The position numbers were made by a program, and so were the translations under genes. The notes under the pieces are model-generated. The model made no database searches and was not told the DNA's origin. It saw only the letters and a list, made by a program, of their open reading frames with translations. From positions 2,921 through 66,920 of the forward strand of contig CAZUZW010000009.1 in the NCBI GenBank assembly GCA_964624855.1: a stretch of DNA of 64,000 bases, given 5' to 3'. Shown piece by piece: positions 1-64,000 of the stretch (position 1 is its first letter; the number at the start of each line of letters is the position of its first letter). The DNA is from an uncultured Vicinamibacteraceae bacterium (GTDB lineage: Bacteria > Acidobacteriota > Vicinamibacteria > Vicinamibacterales > UBA8438).

Positions 1-467
1 TCCTGTCTGAAATTCATGTCCAGAAGGACCAGTACCTTGGTAAATACCAGGCTCGGCACTACCGGACACTGAAAGGCGAGATGGTTAATGGTGAAATGAA
101 GTGGAAGGAAACCGCTATTTCGACCATGCGCATCAAGTCGTTTATCGCACGGGTCACGAACACAGGCAGTGCTCACAATATCTTCGGTGTTGTGATGCAT
201 GATGGCACACCACTAGAGTCAGTCGAAGTAAAAATTGATGACGGACCGTGGCAGCCGGCGACACTGGACCCAGCGATGATGCGTGAAAAGTATGCGTGGA
301 AATTTTTCAACTACACGTGGAACGGTGCGACACCAGGTGAGCACACGGTTACGTCTCGTGCGACAGATGCTAATGGTGTGGTCCAACCAACGGCTGAGGA
401 ACTTGAAGTTAAACACACTTTTCTTGAACAGAATAATCAACTACCGCGAACGGTCATTATTGCCTGA
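1..467 (+). CDS. C-terminal fragment of a sulfite-oxidase-family molybdoenzyme (Moco-oxidoreductase dimerisation domain); the 5' end lies outside the window
   Basis: The frame is open from nt 3 to the TGA at 465-467, with no stop upstream of the listed ATG at 81. The tail (VEVKIDDGPWQPATL...WKFFNYTWNGATPGEHTVTSRATDANGVVQP) fits the Ig-like dimerisation domain pattern of sulfite oxidase-type enzymes. Confidence 0.6.
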   Translation, partial: LSEIHVQKDQYLGKYQARHYRTLKGEMVNGEMKWKETAISTMRIKSFIARVTNTGSAHNIFGVVMHDGTPLESVEVKIDDGPWQPATLDPAMMREKYAWKFFNYTWNGATPGEHTVTSRATDANGVVQPTAEELEVKHTFLEQNNQLPRTVIIA

Positions 468-594
468 CGTCTGCGCGGTGTGTTGTGGTTCGCTTTAGAA
501 GCACTCAAGATCTTGAAAGCCACTGTCCCGGCCTTAATCTGTCGGGATAGTGGCACCTTTCTCTCGCCTGAATATGTTTGGAGACTACATAAAG

Positions 595-2526
595 ATGAGA
601 GTTTTTCCAGTTGTATGCTGGGCAATGGTATGGGTGTGGCTACTGCCGACTCACTCATGGGCGCAGGTTACCCGGGTTGATGTGGAGGTGGTGGAGTCGC
701 CTGCCCTTGGTGGCGAACGATTTGGCAGTGTTGGGCAATACGAGCGACTACGAGGCATTGTCTATGCCGAGGTGGACCCGAATGATCCTCGTCATCGTGG
801 CATCGTAAACCTTGATAAAGCACCGATAAACGATCGGGGGCACGTCGAATACAGCACAACAGTTGAGATTTATCGACCGCTTGATATGAGTCGCTGGAAC
901 CATGTTGTGTATCACACGGTATCGAATCGTGGAGGGTCGGGTGCAGCAGAACCCGCACTACTCGAAATGGGACTGGCGCTTGTGAGAGTTGGTTGGCAAG
1001 GGGACCTTTCGCCAACTGAGACGAATATTGTGCCGTTCCTACCTATTGCTACGAACAATGATGGATCGCCCATCGTCGGACCGGCACTTGAAGAGTTTAT
1101 TTTCAATGATGCCAAAACTGTATCGACGGGCTCTCTTTCATATCCTGCGGCCACACTCGATCCCGGCGAGGCGAAATTAACGGTCAGACGAAATCAGTCA
1201 TCGCCACGGTTGACACCGGATGGGCTCAGTTGGAAGTTCGCTGACGCCGAACAAATTCAGATCACACGACCAGACGGCTTTGATGGTGGGGCTATCTATG
1301 AGTTTATCTATGAGGCGCGGGATCCGATTGTCATGGGGCTTGGGTTCGTGGCGATGCGAGACGTTATTTCGTTCCTCCGCTATGAGGAACGTGATGATGT
1401 CGGGCATGAAAACCCTCTTGCCTTTGAGGGGTTGCCGACTGCAGCGTTGTCCCTTGGCATTTCACAGAGCGGACGGGTATTAAGGGACTTTCTGTACCAA
1501 GGTTTTAATGAAGATGTGTCGGGCCGGATCGTTTTTGATGGCATCCATCCAAATATTGCTGGGTCACGAAAGACTTTTACCAATTATCAGTTTTCGCAAC
1601 CTGGTCGATGGCAGAAGCAACACGAAGACCATGTTTTCCCGGGTGACCAGTTTCCCTTTACATACACGACGCTGACGGATTCAATTACTGGTCGAACGGA
1701 CGGGTTGCTTGAGCGATGTGTCTCGTCAAATACGTGTCCGAAGATCATTCATAGTGACGGTGAAGCCGAGCTCTGGCAGGCGCGGTCGTCATTGATAGTG
1801 ACGGATTCTATGGGTGGTCACATCGAATTGCCAGACAACGTTCGTGTCTACCTGATAGCGGGAACTCAACACGGCGGTGGTCGCGGCGTTCACGAGGCGA
1901 TACCCAACCGAGGAATTTGCCAGAACCTGAATAATCCCATGGCGTTGGCAGAGATTCGGCTGGCACTTTCGCTGGCGTTACACGAATGGGTGGTCGACGG
2001 CGTGGAACCTCCGGCAAGCCGCTTTCCAACGGTAAAGAATAGGGGATTGGTGTCTGCCGCGAAGTTGGGCTTTCCTGAGATTCCCAATGTTGAATATTCG
2101 GCAAGCTATAACCCTCTTCATGTCCATGAACACACGGTCTTGCCTCCAAAGGATGGCAAGGCGTATACGGTGTTGGTAGGCAGGGTGAATACTGATGGAA
2201 ATATGGTGGATGGCATACGCCATCCGAATTTATCAGCAGCGATTGGTACCTATACCGGTTGGAACCTAAGACGGGAAGGTTTCGGCGAAGGCGGACAGTG
2301 CGGCGGGACCGGTTCGTTTATTCCTTTTGCCAGTAATCAAACTGAGCGAGAGATGTTCGGCGATTCACGATTATCACTGACTGAACGGTATCCTACTCAT
2401 TCCGAATATGTGCAGGCGGTCAGCACCGCGGCTGATCGCTTGGCAAACCAACGACTGCTTCTTCCACGCGACAAGCAAAGAATCGTTGAGTTGGCTCGCA
2501 GCAGTGCAGTTGGGACCGTGAAGTGA
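595..2526 (+). CDS. Secreted alpha/beta-hydrolase-domain protein (large uncharacterised esterase-like family)
   Basis: The long ORF is 550-2526. The internal ATG at 595 gives a signal peptide (MRVFPVVCWAMVWVWLLPTHSWAQ). The block GISQSGRVLRDFLYQGFNEDVSGRIVFDGIHPNIAG is typical of the alpha/beta hydrolase domain-containing family as I remember it. Substrate unknown. Confidence 0.5.
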   Translation: MRVFPVVCWAMVWVWLLPTHSWAQVTRVDVEVVESPALGGERFGSVGQYERLRGIVYAEVDPNDPRHRGIVNLDKAPINDRGHVEYSTTVEIYRPLDMSRWNHVVYHTVSNRGGSGAAEPALLEMGLALVRVGWQGDLSPTETNIVPFLPIATNNDGSPIVGPALEEFIFNDAKTVSTGSLSYPAATLDPGEAKLTVRRNQSSPRLTPDGLSWKFADAEQIQITRPDGFDGGAIYEFIYEARDPIVMGLGFVAMRDVISFLRYEERDDVGHENPLAFEGLPTAALSLGISQSGRVLRDFLYQGFNEDVSGRIVFDGIHPNIAGSRKTFTNYQFSQPGRWQKQHEDHVFPGDQFPFTYTTLTDSITGRTDGLLERCVSSNTCPKIIHSDGEAELWQARSSLIVTDSMGGHIELPDNVRVYLIAGTQHGGGRGVHEAIPNRGICQNLNNPMALAEIRLALSLALHEWVVDGVEPPASRFPTVKNRGLVSAAKLGFPEIPNVEYSASYNPLHVHEHTVLPPKDGKAYTVLVGRVNTDGNMVDGIRHPNLSAAIGTYTGWNLRREGFGEGGQCGGTGSFIPFASNQTEREMFGDSRLSLTERYPTHSEYVQAVSTAADRLANQRLLLPRDKQRIVELARSSAVGTVK

Positions 2527-2557
2527 ATGTGACGGGAAGAGTTGAACGCAGCAGCGG

Positions 2558-3574
2558 TTACTGTAGAGAAAAATAGGCGATTCGTTCCCCGCGATGAGTC
2601 CCAAGCCAGAGTTCATTTCCAATCTGAATGGCCGTCGTTGATGCTACGAATCCTTCAATAGGAGCGTGCTGAAAGACCTGTTCAAGCTCCAATGTATCAG
2701 GGTTCATCTTTACGACGTTCGATGTTTCGTTCAACGGCTCTCGCGGTGTCTGGATATTTCCTGGACCCGCTACAAAAATAACCGAACCATCGAGAGACAT
2801 CCTCAGATTGTCGGGGTTAAATCCTAATTCTATGACCTCTTTTTGAACCGGCGTCTGACCTCGTGATAGTCGTGTCAGTTTTGCTTCGCTGAAACCAGCA
2901 ATATACAGCCAGTGCCCGTCTGCTGAGACCTCAAGCCCGTTGGGTGTGGTGTCTTCACTTCCTGGCACACGCGTCCATCCCGTACGAATTTCCCATTCCC
3001 ATACGTCGCCTGTTCTTGGACTCGTTGCAACAAGGCCACCATCAGGAAGACCGACTACACCATTGAACGCTTGAGGACCAGGGGCAATGACGCATCCTAC
3101 CCAAGTCAAAGTTGGGGTTGTTGCGACCTGCACATCAAAGATCTCAATCGATTCTCGGCTACCGTGGTGCACGACGTACAAGGTATGAATATCGCCTTGC
3201 CCAGGTTTTAGATAGAGGCCATGGGCTCTGAAGTTATTCCCGTCGGCGGAAGTGAGTGGTCCGGGGCATGTCGGATACGTCTCGGAATCGAATCGCTCAT
3301 CAGTTTTTGCCGTTGGAATGAGCACTGTTGCGTTTTTGCTTTGGACGTTAACCAAGTGAATCCGCCCTCCCTCTCGATTGCCAGAAGCGATCACCCATTC
3401 TGAACCTGGAATTACAGCCAGATCTTCAGGGCTAATTAGATTGCAAATGAAATGAACAGTTCCAACGGCTTCACCACAGGGAAGGCCACTTGGTGCCACT
3501 GTTGGATTCTGTGCTGCAATTCCTAGCGGAATGAACAGTCCAAAGAACCAACCTAGATACGTTAGTGACTTCAT
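2558..3574 (-). CDS. Secreted six-bladed beta-propeller protein, SMP-30/paraoxonase-like lactonase/arylesterase family
   Basis: Signal peptide MKSLTYLGWFFGLFIPLGIAAQN. The repeated blade motifs (HTLYVVHHGSRESIEIFDV, PNGLEVSADGHWLYIAG, PDNLRMSLDGSVIFVAG) resemble PON/SMP-30 propellers. The start is taken at the second Met of the ORF. Confidence 0.5.
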   Translation of the reverse strand: MKSLTYLGWFFGLFIPLGIAAQNPTVAPSGLPCGEAVGTVHFICNLISPEDLAVIPGSEWVIASGNREGGRIHLVNVQSKNATVLIPTAKTDERFDSETYPTCPGPLTSADGNNFRAHGLYLKPGQGDIHTLYVVHHGSRESIEIFDVQVATTPTLTWVGCVIAPGPQAFNGVVGLPDGGLVATSPRTGDVWEWEIRTGWTRVPGSEDTTPNGLEVSADGHWLYIAGFSEAKLTRLSRGQTPVQKEVIELGFNPDNLRMSLDGSVIFVAGPGNIQTPREPLNETSNVVKMNPDTLELEQVFQHAPIEGFVASTTAIQIGNELWLGTHRGERIAYFSLQ

Positions 3575-3658
3575 CAAGGCACCCTCCATTATGGAAGCCG
3601 TTATGCTGTTACGTTGACGAGCTAAGTAAATCTAGCCTAGTGTGGGCGGTCCATTAGT

Positions 3659-4429
3659 TCAAGTCGCTAACGGGGGTGAGGAGAACTCTCGTAGTATCAG
3701 CCAGCGAACATCGATTGCAAATGAGTAAGTGAGTAGCAACAGTGCTCCCGCAGCCACGCCGACTGCGATGTTGGTCGGAATCACTGGTCCCAGACATACC
3801 AGCAGTGCGATGCTCTCCACCACACAAACTGTCTTGCGGCGGCGACTGGGCGGTAGTTCTGCGGCTAGCGGTGACCAGAGCCACCCCGCGAACACAAACA
3901 CATAACGAAACGCGCCGATTCCGATAACCCAAGGACCAACCTTTCCCGTCTGCCAGACCAGAATCGACAGCGCCAACATCAGGAAGGCGTCGAGTTCCAT
4001 ATCAAAACGAGCACCGAAGGTCGTGTTTGTACGGGTACGCCTGGCGACCATTCCATCAATGCCGTCGAGTATCAAGGCGATCGTCGACAGGGCGATAGTC
4101 CACCAGTAGACCTCGTTCTTAAAAGGCGAGGATTCAAAGAGCAGTGCTGATACTGCGAATATCAAGGTGCTCCGAGTAAGAGTCACCCGGTTGGCGACTC
4201 CGAATTCTCGGCCGGCTTCGCTTCCCTGAAAAACCCTTAAGACTAGTGCTGTCAACACGATGTACTGGAATCCAGCGAGAACGAGATAAGCGTTTGACAG
4301 GTCAAAGACTAAGGTCGTCGTGATAACTACAGTTATGAGAGATATTGAGCCAACTGCCAGATCCAGCGGTAATCGGTGGTCCAGCGTTGCCACCCTTCGA
4401 ATCGACTTATTGTGGCGGAGACTGGTCAT
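3659..4429 (-). CDS. CDP-alcohol phosphatidyltransferase family membrane protein
   Basis: Perfect family signature DG(x2)AR(x8)G(x3)D(x3)D in DGMVARRTRTNTTFGARFDMELD. The protein is multi-TM and hydrophobic. Confidence 0.85.
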   Translation of the reverse strand: MTSLRHNKSIRRVATLDHRLPLDLAVGSISLITVVITTTLVFDLSNAYLVLAGFQYIVLTALVLRVFQGSEAGREFGVANRVTLTRSTLIFAVSALLFESSPFKNEVYWWTIALSTIALILDGIDGMVARRTRTNTTFGARFDMELDAFLMLALSILVWQTGKVGPWVIGIGAFRYVFVFAGWLWSPLAAELPPSRRRKTVCVVESIALLVCLGPVIPTNIAVGVAAGALLLLTYSFAIDVRWLILREFSSPPLAT

Positions 4430-4463
4430 GGGTTAAGGTCCGTGTCCTAGCATCAACGACGGT

Positions 4464-5474
4464 ATGTCGAATACTACGACGAGTCGACAGTTTTGGATCC
4501 AGTCAATCGGTCACGGCGAGATTGTGCATGCCGAATTGCCGATGAGGCGAACGAATGAAGTGCTCGTACGTACACTTTACTCGGGAATCAGTCGCGGTAC
4601 TGAGTCATTAGTTTTTAGAGGTCAAGTGCCTCCATCGCAATTTCAGTCGATGCGAGCTCCATTTCAGGAAGGTGAATTTCCAGCCCCGATCAAGTATGGC
4701 TATATCAATGTTGGCGTCGTTGAAGCCGGACCAGAGTCGTTGGTTGGAGAAGTTGTGTTTTGTCTTTACCCACATCAAGACCTCTATTGTGTTCCTGAGA
4801 GTGCGGTCACTTCTGTGCCAAAGGACGTGCCAGCGGAGCGTGCGGTGCTTGCCGCCTATATGCAGACGGCCATCAACGCCGTCTGGGATGGGCACCCGTC
4901 CGTTGGTGACCAAGTTGTTGTGGTTGGAGCGGGTGCAGTTGGTCTTCTTGTCGCTTGGTTATGTCGTCAAATTCCAGGCGTAGAAGTTACGGTGGTCGAT
5001 ACCAATGATTCTCGGCAGTCTATCGCAAGAAACTTGGAGTTGCGATTTGTCACAGATTTACCGTCCGGAACACAAGCGGACGTTGTTGTTCACGCGAGTG
5101 GCCAACCTGCAGGTTTGGTGACCGCGTTGTCCGTTGCGGGTGTGGAATCAACCATTGTGGATGTAAGTTGGTATGGAGCTAACACAGTTGATCTGCCGCT
5201 TGGTGAGGCTTTTCATTCGAAGCGACTCACCATTCGGAGTAGTCAAGTGTCGCTCATTCCGCCGCTGCAGAATCCGAGATGGGATTTTGATCGAAGATCT
5301 TTACTGGCTCTCACATTGCTTCGTGATCCGGCGTTGGAGTGTTTGATTACCGGCGAGAGTCAGTTTGAAGACCTGCCTAATGTGTTAGCTGCATTAAGCA
5401 TGAGTTCATCGGACACTTTGTGCCATCGAATCACATATCCGAGCCCTTTAGGAGCTAAACCGTGTATAGCGTAA
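4464..5474 (+). CDS. Medium-chain dehydrogenase/reductase, BchC-like (zinc-type alcohol dehydrogenase fold)
   Basis: GISRGTE motif in place of the GHE/Cys zinc motif, as in BchC-like MDRs. Rossmann motif [14 protein letters not shown]. 336 aa. Confidence 0.7.
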
Positions 5475-5860
5475 CCGTGCGTGACCATTTCATGATTGCC
5501 CATAGTTTTCGTGGGGATACCTTCGGCCCAGCCCAGCGACTTCATGGTGCGACGTTTGTCGTCGATGCAACATTTCGTAGACCAGAATTGGACGAGGACG
5601 GAGTTGTTGTCGACATTGGGTTGGCCACTGCTCAATTGAAGTCAGCATTGGAAGATTTGAACTATACAAATTTGGACGAAGATCCAACTTTTGCCGGCAA
5701 GAACACCACTACAGAAGTGCTGGCCCGTTTTGTTTTTGATCGACTGGCTAAGGCAGTTCGCGTTGGCGATCTTGGTGAACGCGGCCGTGGTATGACAGCG
5801 ATTTGCGTTACGTTACGAGAATCTCATCTGGCGTGGGGTAGTTACGAAGGGTCGGTGTGA
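5462..5860 (+). CDS. 6-pyruvoyl-tetrahydropterin synthase / QueD (COG0720) family protein, atypical active site
   Basis: 132 aa. Contains FMIAHSF, LHGATF (canonical LHGHxY) and the C-terminal [14 protein letters not shown] block typical of PTPS/QueD. GTG start overlaps the upstream stop by 13 nt. Confidence 0.75.
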
Positions 5861-6918
5861 AACCGAAACAACTCCATGTGGTCGTCCCTGGACCGATCAA
5901 CCAACGGACAGGTGGTTATCTATACGACTCTCGAATCGTGGATGGTCTCAGGTGCTTGGAGTGGTCTGTGGTCGTTCACGAGTTGTCTGGAATATTTCCT
6001 GGACCTGACAGAGAAGCGCGAGACAGTTTGACTCGTGTTTTGGAGAATTTGCCAGCTCACTCTTGTGTTGTGATTGACGGCTTGGCAATGGGAGGATTGC
6101 CAGAGCCGTTGCAGTTACATAGAACACGGCTTACCCTAGTCGGGTTGGTCCACCACCCGTTAGCTGACGAGACTGGACTAGACACAGCACGGCGCCTGCG
6201 ATTGGCCGAATTGGAACAGGCGGCGCTTTCGTTTTGTCGCCGTGTGGTGGTAACTAGCCCGACCACTGCCCTTCGTCTTACCGACTACGGCGTGTCATCT
6301 GAACGAGTGTCTGTTGTATGTCCAGGGACCGATCCGGCCCCGGAGGCGGTAGGGCCGGATGATACTGGGAGTCCTCAGATCCTGTGTGTAGCAACTCTTG
6401 TTCCCCGCAAGGGTCACGATGTTCTCATTCGTTCGTTATCAACCCTTCGCGAGATTTCGTGGAACTGCGTTTGTGTGGGTAGTCTGGTCCGTAACCCCGA
6501 CTATGCACAGGCCGTGCAGCAACAAACAGCCGCGGCAGGCCTTACGGACAGAATACGGTTCGTCGGGGAATCTGATTCCCGGGTGCTTGACGACTTCTAC
6601 CACTCGAGTTCGGTGTTTGTCCTTCCGTCCTACGATGAGGGTTACGGCATGGTCCTTACAGAGGCACTGGTACGCGGACTTCCGATTGTTAGCACGACGG
6701 CTGGGGCAATTCCTGAGACGGTGTCACAGGATGCAGCTATTCTGGTTCCGCCTGGTGACGACCAGTTATTAGGCGCGGCACTTTCTAGCCTTCTAACAGA
6801 TAGGGCTCATTGTCTTCGTTTAGCGAAAGCCGCGAGAAAATACGGTGCCGCTTTACCGGACTGGAGTCAGGCGGCGCGACAATTTGACGAGGTGCTCTCG
6901 GAGTTGTTTGCGACGTGA
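5857..6918 (+). CDS. GT4-family (GT-B) glycosyltransferase
   Basis: EX7E motif in [26 protein letters not shown] start/stop overlap with the upstream gene. Confidence 0.8.
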
Positions 6919-7733
6919 CGAAAGCTAATGACTGGGAGTCGTTTGACAATGAGTGGCTGGCGCTGCGTGAACCGGTTGACCACAAAGCACGGTCGGAGAC
7001 CTTACTACCTATTATGGCAGCTGCAGCGCGGACTGGAGGTTGGTCCCGAGTCGTTGATTTGGCTAGTGGCACCGGATCGAATCTGAGATATCTTGCGCCG
7101 CACCTTCCGAAGCCAATGCGGTGGACGCTGATCGATCATGACGAGGGACTTCTTCGATGTGTGAAGAAGCCGGATCGAGTGCAGAGCGTGGCTAGTCTCT
7201 GTGGGGATATTGCCACAGATGGTATCGCGTCGGTTGCTGATGCCGATCTCGTCACTGGGGCCGCATTGCTTGATTTGGTATCGGAAACGTGGCTACGAAC
7301 CTTGGCAGAAGCATGTCGGTCTGCGGAATGTGGTGTCCTCTTTGCTCTTACGTACAACGGTTGTATTGAGTGGGACAGTTTCGATTGTGGTGACGCCATG
7401 GTTCAAGATGCAGTTAATAGGCATCAAAGTAGAGATAAAGGGCTTGGTCCAGCGTTGGGCCCCTTGGCGGGCGATGTTGCGCAGGCGTGCTTTCGTGAAA
7501 TTGGCTATCGGGTTTGGTGTCGTCCTAGTCCCTGGCAACTTGGTAATGAACACAGTGTTCTCGCGTCTTCGCTCGTAGACGGATGGGAGCAGGCGGCCAC
7601 CGAGGAACTGCCTAAACAAGAGGCAACCATTGCGGCTTGGGCCGGTCGGCGCCGGCATGATTTAACGAGGCGTGATGTGGGCCTAACGGTTGGTCACGTC
7701 GACCTGCTTGCGCTGCCGATGGACCTTATATGA
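6915..7733 (+). CDS. Class I SAM-dependent methyltransferase
   Basis: SAM motif I VVDLASGTGSNLRYL. GTGA overlap with the upstream GT gene. Confidence 0.65.
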   Translation: MTKANDWESFDNEWLALREPVDHKARSETLLPIMAAAARTGGWSRVVDLASGTGSNLRYLAPHLPKPMRWTLIDHDEGLLRCVKKPDRVQSVASLCGDIATDGIASVADADLVTGAALLDLVSETWLRTLAEACRSAECGVLFALTYNGCIEWDSFDCGDAMVQDAVNRHQSRDKGLGPALGPLAGDVAQACFREIGYRVWCRPSPWQLGNEHSVLASSLVDGWEQAATEELPKQEATIAAWAGRRRHDLTRRDVGLTVGHVDLLALPMDLI

Positions 7734-8671
7734 CCTGGCGCGTGTTGTCCGGCTTTCGTTTTTGGATAATTCGTTTGTGTGTCAGCTTCGCGGTGATGGT
7801 TGCACTAGCAGTGTGGCTAGATGTTGGGGAGGTCGCGAACCGCTTGGGGCGGATGCAGCCGGCTTGGGTGAGTGCAGCATTGCTCCTGTCTCTTGTACAA
7901 GTTTTAGTTTCGGCATGGCGATGGAGATTTACAGCGGGTTGTCTTGGGATCGACTTGCCCTTTTCTGTGGCCGTGCAGGAATACTACCTAGCCATGTTTC
8001 TCAATCAAGTAATTCCGGGAGGAGTGGTTGGAGATGTGTCACGGGCGTGGCGGCACGCCCGCTCCCAAGTCGTATTTACGGCCGCCCGTGGACCAGCGGT
8101 TCGAGCTGTGATCCTTGAACGGGCATCGGGTCAGGTGGTCATGGGCATTGTCGCAGGATTGTCGGTCTTGTTTTTACCGCTTGGAATTGGTCTGCAGTGG
8201 AAATTTGGAATCGGCGCAACTGTTATTGGCGTTATCGGTGTCGGTAGCTGGACATTGAAACGGTACGGTCAAGACGGTTCGGTGATGGGGTCCCTCATAA
8301 GAGATGCCCGAACCGCTCTGTTTACACAAAAGACTTTTCCCTTGCAGTTTGTGGTTTCTGTCGTGGTGGTGTCGACCTATGTAGTAACTTTCGTTATAGC
8401 TGCCAAAACCATTGGAATTGAAACACCCTTCTTCGTGTTGCTTCCTCTGGTGTCCCCAGTGTTGGTCACGATGGTGATTCCGGTCACTATTGCGGGTTGG
8501 GGTGTGCGCGAGGGATTTGCTGCGATATTGTGGGGGAGCGTTGGGCTAGCACCGGTCGATGGGGTGGCCATTTCGGTTGCCTATGGACTCCTTGTCTTAC
8601 TATCGACGCTGCCAGGTAGTATCGTGTTGGCAATGGGCGCAAAGACGACACACTTTCAGGCGCCTGATTAG
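7730..8671 (+). CDS. Flippase-like / lysylphosphatidylglycerol-synthase TM-region family (UPF0104) membrane protein
   Basis: Polytopic protein with LVSAWRWRF and FLNQVIPGGVVGDVSRAWR blocks characteristic of this family. ATGA overlap with the upstream gene. Confidence 0.6.
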   Translation: MTWRVLSGFRFWIIRLCVSFAVMVALAVWLDVGEVANRLGRMQPAWVSAALLLSLVQVLVSAWRWRFTAGCLGIDLPFSVAVQEYYLAMFLNQVIPGGVVGDVSRAWRHARSQVVFTAARGPAVRAVILERASGQVVMGIVAGLSVLFLPLGIGLQWKFGIGATVIGVIGVGSWTLKRYGQDGSVMGSLIRDARTALFTQKTFPLQFVVSVVVVSTYVVTFVIAAKTIGIETPFFVLLPLVSPVLVTMVIPVTIAGWGVREGFAAILWGSVGLAPVDGVAISVAYGLLVLLSTLPGSIVLAMGAKTTHFQAPD

Positions 8672-8678
8672 GCGAGCG

Positions 8679-9554
8679 TTAAGTGTTTGTCTCCGTCTTG
8701 ATCTTGCTCAGATCGAAATCGAACAAGAGATCGTTTCCGAGACGAAAAAGCTGATATTCAGGACGTAAGGCTTTTTCGAGTGAACTGATCGGGTCCAATC
8801 TGAAAGCCGCGACTCCAGAACCAATTATTAGCGGTGCAATTGTTACGTGGAGACGCTCAAGGACCTGAGCCTGAAGAAAACTGGACACTGTTACTCCGCC
8901 TCCTTCGATAAGCACGCGGTTAAGGCCTCGTCCACGTAGCGCTTCGACTACGGTGGACGGTTTAAAGTGCCCTTCTCTGTTAACAGGTAGAGTCACTACT
9001 GAGACATTACGGTTTTGCTGGTCGATCTTTGTAGGGGTAGCCTCGCGACAAACGTGTAGAGTGGGTACTTCAGCGTCCGAGAATACGTGCTTGTCTGGCG
9101 TCAGTCGACCAGTGGGGTCCAGGATAACGCGGACGGGGCTTTCTCCTGGAACCTTTCTAACTGTCAAACGGGGGTCGTCTGCGGCGACCGTTGTGGCGCC
9201 GACAACCACGGCATCAACCAAAGCACGAAGACGGTGTAAGTGAATGATATCGGCGGGTCCTGTAATAAAATGAGACTTTCCCGTTTCGGTTGCTATTCGA
9301 CCATCAAGACTCTGTCCGATCTGGGCCATGGTAAATGTAGCCTGAATTTGGAGTGGCAGATACAGGTCGAGCAAGACCTTGGCCTCGGGCGTTGGTGTTG
9401 CCGAGGTCGTCCAATGCCCGGCAGGTGTGACTTGCAACCAGACGTCTGGACTGGGATCATTGGGTAGGTGGATTCGGGGTTGACCCTCGCTTAGTCCTTG
9501 AGGTGTGGCACGGACCAAATTCCATGCGGTCTGTTCGTCTATGGGGCTAGTCAA
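8679..9554 (-). CDS. RibD C-terminal-domain reductase (dihydrofolate-reductase-like fold), no deaminase domain
   Basis: MAQIGQSLDGRIATETGKSHFITGPADIIHLHRLRALVDAVVVGATTVAADDPRLTVR and LIEGGGVTVSSFL match the RibD_C pyrimidine reductase pattern. About 70 aa of N-terminal extension with no cytidine-deaminase zinc motif. Confidence 0.75.
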   Translation of the reverse strand: MTSPIDEQTAWNLVRATPQGLSEGQPRIHLPNDPSPDVWLQVTPAGHWTTSATPTPEAKVLLDLYLPLQIQATFTMAQIGQSLDGRIATETGKSHFITGPADIIHLHRLRALVDAVVVGATTVAADDPRLTVRKVPGESPVRVILDPTGRLTPDKHVFSDAEVPTLHVCREATPTKIDQQNRNVSVVTLPVNREGHFKPSTVVEALRGRGLNRVLIEGGGVTVSSFLQAQVLERLHVTIAPLIIGSGVAAFRLDPISSLEKALRPEYQLFRLGNDLLFDFDLSKIKTETNT

Positions 9555-9573
9555 GGTAAACTCCTATTGTTGA

Positions 9574-10719
9574 TTGGCTGACAGTATGCACGAAGCGGAA
9601 CGTGGATTGTTCGATCTCCAGAGAGGACGTCCCCTTTGCGTCAGAGCGTTGGGGGACGACGGCGACGCGTGTACGGTGTTGTTGGCTACTGTCGAAGGCT
9701 TAAGTCCTAAAAATTTAAAACAAATTCAGGACATCGGTGATGGGCGAATTTGCTTAGTGGTGACGGGATATCGTGCTGAAGCCATGGGGCTGACAAGCCC
9801 GGACCATGGTCGAGCTGCCGTAAGTTTAGCTCTCAGTGGTCCCGTGACTCCCGATGAGATTCTGAATCTTTCCAGTTCCACCGGTAATTACCGAATAGGT
9901 TCAGTTGATGTTCGTCAGGCATCTCCTCCTGAGGTTGGCGGTTTGACGATGGCGAGGTTGGGACGATTGATACCTGCGGTGGTTGCTGTAACGGTTGGTG
10001 AGTCGACTGCCAGCGATGTTCGAGAATTAGTGGATAGTGGGGCTGTGTTGTCGGTGACGACGTCACAGATTGATGCCATGGCAAGTGCCGTCCGTGTTGA
10101 GGTAACCCACGTCAGTGACGGCCCTGTTCCACTGCGAGAGGCGGAGAACGCCCGTTTTATGTCCTTTCGAGAAGCTAACGGCATTCTCGAGCACGTCGCC
10201 GTGATCATTGGCGATCGTAGCAACTGGCCTGACCCGATTCCCGTCCGAATTCATTCAGCTTGTCTCACCGGTGACTTATTTGGAAGTCTTCGCTGTGATT
10301 GCGGTGAGCAACTACAGGGAAGCCTTCGCGTTTTCAGTTCACGCGGCGGCGGGGTTCTCTTGTACTTGGCTCAGGAAGGTCGAGGTATTGGTCTAGGGAA
10401 CAAACTGCGCGCTTATGCTCTCCAGCAAGAGGGCCTGGACACGGTTGATGCCGATTGTATGCTAGGTTTTGGTGCTGATGAGCGGCGATACGACGCTGCT
10501 GTTGAGATGCTTCGTCACCTTGATGTTCGGCGCATTCAATTGCTAACAAACAATCCTGAAAAGGTTCGGGCCGTCCGCGAGAGTGGGATTGAAGTGGTCG
10601 AGCGAGAGGCACTGTATGGAACGCTCAATCCTCATAACCAGCGGTATGTGAAAGCGAAGGTTCAGCGGTCTGGGCACTGGTTGGGCGAGATGTTGTCTGG
10701 CGCAATTTCAGGGAAGTAG
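9574..10719 (+). CDS. ribA: GTP cyclohydrolase II with a degenerate RibB-like N-terminal domain
   Basis: The C-terminal half aligns by eye with E. coli RibA (RIHSACLTGDLFGSLRCDCGEQL, LAQEGRGIGLGNKLRAYALQQEGLDTVDA, LLTNNPEKV). The ORF opens with TTG at 9574 and the first ATG is at 9586. Confidence 0.85.
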   Translation: MADSMHEAERGLFDLQRGRPLCVRALGDDGDACTVLLATVEGLSPKNLKQIQDIGDGRICLVVTGYRAEAMGLTSPDHGRAAVSLALSGPVTPDEILNLSSSTGNYRIGSVDVRQASPPEVGGLTMARLGRLIPAVVAVTVGESTASDVRELVDSGAVLSVTTSQIDAMASAVRVEVTHVSDGPVPLREAENARFMSFREANGILEHVAVIIGDRSNWPDPIPVRIHSACLTGDLFGSLRCDCGEQLQGSLRVFSSRGGGVLLYLAQEGRGIGLGNKLRAYALQQEGLDTVDADCMLGFGADERRYDAAVEMLRHLDVRRIQLLTNNPEKVRAVRESGIEVVEREALYGTLNPHNQRYVKAKVQRSGHWLGEMLSGAISGK

Positions 10720-10725
10720 CTCTCG

Positions 10726-11547
10726 CTATTTCGTTCGATCGTCATTCATCAAGCGATCGAGTGGAAAATCTTTGGTGTCTCGAATGATTTCTGACAGCAT
10801 TCGTCCATAGCCATCCACCAAGTGTTTGCCGATGGACGCGGTGGCCAGTGTCGAGTTGCCAGCGACACCAGAGGAATGCAGGTCTTCTGCCAACCACGCC
10901 AGTGACGCGCCTTCGTTGCTCGTGTCGACATGATTAAGTGTGTGCTCTAAAAGTTTTCCCAGTGATGGTGTATCGGGCAGTTGCTGCGTTCGGACTAAAT
11001 CAGGCCTGAGATGCAACATCATTGCGGTCTCAACGGCTCCTCCGTGAAGTCCATGGCGCCATTCAGCATCGGGGAGCGTTACGCCCTCTGGTCGCGGCAA
11101 GAGGAAGTAGTTGCTTTTGATGACCAGTAGGCCTAGTTCCCGTCGAAGTCGTAGTGCCGCGGCATCTATTGCTTGACGGTTGCCCCCATGGCTGTTGGTT
11201 ACAAGGAGACGTTGAATACCTGATCGCGTGAGCGCTTTTCCTTGGGCCCAAATTAAGTCGCCCAGTAGGTTGGCGTCGATACTGAGGGTTCCAGGAAAAG
11301 TCAGATGTTCTGCACTAGTTCCAACGACTTGGGCTGGTAGGACCCATACTGGGAAGTGCGACGGTAGATATGTGAATGCTTTGTCTAGAATGCCTATGCC
11401 AATGTCGAGGTCGGTGGACAGTGGTAGGTGTGGGCCATGTTGTTCAATAGCAGCTATTGGAAGAATCACAACCGGGTCAGCCTGGCTGATATCCTGGGCT
11501 TCTGCGGTGGTCATTGATTGCCATGAATGGTCTAACAACTCAGTCAT
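10726..11547 (-). CDS. Creatininase-family amidohydrolase (creatinine amidohydrolase / ArfB / MftE fold)
   Basis: AIEQHGPHLPLSTDLDIG and VTNSHGGN motifs. The start is taken at the internal Met (MTELLDH) so that it does not overlap the upstream gene ending at 11559. Confidence 0.8.
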   Translation of the reverse strand: MTELLDHSWQSMTTAEAQDISQADPVVILPIAAIEQHGPHLPLSTDLDIGIGILDKAFTYLPSHFPVWVLPAQVVGTSAEHLTFPGTLSIDANLLGDLIWAQGKALTRSGIQRLLVTNSHGGNRQAIDAAALRLRRELGLLVIKSNYFLLPRPEGVTLPDAEWRHGLHGGAVETAMMLHLRPDLVRTQQLPDTPSLGKLLEHTLNHVDTSNEGASLAWLAEDLHSSGVAGNSTLATASIGKHLVDGYGRMLSEIIRDTKDFPLDRLMNDDRTK

Positions 11548-11558
11548 CGCATAACACT

Positions 11559-12416
11559 CTATCCGACTCGCTGAAACACGGCGAGTTCGTATCGAACCCA
11601 ACCTTTTGAGAGACAGACTTGAAGAGCATTTCCTCCCAACAGATAATCGAATCGATCGGCTACCGTTGGAATCCAGCCAAACAAGTAAATCCCGAGCGCG
11701 ATCAACCTGTCTCGAGGACGACCAATTTCAAGATGCGGCGTAAGATCGACAGTTTCTAGATGCTCAAAACCTTGGCTAGCGGCTAAGTTTCGAAAATCGA
11801 TTGGATTCATGAGCGAGTTGATGTGCCATCCCCGACAAAATTTTTCTACGACCCGCTGGCCGGTTGCACTGTCGTTAGAACCCCTGAAATCGTCACACAC
11901 CACTAGTAGACCACCGGTGCGGACCTGACTGGCGCACTGCCGAAAGAAGCGTGTTGGGTCCGGGGTGTGTACAAACGACTCAATGGCGTAGGCCAGATCG
12001 GCTACGTCGCAGTCTTTCGGTAGATTACAGTAGTCGCCTTCAATACATCGGATCCGGTCGGACAGACCTAAGCGGGAGATATGTTGTTGGGCTGCGCGGG
12101 CCTGGACAGGGCTTAGTGTGATTCCAGTGCCGCGGATATTTAAACGCTCAGCTAGGGTGCATAGACTAGAACCAACTCCGCAACCGAGGTCGATTACGTG
12201 GGGTTGGCTCAGAGTGTTCGTTTCGGTCAAAGTGCCAAGCCGGTCCCCTATCTGATGTTCCACATAGCGAAACGCATCTTCGCGATTATGGATTCCTGGG
12301 CCCCAGACCGCTCGATGGATCGCGCCAAGAGGTCCTCCTTGACCACGGGTCACGAATTCTGGCGTGTGGCGGTCGTAGTAGCTCCTGACCTCTTTAAGGT
12401 TAAAACGAGCAGACAT
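11559..12416 (-). CDS. Class I SAM-dependent methyltransferase
   Basis: Motif I VIDLGCGVGSSLCTLA. The overall pattern resembles small-molecule or lipid C/O-methyltransferases. Confidence 0.75.
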   Translation of the reverse strand: MSARFNLKEVRSYYDRHTPEFVTRGQGGPLGAIHRAVWGPGIHNREDAFRYVEHQIGDRLGTLTETNTLSQPHVIDLGCGVGSSLCTLAERLNIRGTGITLSPVQARAAQQHISRLGLSDRIRCIEGDYCNLPKDCDVADLAYAIESFVHTPDPTRFFRQCASQVRTGGLLVVCDDFRGSNDSATGQRVVEKFCRGWHINSLMNPIDFRNLAASQGFEHLETVDLTPHLEIGRPRDRLIALGIYLFGWIPTVADRFDYLLGGNALQVCLSKGWVRYELAVFQRVG

Positions 12417-12610
12417 GTTCTTCTGATTTTGGCGATATCGGTGCTTCGCAGTCCAGGTAAAGTTTCTTGATCACAGGCGGAAGGTGCCCGTTAGGTGAAA
12501 ATCTTTCTGTAAGGTGTCGTAATCTGCATTCTGTTGCGCGACGAGTGCAGCTACAATGTCGGTAGGCATTTGTTGGGTCGATAAAATTCCACACCGTGAA
12601 AAGAGGGTCC

Positions 12611-13045
12611 ATGAAGGTTGGGTTGCGAGGACTATCAGTTCTGCTGGGTGTGTTTTTGATTCTCATGGGTTGGGGAAAAACAGCCTGGTTCTCGGATGAA
12701 GGAATCCTTCTGGCTCAGTTGGACGGGTGGTTGGGATCGGCGCCGGCGTTAAGTCGATGGTACCTCGAGACTGTGGCTATTCCAGGCGCAAGCCTGTTTG
12801 CGTATCTGGTGCCCCTAGGAGAACTGGCCGCGGGTGCAGCGTTCATCCTTGGCCACCGTGTCCAATTAGCTGCGACACTCGCACTTCTCATGATAATCAA
12901 CTTTCACTTTGCCATGGGTATCATATTTACCTTTGGATACTTGACTAATGGTTACGGTCTACCAGTGCTTGGCGGTTTGTTCGCACTTGCCGTAGGTGGA
13001 GCAGGTCTACCATTTAGTGTTCCTGGGAGAAGAAGAAAAGCATGA
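12611..13045 (+). CDS. DoxX-like small integral membrane protein
   Basis: Four predicted TM helices. The N-terminus GLSVLLGVFLILMGWGKT resembles the DoxX family. ATG at 12611 is preceded by AGAGGG. Confidence 0.45.
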   Translation: MKVGLRGLSVLLGVFLILMGWGKTAWFSDEGILLAQLDGWLGSAPALSRWYLETVAIPGASLFAYLVPLGELAAGAAFILGHRVQLAATLALLMIINFHFAMGIIFTFGYLTNGYGLPVLGGLFALAVGGAGLPFSVPGRRRKA

Positions 13046-14631
13046 AACCTTTGGCAGGGGTTTGGTTGGTCGTGGGGTTGCTCTTGCTCAACCTGTCAGT
13101 GACTTTTACCAATATTTGGCCGACCTTCGGCATCCGAGTGACGAATGAACTTTCAGCCGAACTGGCGGTCTTGGTAATGGCCTTGATGATTACATGGCGT
13201 TGGAGAGCAACTCGGTCAGTCGTGGCTTTACGAGTTATGTCTGCGTTCTGGGTTGTTCTGGTTCTCGGCCGTTATGCGGAAGTCACGGCTCGGTCACTGT
13301 ACGGGCGCGACATAAATTTATTTTGGGACCTCCAACATATTCCTAATGTGGGTGCGATGTTTTCGGCAGTGGCTGATCCTTTCTTGCGGGTCGGTTTTAT
13401 TGCCGCCCTGCTATTCGTGCCCGCCGTACTTTATGTCGTGGTGAGATGGGCACTGGCATGTGTAGTCTCGGCGGCACCTTCTTTGGGGCCGCGTCTCGTT
13501 CTGAGTGTCTGTGCGGGTGTCGTGCTTCTTGTCGCTGTTGCGCAGAACGTTGGTGCCAGAGTGCCAGAGAGGATTCAGGTGGCCGCTCCGGTTACGTCAG
13601 CTTATTTGGAAGAACTGAGTGAACTGGTTTATGAAATGACCGGTGCTGGTGTACGGTCGTTGGCCCCACCGGTCTCACTGCAGTCAAATTTGTCAGGAGT
13701 GTCCGGGGCCGATGTGTTCCTTATTTTTCTTGAATCGTACGGTACGGTGAGTTGGGATCGCACTGAATTTGTTAGTGACCTTGCCGACAGCCGCGAGCAG
13801 TTTGCTTCTGACATCACGGACACGGGACGTACGGTGGTGTCTGGTCGCGTTGAATCAACAACCTTTGGCGGTGAATCGTGGCTGGCTCATATCAGCCTAC
13901 TTTCTGGTACGGAAGTTCGTGACCCTGGAACTAACAAGCGACTAATGGCACAGGACCGTGACACGTTGGTCAAGGTATTTGGACGCCATGGATATCGAAC
14001 GGTTGCCGTTATGCCTGGAATACAGCGTTCTTGGCCGCAGGGGGAGTTTTATGGGTTTGATGAAATTTACGACCTTGCTCGTTTGGATTATCGTGGGCCT
14101 CCGTTCGGATGGTGGGATCTGAACGACCAGTTTGCCTTAGCGCGAATTGACTCACTTGAGATAGCCCAAGAAGCCCGTCGACCGACGTTTGTGTTTTTCC
14201 CGACAGTGACCACACACGCACCGTTTGTTCCAACGCCTCCCTATCAGCCAGACTGGACTCGGTTGTTGGGTGACAGCCCTTACGATCAAGTTGAGCTAGA
14301 TCGTTCTTGGGCGGATTATCCAGACTGGTTAAATTTGGGGCCGAGTTACGTCAAGTCGTTAGGTTATGCGTACAAAACGATAGGTGGATACCTGCGATTG
14401 CGTGCTGATAGAGATCTTGTTCTGATATTAATCGGGGACCATCAGCCTCCGGCGTTGGTCAGCGGTGAAGGAGCGTCGTGGGACGTACCGGTCCATGTCG
14501 TCACTACTCGCTTGGGATTACTTGACAATCTCAAGCAGCACGGCTTCGTTGATGGCCTGTCACCGGATTCTTCAACCCTTGCACGAATGGACACGCTATT
14601 GCCGCTTCTCCTGGATGTCTTTGACATTTGA
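13042..14631 (+). CDS. Membrane-anchored sulfatase-fold transferase (LTA synthase / phosphoglycerol- or phosphoethanolamine-transferase-like)
   Basis: About 5 N-terminal TM helices followed by a soluble domain beginning ADVFLIFLESYG, typical of LtaS/sulfatase-like enzymes. ATGA overlap with the DoxX-like gene. Confidence 0.5.
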   Translation: MKPLAGVWLVVGLLLLNLSVTFTNIWPTFGIRVTNELSAELAVLVMALMITWRWRATRSVVALRVMSAFWVVLVLGRYAEVTARSLYGRDINLFWDLQHIPNVGAMFSAVADPFLRVGFIAALLFVPAVLYVVVRWALACVVSAAPSLGPRLVLSVCAGVVLLVAVAQNVGARVPERIQVAAPVTSAYLEELSELVYEMTGAGVRSLAPPVSLQSNLSGVSGADVFLIFLESYGTVSWDRTEFVSDLADSREQFASDITDTGRTVVSGRVESTTFGGESWLAHISLLSGTEVRDPGTNKRLMAQDRDTLVKVFGRHGYRTVAVMPGIQRSWPQGEFYGFDEIYDLARLDYRGPPFGWWDLNDQFALARIDSLEIAQEARRPTFVFFPTVTTHAPFVPTPPYQPDWTRLLGDSPYDQVELDRSWADYPDWLNLGPSYVKSLGYAYKTIGGYLRLRADRDLVLILIGDHQPPALVSGEGASWDVPVHVVTTRLGLLDNLKQHGFVDGLSPDSSTLARMDTLLPLLLDVFDI

Positions 14632-14714
14632 CTAACAATGAACATGACCGCAGCTGAGTGTCGTCGGAGATCCTGATATGACTTCGGGTCAGAATCTTGG
14701 AAACTAGGTTCCGC

Positions 14715-15611
14715 ATGGCACCACGAATTTCGAACAGTCTTTTTAGTGTTGCAGTGATCGCAGCCACTGTAGTGGTTGGGGGCAGTAATCTGCCTCAAGC
14801 TGTTGTAGTTGGTCTTGAGGTTATGACGTTTAATCTTAGAACGGCGAATGTGGATGACGGTGCAAATAGTTGGCCGAATCGAAAAGAATTCGTTGCCGAT
14901 CTGATCCGGCGCCGGGGGCCAGACATAATTGGATTACAGGAAGTTGTTCGAGAACAGATCGAGTTCTTAGAAGATGTCCTACCACACTATCGCTGGCTTG
15001 GTATCGATCGTGGCCTGAACGGTGGTGAAGGACTAAGCGAGTACACGCCAATTTTTTATCGGCATGCCGAATTAAGTCCTATTGAATCGGGAAACTTTTG
15101 GTTGTCACAAACGCCAGATACGCCACCTGAGATTCGAGAGATTCGCGGTCGTCGTCGTCGGTTTGGAAGGATTGTGACGTGGGCAAGGTTTCATCATGTG
15201 ACGACTGGTCGGGCTGTATATTTCTACAATACCCACCTGACGATCAGGCAGGGGCAACGGCAACTCGAATCGGCGAATCTAATCGTTGAGCGAATGGCTG
15301 CTCTTCCTGACGATAGCCTTGTAATTGTCACAGGGGATTTCAATGCTCCAGCAGAGACAAGTGCAACTTGGCGGGCGGTTACCGCGGACGGATTATTGGA
15401 TGCGTGGGTAATCGCAGAACAGCGGCAGGGGCCGGCTTTCACATTGAGCGAATTTGGTCCGCCCGTGGACTGGGATGTAGGCAGAATTGACTGGATCTTG
15501 GTTGACGGACCGTTCTCTGTTCGTTCTATAGAGACGGTGATAGACCATGATAAAGGTCGATATCCGTCTGATCATTATCCGGTGACCGCTCACCTTGAAT
15601 TCGAACACTAG
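14715..15611 (+). CDS. Endonuclease/exonuclease/phosphatase (EEP) family protein, N-terminal signal/anchor
   Basis: VMTFNLRTANVDDGANSWPNRKEF, IIGLQEV, VTGDFNAP and SDHYPV motifs of the EEP fold. First ATG of the ORF is used. Confidence 0.8.
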   Translation: MAPRISNSLFSVAVIAATVVVGGSNLPQAVVVGLEVMTFNLRTANVDDGANSWPNRKEFVADLIRRRGPDIIGLQEVVREQIEFLEDVLPHYRWLGIDRGLNGGEGLSEYTPIFYRHAELSPIESGNFWLSQTPDTPPEIREIRGRRRRFGRIVTWARFHHVTTGRAVYFYNTHLTIRQGQRQLESANLIVERMAALPDDSLVIVTGDFNAPAETSATWRAVTADGLLDAWVIAEQRQGPAFTLSEFGPPVDWDVGRIDWILVDGPFSVRSIETVIDHDKGRYPSDHYPVTAHLEFEH

Positions 15612-15614
15612 CCG

Positions 15615-16868
15615 CTAGTAGTAGTGGTGTGGCAGGTCCAATAGGATTTTCCGTCGTCGAAGTTCCGCATTGTCATATCCTCGCGTCTTCGGTGTAACCG
15701 TTGAGTTAATTGAACCGTTCAATGTAATCGTCTTGGGAAGATAATCTCGAACCGCGCGGAACTCCTCTTCGTACTCGGGTGATGGGAAGACCAAGGTTAA
15801 AACGGAACAACCATCTTGGTGGGAAATTTGATAGAGCGGGTTGACTCTAAGTTCGCCCGAGATGGGCGGTGGCTCTGGAACTTCGTATTTACGAAAGACA
15901 TTCTTGTTACGACTCGCGATAAGTGTCAGGGCTGGTTCTGTGCCGAGTTCGCTTGGTGACATCGATTGCGAGAGGTCAAGTATTCGATTATTGAGAACAT
16001 CTGACAGTATTCGGTTGTCACTGAAGAGTCTTGGTTGGAACTGTTGGAACAGGTCTCGATAGGCCGTGGGCGCGAGCGTGTTTCCGGCTGACATGTTGTC
16101 ACCGAGAGCACTGTGAAGGTGAGGCATGACAATCAGGCCATCGGAATCGGTGACCCGGGTCATCTCGTTCGCCAAGAGCCGCTTGTGCCATATGTAGGGG
16201 AATGCGTCCGAAAGCAGAATCATTTGAAAAATGTCATCGACCATTGGTAGTGGATGGTTGGCATCGCAGCAGACCGGTGTGCATCTTGGAGCGGTGAATC
16301 GAGTAGCAAGCCACAGTTTCCAGAAGGTTACGTCGACAAGCACATTGCAGCAGTCATTTTTGTGATCAGGATTTATGTTGTCAAACACACGTGTCAAATG
16401 ACCGGAACCTCCACAAAGGTCCAGCCAGCGTTGGGGTTTTGTTTGGTGTTGCGCAACCGCCCGTAAGAGCGTTTCCGCCGCGAGATAGGTTGGGTCAGAA
16501 AAGCGATAAATAAAATAGGTCCCTTCCGCGTCGCGGCTCAGAATATCCAGTGCGTCACGATAAGTCGGCTTTGAAGCGTCGGCTAGTAGCCTTTGAAAAT
16601 CTGCGCGTCGGGTTTCATTGTCGAGATCAAGCATCAGAAAGAGGGCCGTTTCGTGGTGGCCTGCTTCCAGCGCTCGAACTGTTTCTCGCGTTGTATCGTT
16701 AGCGATAAGTGTGGGGATTCCTGACACCACAGGGAAGGCGCAACACTCACAACCCAGGACGCCAGAGTCGATAGTGGTCTCTAGTTGTTTCAACGAAATG
16801 TTGTCTGCCAGTGACAAGCGGTTACCGCAGTAGGGACACCGGAGCAGTTCAAGCAGGGACAAGTTCAT
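15615..16868 (-). CDS. Methyltransferase with N-terminal Trm112-like zinc ribbon
   Basis: LLELLRCPYCGNRL...GVLGCECCAFPVVSGIPTL (Trm112p-like ribbon) followed by SAM motif WLDLCGGSGHLTRVF. The start is at the internal Met (MNLSLLELL), 7 nt after the upstream stop. Confidence 0.55.
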   Translation of the reverse strand: MNLSLLELLRCPYCGNRLSLADNISLKQLETTIDSGVLGCECCAFPVVSGIPTLIANDTTRETVRALEAGHHETALFLMLDLDNETRRADFQRLLADASKPTYRDALDILSRDAEGTYFIYRFSDPTYLAAETLLRAVAQHQTKPQRWLDLCGGSGHLTRVFDNINPDHKNDCCNVLVDVTFWKLWLATRFTAPRCTPVCCDANHPLPMVDDIFQMILLSDAFPYIWHKRLLANEMTRVTDSDGLIVMPHLHSALGDNMSAGNTLAPTAYRDLFQQFQPRLFSDNRILSDVLNNRILDLSQSMSPSELGTEPALTLIASRNKNVFRKYEVPEPPPISGELRVNPLYQISHQDGCSVLTLVFPSPEYEEEFRAVRDYLPKTITLNGSINSTVTPKTRGYDNAELRRRKILLDLPHHYY

Positions 16869-16875
16869 AAAATTC

Positions 16876-17670
16876 CTAGTGGTGTTCCGATCGGAATTGT
16901 TCAATAAAGGTGTCGTCTTGACGGCCAACCAATGCTCGCCGATAGAACTCAAGGGCGAGTAAATTTTCGGCATCTTCATCCTGAAGATGGGCTAACGCAT
17001 TGTGCCGTATCTGCGACACATGGCACTTGATGGCTGCCAGTTTCTGTCTTGCATAATGACCACTGTTGATCACGAGGGTAGGAGGTGACGCCATGGAACC
17101 AAATGCGTCTACATCTGTGACACCAAAGATCTGAGAAGGTGCGCCGCCTGACGAGCTAGTCGTTTCTGTGACACGATTGAGTGCAGAACGCATACTTCCG
17201 ACCGGAAGTGTGACGTAGTAGAGCGCTGGAGCATTTCTACCCAACTTGTCTATGACTGCCGTTGTATGTTGATGGACTGCGATGTGATCGGGATGCCAGT
17301 AGAGTCCATCTTCGCCAAATGTGATTACCACGTCAGGTTGCCACTGCTTGATGGCGTGTCTAATGTCAAATTCGATTTGACTACTGTTACTCCATGACAG
17401 CATTCCGTCTTCGTAATCGAGGACAGACACATTTTTAATACCAAGGACGCTTGCTGCATCGTGTAGTTCTTTTTCACGTGTCTTTCCTAAGGTTGATGAA
17501 TCTCCAGGTCCGTGCTGACCTCGGGTCATACAAAGAAGTGAGATGGTAACTTCGAGTTCAGCACACCAGGCGATCAGCCCTCCAGAGGCTAAGGATTCAT
17601 CGTCCGGGTGGGCGAAGATCGCGAGAATGGCGTTTTGGCTTGTTTCCTTGGAATAAGAGCGCTCGAGCAT
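16876..17670 (-). CDS. PIG-L / LmbE-family N-acetylglucosaminyl deacetylase
   Basis: AHPDDESL zinc motif near the N-terminus, plus HPDH downstream. Confidence 0.85.
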   Translation of the reverse strand: MLERSYSKETSQNAILAIFAHPDDESLASGGLIAWCAELEVTISLLCMTRGQHGPGDSSTLGKTREKELHDAASVLGIKNVSVLDYEDGMLSWSNSSQIEFDIRHAIKQWQPDVVITFGEDGLYWHPDHIAVHQHTTAVIDKLGRNAPALYYVTLPVGSMRSALNRVTETTSSSGGAPSQIFGVTDVDAFGSMASPPTLVINSGHYARQKLAAIKCHVSQIRHNALAHLQDEDAENLLALEFYRRALVGRQDDTFIEQFRSEHH

Positions 17671-17671
17671 A

Positions 17672-18745
17672 TCAGGCCGTTTGTTTAGAGCTCGGACGTT
17701 TCAGTTCAGACTGTGTAATCCGCCGATAGACTTCTATATGCGCGTCTACCATTCTGTCCACACCAAAACGATCCTCTGCGAAACTACGGACGCGGCGGCG
17801 GTCGAGGGTCAGCACGGTTGATAGACCGGTGACAAGGGCATCGACTGTCGTGAAGATCCCGCCAGAAATGCCGTCATCAACAATTTCATGTACGGCGCCA
17901 CGGTCCAGAGCGGCAATGGGTGTGCCGCAGGCCATCGCCTCGGTTAATACTAGGCCAAAGGGTTCAGGCGATTGAATTGGATATATGAGGGCCTTCGCAT
18001 TTCTTAGTAGTTCGACTTTACCTTGGTGGTCGACTTCGCCCGCGTAACAGATTTTGTTTTCGTCAACCAGAGGCGCCACAACGTTACGGTAGTAGTCGTT
18101 TTCTGCGGCGGCAAGAACAAGGCGATTACCTGTTCGTCTGGCCACATCTATGGATTCTAGGACTCCCTTTCCTTCGGTGAATCGACCTAGAAAGAGAAGA
18201 TAGTCGTGAGGCGTAGCATTGAACTGAAATTTGGATAGGTTTAGCGCATGATGAACAATCCCGACCACATTCAGATCGGACAGGTGACTGGCCTGAAACG
18301 CTGATATTGCGATGAATGGTATTTTTCGGTGTTTTGCCCACAACGCAATTTCCTGCGACGAGGGAGTATGGTGGATCGTTTGCACTACAGGGGTTGGTGA
18401 AATCTGGTCGTAGGCTAGTGCGATCGGTGAGTATTCGGCTTGGTGGTGAATTACATCAAAAGAGTCGGCCTGTTTGACGGCTTCCGCTAAATTGAGCAGC
18501 TCGCAAAGTTCCCAAGGCCAAATTGACAGATCTTCGTGATAGCCACGTTCAAAAATTGTATGCAATTCTGCGGCAGTGGCTGAGTTCCCTGTGGCAAACA
18601 GTGTCACATGATGCCCGCGCGCGACCAAACCATCCGCGAGTAACGCGGTGATGGTCTCCACTGACCCTGACCGAGGCGGTGGGATTGGTTGTGCGACTGG
18701 TGCAACAAGTGCGATACGCATGGTGTCAGATCGGATCATGTGCAC
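17672..18745 (-). CDS. GT4-family glycosyltransferase
   Basis: EX7E motif SPEPFGLVLTEAMACGTPIAALDRGAVHEIV. An alternative start is at 18721 (MRIALVAP). Confidence 0.85.
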   Translation of the reverse strand: MHMIRSDTMRIALVAPVAQPIPPPRSGSVETITALLADGLVARGHHVTLFATGNSATAAELHTIFERGYHEDLSIWPWELCELLNLAEAVKQADSFDVIHHQAEYSPIALAYDQISPTPVVQTIHHTPSSQEIALWAKHRKIPFIAISAFQASHLSDLNVVGIVHHALNLSKFQFNATPHDYLLFLGRFTEGKGVLESIDVARRTGNRLVLAAAENDYYRNVVAPLVDENKICYAGEVDHQGKVELLRNAKALIYPIQSPEPFGLVLTEAMACGTPIAALDRGAVHEIVDDGISGGIFTTVDALVTGLSTVLTLDRRRVRSFAEDRFGVDRMVDAHIEVYRRITQSELKRPSSKQTA

Positions 18746-19866
18746 GCAATATCGAGTAAACGAGACAATACACGTCGTGCCGCGAAGTGTTCATCTGCGA
18801 TGCGAATAGCTTGGGCAGAGTGTAGTGTGTAATCCTGATTGACTTGTTCCAAGGCGTCGATTGCTTCTTCAGGTGTTGAGAATGGAATCAAACCCTGTCC
18901 GGAGTGGAGATGTTCAGACCACCCAGTGTCTTGAACGACAGCTGGTCGGCCCGCCGCCAGATAGCACTCTGTTCTGTCACTGAACCATCCTGACCAACGG
19001 TCTACATACGCGTGTTTGGCAATGCTGAATTCTGCCCGCGATTTACGAACGAAATCTCGGTAGTCCCATAGAGAGCGGGACACGTTCATTGCGTCTATAA
19101 CGTCCCAGCCATGTTTAATGAGTAAATCACGAGGCCCATTGATAGCGAGTTCAAATTGACTGTCTGTTTGAGTCGGCAAGTCAATGAAACGGATAAATTG
19201 GCGGTCCTTATTGCCGTCAACATCCGTAAAACTTTCATTTTTCCAGGTCATCACCGTCGTAAATTTGTCGTGACTTGGCGGATCACTGGTGTGCCAAAGT
19301 TCTGTCACAATGGGTTGCCATGTCTTGTGCCATGTGAATCCTCCGGTGGGTACATCTGATCGAGAGGTTCCAATATTGGCACCGAAGGTGAAAAGGTGAT
19401 CGAAAGTTCGAAAGAAATTCACATACCAGTCATCACCTTTGGCAATGGCCAGTTGTGTGAAGACCGGATCGGAATCGATAAATACTTTGCGTGGAATCGA
19501 GGCGTATTCATCGCGCCAAAACCAGGAACCACCTGATAAATTGATGAACAGATCAGCATCAGCACAGAACTCTTGAACCGACTGACGAGACCGCCCGTGG
19601 TAGGTGTTGTCGTAGTTAACAAAGCACCAGCGATCGCTAAGATCGAATCGACTTAGAGCCTCTTGAAGATATTTCGTTCCATACGTTGGGTCTGGATTGA
19701 TTGTGTTGAGATCGGCATCATAGATGCATTCACCGGTGTCTTCGATATAGAGGACTTCGTGGCCGAGTTCACGCAGTCCCAGAAGGTACATCAGTGAGCA
19801 CCAAGTCACACCACCAAACGGGTAGCGTCCGATAATACCGGCAAAAAGAATCTTCACGAGTTTCAA
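18736..19866 (-). CDS. Putative GT-B fold glycosyltransferase (CgeB-like), function unknown
   Basis: The N-terminus KILFAGIIGRYPFGGVTWCSLMYLLGLRELGHEVLYIED and the C-terminus YLAAGRPAVVQDTG...STPEEAIDALEQV resemble CgeB/DUF-type GT1-like proteins. Weak recognition only. Confidence 0.4.
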   Translation of the reverse strand: MKLVKILFAGIIGRYPFGGVTWCSLMYLLGLRELGHEVLYIEDTGECIYDADLNTINPDPTYGTKYLQEALSRFDLSDRWCFVNYDNTYHGRSRQSVQEFCADADLFINLSGGSWFWRDEYASIPRKVFIDSDPVFTQLAIAKGDDWYVNFFRTFDHLFTFGANIGTSRSDVPTGGFTWHKTWQPIVTELWHTSDPPSHDKFTTVMTWKNESFTDVDGNKDRQFIRFIDLPTQTDSQFELAINGPRDLLIKHGWDVIDAMNVSRSLWDYRDFVRKSRAEFSIAKHAYVDRWSGWFSDRTECYLAAGRPAVVQDTGWSEHLHSGQGLIPFSTPEEAIDALEQVNQDYTLHSAQAIRIADEHFAARRVLSRLLDIACT

Positions 19867-19927
19867 ATTCCAATAGAAGCTAATGCCGAACCGGTTACCG
19901 TTCGTTTAACCGGCTCAAGACCAGTGG

Positions 19928-21745
19928 TTATGGTTTCATCAATTCTTCCATTGTTTCAGGATCGTCCAGCAGTCGACCTTCTGAGAGTCGTTTCCACATC
20001 TGCTGATAGAGATTATTTGAATCCATCAGTTGTAAATGTGTGCCTTGCGCCACGAGTTGTCCTTTCTGCAGAACTAGGATCCGGGTTGCATGCTTAATAG
20101 TCGAGAGGCGATGTGCGATAACGAGGATGGTGCGGGTTGTTCTCATCGACTCAAGCGCACTAAAAATTTCAGACTCAGAAATCGTATCCATCGAAGACGT
20201 TGGTTCGTCTAGTATGAGAATTGGAGCGTTCTTAAGAAACGCACGGGCTATTCCGAGGCGTTGACGCTCTCCTCCAGATAGTGATGCGCCGCCCTCGGCC
20301 ACGACAGTTTCGTAACCGTGGGGCAATCCCGTTATAAGGTGATGGATATGAGCTGCACTTGCTGCGTTCCTGATGTCATCCATTGAGGCATCGAGTCGAC
20401 CATACCGGATATTGTCGGCAATTGAACCAGTAAACAGGATGGGATTCTGAGGGACGGTTGCTATCTGTTCTCGGAGAGGTTGAAGAGAGTAGTCAGCTAG
20501 GTCGGTCCCGTCAATCGATACGTGACCAGCGGTAGGTTCAAACAGCCTAGGGATGAGGTTAGCGATCGTCGTTTTCCCGGTACCGGAAATGCCGACAAGA
20601 GCTACCAGTTCCCCTGGTTTGACTTCGAAACTAATGTTGGCGAGTACGGGGCTAGCGGGTTCGTATGCAAAGTTCACCCTGTCGAACCGAATATGTCCTC
20701 GGATGGAGGGGGCAGTGATTGTGTTTGGTAGGTCAAGTGGTTCTGGGGTGATCGAAAATATTTCACGAACACGACGAGCACTCACAACGGCCTGTCTTAG
20801 TGACCCGGTCGTATGAGCGATCTCAGAGATAGGGTTATAAACGGCTGCCATGTATGCAATCACAATGAGCAGACTGCCCAATGTGAGGCTGCCGTCTAAG
20901 ACATGAAGGCCTCCGACGACGAGTACTAAGGCAGTTCCGCCAAGGGTGATCGTTGTAACCGTCAGCGAGAATATCGATTCTTGCCAGGTCAACCCAAGTC
21001 GTTCCTGCATTGTGTCGTGGCCTTGTTTGGCAAAGCGGTCCACTTCATACCGTTCTCGCGCGAAGCTCTTGACTGCTGAGATCGTTGAGAGAATCTCAAA
21101 AGCTCGCTCTACTACCGATGATTCCAACACTTTTACCCGTTCAGCACGGTCGGTCATTGTTCTCGTGTAGTACCTGAGCGACAGATAGAGGAAGGGCACG
21201 ACGACAAGTGAGAGTAGTGCCAGCGTTACGTCGAGGTATACGAGTACGGAGAACATGACTCCTAAATTAACTGTTGCCAGCGTGAGCGGGAAAACGCCGC
21301 CAATGATTAAGTCGTCGACACAATGGGCGTCCGCGTCTAGCCGATATACGGAATCGGCTGTTTTTGTCAGAATATGATGTCGCAACGGGAGTGCTTGGAG
21401 GTGATGAAGCAGTTGGGATCGAAGCTTATAAACGATTCGCTGCGCCATATCGACTTGAAGTTGTGTATGGATAATCCGAACCAGTTCATTTGAAATTTGA
21501 ATGAGTAGGCCTATGACAACAACTAGGATCAACAGTGCTGCCAAACTGTTGCCAACGGTTGAGCGCGTAATCTCTGCGATTGGTCCCGGTAGTTGTTGTC
21601 CTCCTAGGACATTGTCAACAATGACTTTCAGCGGCCACGGTGCAAGCGCGGCTAGTCCAATTTCTGCTAAGCAGAGCAGGGAGATCCACAGCACTCTCGC
21701 TCGATAAGGACTGAGAAACGACAACGTCCAAGACACCAATGTCAT
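19928..21745 (-). CDS. ABC exporter, fused permease/ATPase (MsbA-like, homodimer type)
   Basis: Six-TM domain followed by Walker A GISGTGKTT, signature LSGGERQRLGIARAF and Walker B ILILDEPTS. Confidence 0.9.
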   Translation of the reverse strand: MTLVSWTLSFLSPYRARVLWISLLCLAEIGLAALAPWPLKVIVDNVLGGQQLPGPIAEITRSTVGNSLAALLILVVVIGLLIQISNELVRIIHTQLQVDMAQRIVYKLRSQLLHHLQALPLRHHILTKTADSVYRLDADAHCVDDLIIGGVFPLTLATVNLGVMFSVLVYLDVTLALLSLVVVPFLYLSLRYYTRTMTDRAERVKVLESSVVERAFEILSTISAVKSFARERYEVDRFAKQGHDTMQERLGLTWQESIFSLTVTTITLGGTALVLVVGGLHVLDGSLTLGSLLIVIAYMAAVYNPISEIAHTTGSLRQAVVSARRVREIFSITPEPLDLPNTITAPSIRGHIRFDRVNFAYEPASPVLANISFEVKPGELVALVGISGTGKTTIANLIPRLFEPTAGHVSIDGTDLADYSLQPLREQIATVPQNPILFTGSIADNIRYGRLDASMDDIRNAASAAHIHHLITGLPHGYETVVAEGGASLSGGERQRLGIARAFLKNAPILILDEPTSSMDTISESEIFSALESMRTTRTILVIAHRLSTIKHATRILVLQKGQLVAQGTHLQLMDSNNLYQQMWKRLSEGRLLDDPETMEELMKP

Positions 21746-21760
21746 CTTGTCTTGCGGTCT

Positions 21761-24451
21761 CTACTGTTCTGACAGTGTTGTTTTTGCTGACCGCCGCGCC
21801 GAAATTGGTACTGGCCGTGGAAGCGGTAAAGGCATCATTCCTGCGGCGGTCGCGACGCGTATTACTGCGTTATTGAGCAGGGCGGTTACGCGAATGGTCT
21901 GCCAAACCGCACGCGTGACAATTACGCCAATTGTAGCAATGGATACGCCGACGCCGACCGAGGGTTGATAGAGGAATATTGAGGCGCTAGTTCCTCCAGC
22001 GAGTAATAGTGCTAATAATGAACTACGAACAGTGCCAACGAAACTGAATCGAAGTCGTGCGCGAACCCGAAAAAGGCAGTGACCGCCCTCATGGTCCTCA
22101 ACCAAACTCCTGATATGAAGCCATGCCCATTTGCCTATTGCTAGGCTGAGGTCGCGGTCTGGCCGCCAACCTTCGTCGACGTAGACGGGTTGTGCGGGAC
22201 GTGACGCCCGAAGTACCCCCACCAGTTCTGTCAGTAATTCCGTGTACGACAGTCTAGATTCACTCCAGAATGAATATTCGCTTCCGTGTCTCTTGAATAG
22301 TCGGCTGACTCTAAGTGCGTCCTGTAGTGTGGGCACCGGCGATTTCCAGGGATGACGTGTGACATGTTGAGCTTGAACCGTTGGAGGTTGTGCTAGGCCG
22401 CGCAGTCGGCCTACGAATCGAGCCCATGGTTGGATTAAGTGTAGCCACCCGATGACCGCGCGGTGGAAAATTTGTCTTTTACGGAAAGGCCATAAATTGA
22501 TTCTTGGCAGACCACGGAGGTCGGACTGCCACGCACATAATCCACAGCGAAATAGTGTTGTCAAGATTCCTGCGGCACCAGTAATTAGGGGTAACCAGGC
22601 GGCATCCATGCCAGCAAGTGGCCCGAATATTCCGATCAACAGCATGACTAGAGAGGCGCCCATCCAAGCGGGCGAATGTGGAAGAAAATGCCAGGCGTGA
22701 GGCCTAGTTGTGTACACGGAAGGAAACGCGGCTGTGCCCCAGACACCATTGTTGACTCTACGCTCAGTAGTTCTGCGAAGCAGGGGCAAAGAGCTATAGA
22801 TCCGGCCGTGCCATAACATCTGATCACCAAGGAATTTTTCAGGATGATGCGCATCAAGCCAAGTTTCTCCTTCTCCGTAGCCTGTTTGTTGGCGCCAATA
22901 TGCTTTGATACTGCTTCGGTGGTGGTGCCACACAAGTGCTGATGGAGAAAACACAATCTTGAAACCTCGTGCCTGTAGCCTCCAACAGATGTCTACATCG
23001 TCTCCAGCGCGAAGATAGACGTCATTAAAACCACCGATGGAAAGTAAGGCCTGTCTCCGGAATGCCATGTTGCAACCCGGAATATGTTCGGCGATTCGGT
23101 CATCCAACATGACGTGAGTCGGACCACCAGGTGCTCTTGCTACACATTGTGCGATCCAGGGATCATCTTGAGGAACAACGTTTGGTCCTCCCACTCCGAC
23201 CGCGCTCGAGGTAAGCATCGGTTGAACCAGATACGTCAACCAGTCGACATCCACGCGACAATCTGCGTCGGTGTAGGCGACTAGGTCACCGGTCGCGGCA
23301 AAGAGACCAGCATTTCTAGCTGCACTGAGTCCACCATTTTTCACTTCGATCAGCCGGATGTTTGGCTGCTCTCTAGCGATCGCTGCTGTGGTATCGGAGG
23401 AACCATCGTTAACGACAATAATTTCAAAATTTGGATAGATCAGCGCTTGCAAAGAATTCAGACAGTCGCTTAGTGTGTCCGCGGCGTTATAGGCACACAC
23501 CACCACGGATACACTGGGCCATTTGTTTTGTTCCATCTTTGGGAACGGTGCTTGGTTCAGTGTTTGTGCTACTGCGGCGAGTGCTGGTTTTGGGTCTCGA
23601 TTTTTATCGACCAGCCCAAATGCCCAATCGTTAACTTCGTGGCCACCCCTCCACCATTCGTCAGTCCACGTATACGCCACGGCACCACAGGCCCCTTCCG
23701 TAAACGCGGCTTTGAGCTGCATCGTGGTCAACCTGGCTTGACCCTCTCTCGTCTCACGAATGCTGTCCGCTCCTGCTTCCGCCAGGAGCAAGGGCTTGGC
23801 CCCGGCGATGTGGTGTAAACGTGCGAGGTAGGCGCGCAGTTCGGTTTCACGGTGGAGGTAGACGTTAAACGAACAAACGTCAAAACACTCGAGGTCAAGA
23901 TGTTCGGTGGGTGGAAAATTGACGTACGTAAAAAGGTGATCAGGAGCCGTGGCTTTTAAATCCTGATATAGGTCGCGGAGAAAATGTTCTATCCGCTTTG
24001 CTCCATGCCACCGGACAATTCCAGCGGGGATCTCGTTTCCGACTGCGAACATCAGGAGTGAGGGTTTGTCCGCCAACCGTCGGACAGTCTCTACCAGGTT
24101 GCGCCGAATCTTCTTAATGGCTTTGGGGTCGTCCAAGAAGGGAATATGTTGAGACCAAGGTAGGCCCGCAATAATGCGAAGGTTCTGATCAGCCGCGGCG
24201 TCAAGCAAAGACGAGGATGGTTCTGTATACGTACGGATGGTATTGAACCCATTGTCTGACATCATCGCCACGTCACGGGCGATTTGTGGTGGGGACGGAT
24301 ATTGGTCCCCGTTTGCGTCGGGCACAAACGTGCCATACGACACACCCTTGATGAGAAAGCGCCGTTGGTCGATGGCTAGAAATTTTCCGTCAATCCGAGG
24401 TCTAGCGGTGAGAGACTCGACAAAATCACTGGTCGTTATTGCTTTAGTCAC
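21761..24451 (-). CDS. Fusion protein: N-terminal clan GH-A-like TIM-barrel glycosidase domain + GT2 processive-type glycosyltransferase + C-terminal multi-TM domain
   Basis: N-terminus: FLIKGVSYG, FNTIRTY, AVGNEIP (NE acid/base-like) and LLLAEAGADS. Middle: VSVVVCAYNAADTLSDCLNSL...IIVVNDGSSDTT, TDADC, GDDVDICWRL and WRQQTGYGEG. C-terminus: several hydrophobic helices. Confidence 0.75.
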   Translation of the reverse strand: MTKAITTSDFVESLTARPRIDGKFLAIDQRRFLIKGVSYGTFVPDANGDQYPSPPQIARDVAMMSDNGFNTIRTYTEPSSSLLDAAADQNLRIIAGLPWSQHIPFLDDPKAIKKIRRNLVETVRRLADKPSLLMFAVGNEIPAGIVRWHGAKRIEHFLRDLYQDLKATAPDHLFTYVNFPPTEHLDLECFDVCSFNVYLHRETELRAYLARLHHIAGAKPLLLAEAGADSIRETREGQARLTTMQLKAAFTEGACGAVAYTWTDEWWRGGHEVNDWAFGLVDKNRDPKPALAAVAQTLNQAPFPKMEQNKWPSVSVVVCAYNAADTLSDCLNSLQALIYPNFEIIVVNDGSSDTTAAIAREQPNIRLIEVKNGGLSAARNAGLFAATGDLVAYTDADCRVDVDWLTYLVQPMLTSSAVGVGGPNVVPQDDPWIAQCVARAPGGPTHVMLDDRIAEHIPGCNMAFRRQALLSIGGFNDVYLRAGDDVDICWRLQARGFKIVFSPSALVWHHHRSSIKAYWRQQTGYGEGETWLDAHHPEKFLGDQMLWHGRIYSSLPLLRRTTERRVNNGVWGTAAFPSVYTTRPHAWHFLPHSPAWMGASLVMLLIGIFGPLAGMDAAWLPLITGAAGILTTLFRCGLCAWQSDLRGLPRINLWPFRKRQIFHRAVIGWLHLIQPWARFVGRLRGLAQPPTVQAQHVTRHPWKSPVPTLQDALRVSRLFKRHGSEYSFWSESRLSYTELLTELVGVLRASRPAQPVYVDEGWRPDRDLSLAIGKWAWLHIRSLVEDHEGGHCLFRVRARLRFSFVGTVRSSLLALLLAGGTSASIFLYQPSVGVGVSIATIGVIVTRAVWQTIRVTALLNNAVIRVATAAGMMPLPLPRPVPISARRSAKTTLSEQ

Positions 24452-24528
24452 TGATCCGTCGCCATATAAGTGCAGCTTGCCCCTAGCGGTCTTGCTGTTA
24501 GATACCTAATCACGAATGTCGTGCCTAG

Positions 24529-26586
24529 TTAGGGTAACGACAGCGCAATCAACTCCGGAACTCGTCCACCACCAACTGTGAGGGCAAGGTACTGTTTACC
24601 GTCAAGCATGTACGTCATCGGCGTGCCAATTGCTCCACCAGGGAGGTCGACCGATGCCACTTCATCACCTGTCATTTTGTCCAAAGCTACCAACCGAGGC
24701 CCGTCGTTGTTCCCCCCCGTTGTTAAGGCATAGATCAACAAGTTCTTGGTTAGCAATGGTCCGGCGCGGCTACTGTCGCCACCTAGTGGCGGAAGGTTCA
24801 AGTCCCTAAGCATCGGCAGGTTTCGAATCCGGTCGCCATTACCCATCGGTTTCATCCACAAATGTTCCCCAGTGCTTAGGTCGATGGCGGTCATGCGCGA
24901 GTATGGTGGCTTAAACAAGGGTAGACCTTGAGGCATTTGTGGCATGTGGGCGAGCTCACCTCGAGCTTCAATGACAGCTAATGTGGCGGGTTCACCTGGT
25001 TCCGGTTCACGGAAATGCTTCACGGAAAATGCATTATTGGACGGCACGTAGAGAATCTCGGTTTCGGGGTCGAACGCCGCGCCAGACCAGTTCGCACCGC
25101 CACCAGCGCTGGGCCGTTGGATTGTTCCCTGCAGCGACTGCGGCGTAAACAACGGACCTATACGGTACGGTTCGACAGCGTCGATGGCCATCTGTCGAAT
25201 TTCAGGGGTGAAGTCAGCCAGGTCTTCCACTGTCACGCCTTGGTACTCGAACGGCGCAGGGCGGGTGGGGAAAGGTTGCGTTAGTGATGGTTGTTCCCCT
25301 GGGACATCCGTATCCGTTGGGACGGACCGTTCTTCAATTGGCCAGATAGGCTCGCCGGTGATGCGGTCAAATGCATAAACGAAGCCCTGTTTGCTGATCT
25401 GAACGAGCGCTTTGACAGGACCGCGTCCTTCGACGTTGACATCGACCAGATTTGGTGCCGCAGGGAAGTCGTAATCCCAGAGCCCGTGGTGTACTGCCTG
25501 AAAATGCCAAGCTCGTTCGCCGGTGGCGATGTCCAATGCGATGATACTTTCAGCAAACAAATTGTCGCCTAGACGGTGGCCACCGTAATAATCAGGTGCG
25601 GGTGTATTGGTCGGAAGGTAGATGTAGCCAAGCTCCGGGTCGGCGCTCATCATTGTCCAGACTCCGACCTTTCCCGTGTGCCGCCAGGAGTCTCCTGCCC
25701 ACGTGTCGTTTCCGAACTCATCGCCTTGGGGAATCGTGTGGAACGTCCAGTTCGTAGAGCCGGTTCTTACATCAAAACCTCGCATCCACCCGGGTGGTGC
25801 CTCTCTCGTGATGTTATACGACGAGATCGAAGACGGTGTCACGATTGTGTCTCCGACCACAAAGGGTGGTGATTGCACCGAGTAGAGCAGCGCGTTTAGC
25901 CAGTCCCGATCACCTCGCTGGGCCCGGGGTAGGTCGGCGACTAGGTCGGTCCAGCCGTTGTCACCGAAGTCAGGACATGGTCGACCCGTTTTTGCATCGA
26001 CACAGATGAGATAGCCGTTACCGGTACCAAAGAGAATCCGTTCATCTTGACGTTCTGGACCGTCCGACCAGTAAGCCACGCCGCGCTGGTTCCAACGCGC
26101 GCTCATTGTTGTTGTACCAGATTCATAAGTCTTGGGGTTGTAGACCCAGAGAGTTTCTCCGGTTCGCGCATCAATCGAGGCAGCTTGCGAGGTCGGCATA
26201 TTGATAAAAAGGCGACCGCCTACCATGATTGGCGTTGCCTTAAAGTTAGTAATGGTGGGCGGAAGACCGCCACGCCATAGGTTTGGATCTCGCCGGTTCA
26301 GTTCTTCAAAGATGAGGCGCGAGTCAGCCCACCATTCGCTACCATCAGGCATCGTCAGCCCGAGGAAACCGTCGGCAGATGTCCAGCGCCACGCGATTTC
26401 AAGATCCGAAAAATTATTACGATCAAGTTGATCGAGTGGGGAATATTTTGTGCTGCCGAGGTCGCCGCCGTAAGTTGGCCATTCGCCGTTGGGGGGTGCA
26501 CCGTTCTGAGCCAAGGCCACAGTCGATATTGAACAGATTAACAACACGACGATCAGGCTAATACCAGAGGTGTACCTAACGTTCAT
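24529..26586 (-). CDS. Secreted PQQ-dependent dehydrogenase (quinoprotein, 8-bladed propeller)
   Basis: Signal peptide, then the GEWPTYGGDLGSTKYSPLDQL opening motif and repeated W-containing blades typical of glucose/alcohol quinoprotein dehydrogenases. Confidence 0.85.
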   Translation of the reverse strand: MNVRYTSGISLIVVLLICSISTVALAQNGAPPNGEWPTYGGDLGSTKYSPLDQLDRNNFSDLEIAWRWTSADGFLGLTMPDGSEWWADSRLIFEELNRRDPNLWRGGLPPTITNFKATPIMVGGRLFINMPTSQAASIDARTGETLWVYNPKTYESGTTTMSARWNQRGVAYWSDGPERQDERILFGTGNGYLICVDAKTGRPCPDFGDNGWTDLVADLPRAQRGDRDWLNALLYSVQSPPFVVGDTIVTPSSISSYNITREAPPGWMRGFDVRTGSTNWTFHTIPQGDEFGNDTWAGDSWRHTGKVGVWTMMSADPELGYIYLPTNTPAPDYYGGHRLGDNLFAESIIALDIATGERAWHFQAVHHGLWDYDFPAAPNLVDVNVEGRGPVKALVQISKQGFVYAFDRITGEPIWPIEERSVPTDTDVPGEQPSLTQPFPTRPAPFEYQGVTVEDLADFTPEIRQMAIDAVEPYRIGPLFTPQSLQGTIQRPSAGGGANWSGAAFDPETEILYVPSNNAFSVKHFREPEPGEPATLAVIEARGELAHMPQMPQGLPLFKPPYSRMTAIDLSTGEHLWMKPMGNGDRIRNLPMLRDLNLPPLGGDSSRAGPLLTKNLLIYALTTGGNNDGPRLVALDKMTGDEVASVDLPGGAIGTPMTYMLDGKQYLALTVGGGRVPELIALSLP

Positions 26587-26774
26587 CGGAGCTACCTCGT
26601 TTCAAAAAAGTAGAAGAGCGAAATCAAAAGGAATAATATCCCGGAACTGGGTAACGTACGCTGCAGGGGTGTGATGTGCCGAAAACCGAGCGGGCTTCGA
26701 TCGACTGTCCACGCGTTTTGATCTCCGGTGGTGCGATATGCTGACAGTTGGATTAATGCTTTGAGGGGGTTGAA

Positions 26775-27470
26775 ATGTCGATGCAACGAGTGCTGATTAC
26801 AGGCGGTAGTCAAGGGATTGGAGCGGCATTGGTTGGAAAAATGCGCACTGCTGGTCATGAAGTGGTGTTTACCGGCAGAGACGAAGCTCGAATTTCCGCT
26901 GTCGCGCAGGAATTCGGTGCAGTTGGTGTTCGTGCCGACGTGTCAGTTGGTGATGACAATGAGCGGGTAGTTGAAACCTGTGTCAGTCAGCTGGGCGGAA
27001 TTGACGTCTTGGTAAACAACGCTGCCTTTCCCTATCAGGCCGAAATTGGAGACTTTGATGTGGAACGGATGCGGGAACTATTTGCGACGAATGTTTTTGG
27101 CGTGGTTGATTTGTCCAATCGAGTGGTGCCCTTGATGAAGACTCAGCAGTCCGGGGACATTGTGAATATAGCGTCCACAACAGGGCTGAAAGGCTACAAG
27201 ACGGGAACCGCCTATGCCGGTAGTAAGTGGGCGTTGCGAGGGATCAGCCAGTGTTGGCAAGCCGAGCTTCGCCCTTACGGTATCCGTGTCATCAGCTTGT
27301 GCCCGTCCGAGGTTCAGACAGACTGGGGTGGGCGGACAGGTAGAAACAATCCCAATAAACTATATGCGGACGATATTGCCGATACCATCATGGCGGCATT
27401 GAGTACGACGAGACGTACACTGTGGCCGGAGCTTGCAGTGTTTGCCACAAATCCTTGGAAAGAAGATTGA
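26775..27470 (+). CDS. Short-chain dehydrogenase/reductase (SDR)
   Basis: TGGSQGIG cofactor motif and YAGSK catalytic motif. GAGGGGG lies upstream of the ATG. Confidence 0.9.
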   Translation: MSMQRVLITGGSQGIGAALVGKMRTAGHEVVFTGRDEARISAVAQEFGAVGVRADVSVGDDNERVVETCVSQLGGIDVLVNNAAFPYQAEIGDFDVERMRELFATNVFGVVDLSNRVVPLMKTQQSGDIVNIASTTGLKGYKTGTAYAGSKWALRGISQCWQAELRPYGIRVISLCPSEVQTDWGGRTGRNNPNKLYADDIADTIMAALSTTRRTLWPELAVFATNPWKED

Positions 27471-28096
27471 AGCGAGTTCGATACCAGCTGCTGGTGGTCG
27501 TGGTCTTAATTTCACCCTTAGTGGGTGAGTGGTCCGTAGCTTTAGCACAACCACCAAATCGGTATCGCGTTGTAATTCTATCGGCCCCAGACATGCTCGA
27601 TCGCACCGAAATTGTTCACGAGGCGATTGTGTTTTGGAACCGCACTTTCGAGGAACTTGAGCTTTCAACACGATTGATCGAGACGACGTTGACCACAACC
27701 TCTGATAGCTCACGTGTTCTTGAAAACTATACGCGACAGGTGTGGCAGCAGGCCGGCAGGCTGTCACCGGGTGGGCCCGGGCCAAAGGAACCTGGTGAAC
27801 TCAAGCAACTTGACGCTGATGTGGTGGTGTTTCTGTCCGAACAACCGACCATGTCGTTCGCATGGCCGCTTGGTCAGTCAACTGCTTTCTTCGTAGCGGT
27901 TCCTGCGCAGACATTTACACCGAACATCATGGCACACGAATTAGGTCACGCCTTGGGACTGACACATCACGACGACCCTAAGGTGCTGATGTGCAGTCCA
28001 TGCCAAGACGCCCAGGTCATTGATGACGGCTCGTTTCTCCCACTGACATCCGGTGACCGACGTCGACTCAAAGTATTACATAGGCCAACGCCGTAA
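27467..28096 (+). CDS. Secreted zinc metalloprotease, metzincin-type
   Basis: HELGHALGLTHH (HExxHxxGxxH). Probable TTG start at 27467 overlapping the SDR stop gives the signal-like LKRVRYQLLVVVVLISPLVGEWSVALAQ. Start uncertain; the ORF opens at 27422. Confidence 0.6.
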   Translation: MKRVRYQLLVVVVLISPLVGEWSVALAQPPNRYRVVILSAPDMLDRTEIVHEAIVFWNRTFEELELSTRLIETTLTTTSDSSRVLENYTRQVWQQAGRLSPGGPGPKEPGELKQLDADVVVFLSEQPTMSFAWPLGQSTAFFVAVPAQTFTPNIMAHELGHALGLTHHDDPKVLMCSPCQDAQVIDDGSFLPLTSGDRRRLKVLHRPTP

Positions 28097-28118
28097 CCAC
28101 GATAAGGTTATTTTTGTA

Positions 28119-28994
28119 CTACTCGTAGTATGCCGGCGCGGTGTTGAGTTGTTGAAACAACGCAAGTTCGTGTTGGATCCAGAAGGTCGCGCCGACTTCA
28201 GCGACGAACGATTCCACTCGCTCCATCGACTCTCGTGTCATCTGTTCATCAACGTTAAAAACCGGCACGCGCCGTTCTTCACGGCTCAGTCTGAAGTGAT
28301 ACAAGTCTCCAGAGAGCACAAGCGGACCGGTCTCGGCCAAGTCGAGGAACAGCACCTGATGGCCAGGGGTGTGTCCTGGTGCCGAGAGAATACGAACCCG
28401 CCCGTCACCAAAGACATCGTGGTCTCCGTTGAGCAGGACGTGCTCGGCGTCACGCAGGTTTTCATAGAGATCCGGTTGAGTCGCAGGCACGCTAATGGTT
28501 TCTGCGAACATTGCCTCGTGTTCAACCTGCTGGACGAGCCAGGTCGCGCCAGACACGTCGTTGGCTGCCCCAACGTGGTCAAAATGCATGTGAGAAAAGG
28601 CCACGTAGTCCAGAGAATTCAAGTCAAAACCTAAGTCCAATTCGGCCAACTGGTCAGCGAGTGTGCGGTCAAGCCGCTGGTTGCCGTCTCCTCCCTCGAC
28701 ACCAGCGAGTGATGAGGGGAGCCCGGCGTCCCACAACATGCGCCCATCGGGATGGTCAACGATGTAACAGGGGATAGCTAATTCACGTACATCGGTTTCG
28801 TCATCTTGAATACTAAAACCGGCAGGACTGTCGACTCCTAGGCGGCCGCAATCGAAGATGTAGAGTTTGAGCGATGTTTCAGAGTTCGTTTCGGTTACTT
28901 CTGGTGCTGGTGCTGCCGATTCTTCTGGTTCACCACCGCCGCATCCCACTAGTAACAATAGACAGGCCCATAGACTCGTACGAAGTGTTGTCAT
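28119..28994 (-). CDS. Metallo-beta-lactamase-fold hydrolase lipoprotein (lactonase-like)
   Basis: Lipobox LLLLVGC. HxHxDH motif in FSHMHFDHVG. A later GHTPGH is present. Confidence 0.8.
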   Translation of the reverse strand: MTTLRTSLWACLLLLVGCGGGEPEESAAPAPEVTETNSETSLKLYIFDCGRLGVDSPAGFSIQDDETDVRELAIPCYIVDHPDGRMLWDAGLPSSLAGVEGGDGNQRLDRTLADQLAELDLGFDLNSLDYVAFSHMHFDHVGAANDVSGATWLVQQVEHEAMFAETISVPATQPDLYENLRDAEHVLLNGDHDVFGDGRVRILSAPGHTPGHQVLFLDLAETGPLVLSGDLYHFRLSREERRVPVFNVDEQMTRESMERVESFVAEVGATFWIQHELALFQQLNTAPAYYE

Positions 28995-29062
28995 GTTGAT
29001 GTGCCTCTAGAAAGTCATAGGGCGCCAATCACCCGCGTGTGATTGGCGCCCTGTTCAATAAC

Positions 29063-30214
29063 TTAGTCGCGGTAGCTGCTAGTCGGCGGCAACTGAGCGC
29101 CGGATAGGTCGTCCGGTACGCTCTCTTCAGCGACGACCTTGTGCGTCAGCGTCCCTATTCCCTCGATGCTTGCGGTGATCGTCTCGCCCGCCTGCAGGTA
29201 GCCAGAACCTGTCGCTCGCTCGACGCGGCCGGCGCCGGTTCCGCCGGACGTCCCGCTTTGGAGAACGTCACCAGGGAACAACGTGATCAACGACGACGCG
29301 TACTCGATCAGTTCCGGGATGTTGTGGATCATGTCTCCAGCCCTAGCCTCCTGGACGGTCACGCCGTCGATAACGAGGCTCTGGTGCAGACGCTCCATCG
29401 GATCGCCGTAGAACTCCTTGGGAACAATCCACGGACCTTGGGGTGCGAACGTGTCATGGCCCTTGCCGACGAACCAGTCCGAGCGGGTGCCGTAGCCCCC
29501 GGGTGGACGCCCGCCACGATCGGATATATCCATGGCGACCATGTAGCCGAACACGTGGTCGTATGCACGACTCGCGGAGATGTATTTGCCCGCGCGGCCG
29601 AATACGATAGCCATTTCGACTTCCCATTCGATCCGGTCACGGCCGTAGGGCATCACGACGTCGTCGCCGCTACCGATGACCGCGCCGCGGCCCGGCTTGA
29701 GGAAGAGATAGGGTACGCCCCGATCCTCCTGCCGTTCCCGCGTCCGCTCCGCCAGTTCCTCGGAGGTGCAGCCTTCACACGCGTGGGTATAGAAGTTGAC
29801 CGCCGCGTTCATCATCTTGCCCGGGTACATGATCGGGGGCCGGATGCGAAGCTCAGACACGTCGTAGACGTAGTCGGCACGACTGCTTCCGGCGAGTCGG
29901 TTGTTGCCGATTGCGTCGTTGACGATTTCATACAGCCGGTATCTGAGACCGTATTCATAGCGCCCGATTAATTCCAGCATGTCTTCCGGCATTGGTACAT
30001 GTGGATACTCCGGGTTCGCTTCCAGTGCCATGTTCGCGACCTCGATGTCGATTACCAGGGAGTCCCGGAGGACAACTCCGACATGTGGTACACCGTGGAT
30101 ATCGAAGGTCCCAACTTTAAACGGTTCAACCGGCTCAGCCCCAGGACCTTGAGCTAAAGACGTTGAGGCCGCTGCTAAGACAATCACCATCGTAAGTAAT
30201 GAAAGTTTTCGCAT
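29063..30214 (-). CDS. Fumarylacetoacetate hydrolase (FAH)-family protein with signal peptide
   Basis: The C-terminal half (VNFYTHA...FLKPG...EVEMAIVFG...GKGHDTFAPQGPW...LFPGDVLQSGTSGGTG) is FAH-family-like. The internal Met start MRKLSLLTMVIVLAAASTSLAQG gives a signal peptide. Confidence 0.8.
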   Translation of the reverse strand: MRKLSLLTMVIVLAAASTSLAQGPGAEPVEPFKVGTFDIHGVPHVGVVLRDSLVIDIEVANMALEANPEYPHVPMPEDMLELIGRYEYGLRYRLYEIVNDAIGNNRLAGSSRADYVYDVSELRIRPPIMYPGKMMNAAVNFYTHACEGCTSEELAERTRERQEDRGVPYLFLKPGRGAVIGSGDDVVMPYGRDRIEWEVEMAIVFGRAGKYISASRAYDHVFGYMVAMDISDRGGRPPGGYGTRSDWFVGKGHDTFAPQGPWIVPKEFYGDPMERLHQSLVIDGVTVQEARAGDMIHNIPELIEYASSLITLFPGDVLQSGTSGGTGAGRVERATGSGYLQAGETITASIEGIGTLTHKVVAEESVPDDLSGAQLPPTSSYRD

Positions 30215-30296
30215 GTTTCTCCTTATGGTGCTACAGGATACGGTATCGGTTTTACCTCTGCCTAGACGGGGTGTCAAGAATTACCGGTAGTCTTTT

Positions 30297-30680
30297 TTAA
30301 GGTGCACGCATCGCACTGAGAGCAAGGATGAGCCATCCTGCTACGAAACAAAGACCTCCAATTGGAGTGATGGCACCGAGCCAACGAACACCGGTGATGG
30401 ATAGCAGGTAGAGGCTTCCAGAAAAAACCACGATTCCCGCCACAAACAGCCACCCCGAGGCAGAAATCCATGTGTTCGGCCACCGTGTCGTGGCCCAGGC
30501 CACCGCCAGTAGTGCCAGTCCGTGGACCAAGTGGTACCGCACGCCAGTTTCGAAAACGGCCAGCATTTCAGGTGTCACGCGGCCTCGGAGTCCGTGGGCA
30601 CCGAAAGCTCCCAGGAGCACCCCTAATCCACACATCACCGCCCCGGCGGCGAACCAAGTTGCAACCATGCTTCGTATCAT
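30297..30680 (-). CDS. DUF423 family small membrane protein
   Basis: LLGAFGAHGLRGRV...GVRYHLVHGLALL pattern of DUF423 (YgdD-like); 4 TM helices. Confidence 0.75.
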   Translation of the reverse strand: MIRSMVATWFAAGAVMCGLGVLLGAFGAHGLRGRVTPEMLAVFETGVRYHLVHGLALLAVAWATTRWPNTWISASGWLFVAGIVVFSGSLYLLSITGVRWLGAITPIGGLCFVAGWLILALSAMRAP

Positions 30681-30761
30681 ACATGGCGAGTCGCCGCAGT
30701 ATTGGGTGATTGTCGTATAGACTCACTGTATTCTTCCCATTTTTCTTGAGAGACAGTCGAT

Positions 30762-32033
30762 ATGAGATCTATCGCCTCGATGATGCTAGGTGTTTCCCTT
30801 CTAGTGGTCTGGCCGGTTCACGCTCAGGTTGGGCGACCAGTTTTAGAAGAGGTAGAACGCCAGCGGGATCCATTGATCGAGACCATGAAAGAACTTGTTT
30901 CGATCGAGTCAGGAAGTCGTGATTTTGAAGGACTTTCGACGATTGCCGGTGTCATCGGCGGTCGGTTAGAGGAATTGGGAGGCGATGTTGAATTTGTGGA
31001 TCCGGCCGATGTTTATTCGATGCAGGACACGCCTGACCGGATTGGACGAAGCGTCGTTGCTCGGTTTCGAGGCGCGGGGAGTCGGCGAATTCTGCTTTTG
31101 GCGCATATGGATACGGTCTACCTCAAGGGCATGCTTGCTGAGCAGCCGTTCCGAATTGAAGGTGATCGAGCTTTCGGCTTGGGCATTGCTGATGACAAAC
31201 ACGGTATTGCCCTGATTATCCATACGTTAGCCACACTCAACGCGCTAGACTTTCGCGATTATGAACTCATCACGGTTTTGATTAACGCAGATGAAGAAGT
31301 GAGTTCTCCGGGTTCACGGTCGTTAATAACGAGACTCGGTAGCGAACATGACGTCGTTTTTTCTTGCGAGGGCGGTGGTCGTGATCGGGTTCGATTGGCA
31401 ACCTCAGGCATTGGTGCGTTCAAGTTAACAGTACGTGGACGTGCTTCCCATGCTGGTTCAGCTCCGGAACAGGGTCGCAACGCACTGTACGAACTAGCTC
31501 ACCAGATGATGCAAACCCGTGACCTTTCAGATCCGTCGACGGGTTTGAAGATGAATTGGACCATCGCTCAAGCCGGTGACACACGGAACGTGATTCCGGC
31601 TGAGGCTCAAGCCACTGCGGATGTACGGGCGCTTTCGCCGGAAGATTTTGACCGCATTGAGGCTGAGGTGAACCAGCGGGTTACTCGAAAACTTATTGAA
31701 GGCACGGAGATAGACCTAATTTTCGAACGTCGTCGTCCGCCGCTCAAGGCAACCGATACCTCTCGGGCGCTTGCACGGCACGCGCAGCGTATCTATAGAG
31801 AAGTAGATCGAGAGTTGACTGTGAATGAGGAAGCTTCTGGGGGCGGGACCGACGCGGCGTTTGCCGCGCTGGAAACAGAAGCTCCGGTCATTGAAGGGAT
31901 GGGCCTCGAAGGGTTCGGTGCGCACTCGAACAATGCGGAATATGTCGAACTTGCTTCTATAGAGCCACGATTGTATTTGTTGACGCGATTGATCATCGAC
32001 GTTGCGAAGGGAGAAACTGGTGTCCTGGAGTGA
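30762..32033 (+). CDS. Secreted M20-family metallopeptidase (carboxypeptidase G2-like)
   Basis: Signal peptide. LLLAHMDTVY and GIADDKHG metal-binding motifs, plus NADEEVSSPGS. Confidence 0.85.
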   Translation: MRSIASMMLGVSLLVVWPVHAQVGRPVLEEVERQRDPLIETMKELVSIESGSRDFEGLSTIAGVIGGRLEELGGDVEFVDPADVYSMQDTPDRIGRSVVARFRGAGSRRILLLAHMDTVYLKGMLAEQPFRIEGDRAFGLGIADDKHGIALIIHTLATLNALDFRDYELITVLINADEEVSSPGSRSLITRLGSEHDVVFSCEGGGRDRVRLATSGIGAFKLTVRGRASHAGSAPEQGRNALYELAHQMMQTRDLSDPSTGLKMNWTIAQAGDTRNVIPAEAQATADVRALSPEDFDRIEAEVNQRVTRKLIEGTEIDLIFERRRPPLKATDTSRALARHAQRIYREVDRELTVNEEASGGGTDAAFAALETEAPVIEGMGLEGFGAHSNNAEYVELASIEPRLYLLTRLIIDVAKGETGVLE

Positions 32034-33135
32034 GTCGGTTGGACGCTGGACTGTTGGGAGTTTACTCATTGCGATGGTGGTAACTGTGGAAGGTGCTGCT
32101 GCTCAAGTCATTGATGCCGACTTAGCTGGTCGTTTTGCACGGCTTGCCCTTAATTGTGTCGAGAGAGAGTACCCCAACAAAATTTCGCATGTTCTTAATG
32201 GTGATACGGACGCGCGAACTCCGCGAGAGTTGACTCCGGCGTTCTATGGATGCTTCGATTGGCACTCGTCTGTACATGGGCATTGGCTGCTTGCCCGACT
32301 GACACGAGTACTTCCAGATGGCACGTTTGTTCCCGCCGCACGTAGGGCATTAGCTCGCAGTTTAACGAATACGAACATCAAGGCAGAGGTCGCCTATCTG
32401 TCCGCCGACGGGCGGGCCACGTTCGAGCGGCCCTACGGTTTGGCTTGGTTGCTTCAACTGGCTTCCGAACTGCGGGAGTGGGACGATGACGAGGCAAAGG
32501 GGTGGCTGGCGGCGCTTATCCCGTTAGAGACCCTCGGAGCTCAACGGGTCAAGGAGTGGCTTCCAAATTTGAGTTATCCGATTCGCGTGGGGGAACATTC
32601 ACAGACGGCGTTCGCTTTTGGTTTGATATTGGACTGGGCAAACGCCGCTGGTGACGTCGCAATGGCGGAGTTGTTGCACTCGAGGATTGATAGCTATTAC
32701 CAGGATGATCGAGATTGCCCGCTGCGGTATGAGCCATCAGGACAGGACTTTCTGTCGCCGTGTCTAGCGGAGGCCGACTTGATGCGCCGCGTTCAATCGC
32801 CAGAAATTTTTTCACGGTGGCTGACGGCTTTTTTGCCGGATATTCCGACTGACGTTGAGAATAACGCAGTGCCATGGCTGAAACCGGAAATTGTCACAGA
32901 TCCCACTGACGGAAAGCTGGCGCATCTTGATGGGTTGAATCTCAGTCGAGCTTGGATGCTCGAAGGAATAGTGTCGGGTCTGCCTCTTGACGACCGCCGC
33001 CGGAGGCCTCTTGATGAGAGCGGTCAGGACCATCGAGTGGCGGGACTGGCATCAGTAACGGGACGGCATTACGAAGGTGGTCACTGGCTTGCCAGTTTTG
33101 CCACTTACCTAGTGACGCAGCGAGGGCTGCGGTAG
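32002..33135 (+). CDS. DUF2891 family protein
   Basis: LALNCVEREYPNKISHVLNGDTDARTPRELTPAFYGCFDWHSSVHGHW is the block I associate with DUF2891. Start uncertain (TTG 32002 or GTG 32020, both overlapping the M20 gene end). Confidence 0.6.
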   Translation: MRREKLVSWSESVGRWTVGSLLIAMVVTVEGAAAQVIDADLAGRFARLALNCVEREYPNKISHVLNGDTDARTPRELTPAFYGCFDWHSSVHGHWLLARLTRVLPDGTFVPAARRALARSLTNTNIKAEVAYLSADGRATFERPYGLAWLLQLASELREWDDDEAKGWLAALIPLETLGAQRVKEWLPNLSYPIRVGEHSQTAFAFGLILDWANAAGDVAMAELLHSRIDSYYQDDRDCPLRYEPSGQDFLSPCLAEADLMRRVQSPEIFSRWLTAFLPDIPTDVENNAVPWLKPEIVTDPTDGKLAHLDGLNLSRAWMLEGIVSGLPLDDRRRRPLDESGQDHRVAGLASVTGRHYEGGHWLASFATYLVTQRGLR

Positions 33136-33163
33136 GGCATAGACGTTTAAAACAGGAGGTCTC

Positions 33164-33757
33164 ATGCGTACTTTGGTACCTGTTCTTGCAGTGGTCTTGT
33201 TTTCATTCGTTCTCGGGAGATTGTCGGCACAGGATGTTCAACCGTCGTGTGATATGTGCCCGGCGACATATGTTTCGGCGGATGAGATAGAGGAATATGC
33301 CGAGTTGGGGCGAATGTCTGGCTTGGTCGACCAGCAAGTTCGATCCTTGGATGTTGGAAAAACCAATGTTCAGATTGCTGTTGCCCATCGAGGTCAACTA
33401 ACCGAGCGACGTGGGCGTGTTGCGGAGCACGACTTAGTGACTGAGGTCTACTACGTGTTAAGCGGAGGAGGCACAGTGTTAACGAGCCCTGACTTGGTTA
33501 ACAAACAGCGAAGGCCGCCTGATAACCGAGCGGTGATGTTTCTTAATGGTCCTGGGAATAATGCAGAAGATGTTCGTAACGGGGTCATTAATGAACTTAA
33601 AGCTGGAGACATTTTTGTGATTCCGGCGGGTACTGGCCACGAATTTACCAAGATTGACGACCATATCACGTATCTAATGGTTCGCGCGGACCCGGACAAA
33701 GTGGTGCCTTTGATGGATGCTGCTGCCTCTCGGGCCTATTTGGAAAGTGAACGATAG
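33164..33757 (+). CDS. Secreted cupin-domain protein
   Basis: AGGAGG lies 7 nt upstream of the ATG. Signal peptide present. Cupin-like EVYYVLSGGG...LKAGDIFVIPAGTGHEF. Confidence 0.55.
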   Translation: MRTLVPVLAVVLFSFVLGRLSAQDVQPSCDMCPATYVSADEIEEYAELGRMSGLVDQQVRSLDVGKTNVQIAVAHRGQLTERRGRVAEHDLVTEVYYVLSGGGTVLTSPDLVNKQRRPPDNRAVMFLNGPGNNAEDVRNGVINELKAGDIFVIPAGTGHEFTKIDDHITYLMVRADPDKVVPLMDAAASRAYLESER

Positions 33758-33775
33758 AGCAGCCTGCAAGAGCAG

Positions 33776-34426
33776 ATGACGAAGCGTAGTTTGTTTGTCA
33801 GATCGATTGTTACCCTAGGCGTCTTGGTGGGGCTCGGCATGCTTTTTGCCGCCACGCTTCGCAACGTTTCTTCTGAGCCGTACACAATCCATCCGGAGAA
33901 TTTGCAGGACTGGGTAATTGAATTGACGCCTGAGCAACGCTCCAGCGGAGCGGTCCTTTCACTGCGCCCGCCTTCTACGCTGTCGATGGTACTTTTTGAT
34001 CAAGTGTTTCAGCGGGCGATGGCATCGTTTTCAACACCGGCTACCCCTGCGGTTCCATTGATTTTGCGGAGGGAGTTTGATGCTGCGCTGTCGGGCGCGG
34101 TGTCGCTGGAAGAATTGATGCAGCTGGCACGGGCGGCTGGACTTGAAAATACCACGATGCAGCCGCGCTGCATGTCTGTTTACCGCACGTCTGTAGGACG
34201 AGAACAGCAGCTATTTTTTGTGCTTTTCGATTTTCCTGAATTTTACGCGTTTCGTGCCAAAGTCAGTGAATTGCTACATTCGCGCAATAGCGGAGGAACA
34301 CCTTTTGATCCCGAGTACTTGACCGCCGCACTGTTGGTGGCTGCATCCGAGGGCGCATCTTTTGATCACTTTCCGCCAAGGCAGGTCCTGGAGGCTGAAT
34401 GTGAGGCGCCCGTTGAGTCAGATTGA
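33776..34426 (+). CDS. Hypothetical protein with N-terminal membrane anchor
   Basis: Clean 216-aa ORF with an N-terminal TM helix (VTLGVLVGLGMLFAATL). No family recognised. Confidence 0.5.
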   Translation: MTKRSLFVRSIVTLGVLVGLGMLFAATLRNVSSEPYTIHPENLQDWVIELTPEQRSSGAVLSLRPPSTLSMVLFDQVFQRAMASFSTPATPAVPLILRREFDAALSGAVSLEELMQLARAAGLENTTMQPRCMSVYRTSVGREQQLFFVLFDFPEFYAFRAKVSELLHSRNSGGTPFDPEYLTAALLVAASEGASFDHFPPRQVLEAECEAPVESD

Positions 34427-34559
34427 TGTGGCGGTTACTGCTGGACGACTAGCTATGCAAGTGTAGCGGTCATGCCTTCATCTAAATGCCCGAAGAAATA
34501 GACAGCTTTGGTGTGAAGTCCAGATGTAAGAGTTTTGTTCAAAGATTGAGAGGCGGGTA

Positions 34560-35624
34560 ATGGTGTTGTTCAGGGGTGTTCTTACGTGCTTGTTTTTCAT
34601 CATGATCAGTGTTCCGCTGACTGCGGGACAGACTGGCAATCCCTCGTTACGAGTTGAACGGTTACTTGATCGACCGATCATTACGCCGTCACTCCATCCG
34701 ACGATAGGGCAAAATATTCAAGGTCCGTCGCTCATCCGTGTACCAGATTGGGTTGAGGATCCGCTCGGGACTTACTATCTGTATTTCGCAGATCACAAGG
34801 GGCGGTACATTCGATTAGCCTATGCAGACGATTTGTTGGGTCCGTGGCATATTCATCCCTCTGGTAGCCTCCAAATTGAAGAATCGCACTTCTTGACAGC
34901 TCCTCCAACGGTATCTGCGGAGGAACTCGAGCAAATACGCGTCAATAGACAGTCACGCGTGGTGATCGGATCGTCGATTTCGCATGATCTTCTGACCGAG
35001 GTGACTACGCCCCACATAGCGTCGCCTGACGTTCACGTTGATCACGAGAACCAGCGGGTGGTGATGTATTTCCACGGTCTTGAGGATGTGGGCCGGCAAG
35101 TGTCACGAGTTGCCATTTCCTCTGATGGGCTTATATTTGAGGCGCAGCCTCAGGTGCTCGGTCGAACGTATATGAGGGTGTTTGAACATCAGGGTGATAC
35201 GTATGCGATGTCTATGCCAGGACAGTTTTATCGGTCTTCCGATCCACTGAACGGTTTTCAGACTGGTCCTTTGCTCTTCAATCGGAACATGCGTCACGCG
35301 GGCTTACTGAAGCGAGAGGATACCTTGTTTGTCTTTTGGACACAGGTTGGTGATGTGCCAGAGCGCGTGTATCTCAGTCGTCTTGACCTCTCTGGTGATT
35401 GGATGTTGTGGCAAGAGACCGACCCGATTGAGGTTTTGCGACCGACCTATGCGTGGGAAGGAGCGGATGCGCCTCTTGAGCCGTCCGTGCGCAGTACCGC
35501 TTATGGCCATGTGAATCAGTTGCGCGACCCCGCGATCTTCGAGGAATCTGGGCGAATCTTTCTTCTCTACGCTGTGGCTGGTGAAAGCGGTATTGCGATT
35601 GCCGAGGTTCATGTCGAAGAGTAG
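34560..35624 (+). CDS. Hypothetical secreted protein, possibly a five-bladed beta-propeller glycosidase-like fold
   Basis: Signal peptide. GPSLIRVPDW...YYLYFADHKGRYIRLAYADDLLGPW resembles the first blade of GH43/GH32-clan propellers. Weak recognition. Confidence 0.4.
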   Translation: MVLFRGVLTCLFFIMISVPLTAGQTGNPSLRVERLLDRPIITPSLHPTIGQNIQGPSLIRVPDWVEDPLGTYYLYFADHKGRYIRLAYADDLLGPWHIHPSGSLQIEESHFLTAPPTVSAEELEQIRVNRQSRVVIGSSISHDLLTEVTTPHIASPDVHVDHENQRVVMYFHGLEDVGRQVSRVAISSDGLIFEAQPQVLGRTYMRVFEHQGDTYAMSMPGQFYRSSDPLNGFQTGPLLFNRNMRHAGLLKREDTLFVFWTQVGDVPERVYLSRLDLSGDWMLWQETDPIEVLRPTYAWEGADAPLEPSVRSTAYGHVNQLRDPAIFEESGRIFLLYAVAGESGIAIAEVHVEE

Positions 35625-35732
35625 TCTGACTGAGGCATTGAGCTGACTATCTGAGGATTTATGTAACGATCTAGCTTCGGCTTCAGACCGGTGCTATGCT
35701 TTCGGTTAATACGATTTGCAAGGAGGTTAACT

Positions 35733-36758
35733 GTGAAGATTCGATCCTTCGGCGTCGTTAGTCTTGCTGTGTTCTTTGTTGGAATTTCTATTGTCACTCC
35801 GGCATTTTCGCAAGATTCTGGGGACCGCTGGACCGCACCACGGACGGTTGATGGTCATCCAGATTTGCAAGGTGTGTGGGCGAACAATAATGCGACTCCT
35901 CTTCAGCGGCCTGAGATTCTTGGCGACCGCGAGCATCTGACAGAGGAAGAGCTTGCTACTATCCAATCACGTGCGGGCGAACTCTTCGCCCAAGACTCTG
36001 GTGACGCGGCATTCGGCGATAGCGTGTTTGCCGCTGCGTTGGCCGAGGCACAGAGTTTTTCGTCAAGCGACTCTGGCACAGGAAATTACAACCACTTTTG
36101 GCTCGTTGAACGTGACTGGGATACACGCACGTCATTGATTACTGACCCTCCGAGTGGCCGACTGCCATCGATCACTGTTGAAGGACAAGCTCGCGTGGAT
36201 GACCGAAGTGCTCGCCGAGGTATCCATGCTCGGTGGACCGATGACCGAAGTCTTGGTGAGCGATGTGTCAGTTTTGGTACCCCGCGTCTTGGTGCTGGGT
36301 ACAACAGCTACTATCAAGTTTTTCAAACGGATACCCACGTTGTCTTGTTGATGGAGATGGCTCACGATGCGCGGATTATCCCGTTGGATGGTGGCGCGCA
36401 TATCGATTCAGACATTCGACAGTGGCTTGGTGATTCACGAGGGCATTGGGACGGCGATACATTAGTAGTTGAAACTCGCAACTATTCGCCCAAGAGTTAT
36501 TTTATGGGGGCTGGAGAGAACCTTGAGATTACCGAGCGTTTCACACGTGTTGCTCCAGATGTGCTTCAGTATGAAGTCTCAGTGAATGATCCTTCGACTT
36601 GGGATGCGCCTTGGACCGCTATGATTCCACTTCGTCAGTCGGAAGACGCGGTGTTTGAATACGCCTGTCATGAAGGAAATATTGGGATGGAGGGTATTCT
36701 GGCTGGTGCGCGAGCTTTAGAGAAGGCTGAAGCGCAGACACAAGAAGGTTCTCGATAA
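35733..36758 (+). CDS. Conserved hypothetical secreted protein
   Basis: GTG at 35733 lies 7 nt after AAGGAGG. Signal peptide KIRSFGVVSLAVFFVGISIVTPAFSQ. Motifs HPDLQGVW, GHWDGDTLVVET and YACHEGN recur in uncharacterised proteins I have seen, but I know of no assigned function. Confidence 0.55.
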   Translation: MKIRSFGVVSLAVFFVGISIVTPAFSQDSGDRWTAPRTVDGHPDLQGVWANNNATPLQRPEILGDREHLTEEELATIQSRAGELFAQDSGDAAFGDSVFAAALAEAQSFSSSDSGTGNYNHFWLVERDWDTRTSLITDPPSGRLPSITVEGQARVDDRSARRGIHARWTDDRSLGERCVSFGTPRLGAGYNSYYQVFQTDTHVVLLMEMAHDARIIPLDGGAHIDSDIRQWLGDSRGHWDGDTLVVETRNYSPKSYFMGAGENLEITERFTRVAPDVLQYEVSVNDPSTWDAPWTAMIPLRQSEDAVFEYACHEGNIGMEGILAGARALEKAEAQTQEGSR

Positions 36759-36885
36759 CTGACTCCGAGACCGTGACGGCGTTCGATTGTTATCCGAGTG
36801 TCGTCTATTACAAAGGGTTTTTCGCCTTCTGGCGGCCGTGTTTCATGGCTGCCGGAAGGTGTTCTTCACATTGAGAAATTCGCTG

Positions 36886-37845
36886 ATGAGTTGGCCGGTG
36901 TCCCCCACAGCACTGAGCGCCAACAAGAGGTCTTTTAGCGGACTTTTATCAGCGAAACGAGTTGTTTGTTCCCATAACAGAGGGCTTGCGACCGTTTTAT
37001 CCATAGCTGTGATGGTGTTCTCGATGCTAACTACCACGACCGTATTTGCGCAGGGTGGGGATAGTCAAATGGGTTGGTCCGGCGAGGCAGAACTGACGTT
37101 GGTTTTGACTGCTGGTAACACAGAGACAAGTACGCTGGGATTCAGAAACGAGATCGTTCGGACGTGGGACGGTTCTGAACTGTTGATAGATGTGGGAGCG
37201 GTGCGAACTGAGTCAACTACATTTACACGCAAAGCAATTGGCGCCTCACCATCCAGCTTTCAAATAATAAAGGAGTCAACAACGGCGGTGACGGCCGAAA
37301 AGTTTGATGGACGTGGGCGGTATGAACGCAACCTTGATCTTCGTATGTTTTGGTACGGTGCCATGGGATGGGAGCGAAATACGTTCGCTGGTATCCGAAA
37401 CCGCTATTTTGGAGGAGGAGGCGTAGGCAATACATGGGTTGACCGAGAACGGTCGGTCTTTAAAACCACCTACGGACTGAGTTACACCTTTCAAGACGAT
37501 GTCGTGCGTGTTGTCGGTGCCGTGAATACATTTGCTGGTTTCCAGGCATCTTACGACTATCGGCAAGCCATTACGGATAGCACGACCTTTACCAGTGTGC
37601 TTGTCACCGATGAAAATCTTGTCGAATTGGCCGATCTACGTGTTGATCTTGTTAATGCTATTGCGGTTGGTATGACCAATCGTCTGGCCTTGAAGGTTAG
37701 TTGGCAGGTTCTTTATGATCGTCAACCGTCTCTTGTGGGACTTCCGTTGATTGGAAATGACGGAGTTTTTACCGGTGACACCGTTTTTTCAGAATTAGAG
37801 ACATTTGATAATTTACTGACGTTTGCGCTTGTCGCTAATTTTTAA
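36886..37845 (+). CDS. DUF481-like outer-membrane beta-barrel protein
   Basis: GEAELTLVLTAGNTETSTLGF plus an alternating amphipathic pattern and a C-terminal ...LVANF (terminal Phe), typical of OM barrels. Start is uncertain: candidates are 36787, 36886 and 37012. Confidence 0.55.
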   Translation: MSWPVSPTALSANKRSFSGLLSAKRVVCSHNRGLATVLSIAVMVFSMLTTTTVFAQGGDSQMGWSGEAELTLVLTAGNTETSTLGFRNEIVRTWDGSELLIDVGAVRTESTTFTRKAIGASPSSFQIIKESTTAVTAEKFDGRGRYERNLDLRMFWYGAMGWERNTFAGIRNRYFGGGGVGNTWVDRERSVFKTTYGLSYTFQDDVVRVVGAVNTFAGFQASYDYRQAITDSTTFTSVLVTDENLVELADLRVDLVNAIAVGMTNRLALKVSWQVLYDRQPSLVGLPLIGNDGVFTGDTVFSELETFDNLLTFALVANF

Positions 37846-38061
37846 CCGGTGATTGCAACGACGAAATTAAATCTCTGTACTCGTTCAGTGTGGGACTTTG
37901 TCAGTTTGAGGTTAATGACTGACTCGTAAGTCTATCGGTTGTCGGATCTGAACATTGCTAGCAAAACGTCTTCCGAAGTGGATTGACGTTTCTGAACTGC
38001 CACGACATATACGAGATAAACCACAAGTTAAGATAGAGTTATACGTTTGAAGGGAGACACC

Positions 38062-38721
38062 ATGGCACTGCGGATCAATGATGAGGCACCGAATTTTACT
38101 GCCGAAACAACCGAAGGGACAATTACATTTCATGATTGGATAGGCGATGGGTGGGCGGTCCTATTTTCTCACCCAAAGGACTTTACCCCGGTGTGTACAA
38201 CGGAGTTGGGTACTGTCGCAGGTTTAAAACCTGAATTCGAGAAGCGTAACTGCAAAGTGCTTGGGATTAGTGTCGATGCCGTCAGTAACCACGAGGCATG
38301 GTCAAAGGATATAGAGGCCTCACAAGGCCATTCCGTCAACTATCCGCTGATCGGAGACCCAACATTACAGGTCGTAAAGCTGTATGACATGCTACCGGCT
38401 GAGGCGGGTGATACGTGTGAAGGACGGACCCCTGCGGACAACGCTACCGCACGGTCAGTTTTCCTGATCGGTCCTGACAAGAGAATCAAGGCGACGCTGA
38501 CCTATCCGATGAGCACTGGTCGAAACTTTGATGAAATTCTTCGTTTGCTTGATTCATGTCAATTGACTGCAGCGAAGAAAGTAGCGACACCGGCGAATTG
38601 GCAACAGGGAAATGATGTAATCATCTTACCGTCCGTGTCGGACGAAGCAGCAAAGGAAACCTACCCTGACGGATGGGAATCACCGCTTCCGTATATACGC
38701 GTGGTGCCGCAGCCCAAGTAG
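38062..38721 (+). CDS. 1-Cys peroxiredoxin (Prx6-type)
   Basis: FSHPKDFTPVCTTEL active-site motif. GAAGGGAG lies upstream of the ATG at 38062. Confidence 0.9.
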   Translation: MALRINDEAPNFTAETTEGTITFHDWIGDGWAVLFSHPKDFTPVCTTELGTVAGLKPEFEKRNCKVLGISVDAVSNHEAWSKDIEASQGHSVNYPLIGDPTLQVVKLYDMLPAEAGDTCEGRTPADNATARSVFLIGPDKRIKATLTYPMSTGRNFDEILRLLDSCQLTAAKKVATPANWQQGNDVIILPSVSDEAAKETYPDGWESPLPYIRVVPQPK

Positions 38722-38753
38722 GTTTTAGTTGCGCCGGCGATCGGTAGTTAACC

Positions 38754-40007
38754 TTAGGGTTGGGTTGGTATCTGTAACTGTTGTCCGATCCTGATTGTGG
38801 TATTCCGACCTAACTGATTGGCTGCTTGGATTGACTGGACAGTGGTGCTGTAACGCCTGGCCAGAGCGGCTAATGTATCTCCGCGAACTACGCGGTGTGT
38901 ATTGTAAGTTGGTTGCGGGGTTTTGGGGCGGACTTTTAGCAGCATTCCAGTGCTGATGGATTGGCTGTCAAAGAGGTAATTGTCTCTGATGATGCGCCAA
39001 GGTTCAGAATTTCTTTCGTCAGCGATCGTTTTGAGGGTATCTCCTGGTTGAACTACGTATTGGTCGTGTTCACCCTCCCATGCCACTGGAATTATCAGAG
39101 TCTGTCCATCAGGGAGCGTTTGTAGACGCCAGAGGCCGTTGGTATCACGCAAGACGTCGAGCTGCACATCCAATGTGAATGCCAAATTGAAGTAGTTATC
39201 ACCCTTTTTCGTAACGTATTGAATTTCCTGACCGGTCTGGGTGAATAAGTCTTTTCGTGGTACTGGTGGAACTGCCATGAGCTGTCCAGCACGCAGTGTT
39301 CTAATTGCCAAAAATGGATTGTGGATACGTAGTTGCAGGATGGGGATGCCCGTTCTCGCTGAGATAGTCCACCAATCATCCCCTTCACGTACTGATACCA
39401 GCGATAGTCTTTGGGCATGGTAGCGAATCGATCGTTTATAGAGTTTAAGGACGCTTCGATAATGACCGACACCAAAAACATATTGTAGAGATTCAAGCGG
39501 TGGTCGTCCTCGACTGACGCGGCCTGGTCCACCGTTATAAGCGGCAAGGGCAAAATCTTCTCGGTCGAATCGTGTGATCATTTGCGAAAGATATTTCACG
39601 CCGGCCTCAATATTCGTAGCGACACTGAGAGAACGGAATGTTGCAGGCATGACCTGGAAGTAGCCCTGTGCTCCAGCGTGTGAATTGAGGTTGGCGTTGC
39701 CGCCAGATTCGTAGAGACAGACCGCAAGTGCCAAATCAATATCGACATCGTAGGTCTCTGCGTATAGTCGGATGTCGGATTCTATTTCTATGACCTTGCG
39801 GTAGATTCCAAGAAAGGCTGGCGAAAATTCTTCGATCGGGCGGAGATCACCGAATTGTGACGCCTGAGAGGGCGTATTGGCGATAAAGAGAAATGCGGAA
39901 ATAAAACCGACAAGTACTAAGAAGCGATACGTCGAGCCTCGATGAATCGACAGACGCAACATCAGTGATTCCTCAAACAGGCGAGCGTTGAACGCACGCG
40001 GCCACAT
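38754..40007 (-). CDS. Lytic transglycosylase (SLT domain) with multiple LysM repeats
   Basis: SLT motif LYESGGNANLNSHAGAQGYFQVMP. C-terminal LysM-like repeats (VREGDDWWTISARTG, VVQPGDTLKTIA, VVRGDTLAALARRY). The start may be the internal Met at 39962. Confidence 0.8.
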   Translation of the reverse strand: MWPRAFNARLFEESLMLRLSIHRGSTYRFLVLVGFISAFLFIANTPSQASQFGDLRPIEEFSPAFLGIYRKVIEIESDIRLYAETYDVDIDLALAVCLYESGGNANLNSHAGAQGYFQVMPATFRSLSVATNIEAGVKYLSQMITRFDREDFALAAYNGGPGRVSRGRPPLESLQYVFGVGHYRSVLKLYKRSIRYHAQRLSLVSVREGDDWWTISARTGIPILQLRIHNPFLAIRTLRAGQLMAVPPVPRKDLFTQTGQEIQYVTKKGDNYFNLAFTLDVQLDVLRDTNGLWRLQTLPDGQTLIIPVAWEGEHDQYVVQPGDTLKTIADERNSEPWRIIRDNYLFDSQSISTGMLLKVRPKTPQPTYNTHRVVRGDTLAALARRYSTTVQSIQAANQLGRNTTIRIGQQLQIPTQP

Positions 40008-40016
40008 TAAAGCATA

Positions 40017-41204
40017 ATGGTGGATATGTCCAAGATTGCATGCGCGCAGAGAACCCGTGGATTTACGGAATCGGTGATCCGAGAAATGACTCGACTTTGC
40101 GGGAAATATGATGCGGTCAATTTGTCGCAGGGGTTTCCTGACTTTCCCGCGTCTGAATTTGTAAAGGATGCCGCGTGTGCGGCCATTCAGAGTGACGTGA
40201 ACCAGTACGCCATTACGTGGGGTTCCGTCGAGATGAGAGGTGCGGTCGCGAACAGTTTCGGGACACGTTACGGTTGCACTGTTGATCCTGCGACTCAGGT
40301 TACTGTGTGCTGTGGTGCAACAGAGGCGATGGTAGCGAGCCTTCTTGCCATCGTGGATCCAGGTGACGAAGTCATTGTGTTTGAACCGTTCTACGAAAAC
40401 TACGGTCCTGATGCGATCCTGTCTGGCGCAATTCCGCGCTATGTAACCCTACGTGAACCGGATTGGACCTTTGACATCGATGAGTTAACGCGTGCTTTTA
40501 CCTCTCGAACCAAGGCAATCATCATCAATACGCCAAACAATCCGACTGGGAAGGTATTTTCGGAGGAGGAGTTGTTAATCATTGCTAGGCTGTGCCAGCA
40601 ATGGAATGTGGTGGCTATTACAGACGAGATCTACGAGCACATCATTTATGACGATGTGCAGCATGTGCCCATGGCCACGCTTGATGGTATGGCTGAGCGG
40701 ACGGTGACCATCAATAGTCTGTCCAAGACATATAGTGTGACTGGCTGGCGAGTCGGATGGGTGATCGCGCCAGACTGGTTAACCGATGGCATTCGGAAGG
40801 TGCATGATTTCTTGACAGTTGGTGCGGCGGCCCCTTTGCAGGCTGCGGGCTCTAAGGCACTGTCGCTCCCAGATTCCTATTACCGAAATCTCAAGGAAGA
40901 ATATCAACGCCGGCGGGATCTACTTCTTGAGATTCTTGAAACCCACGGGTTTGTCTGCTACCGACCGGCCGGAGCCTATTACATTATGAGCGACATTAGT
41001 CACTTTCAACTTGGCGATGATGTCACTTTTACCCGCAGGTTGATTGAGGATGTGGGAGTTGCAGCTGTGCCCGGAAGCAGTTTTTATCATGAACCAGGAC
41101 AGGGGGACACGAAGATTAGATTCTGTTTTTGCAAGCGAGACGAAACGCTGCGCGAAGCTGACCATCGACTCGCCCGGCTTAAGAGATTAATTCCTAGTTG
41201 TTAA
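40017..41204 (+). CDS. PLP-dependent aminotransferase, class I (YbdL/kynurenine-aminotransferase-like)
   Basis: NLSQGFPDF, NTPNNPTG and the PLP-lysine block NSLSKTYSVTGWRVGW. Confidence 0.85.
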   Translation: MVDMSKIACAQRTRGFTESVIREMTRLCGKYDAVNLSQGFPDFPASEFVKDAACAAIQSDVNQYAITWGSVEMRGAVANSFGTRYGCTVDPATQVTVCCGATEAMVASLLAIVDPGDEVIVFEPFYENYGPDAILSGAIPRYVTLREPDWTFDIDELTRAFTSRTKAIIINTPNNPTGKVFSEEELLIIARLCQQWNVVAITDEIYEHIIYDDVQHVPMATLDGMAERTVTINSLSKTYSVTGWRVGWVIAPDWLTDGIRKVHDFLTVGAAAPLQAAGSKALSLPDSYYRNLKEEYQRRRDLLLEILETHGFVCYRPAGAYYIMSDISHFQLGDDVTFTRRLIEDVGVAAVPGSSFYHEPGQGDTKIRFCFCKRDETLREADHRLARLKRLIPSC

Positions 41205-41369
41205 AGTTCGTTTCGTCACCGTAGGAAAAGCTGGCCAGTTAACCAACTTTCTTTTCAACGATCGCGTTGAGTCGACGAGTTCCTCGAGAGGTCCTATATC
41301 TTACTGTTGCTCTTGGTTGAGCGATTTGCTGGATCTGGAGAAAGCGATGAGAACTGTTATCCTAATTAG

Positions 41370-43148
41370 TTGGCAATTCGAGACTCACTGCAGAAACTTC
41401 TTCCCTATCTAGTTCGCTACCGAAGTCGGTTTTCGGTTGGCATGATATTTCTGGTCCTGAACGTCAGCATTCAACTCATTTCACCATGGGTCCTCATGTA
41501 CGCGATTGATGATCTTACGCTGGACGTAACGCGTCAGAAACTAGCCGTTTACTCAACCTTACTAATAGTGATTGCACTGACTGGTGGGGTGTTTAGTTTT
41601 CTGACCCGTCGGACCATCATCGGCATCTCGCGTCAGGTCGAATATGACTTAAAGAATGATTTCTTCTCTCATTTACAGCTTTTGTCTGTGGATTATTTTC
41701 AACGTCATCGGACTGGTGACCTGATGTCGCGGGTAACCAACGACTTGAACGCTGTTCGAATGATGGTCGGGCCAGCCGTCATGTATTCCTGTACGACCTC
41801 AATGACGTTTGTAGTGGCTGTTCTCTTGATGTTTTCGATCTCGCCTCGGTTGACATTACTAGGCCTGCTACCTCTTCCGTTTGTTTCGTTGGTAGTAAAA
41901 GGATTCGGTAAGGCCATCTATCAGCGGTCAGAACAGGTTCAGGAAGCATTGGCGCATATGAGTGCGACGGTGCAAGAGGCATTGGCCGGTGTAAGGGTAG
42001 TCCGCGCTTATGGCCGGGAAGCTGGCGAAATAGAACGGTTTCGTGAGTCGAATGATGATTACCTAAATCGGAATCGAACCGTGATCCAACTCCAAGCATT
42101 GTTCTACCCAACGATGGCGTTATTCCTGGGGTTTTCAGGTCTCATTGTGTTGTGGCAAGGCAGTCGGTTGGTGGTCGCCAATCAGATTACGGTGGGAGAC
42201 TTCGTTGCCTTCAACGCTTATCTTGTGATGTTAGCGTGGCCGATGATTGCTTTTGGCTGGGTCACAAACATGCTGCAGCGAGGTCTTGCGGCGTGGCATC
42301 GTATTCTCAACGTTTTAGAAGCCGTTCCTTCAATTACAGACCGTGGTTTAGACGGAGCTTGCAATTCAAAAAGGGAAATTCAAGGGAAGATAGAGTTTCG
42401 CAATCTACACTTTGCTTACGATGACCAACCAGTGTTGGAAGCTGTTTCTGCGACAGTGGAGGCAGGTCAAATGCTGGCCTTGGTTGGAGCCACAGGGTCT
42501 GGAAAATCTACGCTTGTGAATTTATTGCCACGACTGTTCGATCCGCCTCCTCAAACTGTGTTGATTGATGGTATCGACATCAGAGATTTGTCCTTGTCAG
42601 CCTTGCGGCGCGCTATAGGCTATGTTCCTCAGGAACCTTTTCTCTTTTCCCAAACGATTGCTCAAAATGTGGCATTTGGGCTCTCCAGTTCTGAACATCA
42701 GACCCAGGCTGTATCCGAAATTAATCCGATAGAGCGGGCAGTCGACATTGCCCGTCTTGATAAGGATCTAATTGATTTTCGAGAGGGACTCGATACGACG
42801 GTTGGGGAGCGTGGTGTAACTCTTTCTGGTGGCCAGAAGCAACGGGTAGCGATTGCTCGCGCACTCATGGCTGATCCAAAAATATTGATTCTTGACGACG
42901 CGTTTTCTGCGGTTGATACGAAGACCGAACAGGAGATTCTCACGGGTTTGCGGCCACTACTACGCCAACGAACTTCGATCGTGGTCTCTCACCGAATTTC
43001 CACTATTCGCGAGGCTGACCTGATTCTTGTCTTAGACGGCGGTCAGGTCATAGAGCGAGGCGATCATCGGACGTTAGTAGCCAAGGATGGTGTTTACGCG
43101 GAGCTCCATCGGAAGCAACTTTTAGAAGCGGAACTTGACGCATCGTGA
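41370..43148 (+). CDS. ABC exporter half-transporter, chain with degenerate Walker B (heterodimer partner 1)
   Basis: TM domain, then Walker A GATGSGKST, canonical signature LSGGQKQRVAIARAL, and Walker B ILILDDAFS (Asp where the catalytic Glu normally sits). TTG start. Confidence 0.9.
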   Translation: MAIRDSLQKLLPYLVRYRSRFSVGMIFLVLNVSIQLISPWVLMYAIDDLTLDVTRQKLAVYSTLLIVIALTGGVFSFLTRRTIIGISRQVEYDLKNDFFSHLQLLSVDYFQRHRTGDLMSRVTNDLNAVRMMVGPAVMYSCTTSMTFVVAVLLMFSISPRLTLLGLLPLPFVSLVVKGFGKAIYQRSEQVQEALAHMSATVQEALAGVRVVRAYGREAGEIERFRESNDDYLNRNRTVIQLQALFYPTMALFLGFSGLIVLWQGSRLVVANQITVGDFVAFNAYLVMLAWPMIAFGWVTNMLQRGLAAWHRILNVLEAVPSITDRGLDGACNSKREIQGKIEFRNLHFAYDDQPVLEAVSATVEAGQMLALVGATGSGKSTLVNLLPRLFDPPPQTVLIDGIDIRDLSLSALRRAIGYVPQEPFLFSQTIAQNVAFGLSSSEHQTQAVSEINPIERAVDIARLDKDLIDFREGLDTTVGERGVTLSGGQKQRVAIARALMADPKILILDDAFSAVDTKTEQEILTGLRPLLRQRTSIVVSHRISTIREADLILVLDGGQVIERGDHRTLVAKDGVYAELHRKQLLEAELDAS

Positions 43149-43155
43149 GTTTTGC

Positions 43156-44967
43156 ATGATGGCTATGGACGAAGACGTAATTGGCAAGGCCTACGATTCA
43201 CGACTCATGCGGCGGTTGCTGGGCTATCTTCGTCCGCACCGACATAGTGTCGTGCTTGCACTAGCTGCGATTGTCGGACATTCGATGATGCAACTTACAT
43301 ATCCCTATCTGACCAAGGTCGCCATCGACCAACACATCTTGACCGGTGATTTGACTGGCCTTAATCAAATTGTTCTCCTATTTCTCGCAATCCTCTTGGC
43401 GTCGTTTCTTCTGGAATATTTGGAGACGTATACGATGCAAATGATGGGACAGCGGATCATGTACGACCTTCGTACTCAGATTTACAGTCATTTGCAGGCT
43501 CTGGATGTGCAGTTCTATGACCGGAACCCAGTTGGGCGGTTGATGACGCGTGTCACGACTGACGTCGATGCACTAAATGATCTATTTGCCTCTGGTGTGA
43601 TTGCTGTCTTCCGAGATGTGTTTACGCTGCTCGGAATTATGGTGATTCTCTTGGTCATGGATTGGCGACTAGCGTTAGTTGCTTTTTCGGTTCTGCCACT
43701 TATCGCTGCGGTGACGCACTGGTTTCGCAAGCATGCGCGCGAGTCTTATCGCCGGGTTCGTGGTTGGATTGCGAGAATCAATTCGACCCTACAGGAATCG
43801 ATTACTGGAATGACTACGATTCAACTGTTCCGACAGGAGCAGCGGAGTTTTGACAAGTTCGAAGACTTAAATAAATCGCACCGAGATGCAAACGTAGACT
43901 CGATTTTTTACTACGCTACGTTCTATCCTGCGGTTAATGTTCTCGGTGCTCTTGCTACCGCTCTGATTATTTGGTTCGGTGGTGGCTGGACGCTTGAGAA
44001 TACCCTCACGCTCGGATCGTTGGTTGCATTCCTACAATATTCGGCGAGGTTCTTTCGTCCGATCAGTGATTTATCTGAAAAATTCAATATTCTGCAGTCT
44101 GCGATGGCTTCGTCCGAACGGGTGTTTGGTCTTCTAGATACTCCTGTTGGAATTACGAACCCGGTCACCACGCCTGAAGTGGCGAAAGATCAACGCGGAC
44201 GAATTGCTTTTGACCATGTGTGGTTTGCTTATCGTGATGAAGATGTTTTGCGTGACGTGTCTTTTAGCATTGACCCTGGTGAGCGGGTCGGGATTGTAGG
44301 CGCGACAGGTTCGGGGAAGACCACACTGATTAATCTTCTACTCCGCTTTTATGATGTAGGCCGCGGAAGCGTATCGGTTGATGGTGTCGATGTAAGGCGG
44401 TTACCTCTATCTACGTTGCGTCGTCGGTTCGGACTCGTTTTGCAGGATGGCTATCTGTTCTCTGGGACCATTCGTGACAATGTCGCAATGGGACAAGATC
44501 ATCTTGACGATGACACGATTCTTACGATGGCGCGGCATGTTCACGCCGATCGTGTAATTGCACGGTCGACGAATGGATTAGATAGCCGAGTGGTGGAGCG
44601 TGGTGCCACGCTTTCGACTGGTGAAAAACAACTTCTATCGTTTGCTAGGGCATTAGCACATGAGCCTGAGATTTTGATTCTCGATGAAGCCACCTCGAAT
44701 GTGGATACTGACACGGAATTTCTTATTCAGGACGGACTCCGGACGCTGATGAAGGGACGCACGACAATTGCGATTGCCCACCGCCTATCGACAGTTCAAG
44801 ACATGGACCGCGTGCTGGTATTCCACCGAGGGGAACTTCGAGAGTCTGGTAGTCACCAAGAGTTGTTGGCATTGCGCGGGATCTACTACCGTCTGTACCA
44901 GCTTCAATACAAAGACCAAGAAGACCGGCGTTCTGTTTTAGAGAAGAATGTTCGTGAAGAACGTTAA
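43156..44967 (+). CDS. ABC exporter half-transporter, chain with degenerate signature motif (heterodimer partner 2)
   Basis: Walker A GATGSGKTT and Walker B ILILDEATS (canonical Glu), but the signature is LSTGEKQLLSFARAL instead of LSGGQ. The ATG at 43156 lies just after the upstream stop. Confidence 0.9.
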   Translation: MMAMDEDVIGKAYDSRLMRRLLGYLRPHRHSVVLALAAIVGHSMMQLTYPYLTKVAIDQHILTGDLTGLNQIVLLFLAILLASFLLEYLETYTMQMMGQRIMYDLRTQIYSHLQALDVQFYDRNPVGRLMTRVTTDVDALNDLFASGVIAVFRDVFTLLGIMVILLVMDWRLALVAFSVLPLIAAVTHWFRKHARESYRRVRGWIARINSTLQESITGMTTIQLFRQEQRSFDKFEDLNKSHRDANVDSIFYYATFYPAVNVLGALATALIIWFGGGWTLENTLTLGSLVAFLQYSARFFRPISDLSEKFNILQSAMASSERVFGLLDTPVGITNPVTTPEVAKDQRGRIAFDHVWFAYRDEDVLRDVSFSIDPGERVGIVGATGSGKTTLINLLLRFYDVGRGSVSVDGVDVRRLPLSTLRRRFGLVLQDGYLFSGTIRDNVAMGQDHLDDDTILTMARHVHADRVIARSTNGLDSRVVERGATLSTGEKQLLSFARALAHEPEILILDEATSNVDTDTEFLIQDGLRTLMKGRTTIAIAHRLSTVQDMDRVLVFHRGELRESGSHQELLALRGIYYRLYQLQYKDQEDRRSVLEKNVREER

Positions 44968-44986
44968 GATTGTAGGTAAGAACGCG

Positions 44987-46021
44987 CTATGGTTTGGTTT
45001 GAAGATGCTGATATCCGTCAGGTAGCATTTCTTCTTTTCCGTTTCGTATGAGAACAGTCGACGGGTCCTTGGTTATCGTTCCGATACAGGTGACTGGAAT
45101 TTTACCGCTTAGTTTCGCGACGGTTTCTACCCGTCGTTGCATATTTGGTGATGCTGTAAAGAGAAGTTCGTAATCGTCACCGCCTGTGATTGCAGCAATG
45201 ACAGGGTCTAGGCCACAAGATTCGAACCAGTGGCGTGCACCGGAACTAAGCGGGATGCTTTTTGCATCAATTCGAGCACCTAAACAATCTGCCTCTGCTA
45301 GCTGACGAATTCCATCAGCAAGACCGTCACTTAGATCAATACAGGATCGGGCTGCTTGGTTTTTGCCCAGTTGATTGCCGAGCCGAACCCGTGGCTCAGG
45401 GCAGAGGTATCGGTGTTGGCAATCTTTCGTGCCAGCGTCGGAAGAATCGCCAGTCTGTGGGGTCCGTAGTGAAGCGAGACCCGCGGCGGCACTACCAATC
45501 TCGCCGGTAACGTAGATGTTGTCACCTGGCTTAGCGCCAGTGCGCCTGAGAAGTTTTCGGCGTTTCACGTGTCCCATGGCAGTCACTTCAACATGTAATT
45601 CTTCTCTTGCTTCGGTGATGTTCCCGCCCACTAGTGCTGTTTTGTAGCGGGTTGCTAAGCTTAGTAGTCCGCCCACTAGGTCATCGAACTCTCGTGTCAG
45701 AGTAGTGGCGGGTAGTGCAAGAGAAAGGAGTGCGTGACTGGGTGTAGCCCCCATTGCCGCTAGGTCGCTAAGGCTGACAGCCAGAGTCTTGTGTCCAATG
45801 GCGTTCATAGGAGTCCACAATCGATCAAAATGTACGCCTTCAACCAATGTGTCTGTTGTAATCACGGAAACCGTTCCACGTTTTGGTTCAATGACAGCCG
45901 CATCATCACCTATGCCTAGTATTACTGATGGGAATGAATGGTCGGCTCGATTTTGAATTCTTCGAATTAGGTCATGTTCGCCTACGTCCGAGACGGTCTG
46001 ATCAGGAGGTGCATTACTCAC
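44987..46021 (-). CDS. thiL: Thiamine-monophosphate kinase
   Basis: GEHDLIRRI...GIGDDAAV N-terminal pattern and the AIR-synthase-related fold blocks (DTLVEGVHF, ALVGGN, DLSDGL). Confidence 0.85.
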   Translation of the reverse strand: MSNAPPDQTVSDVGEHDLIRRIQNRADHSFPSVILGIGDDAAVIEPKRGTVSVITTDTLVEGVHFDRLWTPMNAIGHKTLAVSLSDLAAMGATPSHALLSLALPATTLTREFDDLVGGLLSLATRYKTALVGGNITEAREELHVEVTAMGHVKRRKLLRRTGAKPGDNIYVTGEIGSAAAGLASLRTPQTGDSSDAGTKDCQHRYLCPEPRVRLGNQLGKNQAARSCIDLSDGLADGIRQLAEADCLGARIDAKSIPLSSGARHWFESCGLDPVIAAITGGDDYELLFTASPNMQRRVETVAKLSGKIPVTCIGTITKDPSTVLIRNGKEEMLPDGYQHLQTKP

Positions 46022-46131
46022 AGCATGAGATTCCAGATTCCTATTTTTAAATGGTTCTAGTCTGTTTCGAAATATTCATGAGAATGGAACCAGTAGAAGT
46101 CATACAGCGTTACGCTAGCACTCAATCAGAC

Positions 46132-47703
46132 TTATCTCGCATAGTCGATTGCACGCGTTTCACGAATAACAGTCACCTTGATTTGTCCTGGGTATTCCAG
46201 CTCGTTCTCCACTCTTTTCGCGATGTCCTTGGAGAGCCAGACTGCTTCTTCATCGGAGACCTGTTCGCTTTCAACCATAATTCTGATTTCTCGACCTGCT
46301 TGTAACGCAAAGGCCTTGGATACACCCTTAAATGAGTCGGCGATGCTTTCGAGATTTTCTAGGCGCTTGACATAAGATTCCAGGATATCTCGGCGGGCGC
46401 CTGGACGTGCTGCTGAGATGGCATCAGCTGCTTGCACGAGCATTGCTTCAAGCGACGGCCAGTCAATATCCATGTGATGGGCGGCCATAGCGTCTACTAC
46501 CGCATCGCTCTCCCCATGTTGGCGAAGAAACTCAATACCCAGCTCAAGATGAGTGCCCTGTAGTTCACGGTCCATGGCTTTCCCAATGTCGTGAAGGAAA
46601 GCAGCCCGCACAGAAACATCGGCGTTGAGACCTAACTCTCTCGCCATAATGCCAGCTAGATATGCGACTTCTTTAGAATGGGATAGTACGTTTTGACCGT
46701 AACTGGTCCTGAATTTAAGTCGTCCCATCATTCGATAGAGCTCAGGGTGCATATCGTGCAACCCGAGTTCAAATCCGGCAGCTTCTCCCTCTTTTAGTGT
46801 GGCTTCGTCGACTTCGGATTTAACTCGTTCGACAACCTCTTCAATACGTGCCGGATGGATTCGCCCATCGGCGATCAGGGATTCGATTGCTTGTTTTGCG
46901 ACCGCTCTTCGATATGGGTCGAAGCTTGACAGGATGATTGCCCCTGGCGTGTCATCGACGATCAATTCCACCCCTGTTGCGACTTCCAGTGCACGAATAT
47001 TGCGTCCTTCTCGTCCAATTATTCGACCTTTTAGATCGTCACTTGGTAAATCTACTACCGAGACTGTCGTCTCTATGGCGTGTTCAGGCGCGCTGCGCTG
47101 GATGGCTTGTGCAATGATGTGCTTCGCCTTGGCCGTCGCAGTTTCTCTGGCTTCGTGTTCAAGCTTTTTTACGAGGTGCGCAGCGTCGTGTCGAGCTTCA
47201 GTTTCTAATTGGCGCAGCAAAACTTCCTTCGCTTCGTCTGCTGTCATTGATGACACACTTTGCAGTTTCCGTTGATGTTCTTCGACCAACGCAGTGTAGT
47301 GCGCTGTTTGGGTTTCAAGTTCCTTTGCCTGTTCTCGAAAAGAACGTTGTTCTTGCTGGATCGCTTGTTCCGCTCGCTCTACCGCTGACCGACGCTCGGC
47401 TACGTCACGGGTTTCTTCTGCTAATTGCTTTTCTCGGGCTAACGCTTCAGTTTGACGAACTCTAGATTCTTCTTCGGCGGTCCGTTGAAGTTCGTGGGCG
47501 TCTTCCTTGGCTTTAAGTAATATTTCTTTCCCTCGTGTATCGGCGTCTCGTGCGGCATCATGTAGCAGCCGTGAGGCTTCTTTCGACGCACGACCCACTG
47601 TCTCGGTGACTTGTCTTTTTGTGATGAGCCACGCGAGAAAAAGACCGACGCTAGTGGCGAGAATAACAATGAGTGCCGCTGACCCTGAGAATAGCTGGCT
47701 CAT
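46132..47703 (-). CDS. rny: Ribonuclease Y
   Basis: N-terminal TM helix, long coiled coil, KH domain (LKGRIIGREGRNIRALE) and HD domain (AFLHDIGK). Start taken at MSQLFSG. Confidence 0.9.
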   Translation of the reverse strand: MSQLFSGSAALIVILATSVGLFLAWLITKRQVTETVGRASKEASRLLHDAARDADTRGKEILLKAKEDAHELQRTAEEESRVRQTEALAREKQLAEETRDVAERRSAVERAEQAIQQEQRSFREQAKELETQTAHYTALVEEHQRKLQSVSSMTADEAKEVLLRQLETEARHDAAHLVKKLEHEARETATAKAKHIIAQAIQRSAPEHAIETTVSVVDLPSDDLKGRIIGREGRNIRALEVATGVELIVDDTPGAIILSSFDPYRRAVAKQAIESLIADGRIHPARIEEVVERVKSEVDEATLKEGEAAGFELGLHDMHPELYRMMGRLKFRTSYGQNVLSHSKEVAYLAGIMARELGLNADVSVRAAFLHDIGKAMDRELQGTHLELGIEFLRQHGESDAVVDAMAAHHMDIDWPSLEAMLVQAADAISAARPGARRDILESYVKRLENLESIADSFKGVSKAFALQAGREIRIMVESEQVSDEEAVWLSKDIAKRVENELEYPGQIKVTVIRETRAIDYAR

Positions 47704-47835
47704 ACGCACGTTCCTGTTAGAACCTGCGGCGGCCCTGTAAAACACTCAGGTCACGGAAAATTGACGAAAAGTCAAACCCCGCGTTGCCGTGTGGGGAGGT
47801 CGTATGAACCTGCCTCTAGCAGGTGGAGCCGCTAC

Positions 47836-47897
47836 GTGAGCTTCGCTTCAGGCTTCCTCACTCGAAGGCATGCACACCACGAAGCATTGCAGCTCAC
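47836..47897 (-). other. Extended imperfect hairpin in the zapA-rny spacer (part of a candidate structured RNA)
   Basis: GTGAGCT (47836-42) pairs with AGCTCAC (47891-97), and GCTTC (47845-49) pairs with GAAGC (47881-85). They are separated by a 2x5 internal loop. An apical CTTC/GAAG stem sits at 47853-56/47864-67. Strand assigned by context only. Confidence 0.4.
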
Positions 47898-48078
47898 TTC
47901 GACGAAACGTTGGCTCAAACGAGCCCCCAAAACCATCACTAACATTGCAGGGAAACTAAACAATAACGTCATCTGCCAACCATCGGTTGACTCGTGACCG
48001 CATCAAGACACGCCGTTATTACAAATAATCTTCATCTTATGGCGAAGCTGGATTACTGGCAAGTCGATGTCGAAAGTT

Positions 48079-48408
48079 TCATGTGCTACTGCTTGCCAGA
48101 GCTTCGTCAACGAGTTTTTCGAGGTTCAGGGTTACCTGGTTGGCGGTTTTGGTGCCGATATTGGGGCTATGCTGTTTAAGCTTTAGGTAATCGTCGGCGA
48201 TATTCAATGCTGCAAGGACAGCTATTCGTAGTGAGTCAGCACCAGCCGTCTGCTCGGAAGCTGTTTGCATCTTCTGGTCCACATATGCAGCAAGTTCGGC
48301 TACGTAGTTGGTATCCAAATTACTTCGAACTTTATAGGGTTGTCCCAGAATTTCGATGTTAACTACAACCCCGGATGCTTCAGGTGCTCTATTAGCTTCA
48401 ACCGGCAT
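48079..48408 (-). CDS. zapA: Cell division protein ZapA
   Basis: VNIEILGQPYKVRS...YVAELAAYVDQKM...LRIAVLAALNIADDYLKL matches the ZapA pattern. Confidence 0.75.
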   Translation of the reverse strand: MPVEANRAPEASGVVVNIEILGQPYKVRSNLDTNYVAELAAYVDQKMQTASEQTAGADSLRIAVLAALNIADDYLKLKQHSPNIGTKTANQVTLNLEKLVDEALASSST

Positions 48409-48417
48409 TGGTTACTC

Positions 48418-48687
48418 CTAGAAGTTAATCCGTTCCAGTTGTTCCAAAATTGTTGTGACCCGCTTGCGAATCTGTTCACGCTCGTCCAAAAGGTTCGCTA
48501 CCTCTGTCGGGTCGCTTTGACTCGCCGATCTTTCGTTTTCAAGGTCTTCTATTACTTTAGTCAGACGAACATTGTCTTCAACCTGTTTTGATAGTTCATT
48601 CTTCGTCTGCTCGAGTAGTTCGACCAGTTCTTTGACCTTGTTGGCGAGACGTTCGATCGATTCTATGTCAACGGTGTAGGTGCCCAT
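48418..48687 (-). CDS. Small coiled-coil protein (ZapB-like?)
   Basis: 89-aa heptad-rich ORF immediately upstream of zapA. The start is taken at the internal Met so that it does not overlap pheT. Confidence 0.4.
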   Translation of the reverse strand: MGTYTVDIESIERLANKVKELVELLEQTKNELSKQVEDNVRLTKVIEDLENERSASQSDPTEVANLLDEREQIRKRVTTILEQLERINF

Positions 48688-48718
48688 AGTAGCCTTCGGT
48701 GGCTTGCCCAGAGGGCCT

Positions 48719-50860
48719 TCAACGTAATGTCGCGTGATGACGTTTCTTAAGCGTCTCGACGACGGTATCAATTGCTGTCTGAACCTCTACATCAGTCAGA
48801 GTACGCTCGGCTGCCTGGAACGTGAGACGCAACGCTAAACTGACACACCCGTCTGGAACCCCTTTACCGCGGTAGCGGTCAAATTCACGAATGTTGACAA
48901 GTGTCTCCGGCGCGGTATTTTCGATCGTCTCACGAACAGTTGCGGCAGGCAAGGAATCCTCGACGATGAAAGCAAGGTCACGTATGACTGATGGATGCCG
49001 TGGCACTGAGGTCGCCTGCAGTTGATTGCGATCAATCGCGACGGATGTGATGGCTGCAAGATCGAGTTCGGCCACGTATATCTCTTCCACAGATTCAGGA
49101 AGACCTCGCGTTGCAGCCAAGCTGGGCTTCAGTTGTCCGAATACCCCCAGTGGCACAGGTCTTGTATCGTCAGGTGATAGCGCGCTAACTTGAGCCGCTC
49201 GACCGAGGACAAATATTGAGCTATCGATAGTTTCAAATCGAGGTGCTACGCCGAGTGCTTCACACAGGCGTTCGACTATGCCTTTGATGTCAAATAGGTC
49301 TACTAAGCGGTCCTTTGTACTCCAGTGTTCCGCTGTTCCTGCACCTGTGATGATTATGGCCGCTCCCGAAGTCTCACCAGTCGACTGTCTAAAGCGTTTG
49401 CCGACCTCGAAGAGTCTGATGTCTCGACGTTCGCGCCGCCTGTTATGAATGAGCGAGGCGAGCAATCCTGGAATGAGGGACGGGCGGAGTACCGTGTATT
49501 TTTCTGACAATGGATTAGCGATATCAACCAGGTCGTTCTCGTCGTCTACAAACGGTAGCGCCGCAGTTCGGTCGGTAAAGCTGTAAGTTATAGCTTCCGA
49601 GCAACCGCCTGCCGTCAAAACCTGACGGAGTAAACGTTGTTGTTTGTGCCACGGACTTAACTGCACGGGAGCCTGAATAACGGGTGGAAATGTAGATGAG
49701 AGACGGTCGTACCCGTAGTGTCGAGCAACCTCTTCGATTAAGTCGATTTCTTGGCTGACGTCCACTCGACGCGACGGTGCGACCACATTCCACCTTGGTT
49801 CCGACTCCGCTTTGTCACGGTTGTCATCTGGTCTTAGACCTTCCGAGGTTGGTTCGAGTGTGAAGTCCAGTCGTTTTAGCGTGGCTTCGACGAAAGTCGA
49901 ACTGATCTTCTTACCAAGAATTTTTGAAATTCTATTGTGTCGAAGCAGAATTGACTGCGTTGAACTATGTGGCTGCGGGTAATTATCTAGAACAGGACCA
50001 CGCAATTTTCCGGCGCCAGTTTCATGAAATAGTGTCAATGCACGGCGCAGGGCCGTGACGGGAATCTCAATATCGCCTCCTCGTTCGAATCGGTATGACG
50101 CCTCTGTGGATAAAGCAAGTCGTTTGCTGGTTCGTCGGACGGAGGTCGGCTGAAAATAGGCACTCTCCAGTACGACGGACCGCGAGGAGCTCGAAACCTC
50201 CGAGTTGGCACCTCCCATGATGCCGGCAATGGCCTGTGGTTGGGTCGCGTCGGCGATCACTAGGATATCGGGCGAAAGACGACGTTCTTGTCCGTCGAGT
50301 GTCAGAATTTGTTCGTCATTTTTAGCCAAGCGAACCTTAATGGTTTCATTTTTAAGACATTCTAGGTCGAATGCGTGCATCGGTTGGCCCATTTCAAGCA
50401 TCACATAGTTTGTGATGTCGACGATGTTATTGACCGGGCGAACGCCCGTCGCGGCAAGCCGAGCCGCGAGCCAACCTGGAGACGGACCAACGGTGACATC
50501 TACCACGGCACCGGCGTACCGTAGACACAAATCTGGAGCTTCGATACTGATATCTAAATTTAAGGTGTCGCTACCCTCATTCGTAGCCGGTTCTTCGGCC
50601 ACGTTGATCTCAGAAGCGCGGAGTTCAGAGTCGTAAATTGTCGACACTTCTCTGGCAATGCCAAGAACGTTCAGGCAGTCTGGTCGATTGGTTGTGATCT
50701 CAAGGTCGAGGACGGCATCTGGCTTGCCGCCGGCCACCGACGTCGAGATTGATTCGACCGCTGACACTTCGAACCCATGTGTTGTTAACGCGTCGGCCAG
50801 CTCTTCGGTGCTGACGTCAACGTCTACGAAGTCACGCAGCCAAGAAAGAAGGATTCTCAA
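48719..50860 (-). CDS. pheT: Phenylalanine--tRNA ligase beta subunit (short form lacking the OB tRNA-binding domain)
   Basis: B1 N-terminus MRILLSWLRDFV, then LEITTNRPDCLNVLGIAREV (B3_4), B5 and the C-terminal FDX-ACB domain. 713 aa. Confidence 0.9.
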   Translation of the reverse strand: MRILLSWLRDFVDVDVSTEELADALTTHGFEVSAVESISTSVAGGKPDAVLDLEITTNRPDCLNVLGIAREVSTIYDSELRASEINVAEEPATNEGSDTLNLDISIEAPDLCLRYAGAVVDVTVGPSPGWLAARLAATGVRPVNNIVDITNYVMLEMGQPMHAFDLECLKNETIKVRLAKNDEQILTLDGQERRLSPDILVIADATQPQAIAGIMGGANSEVSSSSRSVVLESAYFQPTSVRRTSKRLALSTEASYRFERGGDIEIPVTALRRALTLFHETGAGKLRGPVLDNYPQPHSSTQSILLRHNRISKILGKKISSTFVEATLKRLDFTLEPTSEGLRPDDNRDKAESEPRWNVVAPSRRVDVSQEIDLIEEVARHYGYDRLSSTFPPVIQAPVQLSPWHKQQRLLRQVLTAGGCSEAITYSFTDRTAALPFVDDENDLVDIANPLSEKYTVLRPSLIPGLLASLIHNRRRERRDIRLFEVGKRFRQSTGETSGAAIIITGAGTAEHWSTKDRLVDLFDIKGIVERLCEALGVAPRFETIDSSIFVLGRAAQVSALSPDDTRPVPLGVFGQLKPSLAATRGLPESVEEIYVAELDLAAITSVAIDRNQLQATSVPRHPSVIRDLAFIVEDSLPAATVRETIENTAPETLVNIREFDRYRGKGVPDGCVSLALRLTFQAAERTLTDVEVQTAIDTVVETLKKRHHATLR

Positions 50861-51915
50861 TAGGGAAACTGCTCCAATAGACGTAAGTCATTGTCATAAA
50901 ACAACCGAATATCTTCGACACGATACTTTAGCAGGGCGACTCGATCGATTCCGACACCGAATGCCCAACCGGTGTATCGCTCGGGGTCATATCCGACTGC
51001 ACGAAAAACAGCAGGGTGTACCATTCCGCTTCCAAGAATTTCAAGCCAGCCCGTTTTTTTACAAACTGGACAGCCGGCGCCTTCACAGAAGACGCAGGTA
51101 ATGAAGACTTCGGCACTGGGCTCGGTATACGGAAAAAAGCTCGGTCGGAACATCACCTTGATTTCAGGCGAGAATAATTCGCGCAGAAAACATTCGAGAG
51201 TGCCTTTAAGGTCCGCCATCGTTACGTCTTCACCAACCAACAGTCCTTCCACTTGTTGAAACATCGGTGAATGTGTGAGGTCGGGAGTATCCCGGCGATA
51301 AACGAGTCCAGGGGCGATGATGCGCACTGGTGGTTCGTGGGTCTCCATATATCGGATTTGCATCCCCGATGTATGAGTACGAAGTAATGTGGCTGGACGC
51401 TTGTCGGTGTCGTTTGTGGCGGTCAACGGCTCTTGGAGGTAGAGCGTGTCCTGCATATCTCTGGCCGGATGGTCGGCCGGCATATTGAGAGCCTCAAAGT
51501 TGTGATAGTCGTCTTCCACCTCTGGTCCATGAAGGATTTCGAATCCTAGGCTTGAAAAGATGCGTTCGATTTCTTCCCTTAACAGTGTTAGTGGATGCCG
51601 ATGACCGAGTGGCGATTCTCGACCTGGCAGCGTGACGTCAATCTCTTCTGCTGTCGTCTGTCTGGGCTCCAAACCTTCACGCCTGGTAAGAAGAGCTGCT
51701 TCAATTTCTTTCTTGAGTGAGTTGGCCGCTGTTCCTAAAGTGCGGCGTTGGTCAACTGGAACAGAAGCGATCGTCTTTAGTAAAGCGGCCAGTAAACCAC
51801 GTTTCCGACCGAGGTAGTGGTCATGAAGGTTCTGTAAGTCTCTACTGGTTGAGACGTCGCTAAGCGCACTCCGGAATTCTGTGCGCAGTCGATCGATGTC
51901 GGAGGAGACAGTCAC
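50857..51915 (-). CDS. pheS: Phenylalanine--tRNA ligase alpha subunit
   Basis: Class II motifs including HPARDMQDT, LRTHTS and FFPYTEPS. 4-nt overlap with pheT. Confidence 0.95.
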   Translation of the reverse strand: MTVSSDIDRLRTEFRSALSDVSTSRDLQNLHDHYLGRKRGLLAALLKTIASVPVDQRRTLGTAANSLKKEIEAALLTRREGLEPRQTTAEEIDVTLPGRESPLGHRHPLTLLREEIERIFSSLGFEILHGPEVEDDYHNFEALNMPADHPARDMQDTLYLQEPLTATNDTDKRPATLLRTHTSGMQIRYMETHEPPVRIIAPGLVYRRDTPDLTHSPMFQQVEGLLVGEDVTMADLKGTLECFLRELFSPEIKVMFRPSFFPYTEPSAEVFITCVFCEGAGCPVCKKTGWLEILGSGMVHPAVFRAVGYDPERYTGWAFGVGIDRVALLKYRVEDIRLFYDNDLRLLEQFPY

Positions 51916-51936
51916 CCGCGAGAAATCGCGTAGGCG

Positions 51937-52296
51937 TTAACTGGCCTGCGCCTCTTTAACTTGGCTGGCCAAATGGGCGAATGCGTTAGGTTCTGTCACG
52001 GCAAGGTCAGCCAAGGCCTTCCGGTCGAGACCCACACCAGACGTCTTTAGGCCTGCCATGAATTGGCTATAGCTCAGTCCATGCTCTCGTGCGGCGGCAT
52101 TGATTCGAATTACCCATAGCCGCCGAAAATCTCGTTTCTTGCGGCGACGGCCGACAAAAGCATAAGCGAGCGAGGTGTCGACAGCTTCTTTAGCGGCACG
52201 ATAAAGCTTGCTCTTTGTCTGATAAAAACCCTTGGCCCTCGCCAGTAGTCGACGGCGTTTTCTTCGTCTTAACGGGCCACGTTTTACTCGAGGCAT
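51937..52296 (-). CDS. rplT: 50S ribosomal protein L20
   Basis: MPRVKRG...RRRKKRDFRRLWVIRINAAAR. Confidence 0.95.
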   Translation of the reverse strand: MPRVKRGPLRRRKRRRLLARAKGFYQTKSKLYRAAKEAVDTSLAYAFVGRRRKKRDFRRLWVIRINAAAREHGLSYSQFMAGLKTSGVGLDRKALADLAVTEPNAFAHLASQVKEAQAS

Positions 52297-52405
52297 GATG
52301 TTTTAACTCCTAAGTTTCTTATTGCGAGCCAAGAATCAGCGGTAAACGAATACACCGAGTCTTGATTTTCTAATGTCTTCATGTGTTGCGACTGGTGATC
52401 CTTGA

Positions 52406-52603
52406 TCATTTATACGGAATCATTTTCTCCACGCGTGGAGTGTCAGCAGTCGATATTAATGTAGTGCCTCTAAGGTTTCGCCGACGTTTTGTTGTTTTGC
52501 TTGTCAGGATATGTTGTTTGAATGCCTTAGCGCGGGAAACCTTGCCGTTACCAGTCTTATTAAACCGTTTCGCGGCACCGCGGTGAGTTTTAATTTTCGG
52601 CAT
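52406..52603 (-). CDS. rpmI: 50S ribosomal protein L35
   Basis: [14 protein letters not shown]...; 65 aa. Confidence 0.95.
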
Positions 52604-52643
52604 AGCTGTTCCGTTTTCGATAAGTTAAAAAGTAAAGGATTAT

Positions 52644-52677
52644 ATAAGACGGTTAGCGTGATCCTAAGACGTCTTAT
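52644..52677 (-). promoter_or_regulatory. 8-bp stem hairpin in the infC-rpmI spacer (possible L20 operator or attenuator)
   Basis: ATAAGACG (52644-51) is the exact reverse complement of CGTCTTAT (52670-77), with an 18-nt loop. On the minus strand an A/T-rich tract follows. Confidence 0.3.
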
Positions 52678-52698
52678 CTCATAATCGTATTTGCTGCG

Positions 52699-53256
52699 TT
52701 AACGTCCCTTTCGTGCCACGGTTTTACTGGTCAAGATGGTGTGCATTTGATTGCCTTCCATTCGAGGCATCGTTTCTTGCGAGGCGACTTCTGAGAGATC
52801 TTCCACGAGGCGGTTAAGGATGTGACGCCCGAATTCTGGGTGGGCCATCTCTCGTCCTCTAAAAAAAATGGTCGCTTTTACTTTGTCTCCGTGTGCCAAA
52901 AATCGTTCCACATGTTTTTTCTTGAACTGATAATCGTGCTCATCAACCTTGGGCCTGAATTTGATTTCCTTTATGTCGATCGTTTTCTGATTTTTCTTGG
53001 CCTGTCGGGTTCGCTTCTGTTCTTGATACTGGTAGCGGCCATAGTCGGTAATACGACACACCGGTGGTTGTGCTGTTGGTGATACTTCCACCAAGTCAAG
53101 TTCTTTTCCACGGGCAATCGTCAGAGCTTCTTGGGGTGACATTACACCCAATTGCTGACCTTCGTCATCGATTACTCTGACTTCCCTAACTCGAATACGT
53201 TCGTTGGTTCTCGTGCGACTTTGACGAAAATCTCGACGTGGTCCTCGAAAAGCGAT
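52699..53256 (-). CDS. infC: Translation initiation factor IF-3, non-canonical AUC start
   Basis: The listed ORF starts at an internal TTG. Extending upstream in frame gives IAFRGPRRDFRQSRTRTNERIRVREVRVIDDEGQQLGVMSPQEAL, the normal IF-3 N-terminus. That frame is closed by TAA two codons further up. ATC at 53256-53254 lies 6 nt after AGGAGG. Confidence 0.85.
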   Translation of the reverse strand: MAFRGPRRDFRQSRTRTNERIRVREVRVIDDEGQQLGVMSPQEALTIARGKELDLVEVSPTAQPPVCRITDYGRYQYQEQKRTRQAKKNQKTIDIKEIKFRPKVDEHDYQFKKKHVERFLAHGDKVKATIFFRGREMAHPEFGRHILNRLVEDLSEVASQETMPRMEGNQMHTILTSKTVARKGR

Positions 53257-53321
53257 ACTTTACCTCCTAGCTGTGAGTGTGGTTTGCACAGATCACACCA
53301 GAGTTACGGGCGTCTGTTATC

Positions 53322-55247
53322 TTAACCTTCAGCGGGTGAACGTTTCACACGAACCTCTTCTAGTGACGCCTTGACGAACGACTCAAGGGCTTGACTGCCT
53401 TGGTCCCCCAGGGTGACATTTCGAACTGACACGGTACCTTCAGATGATTCTCGGTCTCCCACTACAAGCATATATGGTACTTTGCGAAGTTGTGCTTCGC
53501 GAATTTTATACCCGATTTTTTCTTGTCGACTGTCAACTTTGACCCGTAAACCGGCAGCGAGAAGTTTTTCTTTGACCGCATGCGCGTATTCGACGTGACG
53601 ATCGGCGATGGGAAGGACAATAACTTGAAGTGGGGCCAGCCACAGTGGAAATTTTCCCGCGTAGTGTTCGATTAAGAGAGCTATAAACCGCTCAAAACTG
53701 CCAAAAATTGCACGGTGGATGACGACAGGGCTGTGCTCTGCGTTATCTGCTCCAATGTACTTTAGTTTAAATCTCTTGGGAAGTTGGTAATCTAACTGAA
53801 TTGTTGCGCATTGCCACTTTCTACCGATAGCGTCAGTTACATGAAAGTCTATCTTCGGGCCGTAAAAATTTCCTTCACCTTCAGAAAGCTCGAATGGCCG
53901 TTCTGTTGCAGTGAGCGCTTGATTTAGTTGGTCTTCTGCGTGACTCCACGTTTCTATGTCCCCCAGAAAGTCTTCGGGCCGTGTGGACAGCTCCATTGAA
54001 TATTCAAGGCCGAAGTCGTCGTACACGCGGTCGATCATACGTAGAAGTTGCTCGACTTCTTCTCGAATTTGGTCTTCGGTGACAAAACAATGAGCGTCGT
54101 CTTGGCAGAATTGTCTGACCCGTGTCAGGCCAGACAGAACACCAGATGCTTCGTCTCTGTGCAGGACACCTTGATCGTGAAACCGTAAGGGCAGGTCTCG
54201 ATAGCTTCGAACTTCACTGGCAAAGACCAGCATGTGTGCCGGGCAGTTCATAGCCTTAAGTCCGAAAGGTTCACCTTCGGATTCCACAAGAAACATGTTT
54301 TTTCGATAATGCTCCCAGTGTCCCGATGTTTCCCAGAGTTGGCGGTTAAAAACTAGCGGCGTTCGAAGTTCCGTATAACCTTCTGGATAGAGCACTTCCC
54401 GCATGTATTCGGCCAATTGGTTGTACAGCGTTGTTCCGTCGGCTAACCAAAAAGGGGCACCAGGTGCAAACTGGTGAAATGTAAAGAGTCCCAGCTCTTT
54501 ACCGAGTTTACGGTGGTCACGTTTTTTTGCTTCCTCCAATCGGTGGAGGTGGGTTTTAAGGGCGGATTCTTTAAAGAATGCCGTTCCGTAGATGCGCTGC
54601 ATTGGTTGATTCTGTGCATCGCCTTTCCAGTAGGCATTGGAGCTGTTGAGGACCTTGAACGCCTTTAGTCTCCCTGTAGACGGCACATGCGGTCCCGTGC
54701 AGAAATCAATGAAGACCTCTCCAATGGTGTAACACGACACTACCGGTCCACCCTTTTCCTCAATCAGTTGCACTTTGAGTGGCTCAGCCTTGTCATGGAA
54801 GTAATCTTTTGCCTCTTCTTTTGAAAGCATCCTGCGCTCGAATGGCAGATTTTTCGACGCAAACTCTTTCATCTTTTGTTCAATAGCGGCGAGATCTTCA
54901 GGTACAAATGGTCGGTTGACAACGAAGTCGTAAAAGAAACCCTCATCAGTCGGCGGACCAATACCGCACTGGGCTTCCGGGAACAGAGCAGTGACGGCTG
55001 CAGCCAGTAAGTGAGCAGTTGAATGGCGGTAGAGATACAGCGCTTCTGGTGAATCCTGAGTCACGAACGTGACGGTCGAATTCGCTTCAAGAGGAAACGA
55101 CAGGTCAACCATCCGTTTATTTACTACTGCGGCCAAGACTTGTTTCGCGAAACGTGGAGAGATGCTCTCGGCGATTGCAGAGACTGGTTGGCCCGGCGAA
55201 GCCATTTTGGTGGCTCCGTCCGGAAGCGTCACGGTAAGTGCATTCAT
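53322..55247 (-). CDS. thrS: Threonine--tRNA ligase
   Basis: TGS domain N-terminus, editing-domain HSTAHLL, and class II core (GPPTDEGFFYDF, RVRQFCQDDAH). Confidence 0.95.
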   Translation of the reverse strand: MNALTVTLPDGATKMASPGQPVSAIAESISPRFAKQVLAAVVNKRMVDLSFPLEANSTVTFVTQDSPEALYLYRHSTAHLLAAAVTALFPEAQCGIGPPTDEGFFYDFVVNRPFVPEDLAAIEQKMKEFASKNLPFERRMLSKEEAKDYFHDKAEPLKVQLIEEKGGPVVSCYTIGEVFIDFCTGPHVPSTGRLKAFKVLNSSNAYWKGDAQNQPMQRIYGTAFFKESALKTHLHRLEEAKKRDHRKLGKELGLFTFHQFAPGAPFWLADGTTLYNQLAEYMREVLYPEGYTELRTPLVFNRQLWETSGHWEHYRKNMFLVESEGEPFGLKAMNCPAHMLVFASEVRSYRDLPLRFHDQGVLHRDEASGVLSGLTRVRQFCQDDAHCFVTEDQIREEVEQLLRMIDRVYDDFGLEYSMELSTRPEDFLGDIETWSHAEDQLNQALTATERPFELSEGEGNFYGPKIDFHVTDAIGRKWQCATIQLDYQLPKRFKLKYIGADNAEHSPVVIHRAIFGSFERFIALLIEHYAGKFPLWLAPLQVIVLPIADRHVEYAHAVKEKLLAAGLRVKVDSRQEKIGYKIREAQLRKVPYMLVVGDRESSEGTVSVRNVTLGDQGSQALESFVKASLEEVRVKRSPAEG

Positions 55248-55288
55248 AAGGTTAAGTACTTAACTAATGGGGTTTGAAACGCTGGCCA

Positions 55289-55365
55289 TGGTAGGCACGG
55301 GCGGACTTGAACCGCCGACCTCCTGCATGTCAAGCAGGCGCTCTAACCAACTGAGCTACGCGCCT
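55289..55365 (-). tRNA. tRNA-Val (anticodon GAC), CCA encoded
   Basis: Minus strand reads AGGCGCGTAGCTCAGTTGGTTAGAGCGCCTGCTTGACATGCAGGAGGTCGGCGGTTCAAGTCCGCCCGTGCCTACCA. It has a 7-bp acceptor stem (one G-U), anticodon stem CCTGC/GCAGG with loop TTGACAT, and T-arm GGTTCAAGTCC. Confidence 0.9.
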
Positions 55366-55375
55366 ATACCCTGAA

Positions 55376-55404
55376 AACATAGCAGCGGAAATTTCGATCG
55401 TCAA
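55376..55404 (-). promoter_or_regulatory. Candidate sigma70-type promoter for tRNA-Val (and possibly thrS)
   Basis: On the minus strand: TTGACG (55404-55399), a 17-nt spacer, then TATGTT (55381-55376), ending 10 nt upstream of the tRNA 5' end. Confidence 0.35.
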
Positions 55405-55433
55405 CGCAAGGAGTTTATCTAACAACGGCTGTG

Positions 55434-56609
55434 TCAGAGAATCATTGAGCGAATGTGCTCAACTCCCTGCTCCAAAATAGGGTCACCAGGCGGCACAGGT
55501 TCGCCAAGTTCTACACTGGGTATTTCCACGGCAACGGTTGGTAAAATTCCAGCACGATGTATCGGGTCACCTGATGCTTTAAGGTAACGTGCCCACGATA
55601 GCCAGAGGCCAGTGCCATCTGGAAGTTTGATTAGTTTTTGAAGACTCGCTCGGCCCGCTGTTCGCTGGCCTACTGTATCGGCTCGTTCGGTTCCTGCCAG
55701 CCCGGCGACGAAAACTTCGGCAGCATGGGCGGTGCCAAAATTCGTAAGAAGCACCACGGGTACGTCGATGGGTTGGTCACCGCTTGCGGCTGTAATAGTC
55801 ACCTCTTCTTCCGAACCAGACTCAGTGCGGCGGAGGAGTGTACCGCTTTCTACAAAGAGTCGAGCAGTCGCAATAGCTTCGTCAAAGGACCCGCCTGATA
55901 TGTTTCGAACGTCAACAAGGAATGCGCGAGCTCCGTTCCTCAGTAGATTTGAAGCTGACGACGCGATTTCATCCGCTGCTCCTGCGCTGAATTGGTGCAC
56001 CCTGATATATCCGATGGTGTCATCTTGCATGCTGGTCTCAACAATAGAACTATTTGGTCGTTCAAGGGTTAACTCGATATCGTACGGCTCAGTCGTATTG
56101 CCCCGGATCAGTGACAAGCGGATGGGGTCTCCTGGTGGACCCAACAGTAGTTTTTTGCCTTCGATGATCGAGAGTCGTCGGGTCGTTTGTCCGTCAATTG
56201 TTCTGATAAAGTCGCCTGAAATCAGCCCCGCTCTTTCTGCTGGCGATCCAGGACGCACCGCGATGATCTGTAAGTAGTATTGGCTCGCGATATCGAGGCC
56301 GAGCTCTCCTGCTGGAATAGACTCGCCAGTTTCTATTGCCTGTACCTCAGCTGCCGACAGAAAAGCACTTTCTGAGTCGAGTCCGCCCGCAAGGCCACGT
56401 AGAGCGCCTTGAATGACGCCTTCAAGTTCAACTTCCTCGACATAGTTGTTAGTAATAAGTGAAACAACGTCTTCGAAGATGCGAAGGTGGCGGTATGTAT
56501 CTTCTCTGGCTACCGCTTGACCAAGAAAGCCTCCAACGAGCGTGAAGGCGACCAATGGAAGAGATACAAAAAGAATGACAAAACGAGCCCTTCGGTTCAT
56601 CTTGATCAT
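55434..56609 (-). CDS. S41 (C-terminal processing peptidase) homologue with PDZ domain; catalytic Ser/Lys positions substituted
   Basis: N-terminal anchor and PDZ (VRPGSPAERAGLISGDFIRTIDG). The S41 core aligns by eye (IGYIRVHQF, VDVRNISGG). However, GSASASE is replaced by GTAHAAE, and GKGSVQ by GRASLQ. Confidence 0.7.
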   Translation of the reverse strand: MIKMNRRARFVILFVSLPLVAFTLVGGFLGQAVAREDTYRHLRIFEDVVSLITNNYVEEVELEGVIQGALRGLAGGLDSESAFLSAAEVQAIETGESIPAGELGLDIASQYYLQIIAVRPGSPAERAGLISGDFIRTIDGQTTRRLSIIEGKKLLLGPPGDPIRLSLIRGNTTEPYDIELTLERPNSSIVETSMQDDTIGYIRVHQFSAGAADEIASSASNLLRNGARAFLVDVRNISGGSFDEAIATARLFVESGTLLRRTESGSEEEVTITAASGDQPIDVPVVLLTNFGTAHAAEVFVAGLAGTERADTVGQRTAGRASLQKLIKLPDGTGLWLSWARYLKASGDPIHRAGILPTVAVEIPSVELGEPVPPGDPILEQGVEHIRSMIL

Positions 56610-56621
56610 TATAGTAGATGA

Positions 56622-57095
56622 GTGCGTCTAATCGCTGTCGACGTCGGTGAACGTCGGATTGGTCTCGCGTTGAGTGACCCGACGGCCACTTTGGCTAGGC
56701 CGTTGAAGGTTCTGACGGTTTCCAGGCTCGAAAAGACAGAGCTGAAGGGTGTAATTGCCGTTGCAAAAGAGATTCTGACGCTCGAAAAAGAGGAGGACGA
56801 ACTGGCGGGCGTGGTTGTGGGATTACCCGTTTCGTTAGCGGGTCAAGCCCATAGTCAGACCCAGTATGTGTTACGTTTTGTTGAGAGTTTACGTAATTAC
56901 ACGGAACTGCCGATTTACCTTCAGGATGAAAGACTTTCGAGTCATGAAGCCGAAAGTCGTCTAGCGGAGCACGAGAGAGATTGGCGTCAGCGGAAAACTC
57001 GGCTTGACGCTGCATCGGCAGCCGTTATCCTTCAGGATTTCCTTGATAGTCAGTCTGATTTGACAACCAGTACCCGAGTTAAACAAGGCAGATAA
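56622..57095 (+). CDS. ruvX: Holliday junction resolvase-like protein RuvX/YqgF
   Basis: LIAVDVGERRIGLALSD opening motif. GTG start. Confidence 0.85.
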   Translation: MRLIAVDVGERRIGLALSDPTATLARPLKVLTVSRLEKTELKGVIAVAKEILTLEKEEDELAGVVVGLPVSLAGQAHSQTQYVLRFVESLRNYTELPIYLQDERLSSHEAESRLAEHERDWRQRKTRLDAASAAVILQDFLDSQSDLTTSTRVKQGR

Positions 57096-57097
57096 TT

Positions 57098-58153
57098 GTG
57101 CGTAAGTTGTTCATCGGAATGGCTGTTTTTATTACAGTGGCTGCTGTGTTCGCTGCCTTGGCTATCGACCAAAGCTTTACACGCACGGAATTGCCGTACC
57201 GAGCGTATGGAATCGACGGTGTGTTTGTTGATATTCAACCCGGCGAGTCATCAGGGGCCATAGCCAACAGCCTCGCCTCGGCCGGAGTGGTACGGGACGA
57301 ATGGACCTTTCGTCTGGCTGTGTGGCGGAGCGGGCTCGCGCGTGATCTGCAAGCCGGTGAGTATTACTTCAATGGTGAGTTGTCATCACGTCAGGTGGCG
57401 GACACGATTGCCAGTGGCCAGGTTTACTTGCGTCCGATCACATTTCCGGAAGGCTTGACCGTCAGCGAGATGGCCGACATTTTTAACATCCGAGGGTTCG
57501 GGGACCGTGAGGCTTTTCTTGAGGAGGTCCAAAGGGTCGAATTAATTAGTGATCTAGATTCAGACGCTAAGACGCTGGAAGGTTATCTTTTTCCGGAAAC
57601 TTACCTTTTGCCACGTGATGCGACGGCATCTGATCTTGTCGAGGCTATGGTTACACAGTTTCGCCAAACCTTCAGCGAAGCAGTACAGGAGGAAGCTTTT
57701 CGTCACGATTTCAGTGTGCGGGAAGTAGTTACTTTGGCATCACTGATTCAGAAGGAAACCGGCAGTGCCGGCGAATACCGCATAGTATCGGCTGTATACA
57801 ACAATCGTTTGCGGATCGGAATGGCTCTGCAGTGCGATCCGACGGTGATTTATGCCCTGCAACTCGATGGTCTGTATGACGGAAACTTGACGCGGGACAA
57901 CTTACAGCACGATTCGCCGTACAACACGTATCGTTACCCTGGGCTACCGCCAGGCCCGATTGCTGCACCCGGTTTGGGTGCCTTGAGCGCAGCAGTTGAT
58001 CCCGAAGATGTCTCTTACCTGTATTTCGTCAGTCGGAATGATGGGTCTCACGAGTTTGCGAACACTTTGCGAGAACACAATCGGAACGTCCAACGTTACC
58101 AAGTTGACTATTTTCGCGCGCGTCGAAGGTCGCAATCGACTGAGAGGAACTAA
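57098..58153 (+). CDS. mltG: Endolytic murein transglycosylase MltG (YceG family)
   Basis: N-terminal TM helix. LEGYLFPETY, ASLIQKE and YNTYRYPGLPPGPIAAPG motifs. Confidence 0.9.
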   Translation: MRKLFIGMAVFITVAAVFAALAIDQSFTRTELPYRAYGIDGVFVDIQPGESSGAIANSLASAGVVRDEWTFRLAVWRSGLARDLQAGEYYFNGELSSRQVADTIASGQVYLRPITFPEGLTVSEMADIFNIRGFGDREAFLEEVQRVELISDLDSDAKTLEGYLFPETYLLPRDATASDLVEAMVTQFRQTFSEAVQEEAFRHDFSVREVVTLASLIQKETGSAGEYRIVSAVYNNRLRIGMALQCDPTVIYALQLDGLYDGNLTRDNLQHDSPYNTYRYPGLPPGPIAAPGLGALSAAVDPEDVSYLYFVSRNDGSHEFANTLREHNRNVQRYQVDYFRARRRSQSTERN

Positions 58154-58187
58154 TTAATCGGATTGTGCCCCCGTCAATGCGGCGGTG

Positions 58188-59630
58188 CTAGCGGGTGTTT
58201 GTTGGTTGATCTTGCCGTATCCGATTTCCCCATTCGGGTACTTCAGTATAGAAAAGAGCAGTGGCTTCCACATCTTCGGCGACATTATTTGCAATGACGT
58301 TACGTGCTTTAGCGTGATCAACTTGCAATGGAATGCGGTCGAATAAAATACCACCGAATGCGAGATAGGCTGCCAGCAGAGTAAGTATTACGTTGAATGT
58401 TTGCCCCACTAGGTATAGCTGGATAGGCCGTCCTCCAGCGGCTTGTTGAGTTAGTTCGCGAAAGCGAGACTCTAGGCCGATACTCACGAAGGCAAGACAA
58501 AATAGCCATCCGCGGAGGCCTGATGTTAGGTCGAGTATTTTCTCCACCTGTGTATTCCCAAGGATTGGGATGAGTACAAACGAAAAAACGAGTGACGCCA
58601 ACACAAATCCAAGAATAAATTTTGGAAATCGATGCCAGATTTCCATAATGTTCGGCCGAGTGGTTTGTTCATTGGTTTCTACCCGAGTTACCCAAAAAAC
58701 TGCAATGAAAAAGGCAACTACACCAATAAGGGTGTTCTGGATCATTTTGACGACAGCTGCAATCTGCTCTGCCTGATCACCTAGTAAGTTGCCGGCCGCC
58801 ACCACCGCTCCGGTGGCGTCGACGGTTCCGCCAATCCATGCTGCACCGACGATGGGATCCATGCCGACCGCACGGATGCCCAACGGCATTACAATCATCA
58901 TTGCAACCGTAAAAATAAGTGACATTCCGACCGCTAGAGTCAGTTCTTCTTTCTTGGCCCTCGCGGCGGCGGCGGCGGCAATTGCCGCGGACACGCCACA
59001 GACTGAGGTTGCTGCTGCGATGACCATAACCAGTGATCGACTCTGGATTCGCAGTAGTCGTGTTCCAAATTGATACATAAAGATGATGACCGTGGGTGTG
59101 ACTACCCATGCGACGAAGAGACCGGGAAGCCCCAGAGTGAGAATGTTGCCAAAGAGAATTTCGGCACCTAAGAGCACTAGACCAGTCTTGATATATAGCT
59201 CAGTTCGAAGCGCCGATTTAATCCATCTAGGAGTTCCCATCGTATTTGCGATGATGAGGCCGATCACAAGTGCCCAAAATGCGTAGCCCAACCCAGCGGC
59301 TCTTATACCGACCTGTTGGGCAAAGGTATAGGCTGCAACTGCTAGAGCGAAGAGTCCGAAGAATCCCGCCACATGGTTTAGGGCGATTCCACCCATTACC
59401 TTGACAGCAGCCATGGTCAGCACGGCTAGTGACAGACCGAGCGCTAACACGCCTACGCCACGTCCGTCAGTGAATGCTTCAAATGGAGACTGGGACCAAC
59501 GGCCAATCTCAGGCACCTCAGTAACCAGTTGACTTGCGACTCCAAGCAGCAGCAGGCTGCCTAACCAGACCGCCCACCAGTCTTCAAGTGCAAGCAGCGC
59601 ATGACGAGAGCTTTCACGGTCCTTGGTCAT
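58188..59630 (-). CDS. YeiH/UPF0324-family membrane transporter (putative sulfate exporter family), with extra N- and C-terminal sequence
   Basis: The core aligns by eye with E. coli YeiH (IKTGLVLLG, AAATSVCGVSAAIAAA, IGGTVDATGAVVAAG, VKMIQNTLIG). 480 aa, versus about 350 aa for YeiH. Confidence 0.65.
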   Translation of the reverse strand: MTKDRESSRHALLALEDWWAVWLGSLLLLGVASQLVTEVPEIGRWSQSPFEAFTDGRGVGVLALGLSLAVLTMAAVKVMGGIALNHVAGFFGLFALAVAAYTFAQQVGIRAAGLGYAFWALVIGLIIANTMGTPRWIKSALRTELYIKTGLVLLGAEILFGNILTLGLPGLFVAWVVTPTVIIFMYQFGTRLLRIQSRSLVMVIAAATSVCGVSAAIAAAAAARAKKEELTLAVGMSLIFTVAMMIVMPLGIRAVGMDPIVGAAWIGGTVDATGAVVAAGNLLGDQAEQIAAVVKMIQNTLIGVVAFFIAVFWVTRVETNEQTTRPNIMEIWHRFPKFILGFVLASLVFSFVLIPILGNTQVEKILDLTSGLRGWLFCLAFVSIGLESRFRELTQQAAGGRPIQLYLVGQTFNVILTLLAAYLAFGGILFDRIPLQVDHAKARNVIANNVAEDVEATALFYTEVPEWGNRIRQDQPTNTR

Positions 59631-60069
59631 CGTTCAAGGTTGAGTTTAGTAGTAGATATTTGAAATCGGTTTAGATACAGGAGACATTCGATAACTGCCG
59701 CATAGGTCCGTGCGTTGTCTGCCACTGTCAGAATGGTTGTTGCCGGTGGGACTCTGCTGTGGTTCTAGCATTTCACTAAATTCTTGAGATTAGGTTCGGT
59801 TAACGTGACTCGGTACTGCTATCCGAACGAGCATATAATTCGAGGCATTCGATTGTTCTATACAGCGGCTCGACCGTGACTCGCTGATACTACACGAGAA
59901 ACTGTTAACCGCCTCACGAACGTCGACCAAATTAATGGACGGTCGTAAGTTTGTGACTGATTTATCTTGGTCGAGGAGTTCGTTGCGGTTGACTTGATAG
60001 GATTATTTTTTAGACATGATGTCCTGTCTTAGATCTGACTCTCCTGGAGCGACTAGATTGTTCGGTTTG

Positions 60070-61698
60070 ATGGCCATGACAAAGCGCTGTTTTTTGGGAA
60101 GCTGGGGTGGATTGTGCGTCGTTAGCATGTTGTGGGCGCTCGGATTGGTGGCACAGATTCGAACGCAAGAAGTGGTCGACGAAGTGCTGACGGCGGCGAT
60201 CGAAGAGTTCTGGATCGCCGAATCTGAAGAGCGCCGTTTGGACGCGATAGATACCATCATGACGCTGGACCAAGAATTCGAGGAAGTAGTTGCGGCGTTA
60301 CGGGTCCGCCGAGCCTATTTGCCGAGTGTCGCCACTGGGCGGCAACTCTTTTCACGGCGGAATCGAGATGGTCTTGAACACGCTTACGTGGTTCACGTTC
60401 CCGATAGTTACGACGCGATGCAATCCTATCCTGTCCGGGTGTATTTACACGGTGGTGTCATGCGGCCCCTTCGTGAAGGAGGGAACTGGTGGCGCAATCA
60501 AGATCCGTTCATAAGGCAGGATTCACTGGTGGTGTTTCCAGCTTCATGGCCGGATTCGATTTGGTGGCAGGATAGTCAGATTGAAAATCTGACGGGCATG
60601 CTGAATGACCTCAAGCGCGTCTACAACGTGGATGAGAATCGTGCCTATTTACTTGGTATGTCCGACGTGTCAACAGGAGGTTTTTACCAAGCTGTCAAAG
60701 CAACCACGCCATGGGCTGCGTTTCTTCCTTTTCATGGTCATCCTGGTGTGTTGGCTAATCCGAATTCTGATGTTGACGGGGAAATGCATGTTGCGAACCT
60801 CAAAAATAAGCCATTCCTGATCGTCAATGGAGGTCAGGACCGCCTTTATCCTTTAGACGCGGTGGGTCCTTTTGTCGATTTATTTGAAGGTGCTAATGTC
60901 GAAATTGATTTTCGAGGTCTTCCCCAAGCTGGACATAACATGGATTGGTGGCCTGATCTTTCTGCGAGCATTGATTCGTTTATTTTTGGAACGCCGCGTC
61001 AGCCTTTGCCTGACCAACTGACCTGGGAGAGTGAGAATACCGAGGAGTTTAATCGTGCTCACTGGCTGATCATTAAAGAATTAGGTTCTGTTGAGGGCGA
61101 GAGTCAGTTGGAACTCTTCAATACATTGACCCGGAGGGTCCCGGATGCCCAATTGGGTATCAGCACCGTTGGCGAGCTTGTTGACGGGTCTGGTCTTCAG
61201 CTGTTTGACGTCGGTGATGATTCGATCGTTTCTCAGGCAGGTATTCGTGCCGACGACATTGTTGTAGAGGTTGCCGGGCAGGCGATCTCGAGCCCGGATT
61301 CATTGCGGCAAGCACTTATCAATTTTACACCTGGTGACGAGCTACCGATTTCTGTGCGGCGTGACGTCGAGTTGCTGGACCTTACGTTGCGGTATCCGAC
61401 GACGTTTTTTACGCAGACGCGTTCCGCGTTCCGGCATGACGAGTTGTCAGGTCGAGTAGAGCTTCGCAGAGAGGGCAATGTTGTTATTGCAAAGACGCAG
61501 GGGGTGCGGCAATTTAATTTATTACTTTCTCCCGACCAGTTTGATTTGTCCCGATCGGTTCGAGTCGTAACGAATGGCGTGGTGTCCCACGATGCTCTTG
61601 TTGTACCTGACGTGGAGACCCTTTTACGTTGGGCTTCAGTCGATCAAGATCAGTCGCTTCTTTTTGGCGTTGAATTAGAGATTCGAGTGGGTTCGTAG
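60070..61698 (+). CDS. Secreted alpha/beta-hydrolase (esterase-like) protein with C-terminal PDZ domain
   Basis: The Met at 60070 gives a signal peptide. YVVHVPDSYDAMQSYPVRVYLHGG and LLGMSDVSTGGF resemble polymer-esterase-type hydrolases. PDZ-like GIRADDIVVEVAGQAISSPDSLRQAL. Confidence 0.55.
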   Translation: MAMTKRCFLGSWGGLCVVSMLWALGLVAQIRTQEVVDEVLTAAIEEFWIAESEERRLDAIDTIMTLDQEFEEVVAALRVRRAYLPSVATGRQLFSRRNRDGLEHAYVVHVPDSYDAMQSYPVRVYLHGGVMRPLREGGNWWRNQDPFIRQDSLVVFPASWPDSIWWQDSQIENLTGMLNDLKRVYNVDENRAYLLGMSDVSTGGFYQAVKATTPWAAFLPFHGHPGVLANPNSDVDGEMHVANLKNKPFLIVNGGQDRLYPLDAVGPFVDLFEGANVEIDFRGLPQAGHNMDWWPDLSASIDSFIFGTPRQPLPDQLTWESENTEEFNRAHWLIIKELGSVEGESQLELFNTLTRRVPDAQLGISTVGELVDGSGLQLFDVGDDSIVSQAGIRADDIVVEVAGQAISSPDSLRQALINFTPGDELPISVRRDVELLDLTLRYPTTFFTQTRSAFRHDELSGRVELRREGNVVIAKTQGVRQFNLLLSPDQFDLSRSVRVVTNGVVSHDALVVPDVETLLRWASVDQDQSLLFGVELEIRVGS

Positions 61699-61817
61699 GC
61701 GGGATGTGGATATTGATCAACTGAAGACGCTTTGTGATTGTTTTGAGTGTCTGCAGACGGAGCGTTTCAACTGTTTGGCTGTTGAGGAGCTCAATAAGAA
61801 GTAATGGGACACAGTTC

Positions 61818-62162
61818 ATGGCGAATTTGAAGAAGCTGTATACCGCACAAGGGATCGGCGATGCCCATGTAATGCGAGGACTCTTGGAGTCGGCTGGTAT
61901 CAATGCGGTGATTCGAGGGGACGGTGTCGTGCCGTTGCAGGGAGGTAATCTGATGCTTAACATTGAAGTGCGACCGTCTGTGTGGGTTCTTGAGGATGAT
62001 AAGTATTCACAAGCACGCGACATTGTTGCCGACTACGTGACCCGGCAGGGTGAGAATCCGGTGGAGCCTGTTTCGACATGGAACTGTTCTCGTTGTGGAG
62101 AGAGTGTTGAGCAACAGTTCAGTGAGTGTTGGAACTGCGGAACTAACCGATCGTCATCGTGA
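61818..62162 (+). CDS. DUF2007-like small protein with C-terminal zinc ribbon
   Basis: MANLKKLYTAQGIGDAHVMRGLLESAGINAVIRGD matches the putative signal-transducing DUF2007 pattern. CSRCG...CWNCG ribbon. Start at the internal ATG 61818. Confidence 0.6.
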   Translation: MANLKKLYTAQGIGDAHVMRGLLESAGINAVIRGDGVVPLQGGNLMLNIEVRPSVWVLEDDKYSQARDIVADYVTRQGENPVEPVSTWNCSRCGESVEQQFSECWNCGTNRSSS

Positions 62163-62251
62163 CGCCGAGTGATTCTGTTCGGATGCAGAGAAGTGTTTTG
62201 GGTTTTGAATGTGAGGACGCAGTGAGATCAAGAAAGCGAGACTGGTTTCGG

Positions 62252-63589
62252 ATGATGACCATGGGCGCGGTAATTGCGTGCCTGATTTTTTTGGCTAAGC
62301 AGTCTGTTGTCCAGGCGCAGACAGACGTCTTTCCTTTTCCTGTGAGTCTGACTGAATTCGAGAATGGATTGAAGGTTGTTGGCGTCGAGTATGACAGTCC
62401 AGGAATCGTCGCTTATTACACGATTGTCCGTACAGGATCACGCAACGAGGTCGAACAGGGTTTCTCTGGTTATGCCCACTTTTTTGAACACATGATGTTT
62501 CGAGGGACGGAGAAGTATCCCACTGATGCCTACAACGCTGCCATTAAACGAATGGGAGCCGACTCCAACGCTTTTACAACAGATGATTGGACTGCCTACC
62601 ACATTGTGGCGAGTTCGGATTCACTTGAGACCATTATTGAACTCGAATCAGATCGGTTCCTTAACCTGCAGTACTCGGAAGATGCGTTTCGAACAGAAGC
62701 AGGTGCAATTCTCGGCGAGTACAACCTTAATTTCTCTAACCCGGTCTCACTGCTTCGAGAACGGCTTTATGATCGAGCGTTTCTTCTGCATCCGTACAAG
62801 CACACGACAATTGGATTACTTGAAGATGTGCAGGACATGCCGAACCACTATGAATATAGTCTGGAGTTCTATGACCGGTACTATCGTCCGAACAATTCGT
62901 TCATTGTAGTAGTCGGTGATTTTGATTCGGATCAACTCCTTTCGCTGGTGGAGAAATACTATGGCAACTGGGGCACTGGTGACTTTGAACCCAATATTCC
63001 GGTAGAACCGCCTCAAACTCGCGAACGTACCGATGCTGTAACTTGGCCTAATCCGACTTTACCTTTTCTGATGCTTGGTTATCATGCTCCGCCGTTTTCA
63101 GACCAAGTTATCGATATGCCGGCGTTGGATGTGCTTTCTCAGTTACTTTTCGCTCAGACTTCTCGTTTGTATCAAAAGCTTTATCTTGAGGATCAGGTAG
63201 TTGACATTCTGACTGGTGGTGCCGTCGACCATCGTGATGCGCCGCTGTTCACTATTCTTGTGCGTGTTACCGATCCAGAAGAGATAGTTAGTGTGCGTAA
63301 TGCAATCATTTCTGAAATCGACCGATTGAAGGTTGACCCGATTGATGACGCAGAACTTGCTGCAACAAAGTCACACATGCGCTATGCCTTTGCTCGAGGA
63401 TTAGATAATCCGGCGAGTGTTGCCGAGACAATGGGCCATTATTTCCAGCTGACTCAGGATCTTGAAACGATTAACCGAGTGTATCGGCTTTACGATGCAG
63501 TGACCGCCGATGATATTCGAAGAGTTGCGACAACCTACTTCCCCGAGTCAAATCGGACTGTTGTGACCTTAACGCAAGAGGACGAATAG
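62252..63589 (+). CDS. M16-family (pitrilysin-like) zinc peptidase, active-type subunit
   Basis: HFFEHMMFRGT (HxxEH inverted zinc motif). The signal peptide begins at MMTMGAVIACLIFLA. The ORF opens at 62159. Confidence 0.85.
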   Translation: MMTMGAVIACLIFLAKQSVVQAQTDVFPFPVSLTEFENGLKVVGVEYDSPGIVAYYTIVRTGSRNEVEQGFSGYAHFFEHMMFRGTEKYPTDAYNAAIKRMGADSNAFTTDDWTAYHIVASSDSLETIIELESDRFLNLQYSEDAFRTEAGAILGEYNLNFSNPVSLLRERLYDRAFLLHPYKHTTIGLLEDVQDMPNHYEYSLEFYDRYYRPNNSFIVVVGDFDSDQLLSLVEKYYGNWGTGDFEPNIPVEPPQTRERTDAVTWPNPTLPFLMLGYHAPPFSDQVIDMPALDVLSQLLFAQTSRLYQKLYLEDQVVDILTGGAVDHRDAPLFTILVRVTDPEEIVSVRNAIISEIDRLKVDPIDDAELAATKSHMRYAFARGLDNPASVAETMGHYFQLTQDLETINRVYRLYDAVTADDIRRVATTYFPESNRTVVTLTQEDE

Positions 63590-64000
63590 TGGTGTCACGG
63601 TTAGCTGTGTCGAATCTAAGGATGGTCGTGACAGGGTGTCTACTGGTTTTGTTGTGGGGATGTGCGGTAGTGGGTCCGGTTGAAGAAGATACCGATACGC
63701 GAATTGGTCTACCAGTTTCAGGAGATCCATTGGTTACGATTCGTATCGTGTTTCGAACTGGTTCGGTGAACGATCCTGACGGCAAGAACGGACTGAATGC
63801 GCTCACGGCGCTGATGTTGGGGCGGGGAGGCACGGAGACTCTGAGCTATCAAGAATTGACCACAGTCCTCTACCCTTGGGCGGCATCGATCGGAGTGCAA
63901 TCGGACAAAGAAGTAACCACGGTGGTCGGTCAGGTCCACCGGGACCATCTCGAAGATTTCTACATAATCTTGCGCAGTCTTGTTATTGCGCCAGGATTTG
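63589..64000 (+). CDS. M16-family peptidase-like protein, non-catalytic-type partner (partial; runs off the right edge)
   Basis: Not in the supplied ORF track because it has no stop in the window. Manual translation gives ...MVVTGCLLVLLWGCAVVGP...VTIRIVFRTGSVNDPDGKNGLNALTALMLGRGGTETLSYQEL..., with a lipobox LWGC and GLNALTALMLGRGG where HxxEH would sit. Start is GTG 63589/63592 or ATG 63622. Confidence 0.6.
   Translation, partial: MVSRLAVSNLRMVVTGCLLVLLWGCAVVGPVEEDTDTRIGLPVSGDPLVTIRIVFRTGSVNDPDGKNGLNALTALMLGRGGTETLSYQELTTVLYPWAASIGVQSDKEVTTVVGQVHRDHLEDFYIILRSLVIAPGF

What the first reader, a model, noticed from the sequence alone, without database searches (positions are those of the whole stretch)
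3659..12416. Compact 10-gene cluster joining GTP-derived pyrimidine/pterin enzymes to phospholipid and glycosyl transfer: best candidate for an undescribed pathway
**Seen in sequence.** Ten contiguous genes have almost no spacer between them. They encode:
- a CDP-alcohol phosphatidyltransferase with a perfect DG(x2)AR(x8)G(x3)D(x3)D motif;
- a BchC-like MDR dehydrogenase;
- a PTPS/QueD-family protein;
- a GT4 glycosyltransferase;
- a SAM methyltransferase;
- a flippase-like UPF0104 membrane protein;
- a reductase-only RibD_C protein;
- GTP cyclohydrolase II;
- a creatininase-fold amidohydrolase;
- a second methyltransferase.

The five plus-strand genes 4464-8671 are linked by GTGA/ATGA or 13-nt overlaps, which implies translational coupling.

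**Established knowledge.** GCH II, RibD_C and the creatininase fold (ArfB) act on ribosylamino-pyrimidine intermediates. COG0720 enzymes act on dihydroneopterin-triphosphate-type substrates. CDP-alcohol phosphatidyltransferases build phosphodiester-linked head groups.

**Inference.** The cluster probably makes a methylated, glycosylated pyrimidine- or pterin-like moiety that is phosphodiester-linked to a lipid (or to a CDP-activated alcohol) and then translocated by the flippase-like protein. No lumazine or riboflavin synthase gene lies here, so this does not look like ordinary riboflavin synthesis. I have a vague memory of similar COG combinations clustering in some proteobacteria without an assigned product, but I cannot verify that here.
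Basis: partly seen in the sequence, partly recalled or inferred. Interest (0 to 1): 0.85.

Follow-up and report, generated by a model that had tools for sequence, protein, structure and literature searches.

The report
Orphan GTP-to-membrane-lipid gene cluster
This is a real, tightly packed gene cluster found almost unchanged in at least five bacterial lineages; it joins enzymes that open up GTP to enzymes that build and move phospholipid head groups, and nobody knows what it makes.

Summary
All ten ORFs carry the predicted Pfam domains, and four overlapping start/stop junctions link the five plus-strand genes.

The window comes from an uncultured Vicinamibacteraceae bacterium (Acidobacteriota).

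**Core and accessories**
- The core is eight genes: CDP-alcohol phosphatidyltransferase, zinc-less MDR, PTPS-IV, GT4, methyltransferase, archaeal-type RibD_C reductase, GTP cyclohydrolase II and a creatininase-fold hydrolase.
- This core keeps the same order and strands in Acidobacteriota, Gemmatimonadota and Gammaproteobacteria. It also sits on alphaproteobacterial plasmids and, without RibD_C, in Streptomyces.
- The flippase-like gene and the second methyltransferase are accessories.

**Prior knowledge.** The cluster is not wholly undescribed:
- The PTPS is about 66% identical to the crystallised, function-unknown SCO6650 (PDB 3D7J) and carries the PTPS-IV "FGPAQ" signature.
- The Streptomyces cluster holds the GCH II paralogue SCO6655.

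No product is known.

**New here**
- A membrane-anchored LtaS/EptA/MCR-1-like transferase (13042-14631) belongs to the cluster in about half the loci.
- Periplasmic glucan genes (opgG, opgH) lie beside it in three independent arrangements.

**Best reading (unproven).** A GTP-derived, glycosylated and methylated pyrimidine- or pterin-like head group is built on a phospholipid and passed to envelope glycans. It is not housekeeping riboflavin synthesis.

The parts
3659..4429 (-). CDP-alcohol phosphatidyltransferase of a divergent subfamily (core gene)
   Evidence: PF01066 at 6.5e-17. Complete D-x2-DG-x2-AR-x8-G-x3-D-x3-D motif at residues 122-147. Best NCBIfam and PDB matches are all far below cut-off. 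Found next to the MDR gene in 58 of 60 Acidobacteriota/Gemmatimonadota/Gammaproteobacteria loci with enough flank.
4464..5474 (+). Zinc-less MDR oxidoreductase, BchC- and polyol-dehydrogenase-like (core gene)
   Evidence: Weak PF00107; best NCBIfam hit BchC at 54.9 bits. AF2 model (pLDDT 74) matches RspB, xylitol, idonate and sorbitol dehydrogenases at TM about 0.68. The usual Cys and His-Glu zinc ligands are replaced by invariant SRGTE and KYGY. At least 8000 close homologues were found, and one (P0009) is fused to PTPS.
5462..5860 (+). PTPS-IV (COG0720 T-fold protein; SCO6650 orthologue; core gene)
   Evidence: PF01242 at 5e-25. E = 1.8e-54 to PDB 3D7J, SCO6650. Carries the FGPAQ signature (PMC5445326). 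The CxxxHGH motif is replaced by AQRLHGA. Overlaps the MDR gene by 13 nt.
5857..6918 (+). GT4 glycosyltransferase (core gene)
   Evidence: PF00534 at 2e-32. Nearest solved relatives are sucrose-phosphate synthase, MshA, PimB' and BshA. GTGA overlap with the PTPS gene.
6915..7733 (+). Divergent class I SAM methyltransferase, MT1 (core gene)
   Evidence: Weak PF13649. The family alignment shows the VLDLGSGTGSN motif and an invariant HQxRDKGxGPAxGP motif. No specific PDB relative. GTGA overlap with the GT4 gene.
7730..8671 (+). LPG_synthase_TM (UPF0104) flippase-like membrane protein; accessory, present in roughly 40% of loci
   Evidence: PF03706 at 6e-34. ATGA overlap with MT1. Present in 10/33 Acidobacteriota, 9/13 Gemmatimonadota and 7/14 Gammaproteobacteria loci, and in Streptomyces and Agrobacterium.
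8679..9554 (-). Reductase-only RibD_C protein of the archaeal/fungal DARP-reductase type, with a 73-residue N-terminal extension (core, but absent in Streptomyces)
   Evidence: PF01872 at 8e-40; TIGR00227 at 142 bits. Best PDB hits are 6P8C (1.5e-30) and 2AZN (1.9e-21), both 2,5-diamino-6-ribosylamino-pyrimidinone 5'-phosphate reductases.
9574..10719 (+). GTP cyclohydrolase II, long form with a degenerate N-terminal domain (core gene)
   Evidence: PF00925 at 4.5e-54; NF006456 at 320 bits. The Cys zinc ligands and the Tyr aligned with E. coli RibA Tyr105 are kept in all 35 cluster copies. The Streptomyces orthologue has Met at that position.
10726..11547 (-). Creatininase-fold amidohydrolase, candidate formamide hydrolase (core in most lineages)
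   Evidence: PF02633 at 1e-57. Creatininase structures match at 2e-12. Called as 273 aa on L001. The same fold provides ArfB (from memory) and the bacterial formamidase BrbF (PMC9478397).
11559..12416 (-). Second class I SAM methyltransferase, MT2; accessory, mostly Acidobacteriota
   Evidence: PF08241 and PF13649 at 4e-14. Found in 19/33 Acidobacteriota, 2/13 Gemmatimonadota and 0/14 Gammaproteobacteria loci. Other lineages carry an FkbM-type methyltransferase instead.
12596..13045 (+). DoxX-like small membrane protein; accessory, translationally coupled to the next gene
   Evidence: PF07681 at 4.6e-4, just below its cut-off. Co-located in 14/33 Acidobacteriota loci. 4-nt overlap with the 13042 gene.
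13042..14631 (+). Membrane-anchored alkaline-phosphatase-superfamily protein, LtaS/EptA/MCR-1-like; probable phospho-head-group transferase (frequent accessory)
   Evidence: PF00884 at 32.4 bits, above its 25-bit cut-off. AF2 model (pLDDT 75) has N-terminal helices and a C-terminal domain; Foldseek hits are PbgA, full-length MCR-1, LtaS, EptC, GacH and BcsG. This family or its paralogue occurs in 46 of 88 sequences held.

Best explanation
The region is one conserved biosynthetic unit with two halves that work together.

**Soluble half**
1. GTP cyclohydrolase II opens GTP to a 2,5-diamino-6-ribosylamino-pyrimidinone 5'-phosphate, or to its 5-formyl form.
2. The creatininase-fold hydrolase removes the formyl group where needed.
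3. The archaeal-type RibD_C reductase turns the ribosyl chain into a ribityl chain without deamination.
4. The coupled pair of zinc-less MDR oxidoreductase and PTPS-IV then modifies this still guanine-like (2-amino-4-oxo) intermediate. PTPS-IV is a T-fold protein that should bind such a ring but lacks PTPS catalytic residues. One option is oxidation at C2' followed by ring closure to a dihydropterin.
5. GT4 adds a sugar, and MT1 (plus MT2 or an FkbM-type enzyme) adds methyl groups.

**Membrane half**
1. The CDP-alcohol phosphatidyltransferase joins the product to a phosphatidyl group through a phosphodiester. No cytidylyltransferase is encoded, so the donor is presumably CDP-diacylglycerol.
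2. The MprF-type flippase-like protein moves the lipid outwards where it is present.
3. The LtaS/EptA-like transferase hands the phospho-head group to an envelope glycan. In many lineages this is probably the osmoregulated periplasmic glucan.

**What is shown and what is inferred**
- Shown here: the domain families, the gene coupling, the cross-phylum synteny, the fold of the transferase and the opgGH adjacency.
- Shown elsewhere, and recalled from memory: the Streptomyces GCH II orthologue makes the formyl intermediate, and SCO6650 lacks PTPS activity.
- Inferred: every substrate, the order of steps and the final acceptor.
For: **One unit**
- Four start/stop overlaps join MDR, PTPS, GT4, MT1 and the flippase-like gene.
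- The order and strand pattern CDPOH- MDR+ PTPS+ GT4+ MT1+ (LPGTM+) RibDC- GCH2+ Creat- recurs in 35 loci.
- The core is present in 33 of 33 Acidobacteriota, 13 of 13 Gemmatimonadota and 11 of 14 Gammaproteobacteria loci with enough flank.
- It is also present in Streptomyces and on Agrobacterium and Methylosinus plasmids.
- An MDR-PTPS fusion protein exists.

**Soluble half**
- RibD_C is closest to archaeal DARP reductases.
- Creatininase-fold formamidases act on exactly this intermediate in bacteria (PMC9478397).
- The Streptomyces orthologue of the GCH II has Met at the position aligned with RibA Tyr105 and is paired with the creatininase gene.
- PTPS-IV keeps the C-terminal Glu but lacks the Cys and His of CxxxHGH.
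- The MDR has a polyol-dehydrogenase fold.

**Membrane half**
- The CDP-alcohol motif is complete.
- PF03706 matches at 6e-34.
- The model of the 13042-14631 protein matches MCR-1, LtaS, EptC, GacH and BcsG, which transfer head groups from phospholipids to extracytoplasmic acceptors.
- opgG (PF04349, 2e-170) lies beside the cluster in 17 loci and opgH in 11, in three different arrangements across four lineages.
Against: - No product, substrate or activity was measured for any protein of this cluster.
- All cluster GCH II copies outside Streptomyces keep the Tyr that (from memory) allows self-deformylation, so the creatininase gene may do something else. Agrobacterium lacks it.
- Streptomyces lacks RibD_C and the LtaS-like gene, so those steps are not universal.
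- The flippase-like gene is missing from more than half of the loci.
- This window has no opgGH.
- The LtaS-like assignment rests on a medium-confidence model with modest TM-scores of 0.3-0.5.
- Sequence-level searches found no PDB relative and no similarity to E. coli OpgB.
- CDP-alcohol transferases can also join two soluble molecules.
- A published remark links PTPS-IV to archaeal F420 synthesis (PMC5041015).
Confidence: 0.42

Rival explanations
1. The cluster makes a soluble, glycosylated and methylated pterin-, lumazine- or deazaflavin-like cofactor or signal, not a lipid. The CDP-alcohol transferase forms a phosphodiester between two water-soluble parts, as di-myo-inositol-phosphate synthase does. 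The UPF0104 protein exports the product to the periplasm.
For: - PTPS-IV is said to take part in archaeal F420 synthesis, cited as unpublished in PMC5041015.
- GT4's nearest solved relatives include enzymes with soluble phospho-polyol or acid acceptors: sucrose-phosphate synthase, MshA and BshA.
- Cytochrome b561 (18 loci) and DoxX genes beside the cluster hint at a redox-active product.
- Glycosylated and methylated redox cofactors exist; mycofactocin is one (from memory).
Against: - No cytidylyltransferase that could make a CDP-activated soluble alcohol is encoded in the cluster.
- The LtaS/EptA-like transferase family uses membrane lipids as donors.
- No FO or F420 genes (CofC, D, E, G, H) lie in any of the loci examined.
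- Halomonas and Agrobacterium are not known F420 producers (from memory).
Confidence: 0.25
2. Two unrelated modules lie side by side. One is an archaeal-type early riboflavin/F420 precursor branch (GCH II, formamidase, reductase, perhaps PTPS-IV as the missing deaminase). The other is an ordinary phospholipid or glycolipid module.
For: - GCH II, the creatininase-fold hydrolase and the DARP reductase together mirror the ArfA/ArfB/ArfC steps (PMC9478397).
- A creatininase-fold formamidase is essential for riboflavin synthesis in Sinorhizobium and Brucella (PMC9478397).
Against: - The modules are interleaved and translationally coupled: PTPS to GT4 to MT1 to the flippase-like gene.
- They stay together across phyla and on plasmids.
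- Methylosinus keeps MDR-PTPS-GT4-MT1-RibD together next to mdoH, without the GCH II.
- No lumazine or riboflavin synthase, deaminase or FMN riboswitch is nearby.
- From memory, Streptomyces has other ribA copies, so the cluster there would be an additional set.
Confidence: 0.1
3. The cluster is a secondary-metabolite cluster for a GTP-derived toxin or antibiotic of the toxoflavin or pyrimidine-nucleoside type, with membrane proteins for export or self-protection.
For: - Toxoflavin synthesis also starts with GCH II and a RibD homologue and ends with methyltransferases (from memory).
- The cluster occurs on plasmids.
Against: - The proteins are very conserved: 53-70% identity for the MDR and 57-78% for the PTPS across phyla.
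- The cluster is present in very many Streptomyces species and in most Vicinamibacterales MAGs retrieved.
- No ToxC- or ToxD-like, NRPS, PKS or regulator genes are conserved with it.
- The links to opgGH and an LtaS-like transferase point to the cell envelope.
Confidence: 0.08

Closest known systems
Streptomyces coelicolor SCO6650-SCO6655 neighbourhood (SCO6650 = PDB 3D7J; SCO6655 = GCH II paralogue)
   Same: - The cluster is orthologous: CDP-alcohol transferase(-), MDR, PTPS, GT4, MT1, LPG_synthase_TM, creatininase(-) and GCH II lie in the same relative order.
- The PTPS proteins are 66% identical and match at E = 1.8e-54.
   Different: - Streptomyces has no RibD_C reductase and no LtaS-like, DoxX or MT2 genes in the locus.
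- Its GCH II is the short form, with Met where this window has Tyr.
- Function is unknown in both.
PTPS-IV subfamily of COG0720 (Phillips et al. 2012; Zallot et al. 2016, PMC5041015; AGeNNT, PMC5445326)
   Same: - The FGPAQ signature is present.
- The CxxxHGH motif is lost.
- The neighbourhood holds PF00925 and PF01872.
   Different: - The published neighbourhood did not include the CDP-alcohol transferase, GT4, flippase-like, LtaS-like or opgGH genes.
- The only functional remark is an unpublished link to archaeal F420, which this gene context does not support.
Archaeal early riboflavin/F420 route (ArfA GTP cyclohydrolase III, ArfB formamide hydrolase, ArfC reductase) and the bacterial BrbF formamidase
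   Same: - A creatininase-fold hydrolase sits next to a GTP cyclohydrolase.
- The reductase lacks a deaminase domain and is closest to archaeal DARP reductases (PMC9478397).
   Different: - The cyclohydrolase is GCH II, not GCH III, and keeps the Tyr.
- No downstream lumazine or riboflavin synthase gene is present.
- The genes are coupled to glycosyl, methyl and phosphatidyl transferases.
Phospholipid head-group donor systems: PgsA/PssA plus OpgB, OpgE, LtaS, EptA/MCR-1, GacH and BcsG
   Same: - A CDP-alcohol transferase makes a phospholipid.
- A membrane-anchored alkaline-phosphatase-fold enzyme could move its phospho-head group to a periplasmic glycan.
- opgGH lies adjacent.
   Different: - In the known systems the head groups are glycerol or ethanolamine from bulk lipids. 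Here a dedicated eight-gene pathway appears to make a special head group.
- The transferase has no sequence-level similarity to OpgB.
Phosphatidylinositol mannoside and mycothiol logic (PgsA1 + PimA/PimB'; MshA + MshB)
   Same: - A CDP-alcohol transferase is combined with a GT4 acting on a (phospho)polyol.
- A PIG-L deacetylase lies nearby at 16876-17670.
   Different: - No inositol-phosphate synthase is present.
- The polyol would be GTP-derived.
MprF (lysyl-phosphatidylglycerol synthase/flippase)
   Same: The PF03706 domain in MprF translocates a modified phospholipid (function from memory).
   Different: - It is a stand-alone domain here, with no aminoacyl-transferase domain.
- It is absent from many copies of the cluster.

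Membership tests
COG0720 PTPS-IV subfamily | PF01242 T-fold domain | tested here: met
   5.3e-25, 88 bits against a 22.4-bit cut-off.
COG0720 PTPS-IV subfamily | FGPAQ signature in place of CxxxHGH (PMC5445326) | tested here: met
   The sequence reads ...[15 protein letters not shown].... Aligned to QueD, Cys27 becomes Ala and His33 becomes Ala.
COG0720 PTPS-IV subfamily | Neighbourhood with PF00925 and PF01872 (PMC5445326) | tested here: met
   Both genes lie within 5 kb and recur across loci.
Canonical PTPS / QueD (PTPS-I, -II, -III) | Catalytic Cys (or Glu) plus a three-His zinc site | tested here: not met
   The Cys and the third His are replaced by Ala, and this holds across the 41 family members aligned.
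GTP cyclohydrolase II (RibA) | PF00925 domain with the Cys zinc ligands and the Tyr105 equivalent | tested here: met
   182.9 bits. The HSACLTGD...LRCDCG and LRAYAL motifs are present; Tyr is kept in 35 of 35 copies.
GTP cyclohydrolase II (RibA) | Product is DARP rather than the formyl intermediate | not testable with these tools
   This needs an enzyme assay. The Streptomyces orthologue has Met at the switch position.
Housekeeping bacterial riboflavin operon | RibD deaminase domain, lumazine synthase, riboflavin synthase and an FMN riboswitch | tested here: not met
   Only RibD_C is present. None of the other genes occurs in the 64 kb. Rfam finds only 6S RNA and one tRNA.
Archaeal-type DARP reductase (ArfC / Rib7 type) | Stand-alone RibD_C closest to enzymes that reduce before deamination | tested here: met
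   6P8C at 1.5e-30 and 2AZN at 1.9e-21. TIGR01508 scores 115 bits, below its 186-bit cut-off, so membership is at family level only.
Creatininase-fold formamide hydrolase (ArfB / BrbF) | PF02633 fold | tested here: met
   1.1e-57.
Creatininase-fold formamide hydrolase (ArfB / BrbF) | Deformylates 2-amino-5-formylamino-6-ribosylamino-pyrimidinone 5'-phosphate | not testable with these tools
   No ArfB or BrbF sequence or model was available. The best NCBIfam hit is MftE at 117 bits, below its 172-bit cut-off.
CDP-alcohol phosphatidyltransferase | D-x2-DG-x2-AR-x8-G-x3-D-x3-D motif in a polytopic membrane protein | tested here: met
   The motif lies at residues 122-147; PF01066 matches at 6.5e-17.
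CDP-alcohol phosphatidyltransferase | Membership of a named enzyme (PgsA, PssA, PIP synthase) | tested here: not met
   All equivalog models score 18-28 bits against cut-offs of 107-580 bits. PDB hits have E of 0.02 or worse.
LtaS / EptA / OpgB-type phospho-head-group transferases (for 13042-14631) | N-terminal transmembrane helices plus an extracytoplasmic alkaline-phosphatase-fold domain | tested here: met
   PF00884 scores 32.4 bits against a 25-bit cut-off. The AF2 model has helices over residues 3-205. Foldseek hits PbgA, full-length MCR-1, LtaS, EptC, GacH and BcsG at E 5e-7 to 1e-4.
LtaS / EptA / OpgB-type phospho-head-group transferases (for 13042-14631) | Sequence-level homology to a characterised member, and an identified nucleophile | tested here: inconclusive
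   No PDB hit by sequence or profile. hhalign against E. coli OpgB gives probability 0.6%. The conserved ESYG, GGxSW and GDHQP motifs were not mapped to catalytic sites.
MprF-type flippase domain | PF03706 domain | tested here: met
   6.2e-34 over nearly the full length. Flipping activity is not testable here.
Zinc-dependent MDR alcohol/polyol dehydrogenases | Catalytic zinc ligands (Cys, His-Glu) | tested here: not met
   These positions hold invariant SRGTE and KYGY. The fold is nevertheless MDR.

The most novel reading that the evidence does not exclude
Bacteria from several phyla make a previously unseen class of phospholipid. Its head group is a glycosylated, methylated ribityl-diaminopyrimidine or pterin derived from GTP by a GTP-cyclohydrolase-I-independent route. 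They use this lipid as a donor to decorate periplasmic glucans or other envelope glycans with a redox-active or UV-absorbing heterocycle.
Probability: 0.25. Interest if true: 0.9.

Novelty: new variant of a known kind. Interest (0 to 1): 0.72.

Why it matters
- **An old open question.** The cluster is very widespread. At least 8000 close MDR homologues were retrieved. It occurs in most Streptomyces and in abundant soil Acidobacteriota and Gemmatimonadota, halophilic Gammaproteobacteria and rhizobial plasmids. Two of its proteins were studied biochemically and structurally more than fifteen years ago without a function emerging.
- **Possible payoff.** Solving it would assign roles to the orphan PTPS-IV subfamily, a zinc-less MDR family, a divergent CDP-alcohol transferase family and a new branch of LtaS/EptA-like transferases.
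- **New chemistry.** It could reveal a new envelope modification and a second biological use of the first riboflavin intermediates.
- **A concrete starting point.** The opgGH and transferase links found here tell experimenters where to look for the product: lipid extracts and periplasmic glucans.

Tried and rejected
**Leads that gave nothing**
- Looking up the exact creatininase ORF (291 aa) in the contig index found nothing, because the ORF start is over-extended.
- Literature searches returned nothing relevant. They covered the enzyme combination, the SCO664x-665x locus tags and pterin- or lumazine-lipid terms.
- Spoonamore 2006, Spoonamore 2008 and Phillips 2012 are not held. What I say about them is from memory.
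- A profile of MT1 against the PDB gave only generic class I methyltransferases.
- The CDP-alcohol transferase against the PDB gave only marginal hits.
- Sequence and profile searches of the sulfatase-family protein against the PDB, and hhalign against E. coli OpgB, were negative. Only the fold search was informative.

**Readings rejected**
- Housekeeping riboflavin synthesis: no deaminase, lumazine synthase, riboflavin synthase or riboswitch, and the cluster has plasmid copies.
- A canonical pterin pathway: no GCH I, and the PTPS catalytic residues are missing.
- F420 synthesis: no cof or fbi genes in any locus.

**Artefacts set aside**
- Several recurrent 'families' in the neighbour clustering were antisense ORF artefacts of high-GC loci.
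- The Natrialbaceae and Phycisphaerales labels of L073, L048 and L077 are probably binning errors.

Full report
**1. The observation**

ORF listing and Pfam/NCBIfam scans confirm ten back-to-back genes between 3659 and 12416:
- a CDP-alcohol phosphatidyltransferase (PF01066, 6.5e-17) with a complete motif, DGIDGMVARRTRTNTTFGARFDMELD, at residues 122-147;
- an MDR-type oxidoreductase whose best named relative is BchC, but far below that model's cut-off;
- a PTPS/QueD-family protein (PF01242, 5e-25);
- a GT4 glycosyltransferase (PF00534, 2e-32);
- a weakly recognisable class I methyltransferase;
- an LPG_synthase_TM/UPF0104 protein (PF03706, 6e-34);
- a RibD_C-only protein (PF01872, 8e-40);
- a long-form GTP cyclohydrolase II (PF00925, 4.5e-54);
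- a creatininase-fold protein (PF02633, 1e-57);
- a second methyltransferase.

Two corrections apply. The creatininase gene probably starts at 11547 (273 aa, as called on the near-identical contig L001), so it does not overlap its neighbour. The unit also continues beyond 12416 (section 4).

**2. Source and synteny**

The MDR protein is encoded identically on metagenome contigs. It is 99% identical on a MAG labelled uncultured Vicinamibacteraceae (L004).

A scan of one genome per species returned 80 loci. I searched them with all window proteins. Among loci with enough flank:

| Lineage | Loci with the six core genes (CDP-alcohol transferase, MDR, PTPS, GT4, MT1, RibD_C) |
|---|---|
| Acidobacteriota | 32-33 of 33 |
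| Gemmatimonadota | 13 of 13 |
| Gammaproteobacteria (Halomonas, Thioalkalivibrio, Woeseiaceae, Competibacteraceae) | 11-13 of 14 |

- GCH II and the creatininase gene are present in most of these loci.
- The exact order and strand pattern of the window recurs in 35 loci.
- The flippase-like gene is present in only about 40% of loci.
- The second methyltransferase is essentially confined to Acidobacteriota. Other lineages carry an FkbM-type methyltransferase instead (49 loci).

The same cluster lies on plasmids of Agrobacterium tumefaciens, Methylosinus trichosporium OB3b, Rhizobium, Thiodictyon, Rhodobacteraceae, Arthrobacter, Microbacterium and Streptomyces.

The functional unit is an eight-gene core with lineage-specific accessories.

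**3. It is a 'known unknown'**

The PTPS protein matches PDB 3D7J, 'uncharacterized protein SCO6650' of Streptomyces coelicolor, at 1.8e-54. It carries the FGPAQ signature that defines the PTPS-IV subfamily of COG0720 (PMC5445326).

That paper already noted GCH II (PF00925) and RibD_C (PF01872) in the PTPS-IV neighbourhood. [quoted passage not shown]

Aligned to QueD, the catalytic Cys and one zinc-binding His are replaced by Ala. This fits my recollection that SCO6650 binds no zinc and has no PTPS activity.

I retrieved the Streptomyces locus through a protein 98% identical to SCO6650. It reads: CDP-alcohol transferase(-), MDR, PTPS, GT4, MT1, LPG_synthase_TM, creatininase(-), GCH II. It is orthologous to the window cluster but lacks RibD_C.

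Its GCH II is the short form and has Met at the position aligned with E. coli RibA Tyr105. From memory (Spoonamore et al. 2006), that switch makes SCO6655 release the 5-formyl intermediate instead of DARP. A 2026 review also states that one S. coelicolor RibA copy has a function unrelated to flavin synthesis (PMC13151069). All 35 non-Streptomyces cluster copies keep Tyr.

Full-text searches for the enzyme combination, the neighbouring SCO locus tags and pterin-lipid terms found no paper that assigns a product.

**4. What else belongs to the cluster**

De novo clustering of neighbouring ORFs shows four further recurrent partners:
- a polytopic sulfatase-family protein (46 of 88 sequences held; in the window at 13042-14631, translationally coupled to a DoxX-like gene at 12596-13045);
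- the FkbM-type methyltransferase;
- a cytochrome b561 (18 loci);
- the periplasmic glucan genes opgG (PF04349, 2e-170; 17 loci) and opgH (11 loci).

opgGH adjoins the cluster in three different arrangements:
- divergent from the sulfatase-family gene in Vicinamibacterales, Gemmatimonadota, Woeseiaceae and another gammaproteobacterium;
- directly downstream of the FkbM gene on the minus strand in Halomonas;
- as mdoH divergent from the MDR gene in Methylosinus.

Independent arrangements in separate lineages argue for a functional link rather than inherited adjacency.

The sulfatase-family protein has no relative detectable by sequence or profile in the PDB and no hhalign similarity to E. coli OpgB. 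An AlphaFold model (pLDDT 75) does find relatives by Foldseek: PbgA, full-length MCR-1, LtaS, EptC, GacH and BcsG (E 5e-7 to 1e-4). Apart from PbgA, these are membrane-anchored enzymes that transfer a phospho-alcohol head group from a phospholipid to an extracytoplasmic glycan or lipid.

This window itself has no opgGH. Downstream on the minus strand (15615-24451) lies an operon with a PIG-L deacetylase, two glycosyltransferases, an MsbA/NdvA-like ABC exporter and an 896-residue GT2.

**5. Individual enzymes**

- **RibD_C.** It is closest to archaeal-type 2,5-diamino-6-ribosylamino-pyrimidinone 5'-phosphate reductases (6P8C at 1.5e-30; 2AZN at 1.9e-21). It therefore probably reduces before any deamination, leaving the 2-amino-4-oxo ring that T-fold proteins bind.
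- **Creatininase fold.** This fold supplies the formamide hydrolases that act on the formyl intermediate: archaeal ArfB (from memory) and bacterial BrbF (PMC9478397).
- **MDR.** The model (pLDDT 74) matches polyol-dehydrogenase-type MDRs at TM about 0.68. The zinc ligands are replaced by invariant SRGTE and KYGY. A natural MDR-PTPS fusion exists.
- **GT4.** Its nearest solved relatives act on phospho-sugars, inositol phosphate, malate or phosphatidylinositol.
- **Cytidylyltransferase.** None is encoded, so the CDP donor is most simply CDP-diacylglycerol.

**6. Interpretation**

The best-supported model is a two-part pathway. GTP is opened and reduced to a ribityl-diaminopyrimidine phosphate. 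The MDR/PTPS-IV pair then tailors it; one option is oxidation at C2', which together with the earlier reduction amounts to a net Amadori step and would allow closure to a dihydropterin. The product is glycosylated and methylated, attached to a phosphatidyl group, flipped, and in many lineages donated by the LtaS/EptA-like enzyme to periplasmic glucans or other envelope glycans.

Shown:
- the domain identities;
- the gene coupling;
- the synteny;
- the fold of the transferase;
- the opgGH association.

Inferred:
- all substrates and the order of steps.

Weak points:
- The creatininase gene has an unexplained role where GCH II keeps Tyr, and it is absent in Agrobacterium.
- RibD_C and the transferase are absent in Streptomyces.
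- The flippase-like gene is patchy.
- The fold matches have only modest TM-scores.

Rivals, in order of weight:
- a soluble glycosylated cofactor or signal;
- two unrelated adjacent modules;
- a toxoflavin-like secondary metabolite.

**7. Not housekeeping riboflavin synthesis**

- There is no deaminase domain.
- No lumazine or riboflavin synthase gene occurs in the 64 kb.
- No FMN riboswitch is present.
- The cluster has plasmid-borne copies.
- From memory, Streptomyces carries the cluster in addition to other ribA genes.

I could not check whether this particular MAG has another riboflavin gene set.

**8. Verdict**

The feature is real, ancient or widely transferred, and still without a known product. 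It is not entirely new: PTPS-IV, SCO6650 and SCO6655 are in the literature. The additions made here are the full composition of the cluster, its spread across phyla, the LtaS/EptA-like transferase and the link to periplasmic glucan genes. Together they make the question directly testable.

Noticed in passing
window 15615-24451 (minus strand): An operon next to the cluster encodes six proteins:
- a 454-aa protein with a Trm112-like zinc ribbon;
- a PIG-L deacetylase;
- a GT4;
- a Glyco_trans_1_2 protein;
- an MsbA/NdvA-like ABC exporter;
- an 896-aa protein with a GH-like N-terminus and a processive GT2 (best hits MftF and PgaC).

It may be an exported glycan or glycolipid system. The 454-aa, PIG-L and Exo_endo_phos genes also sit beside the cluster in L041 and L051.
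   Followed up: partly
window 14697-15611 (+): An Exo_endo_phos family protein (the sphingomyelinase / inositol-phosphatase / YbhP type) lies directly after the LtaS-like gene. It recurs next to the cluster in two Gemmatimonadota loci and could be a head-group phosphodiesterase.
   Followed up: no
window 4429/4464 and 9554/9574: The divergent start codons are only 34 bp and 19-31 bp apart, and the same tight spacing is seen in other phyla. Either the promoters lie inside coding sequence or the starts are mis-set.
   Followed up: no
window 2558-3589 (-): A secreted 343-aa protein with a signal peptide and no Pfam match lies co-directional with the CDP-alcohol transferase, 69 bp downstream. It is found only in the closest relatives (L001-L005).
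   Followed up: partly
window 34560-37845 (+): Three tandem ORFs of about 353 aa each. The third is DUF481 (an outer-membrane beta-barrel family); the first two have no Pfam match. They may be paralogues.
   Followed up: no
window 47772-47956 (-) and 55292-55365 (-): A 6S RNA (76.6 bits) lies next to the RNase Y gene, and one tRNA lies next to thrS. The surrounding genes (pheST, infC, thrS) show that the window is chromosomal.
   Followed up: no
window 24529-26586 (-): A 685-aa PQQ-dependent dehydrogenase (PF01011, 7e-184). A PQQ-domain protein also lies upstream of the cluster on contig L002.
   Followed up: no
L073, L048, L077: Short contigs carrying the cluster are labelled Natrialbaceae archaeon and Phycisphaerales. 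Their proteins resemble the Halomonas and Competibacter versions, so these are probably binning errors rather than archaeal or planctomycete occurrences.
   Followed up: no
L044, L054, L057, L058, L076 (Competibacter / Contendobacter): Only sulfatase-family(+), CDP-alcohol transferase(-) and MDR(+) lie together here. PTPS, GT4 and MT1 do not follow the MDR gene, so the cluster appears to be split in these genomes.
   Followed up: no
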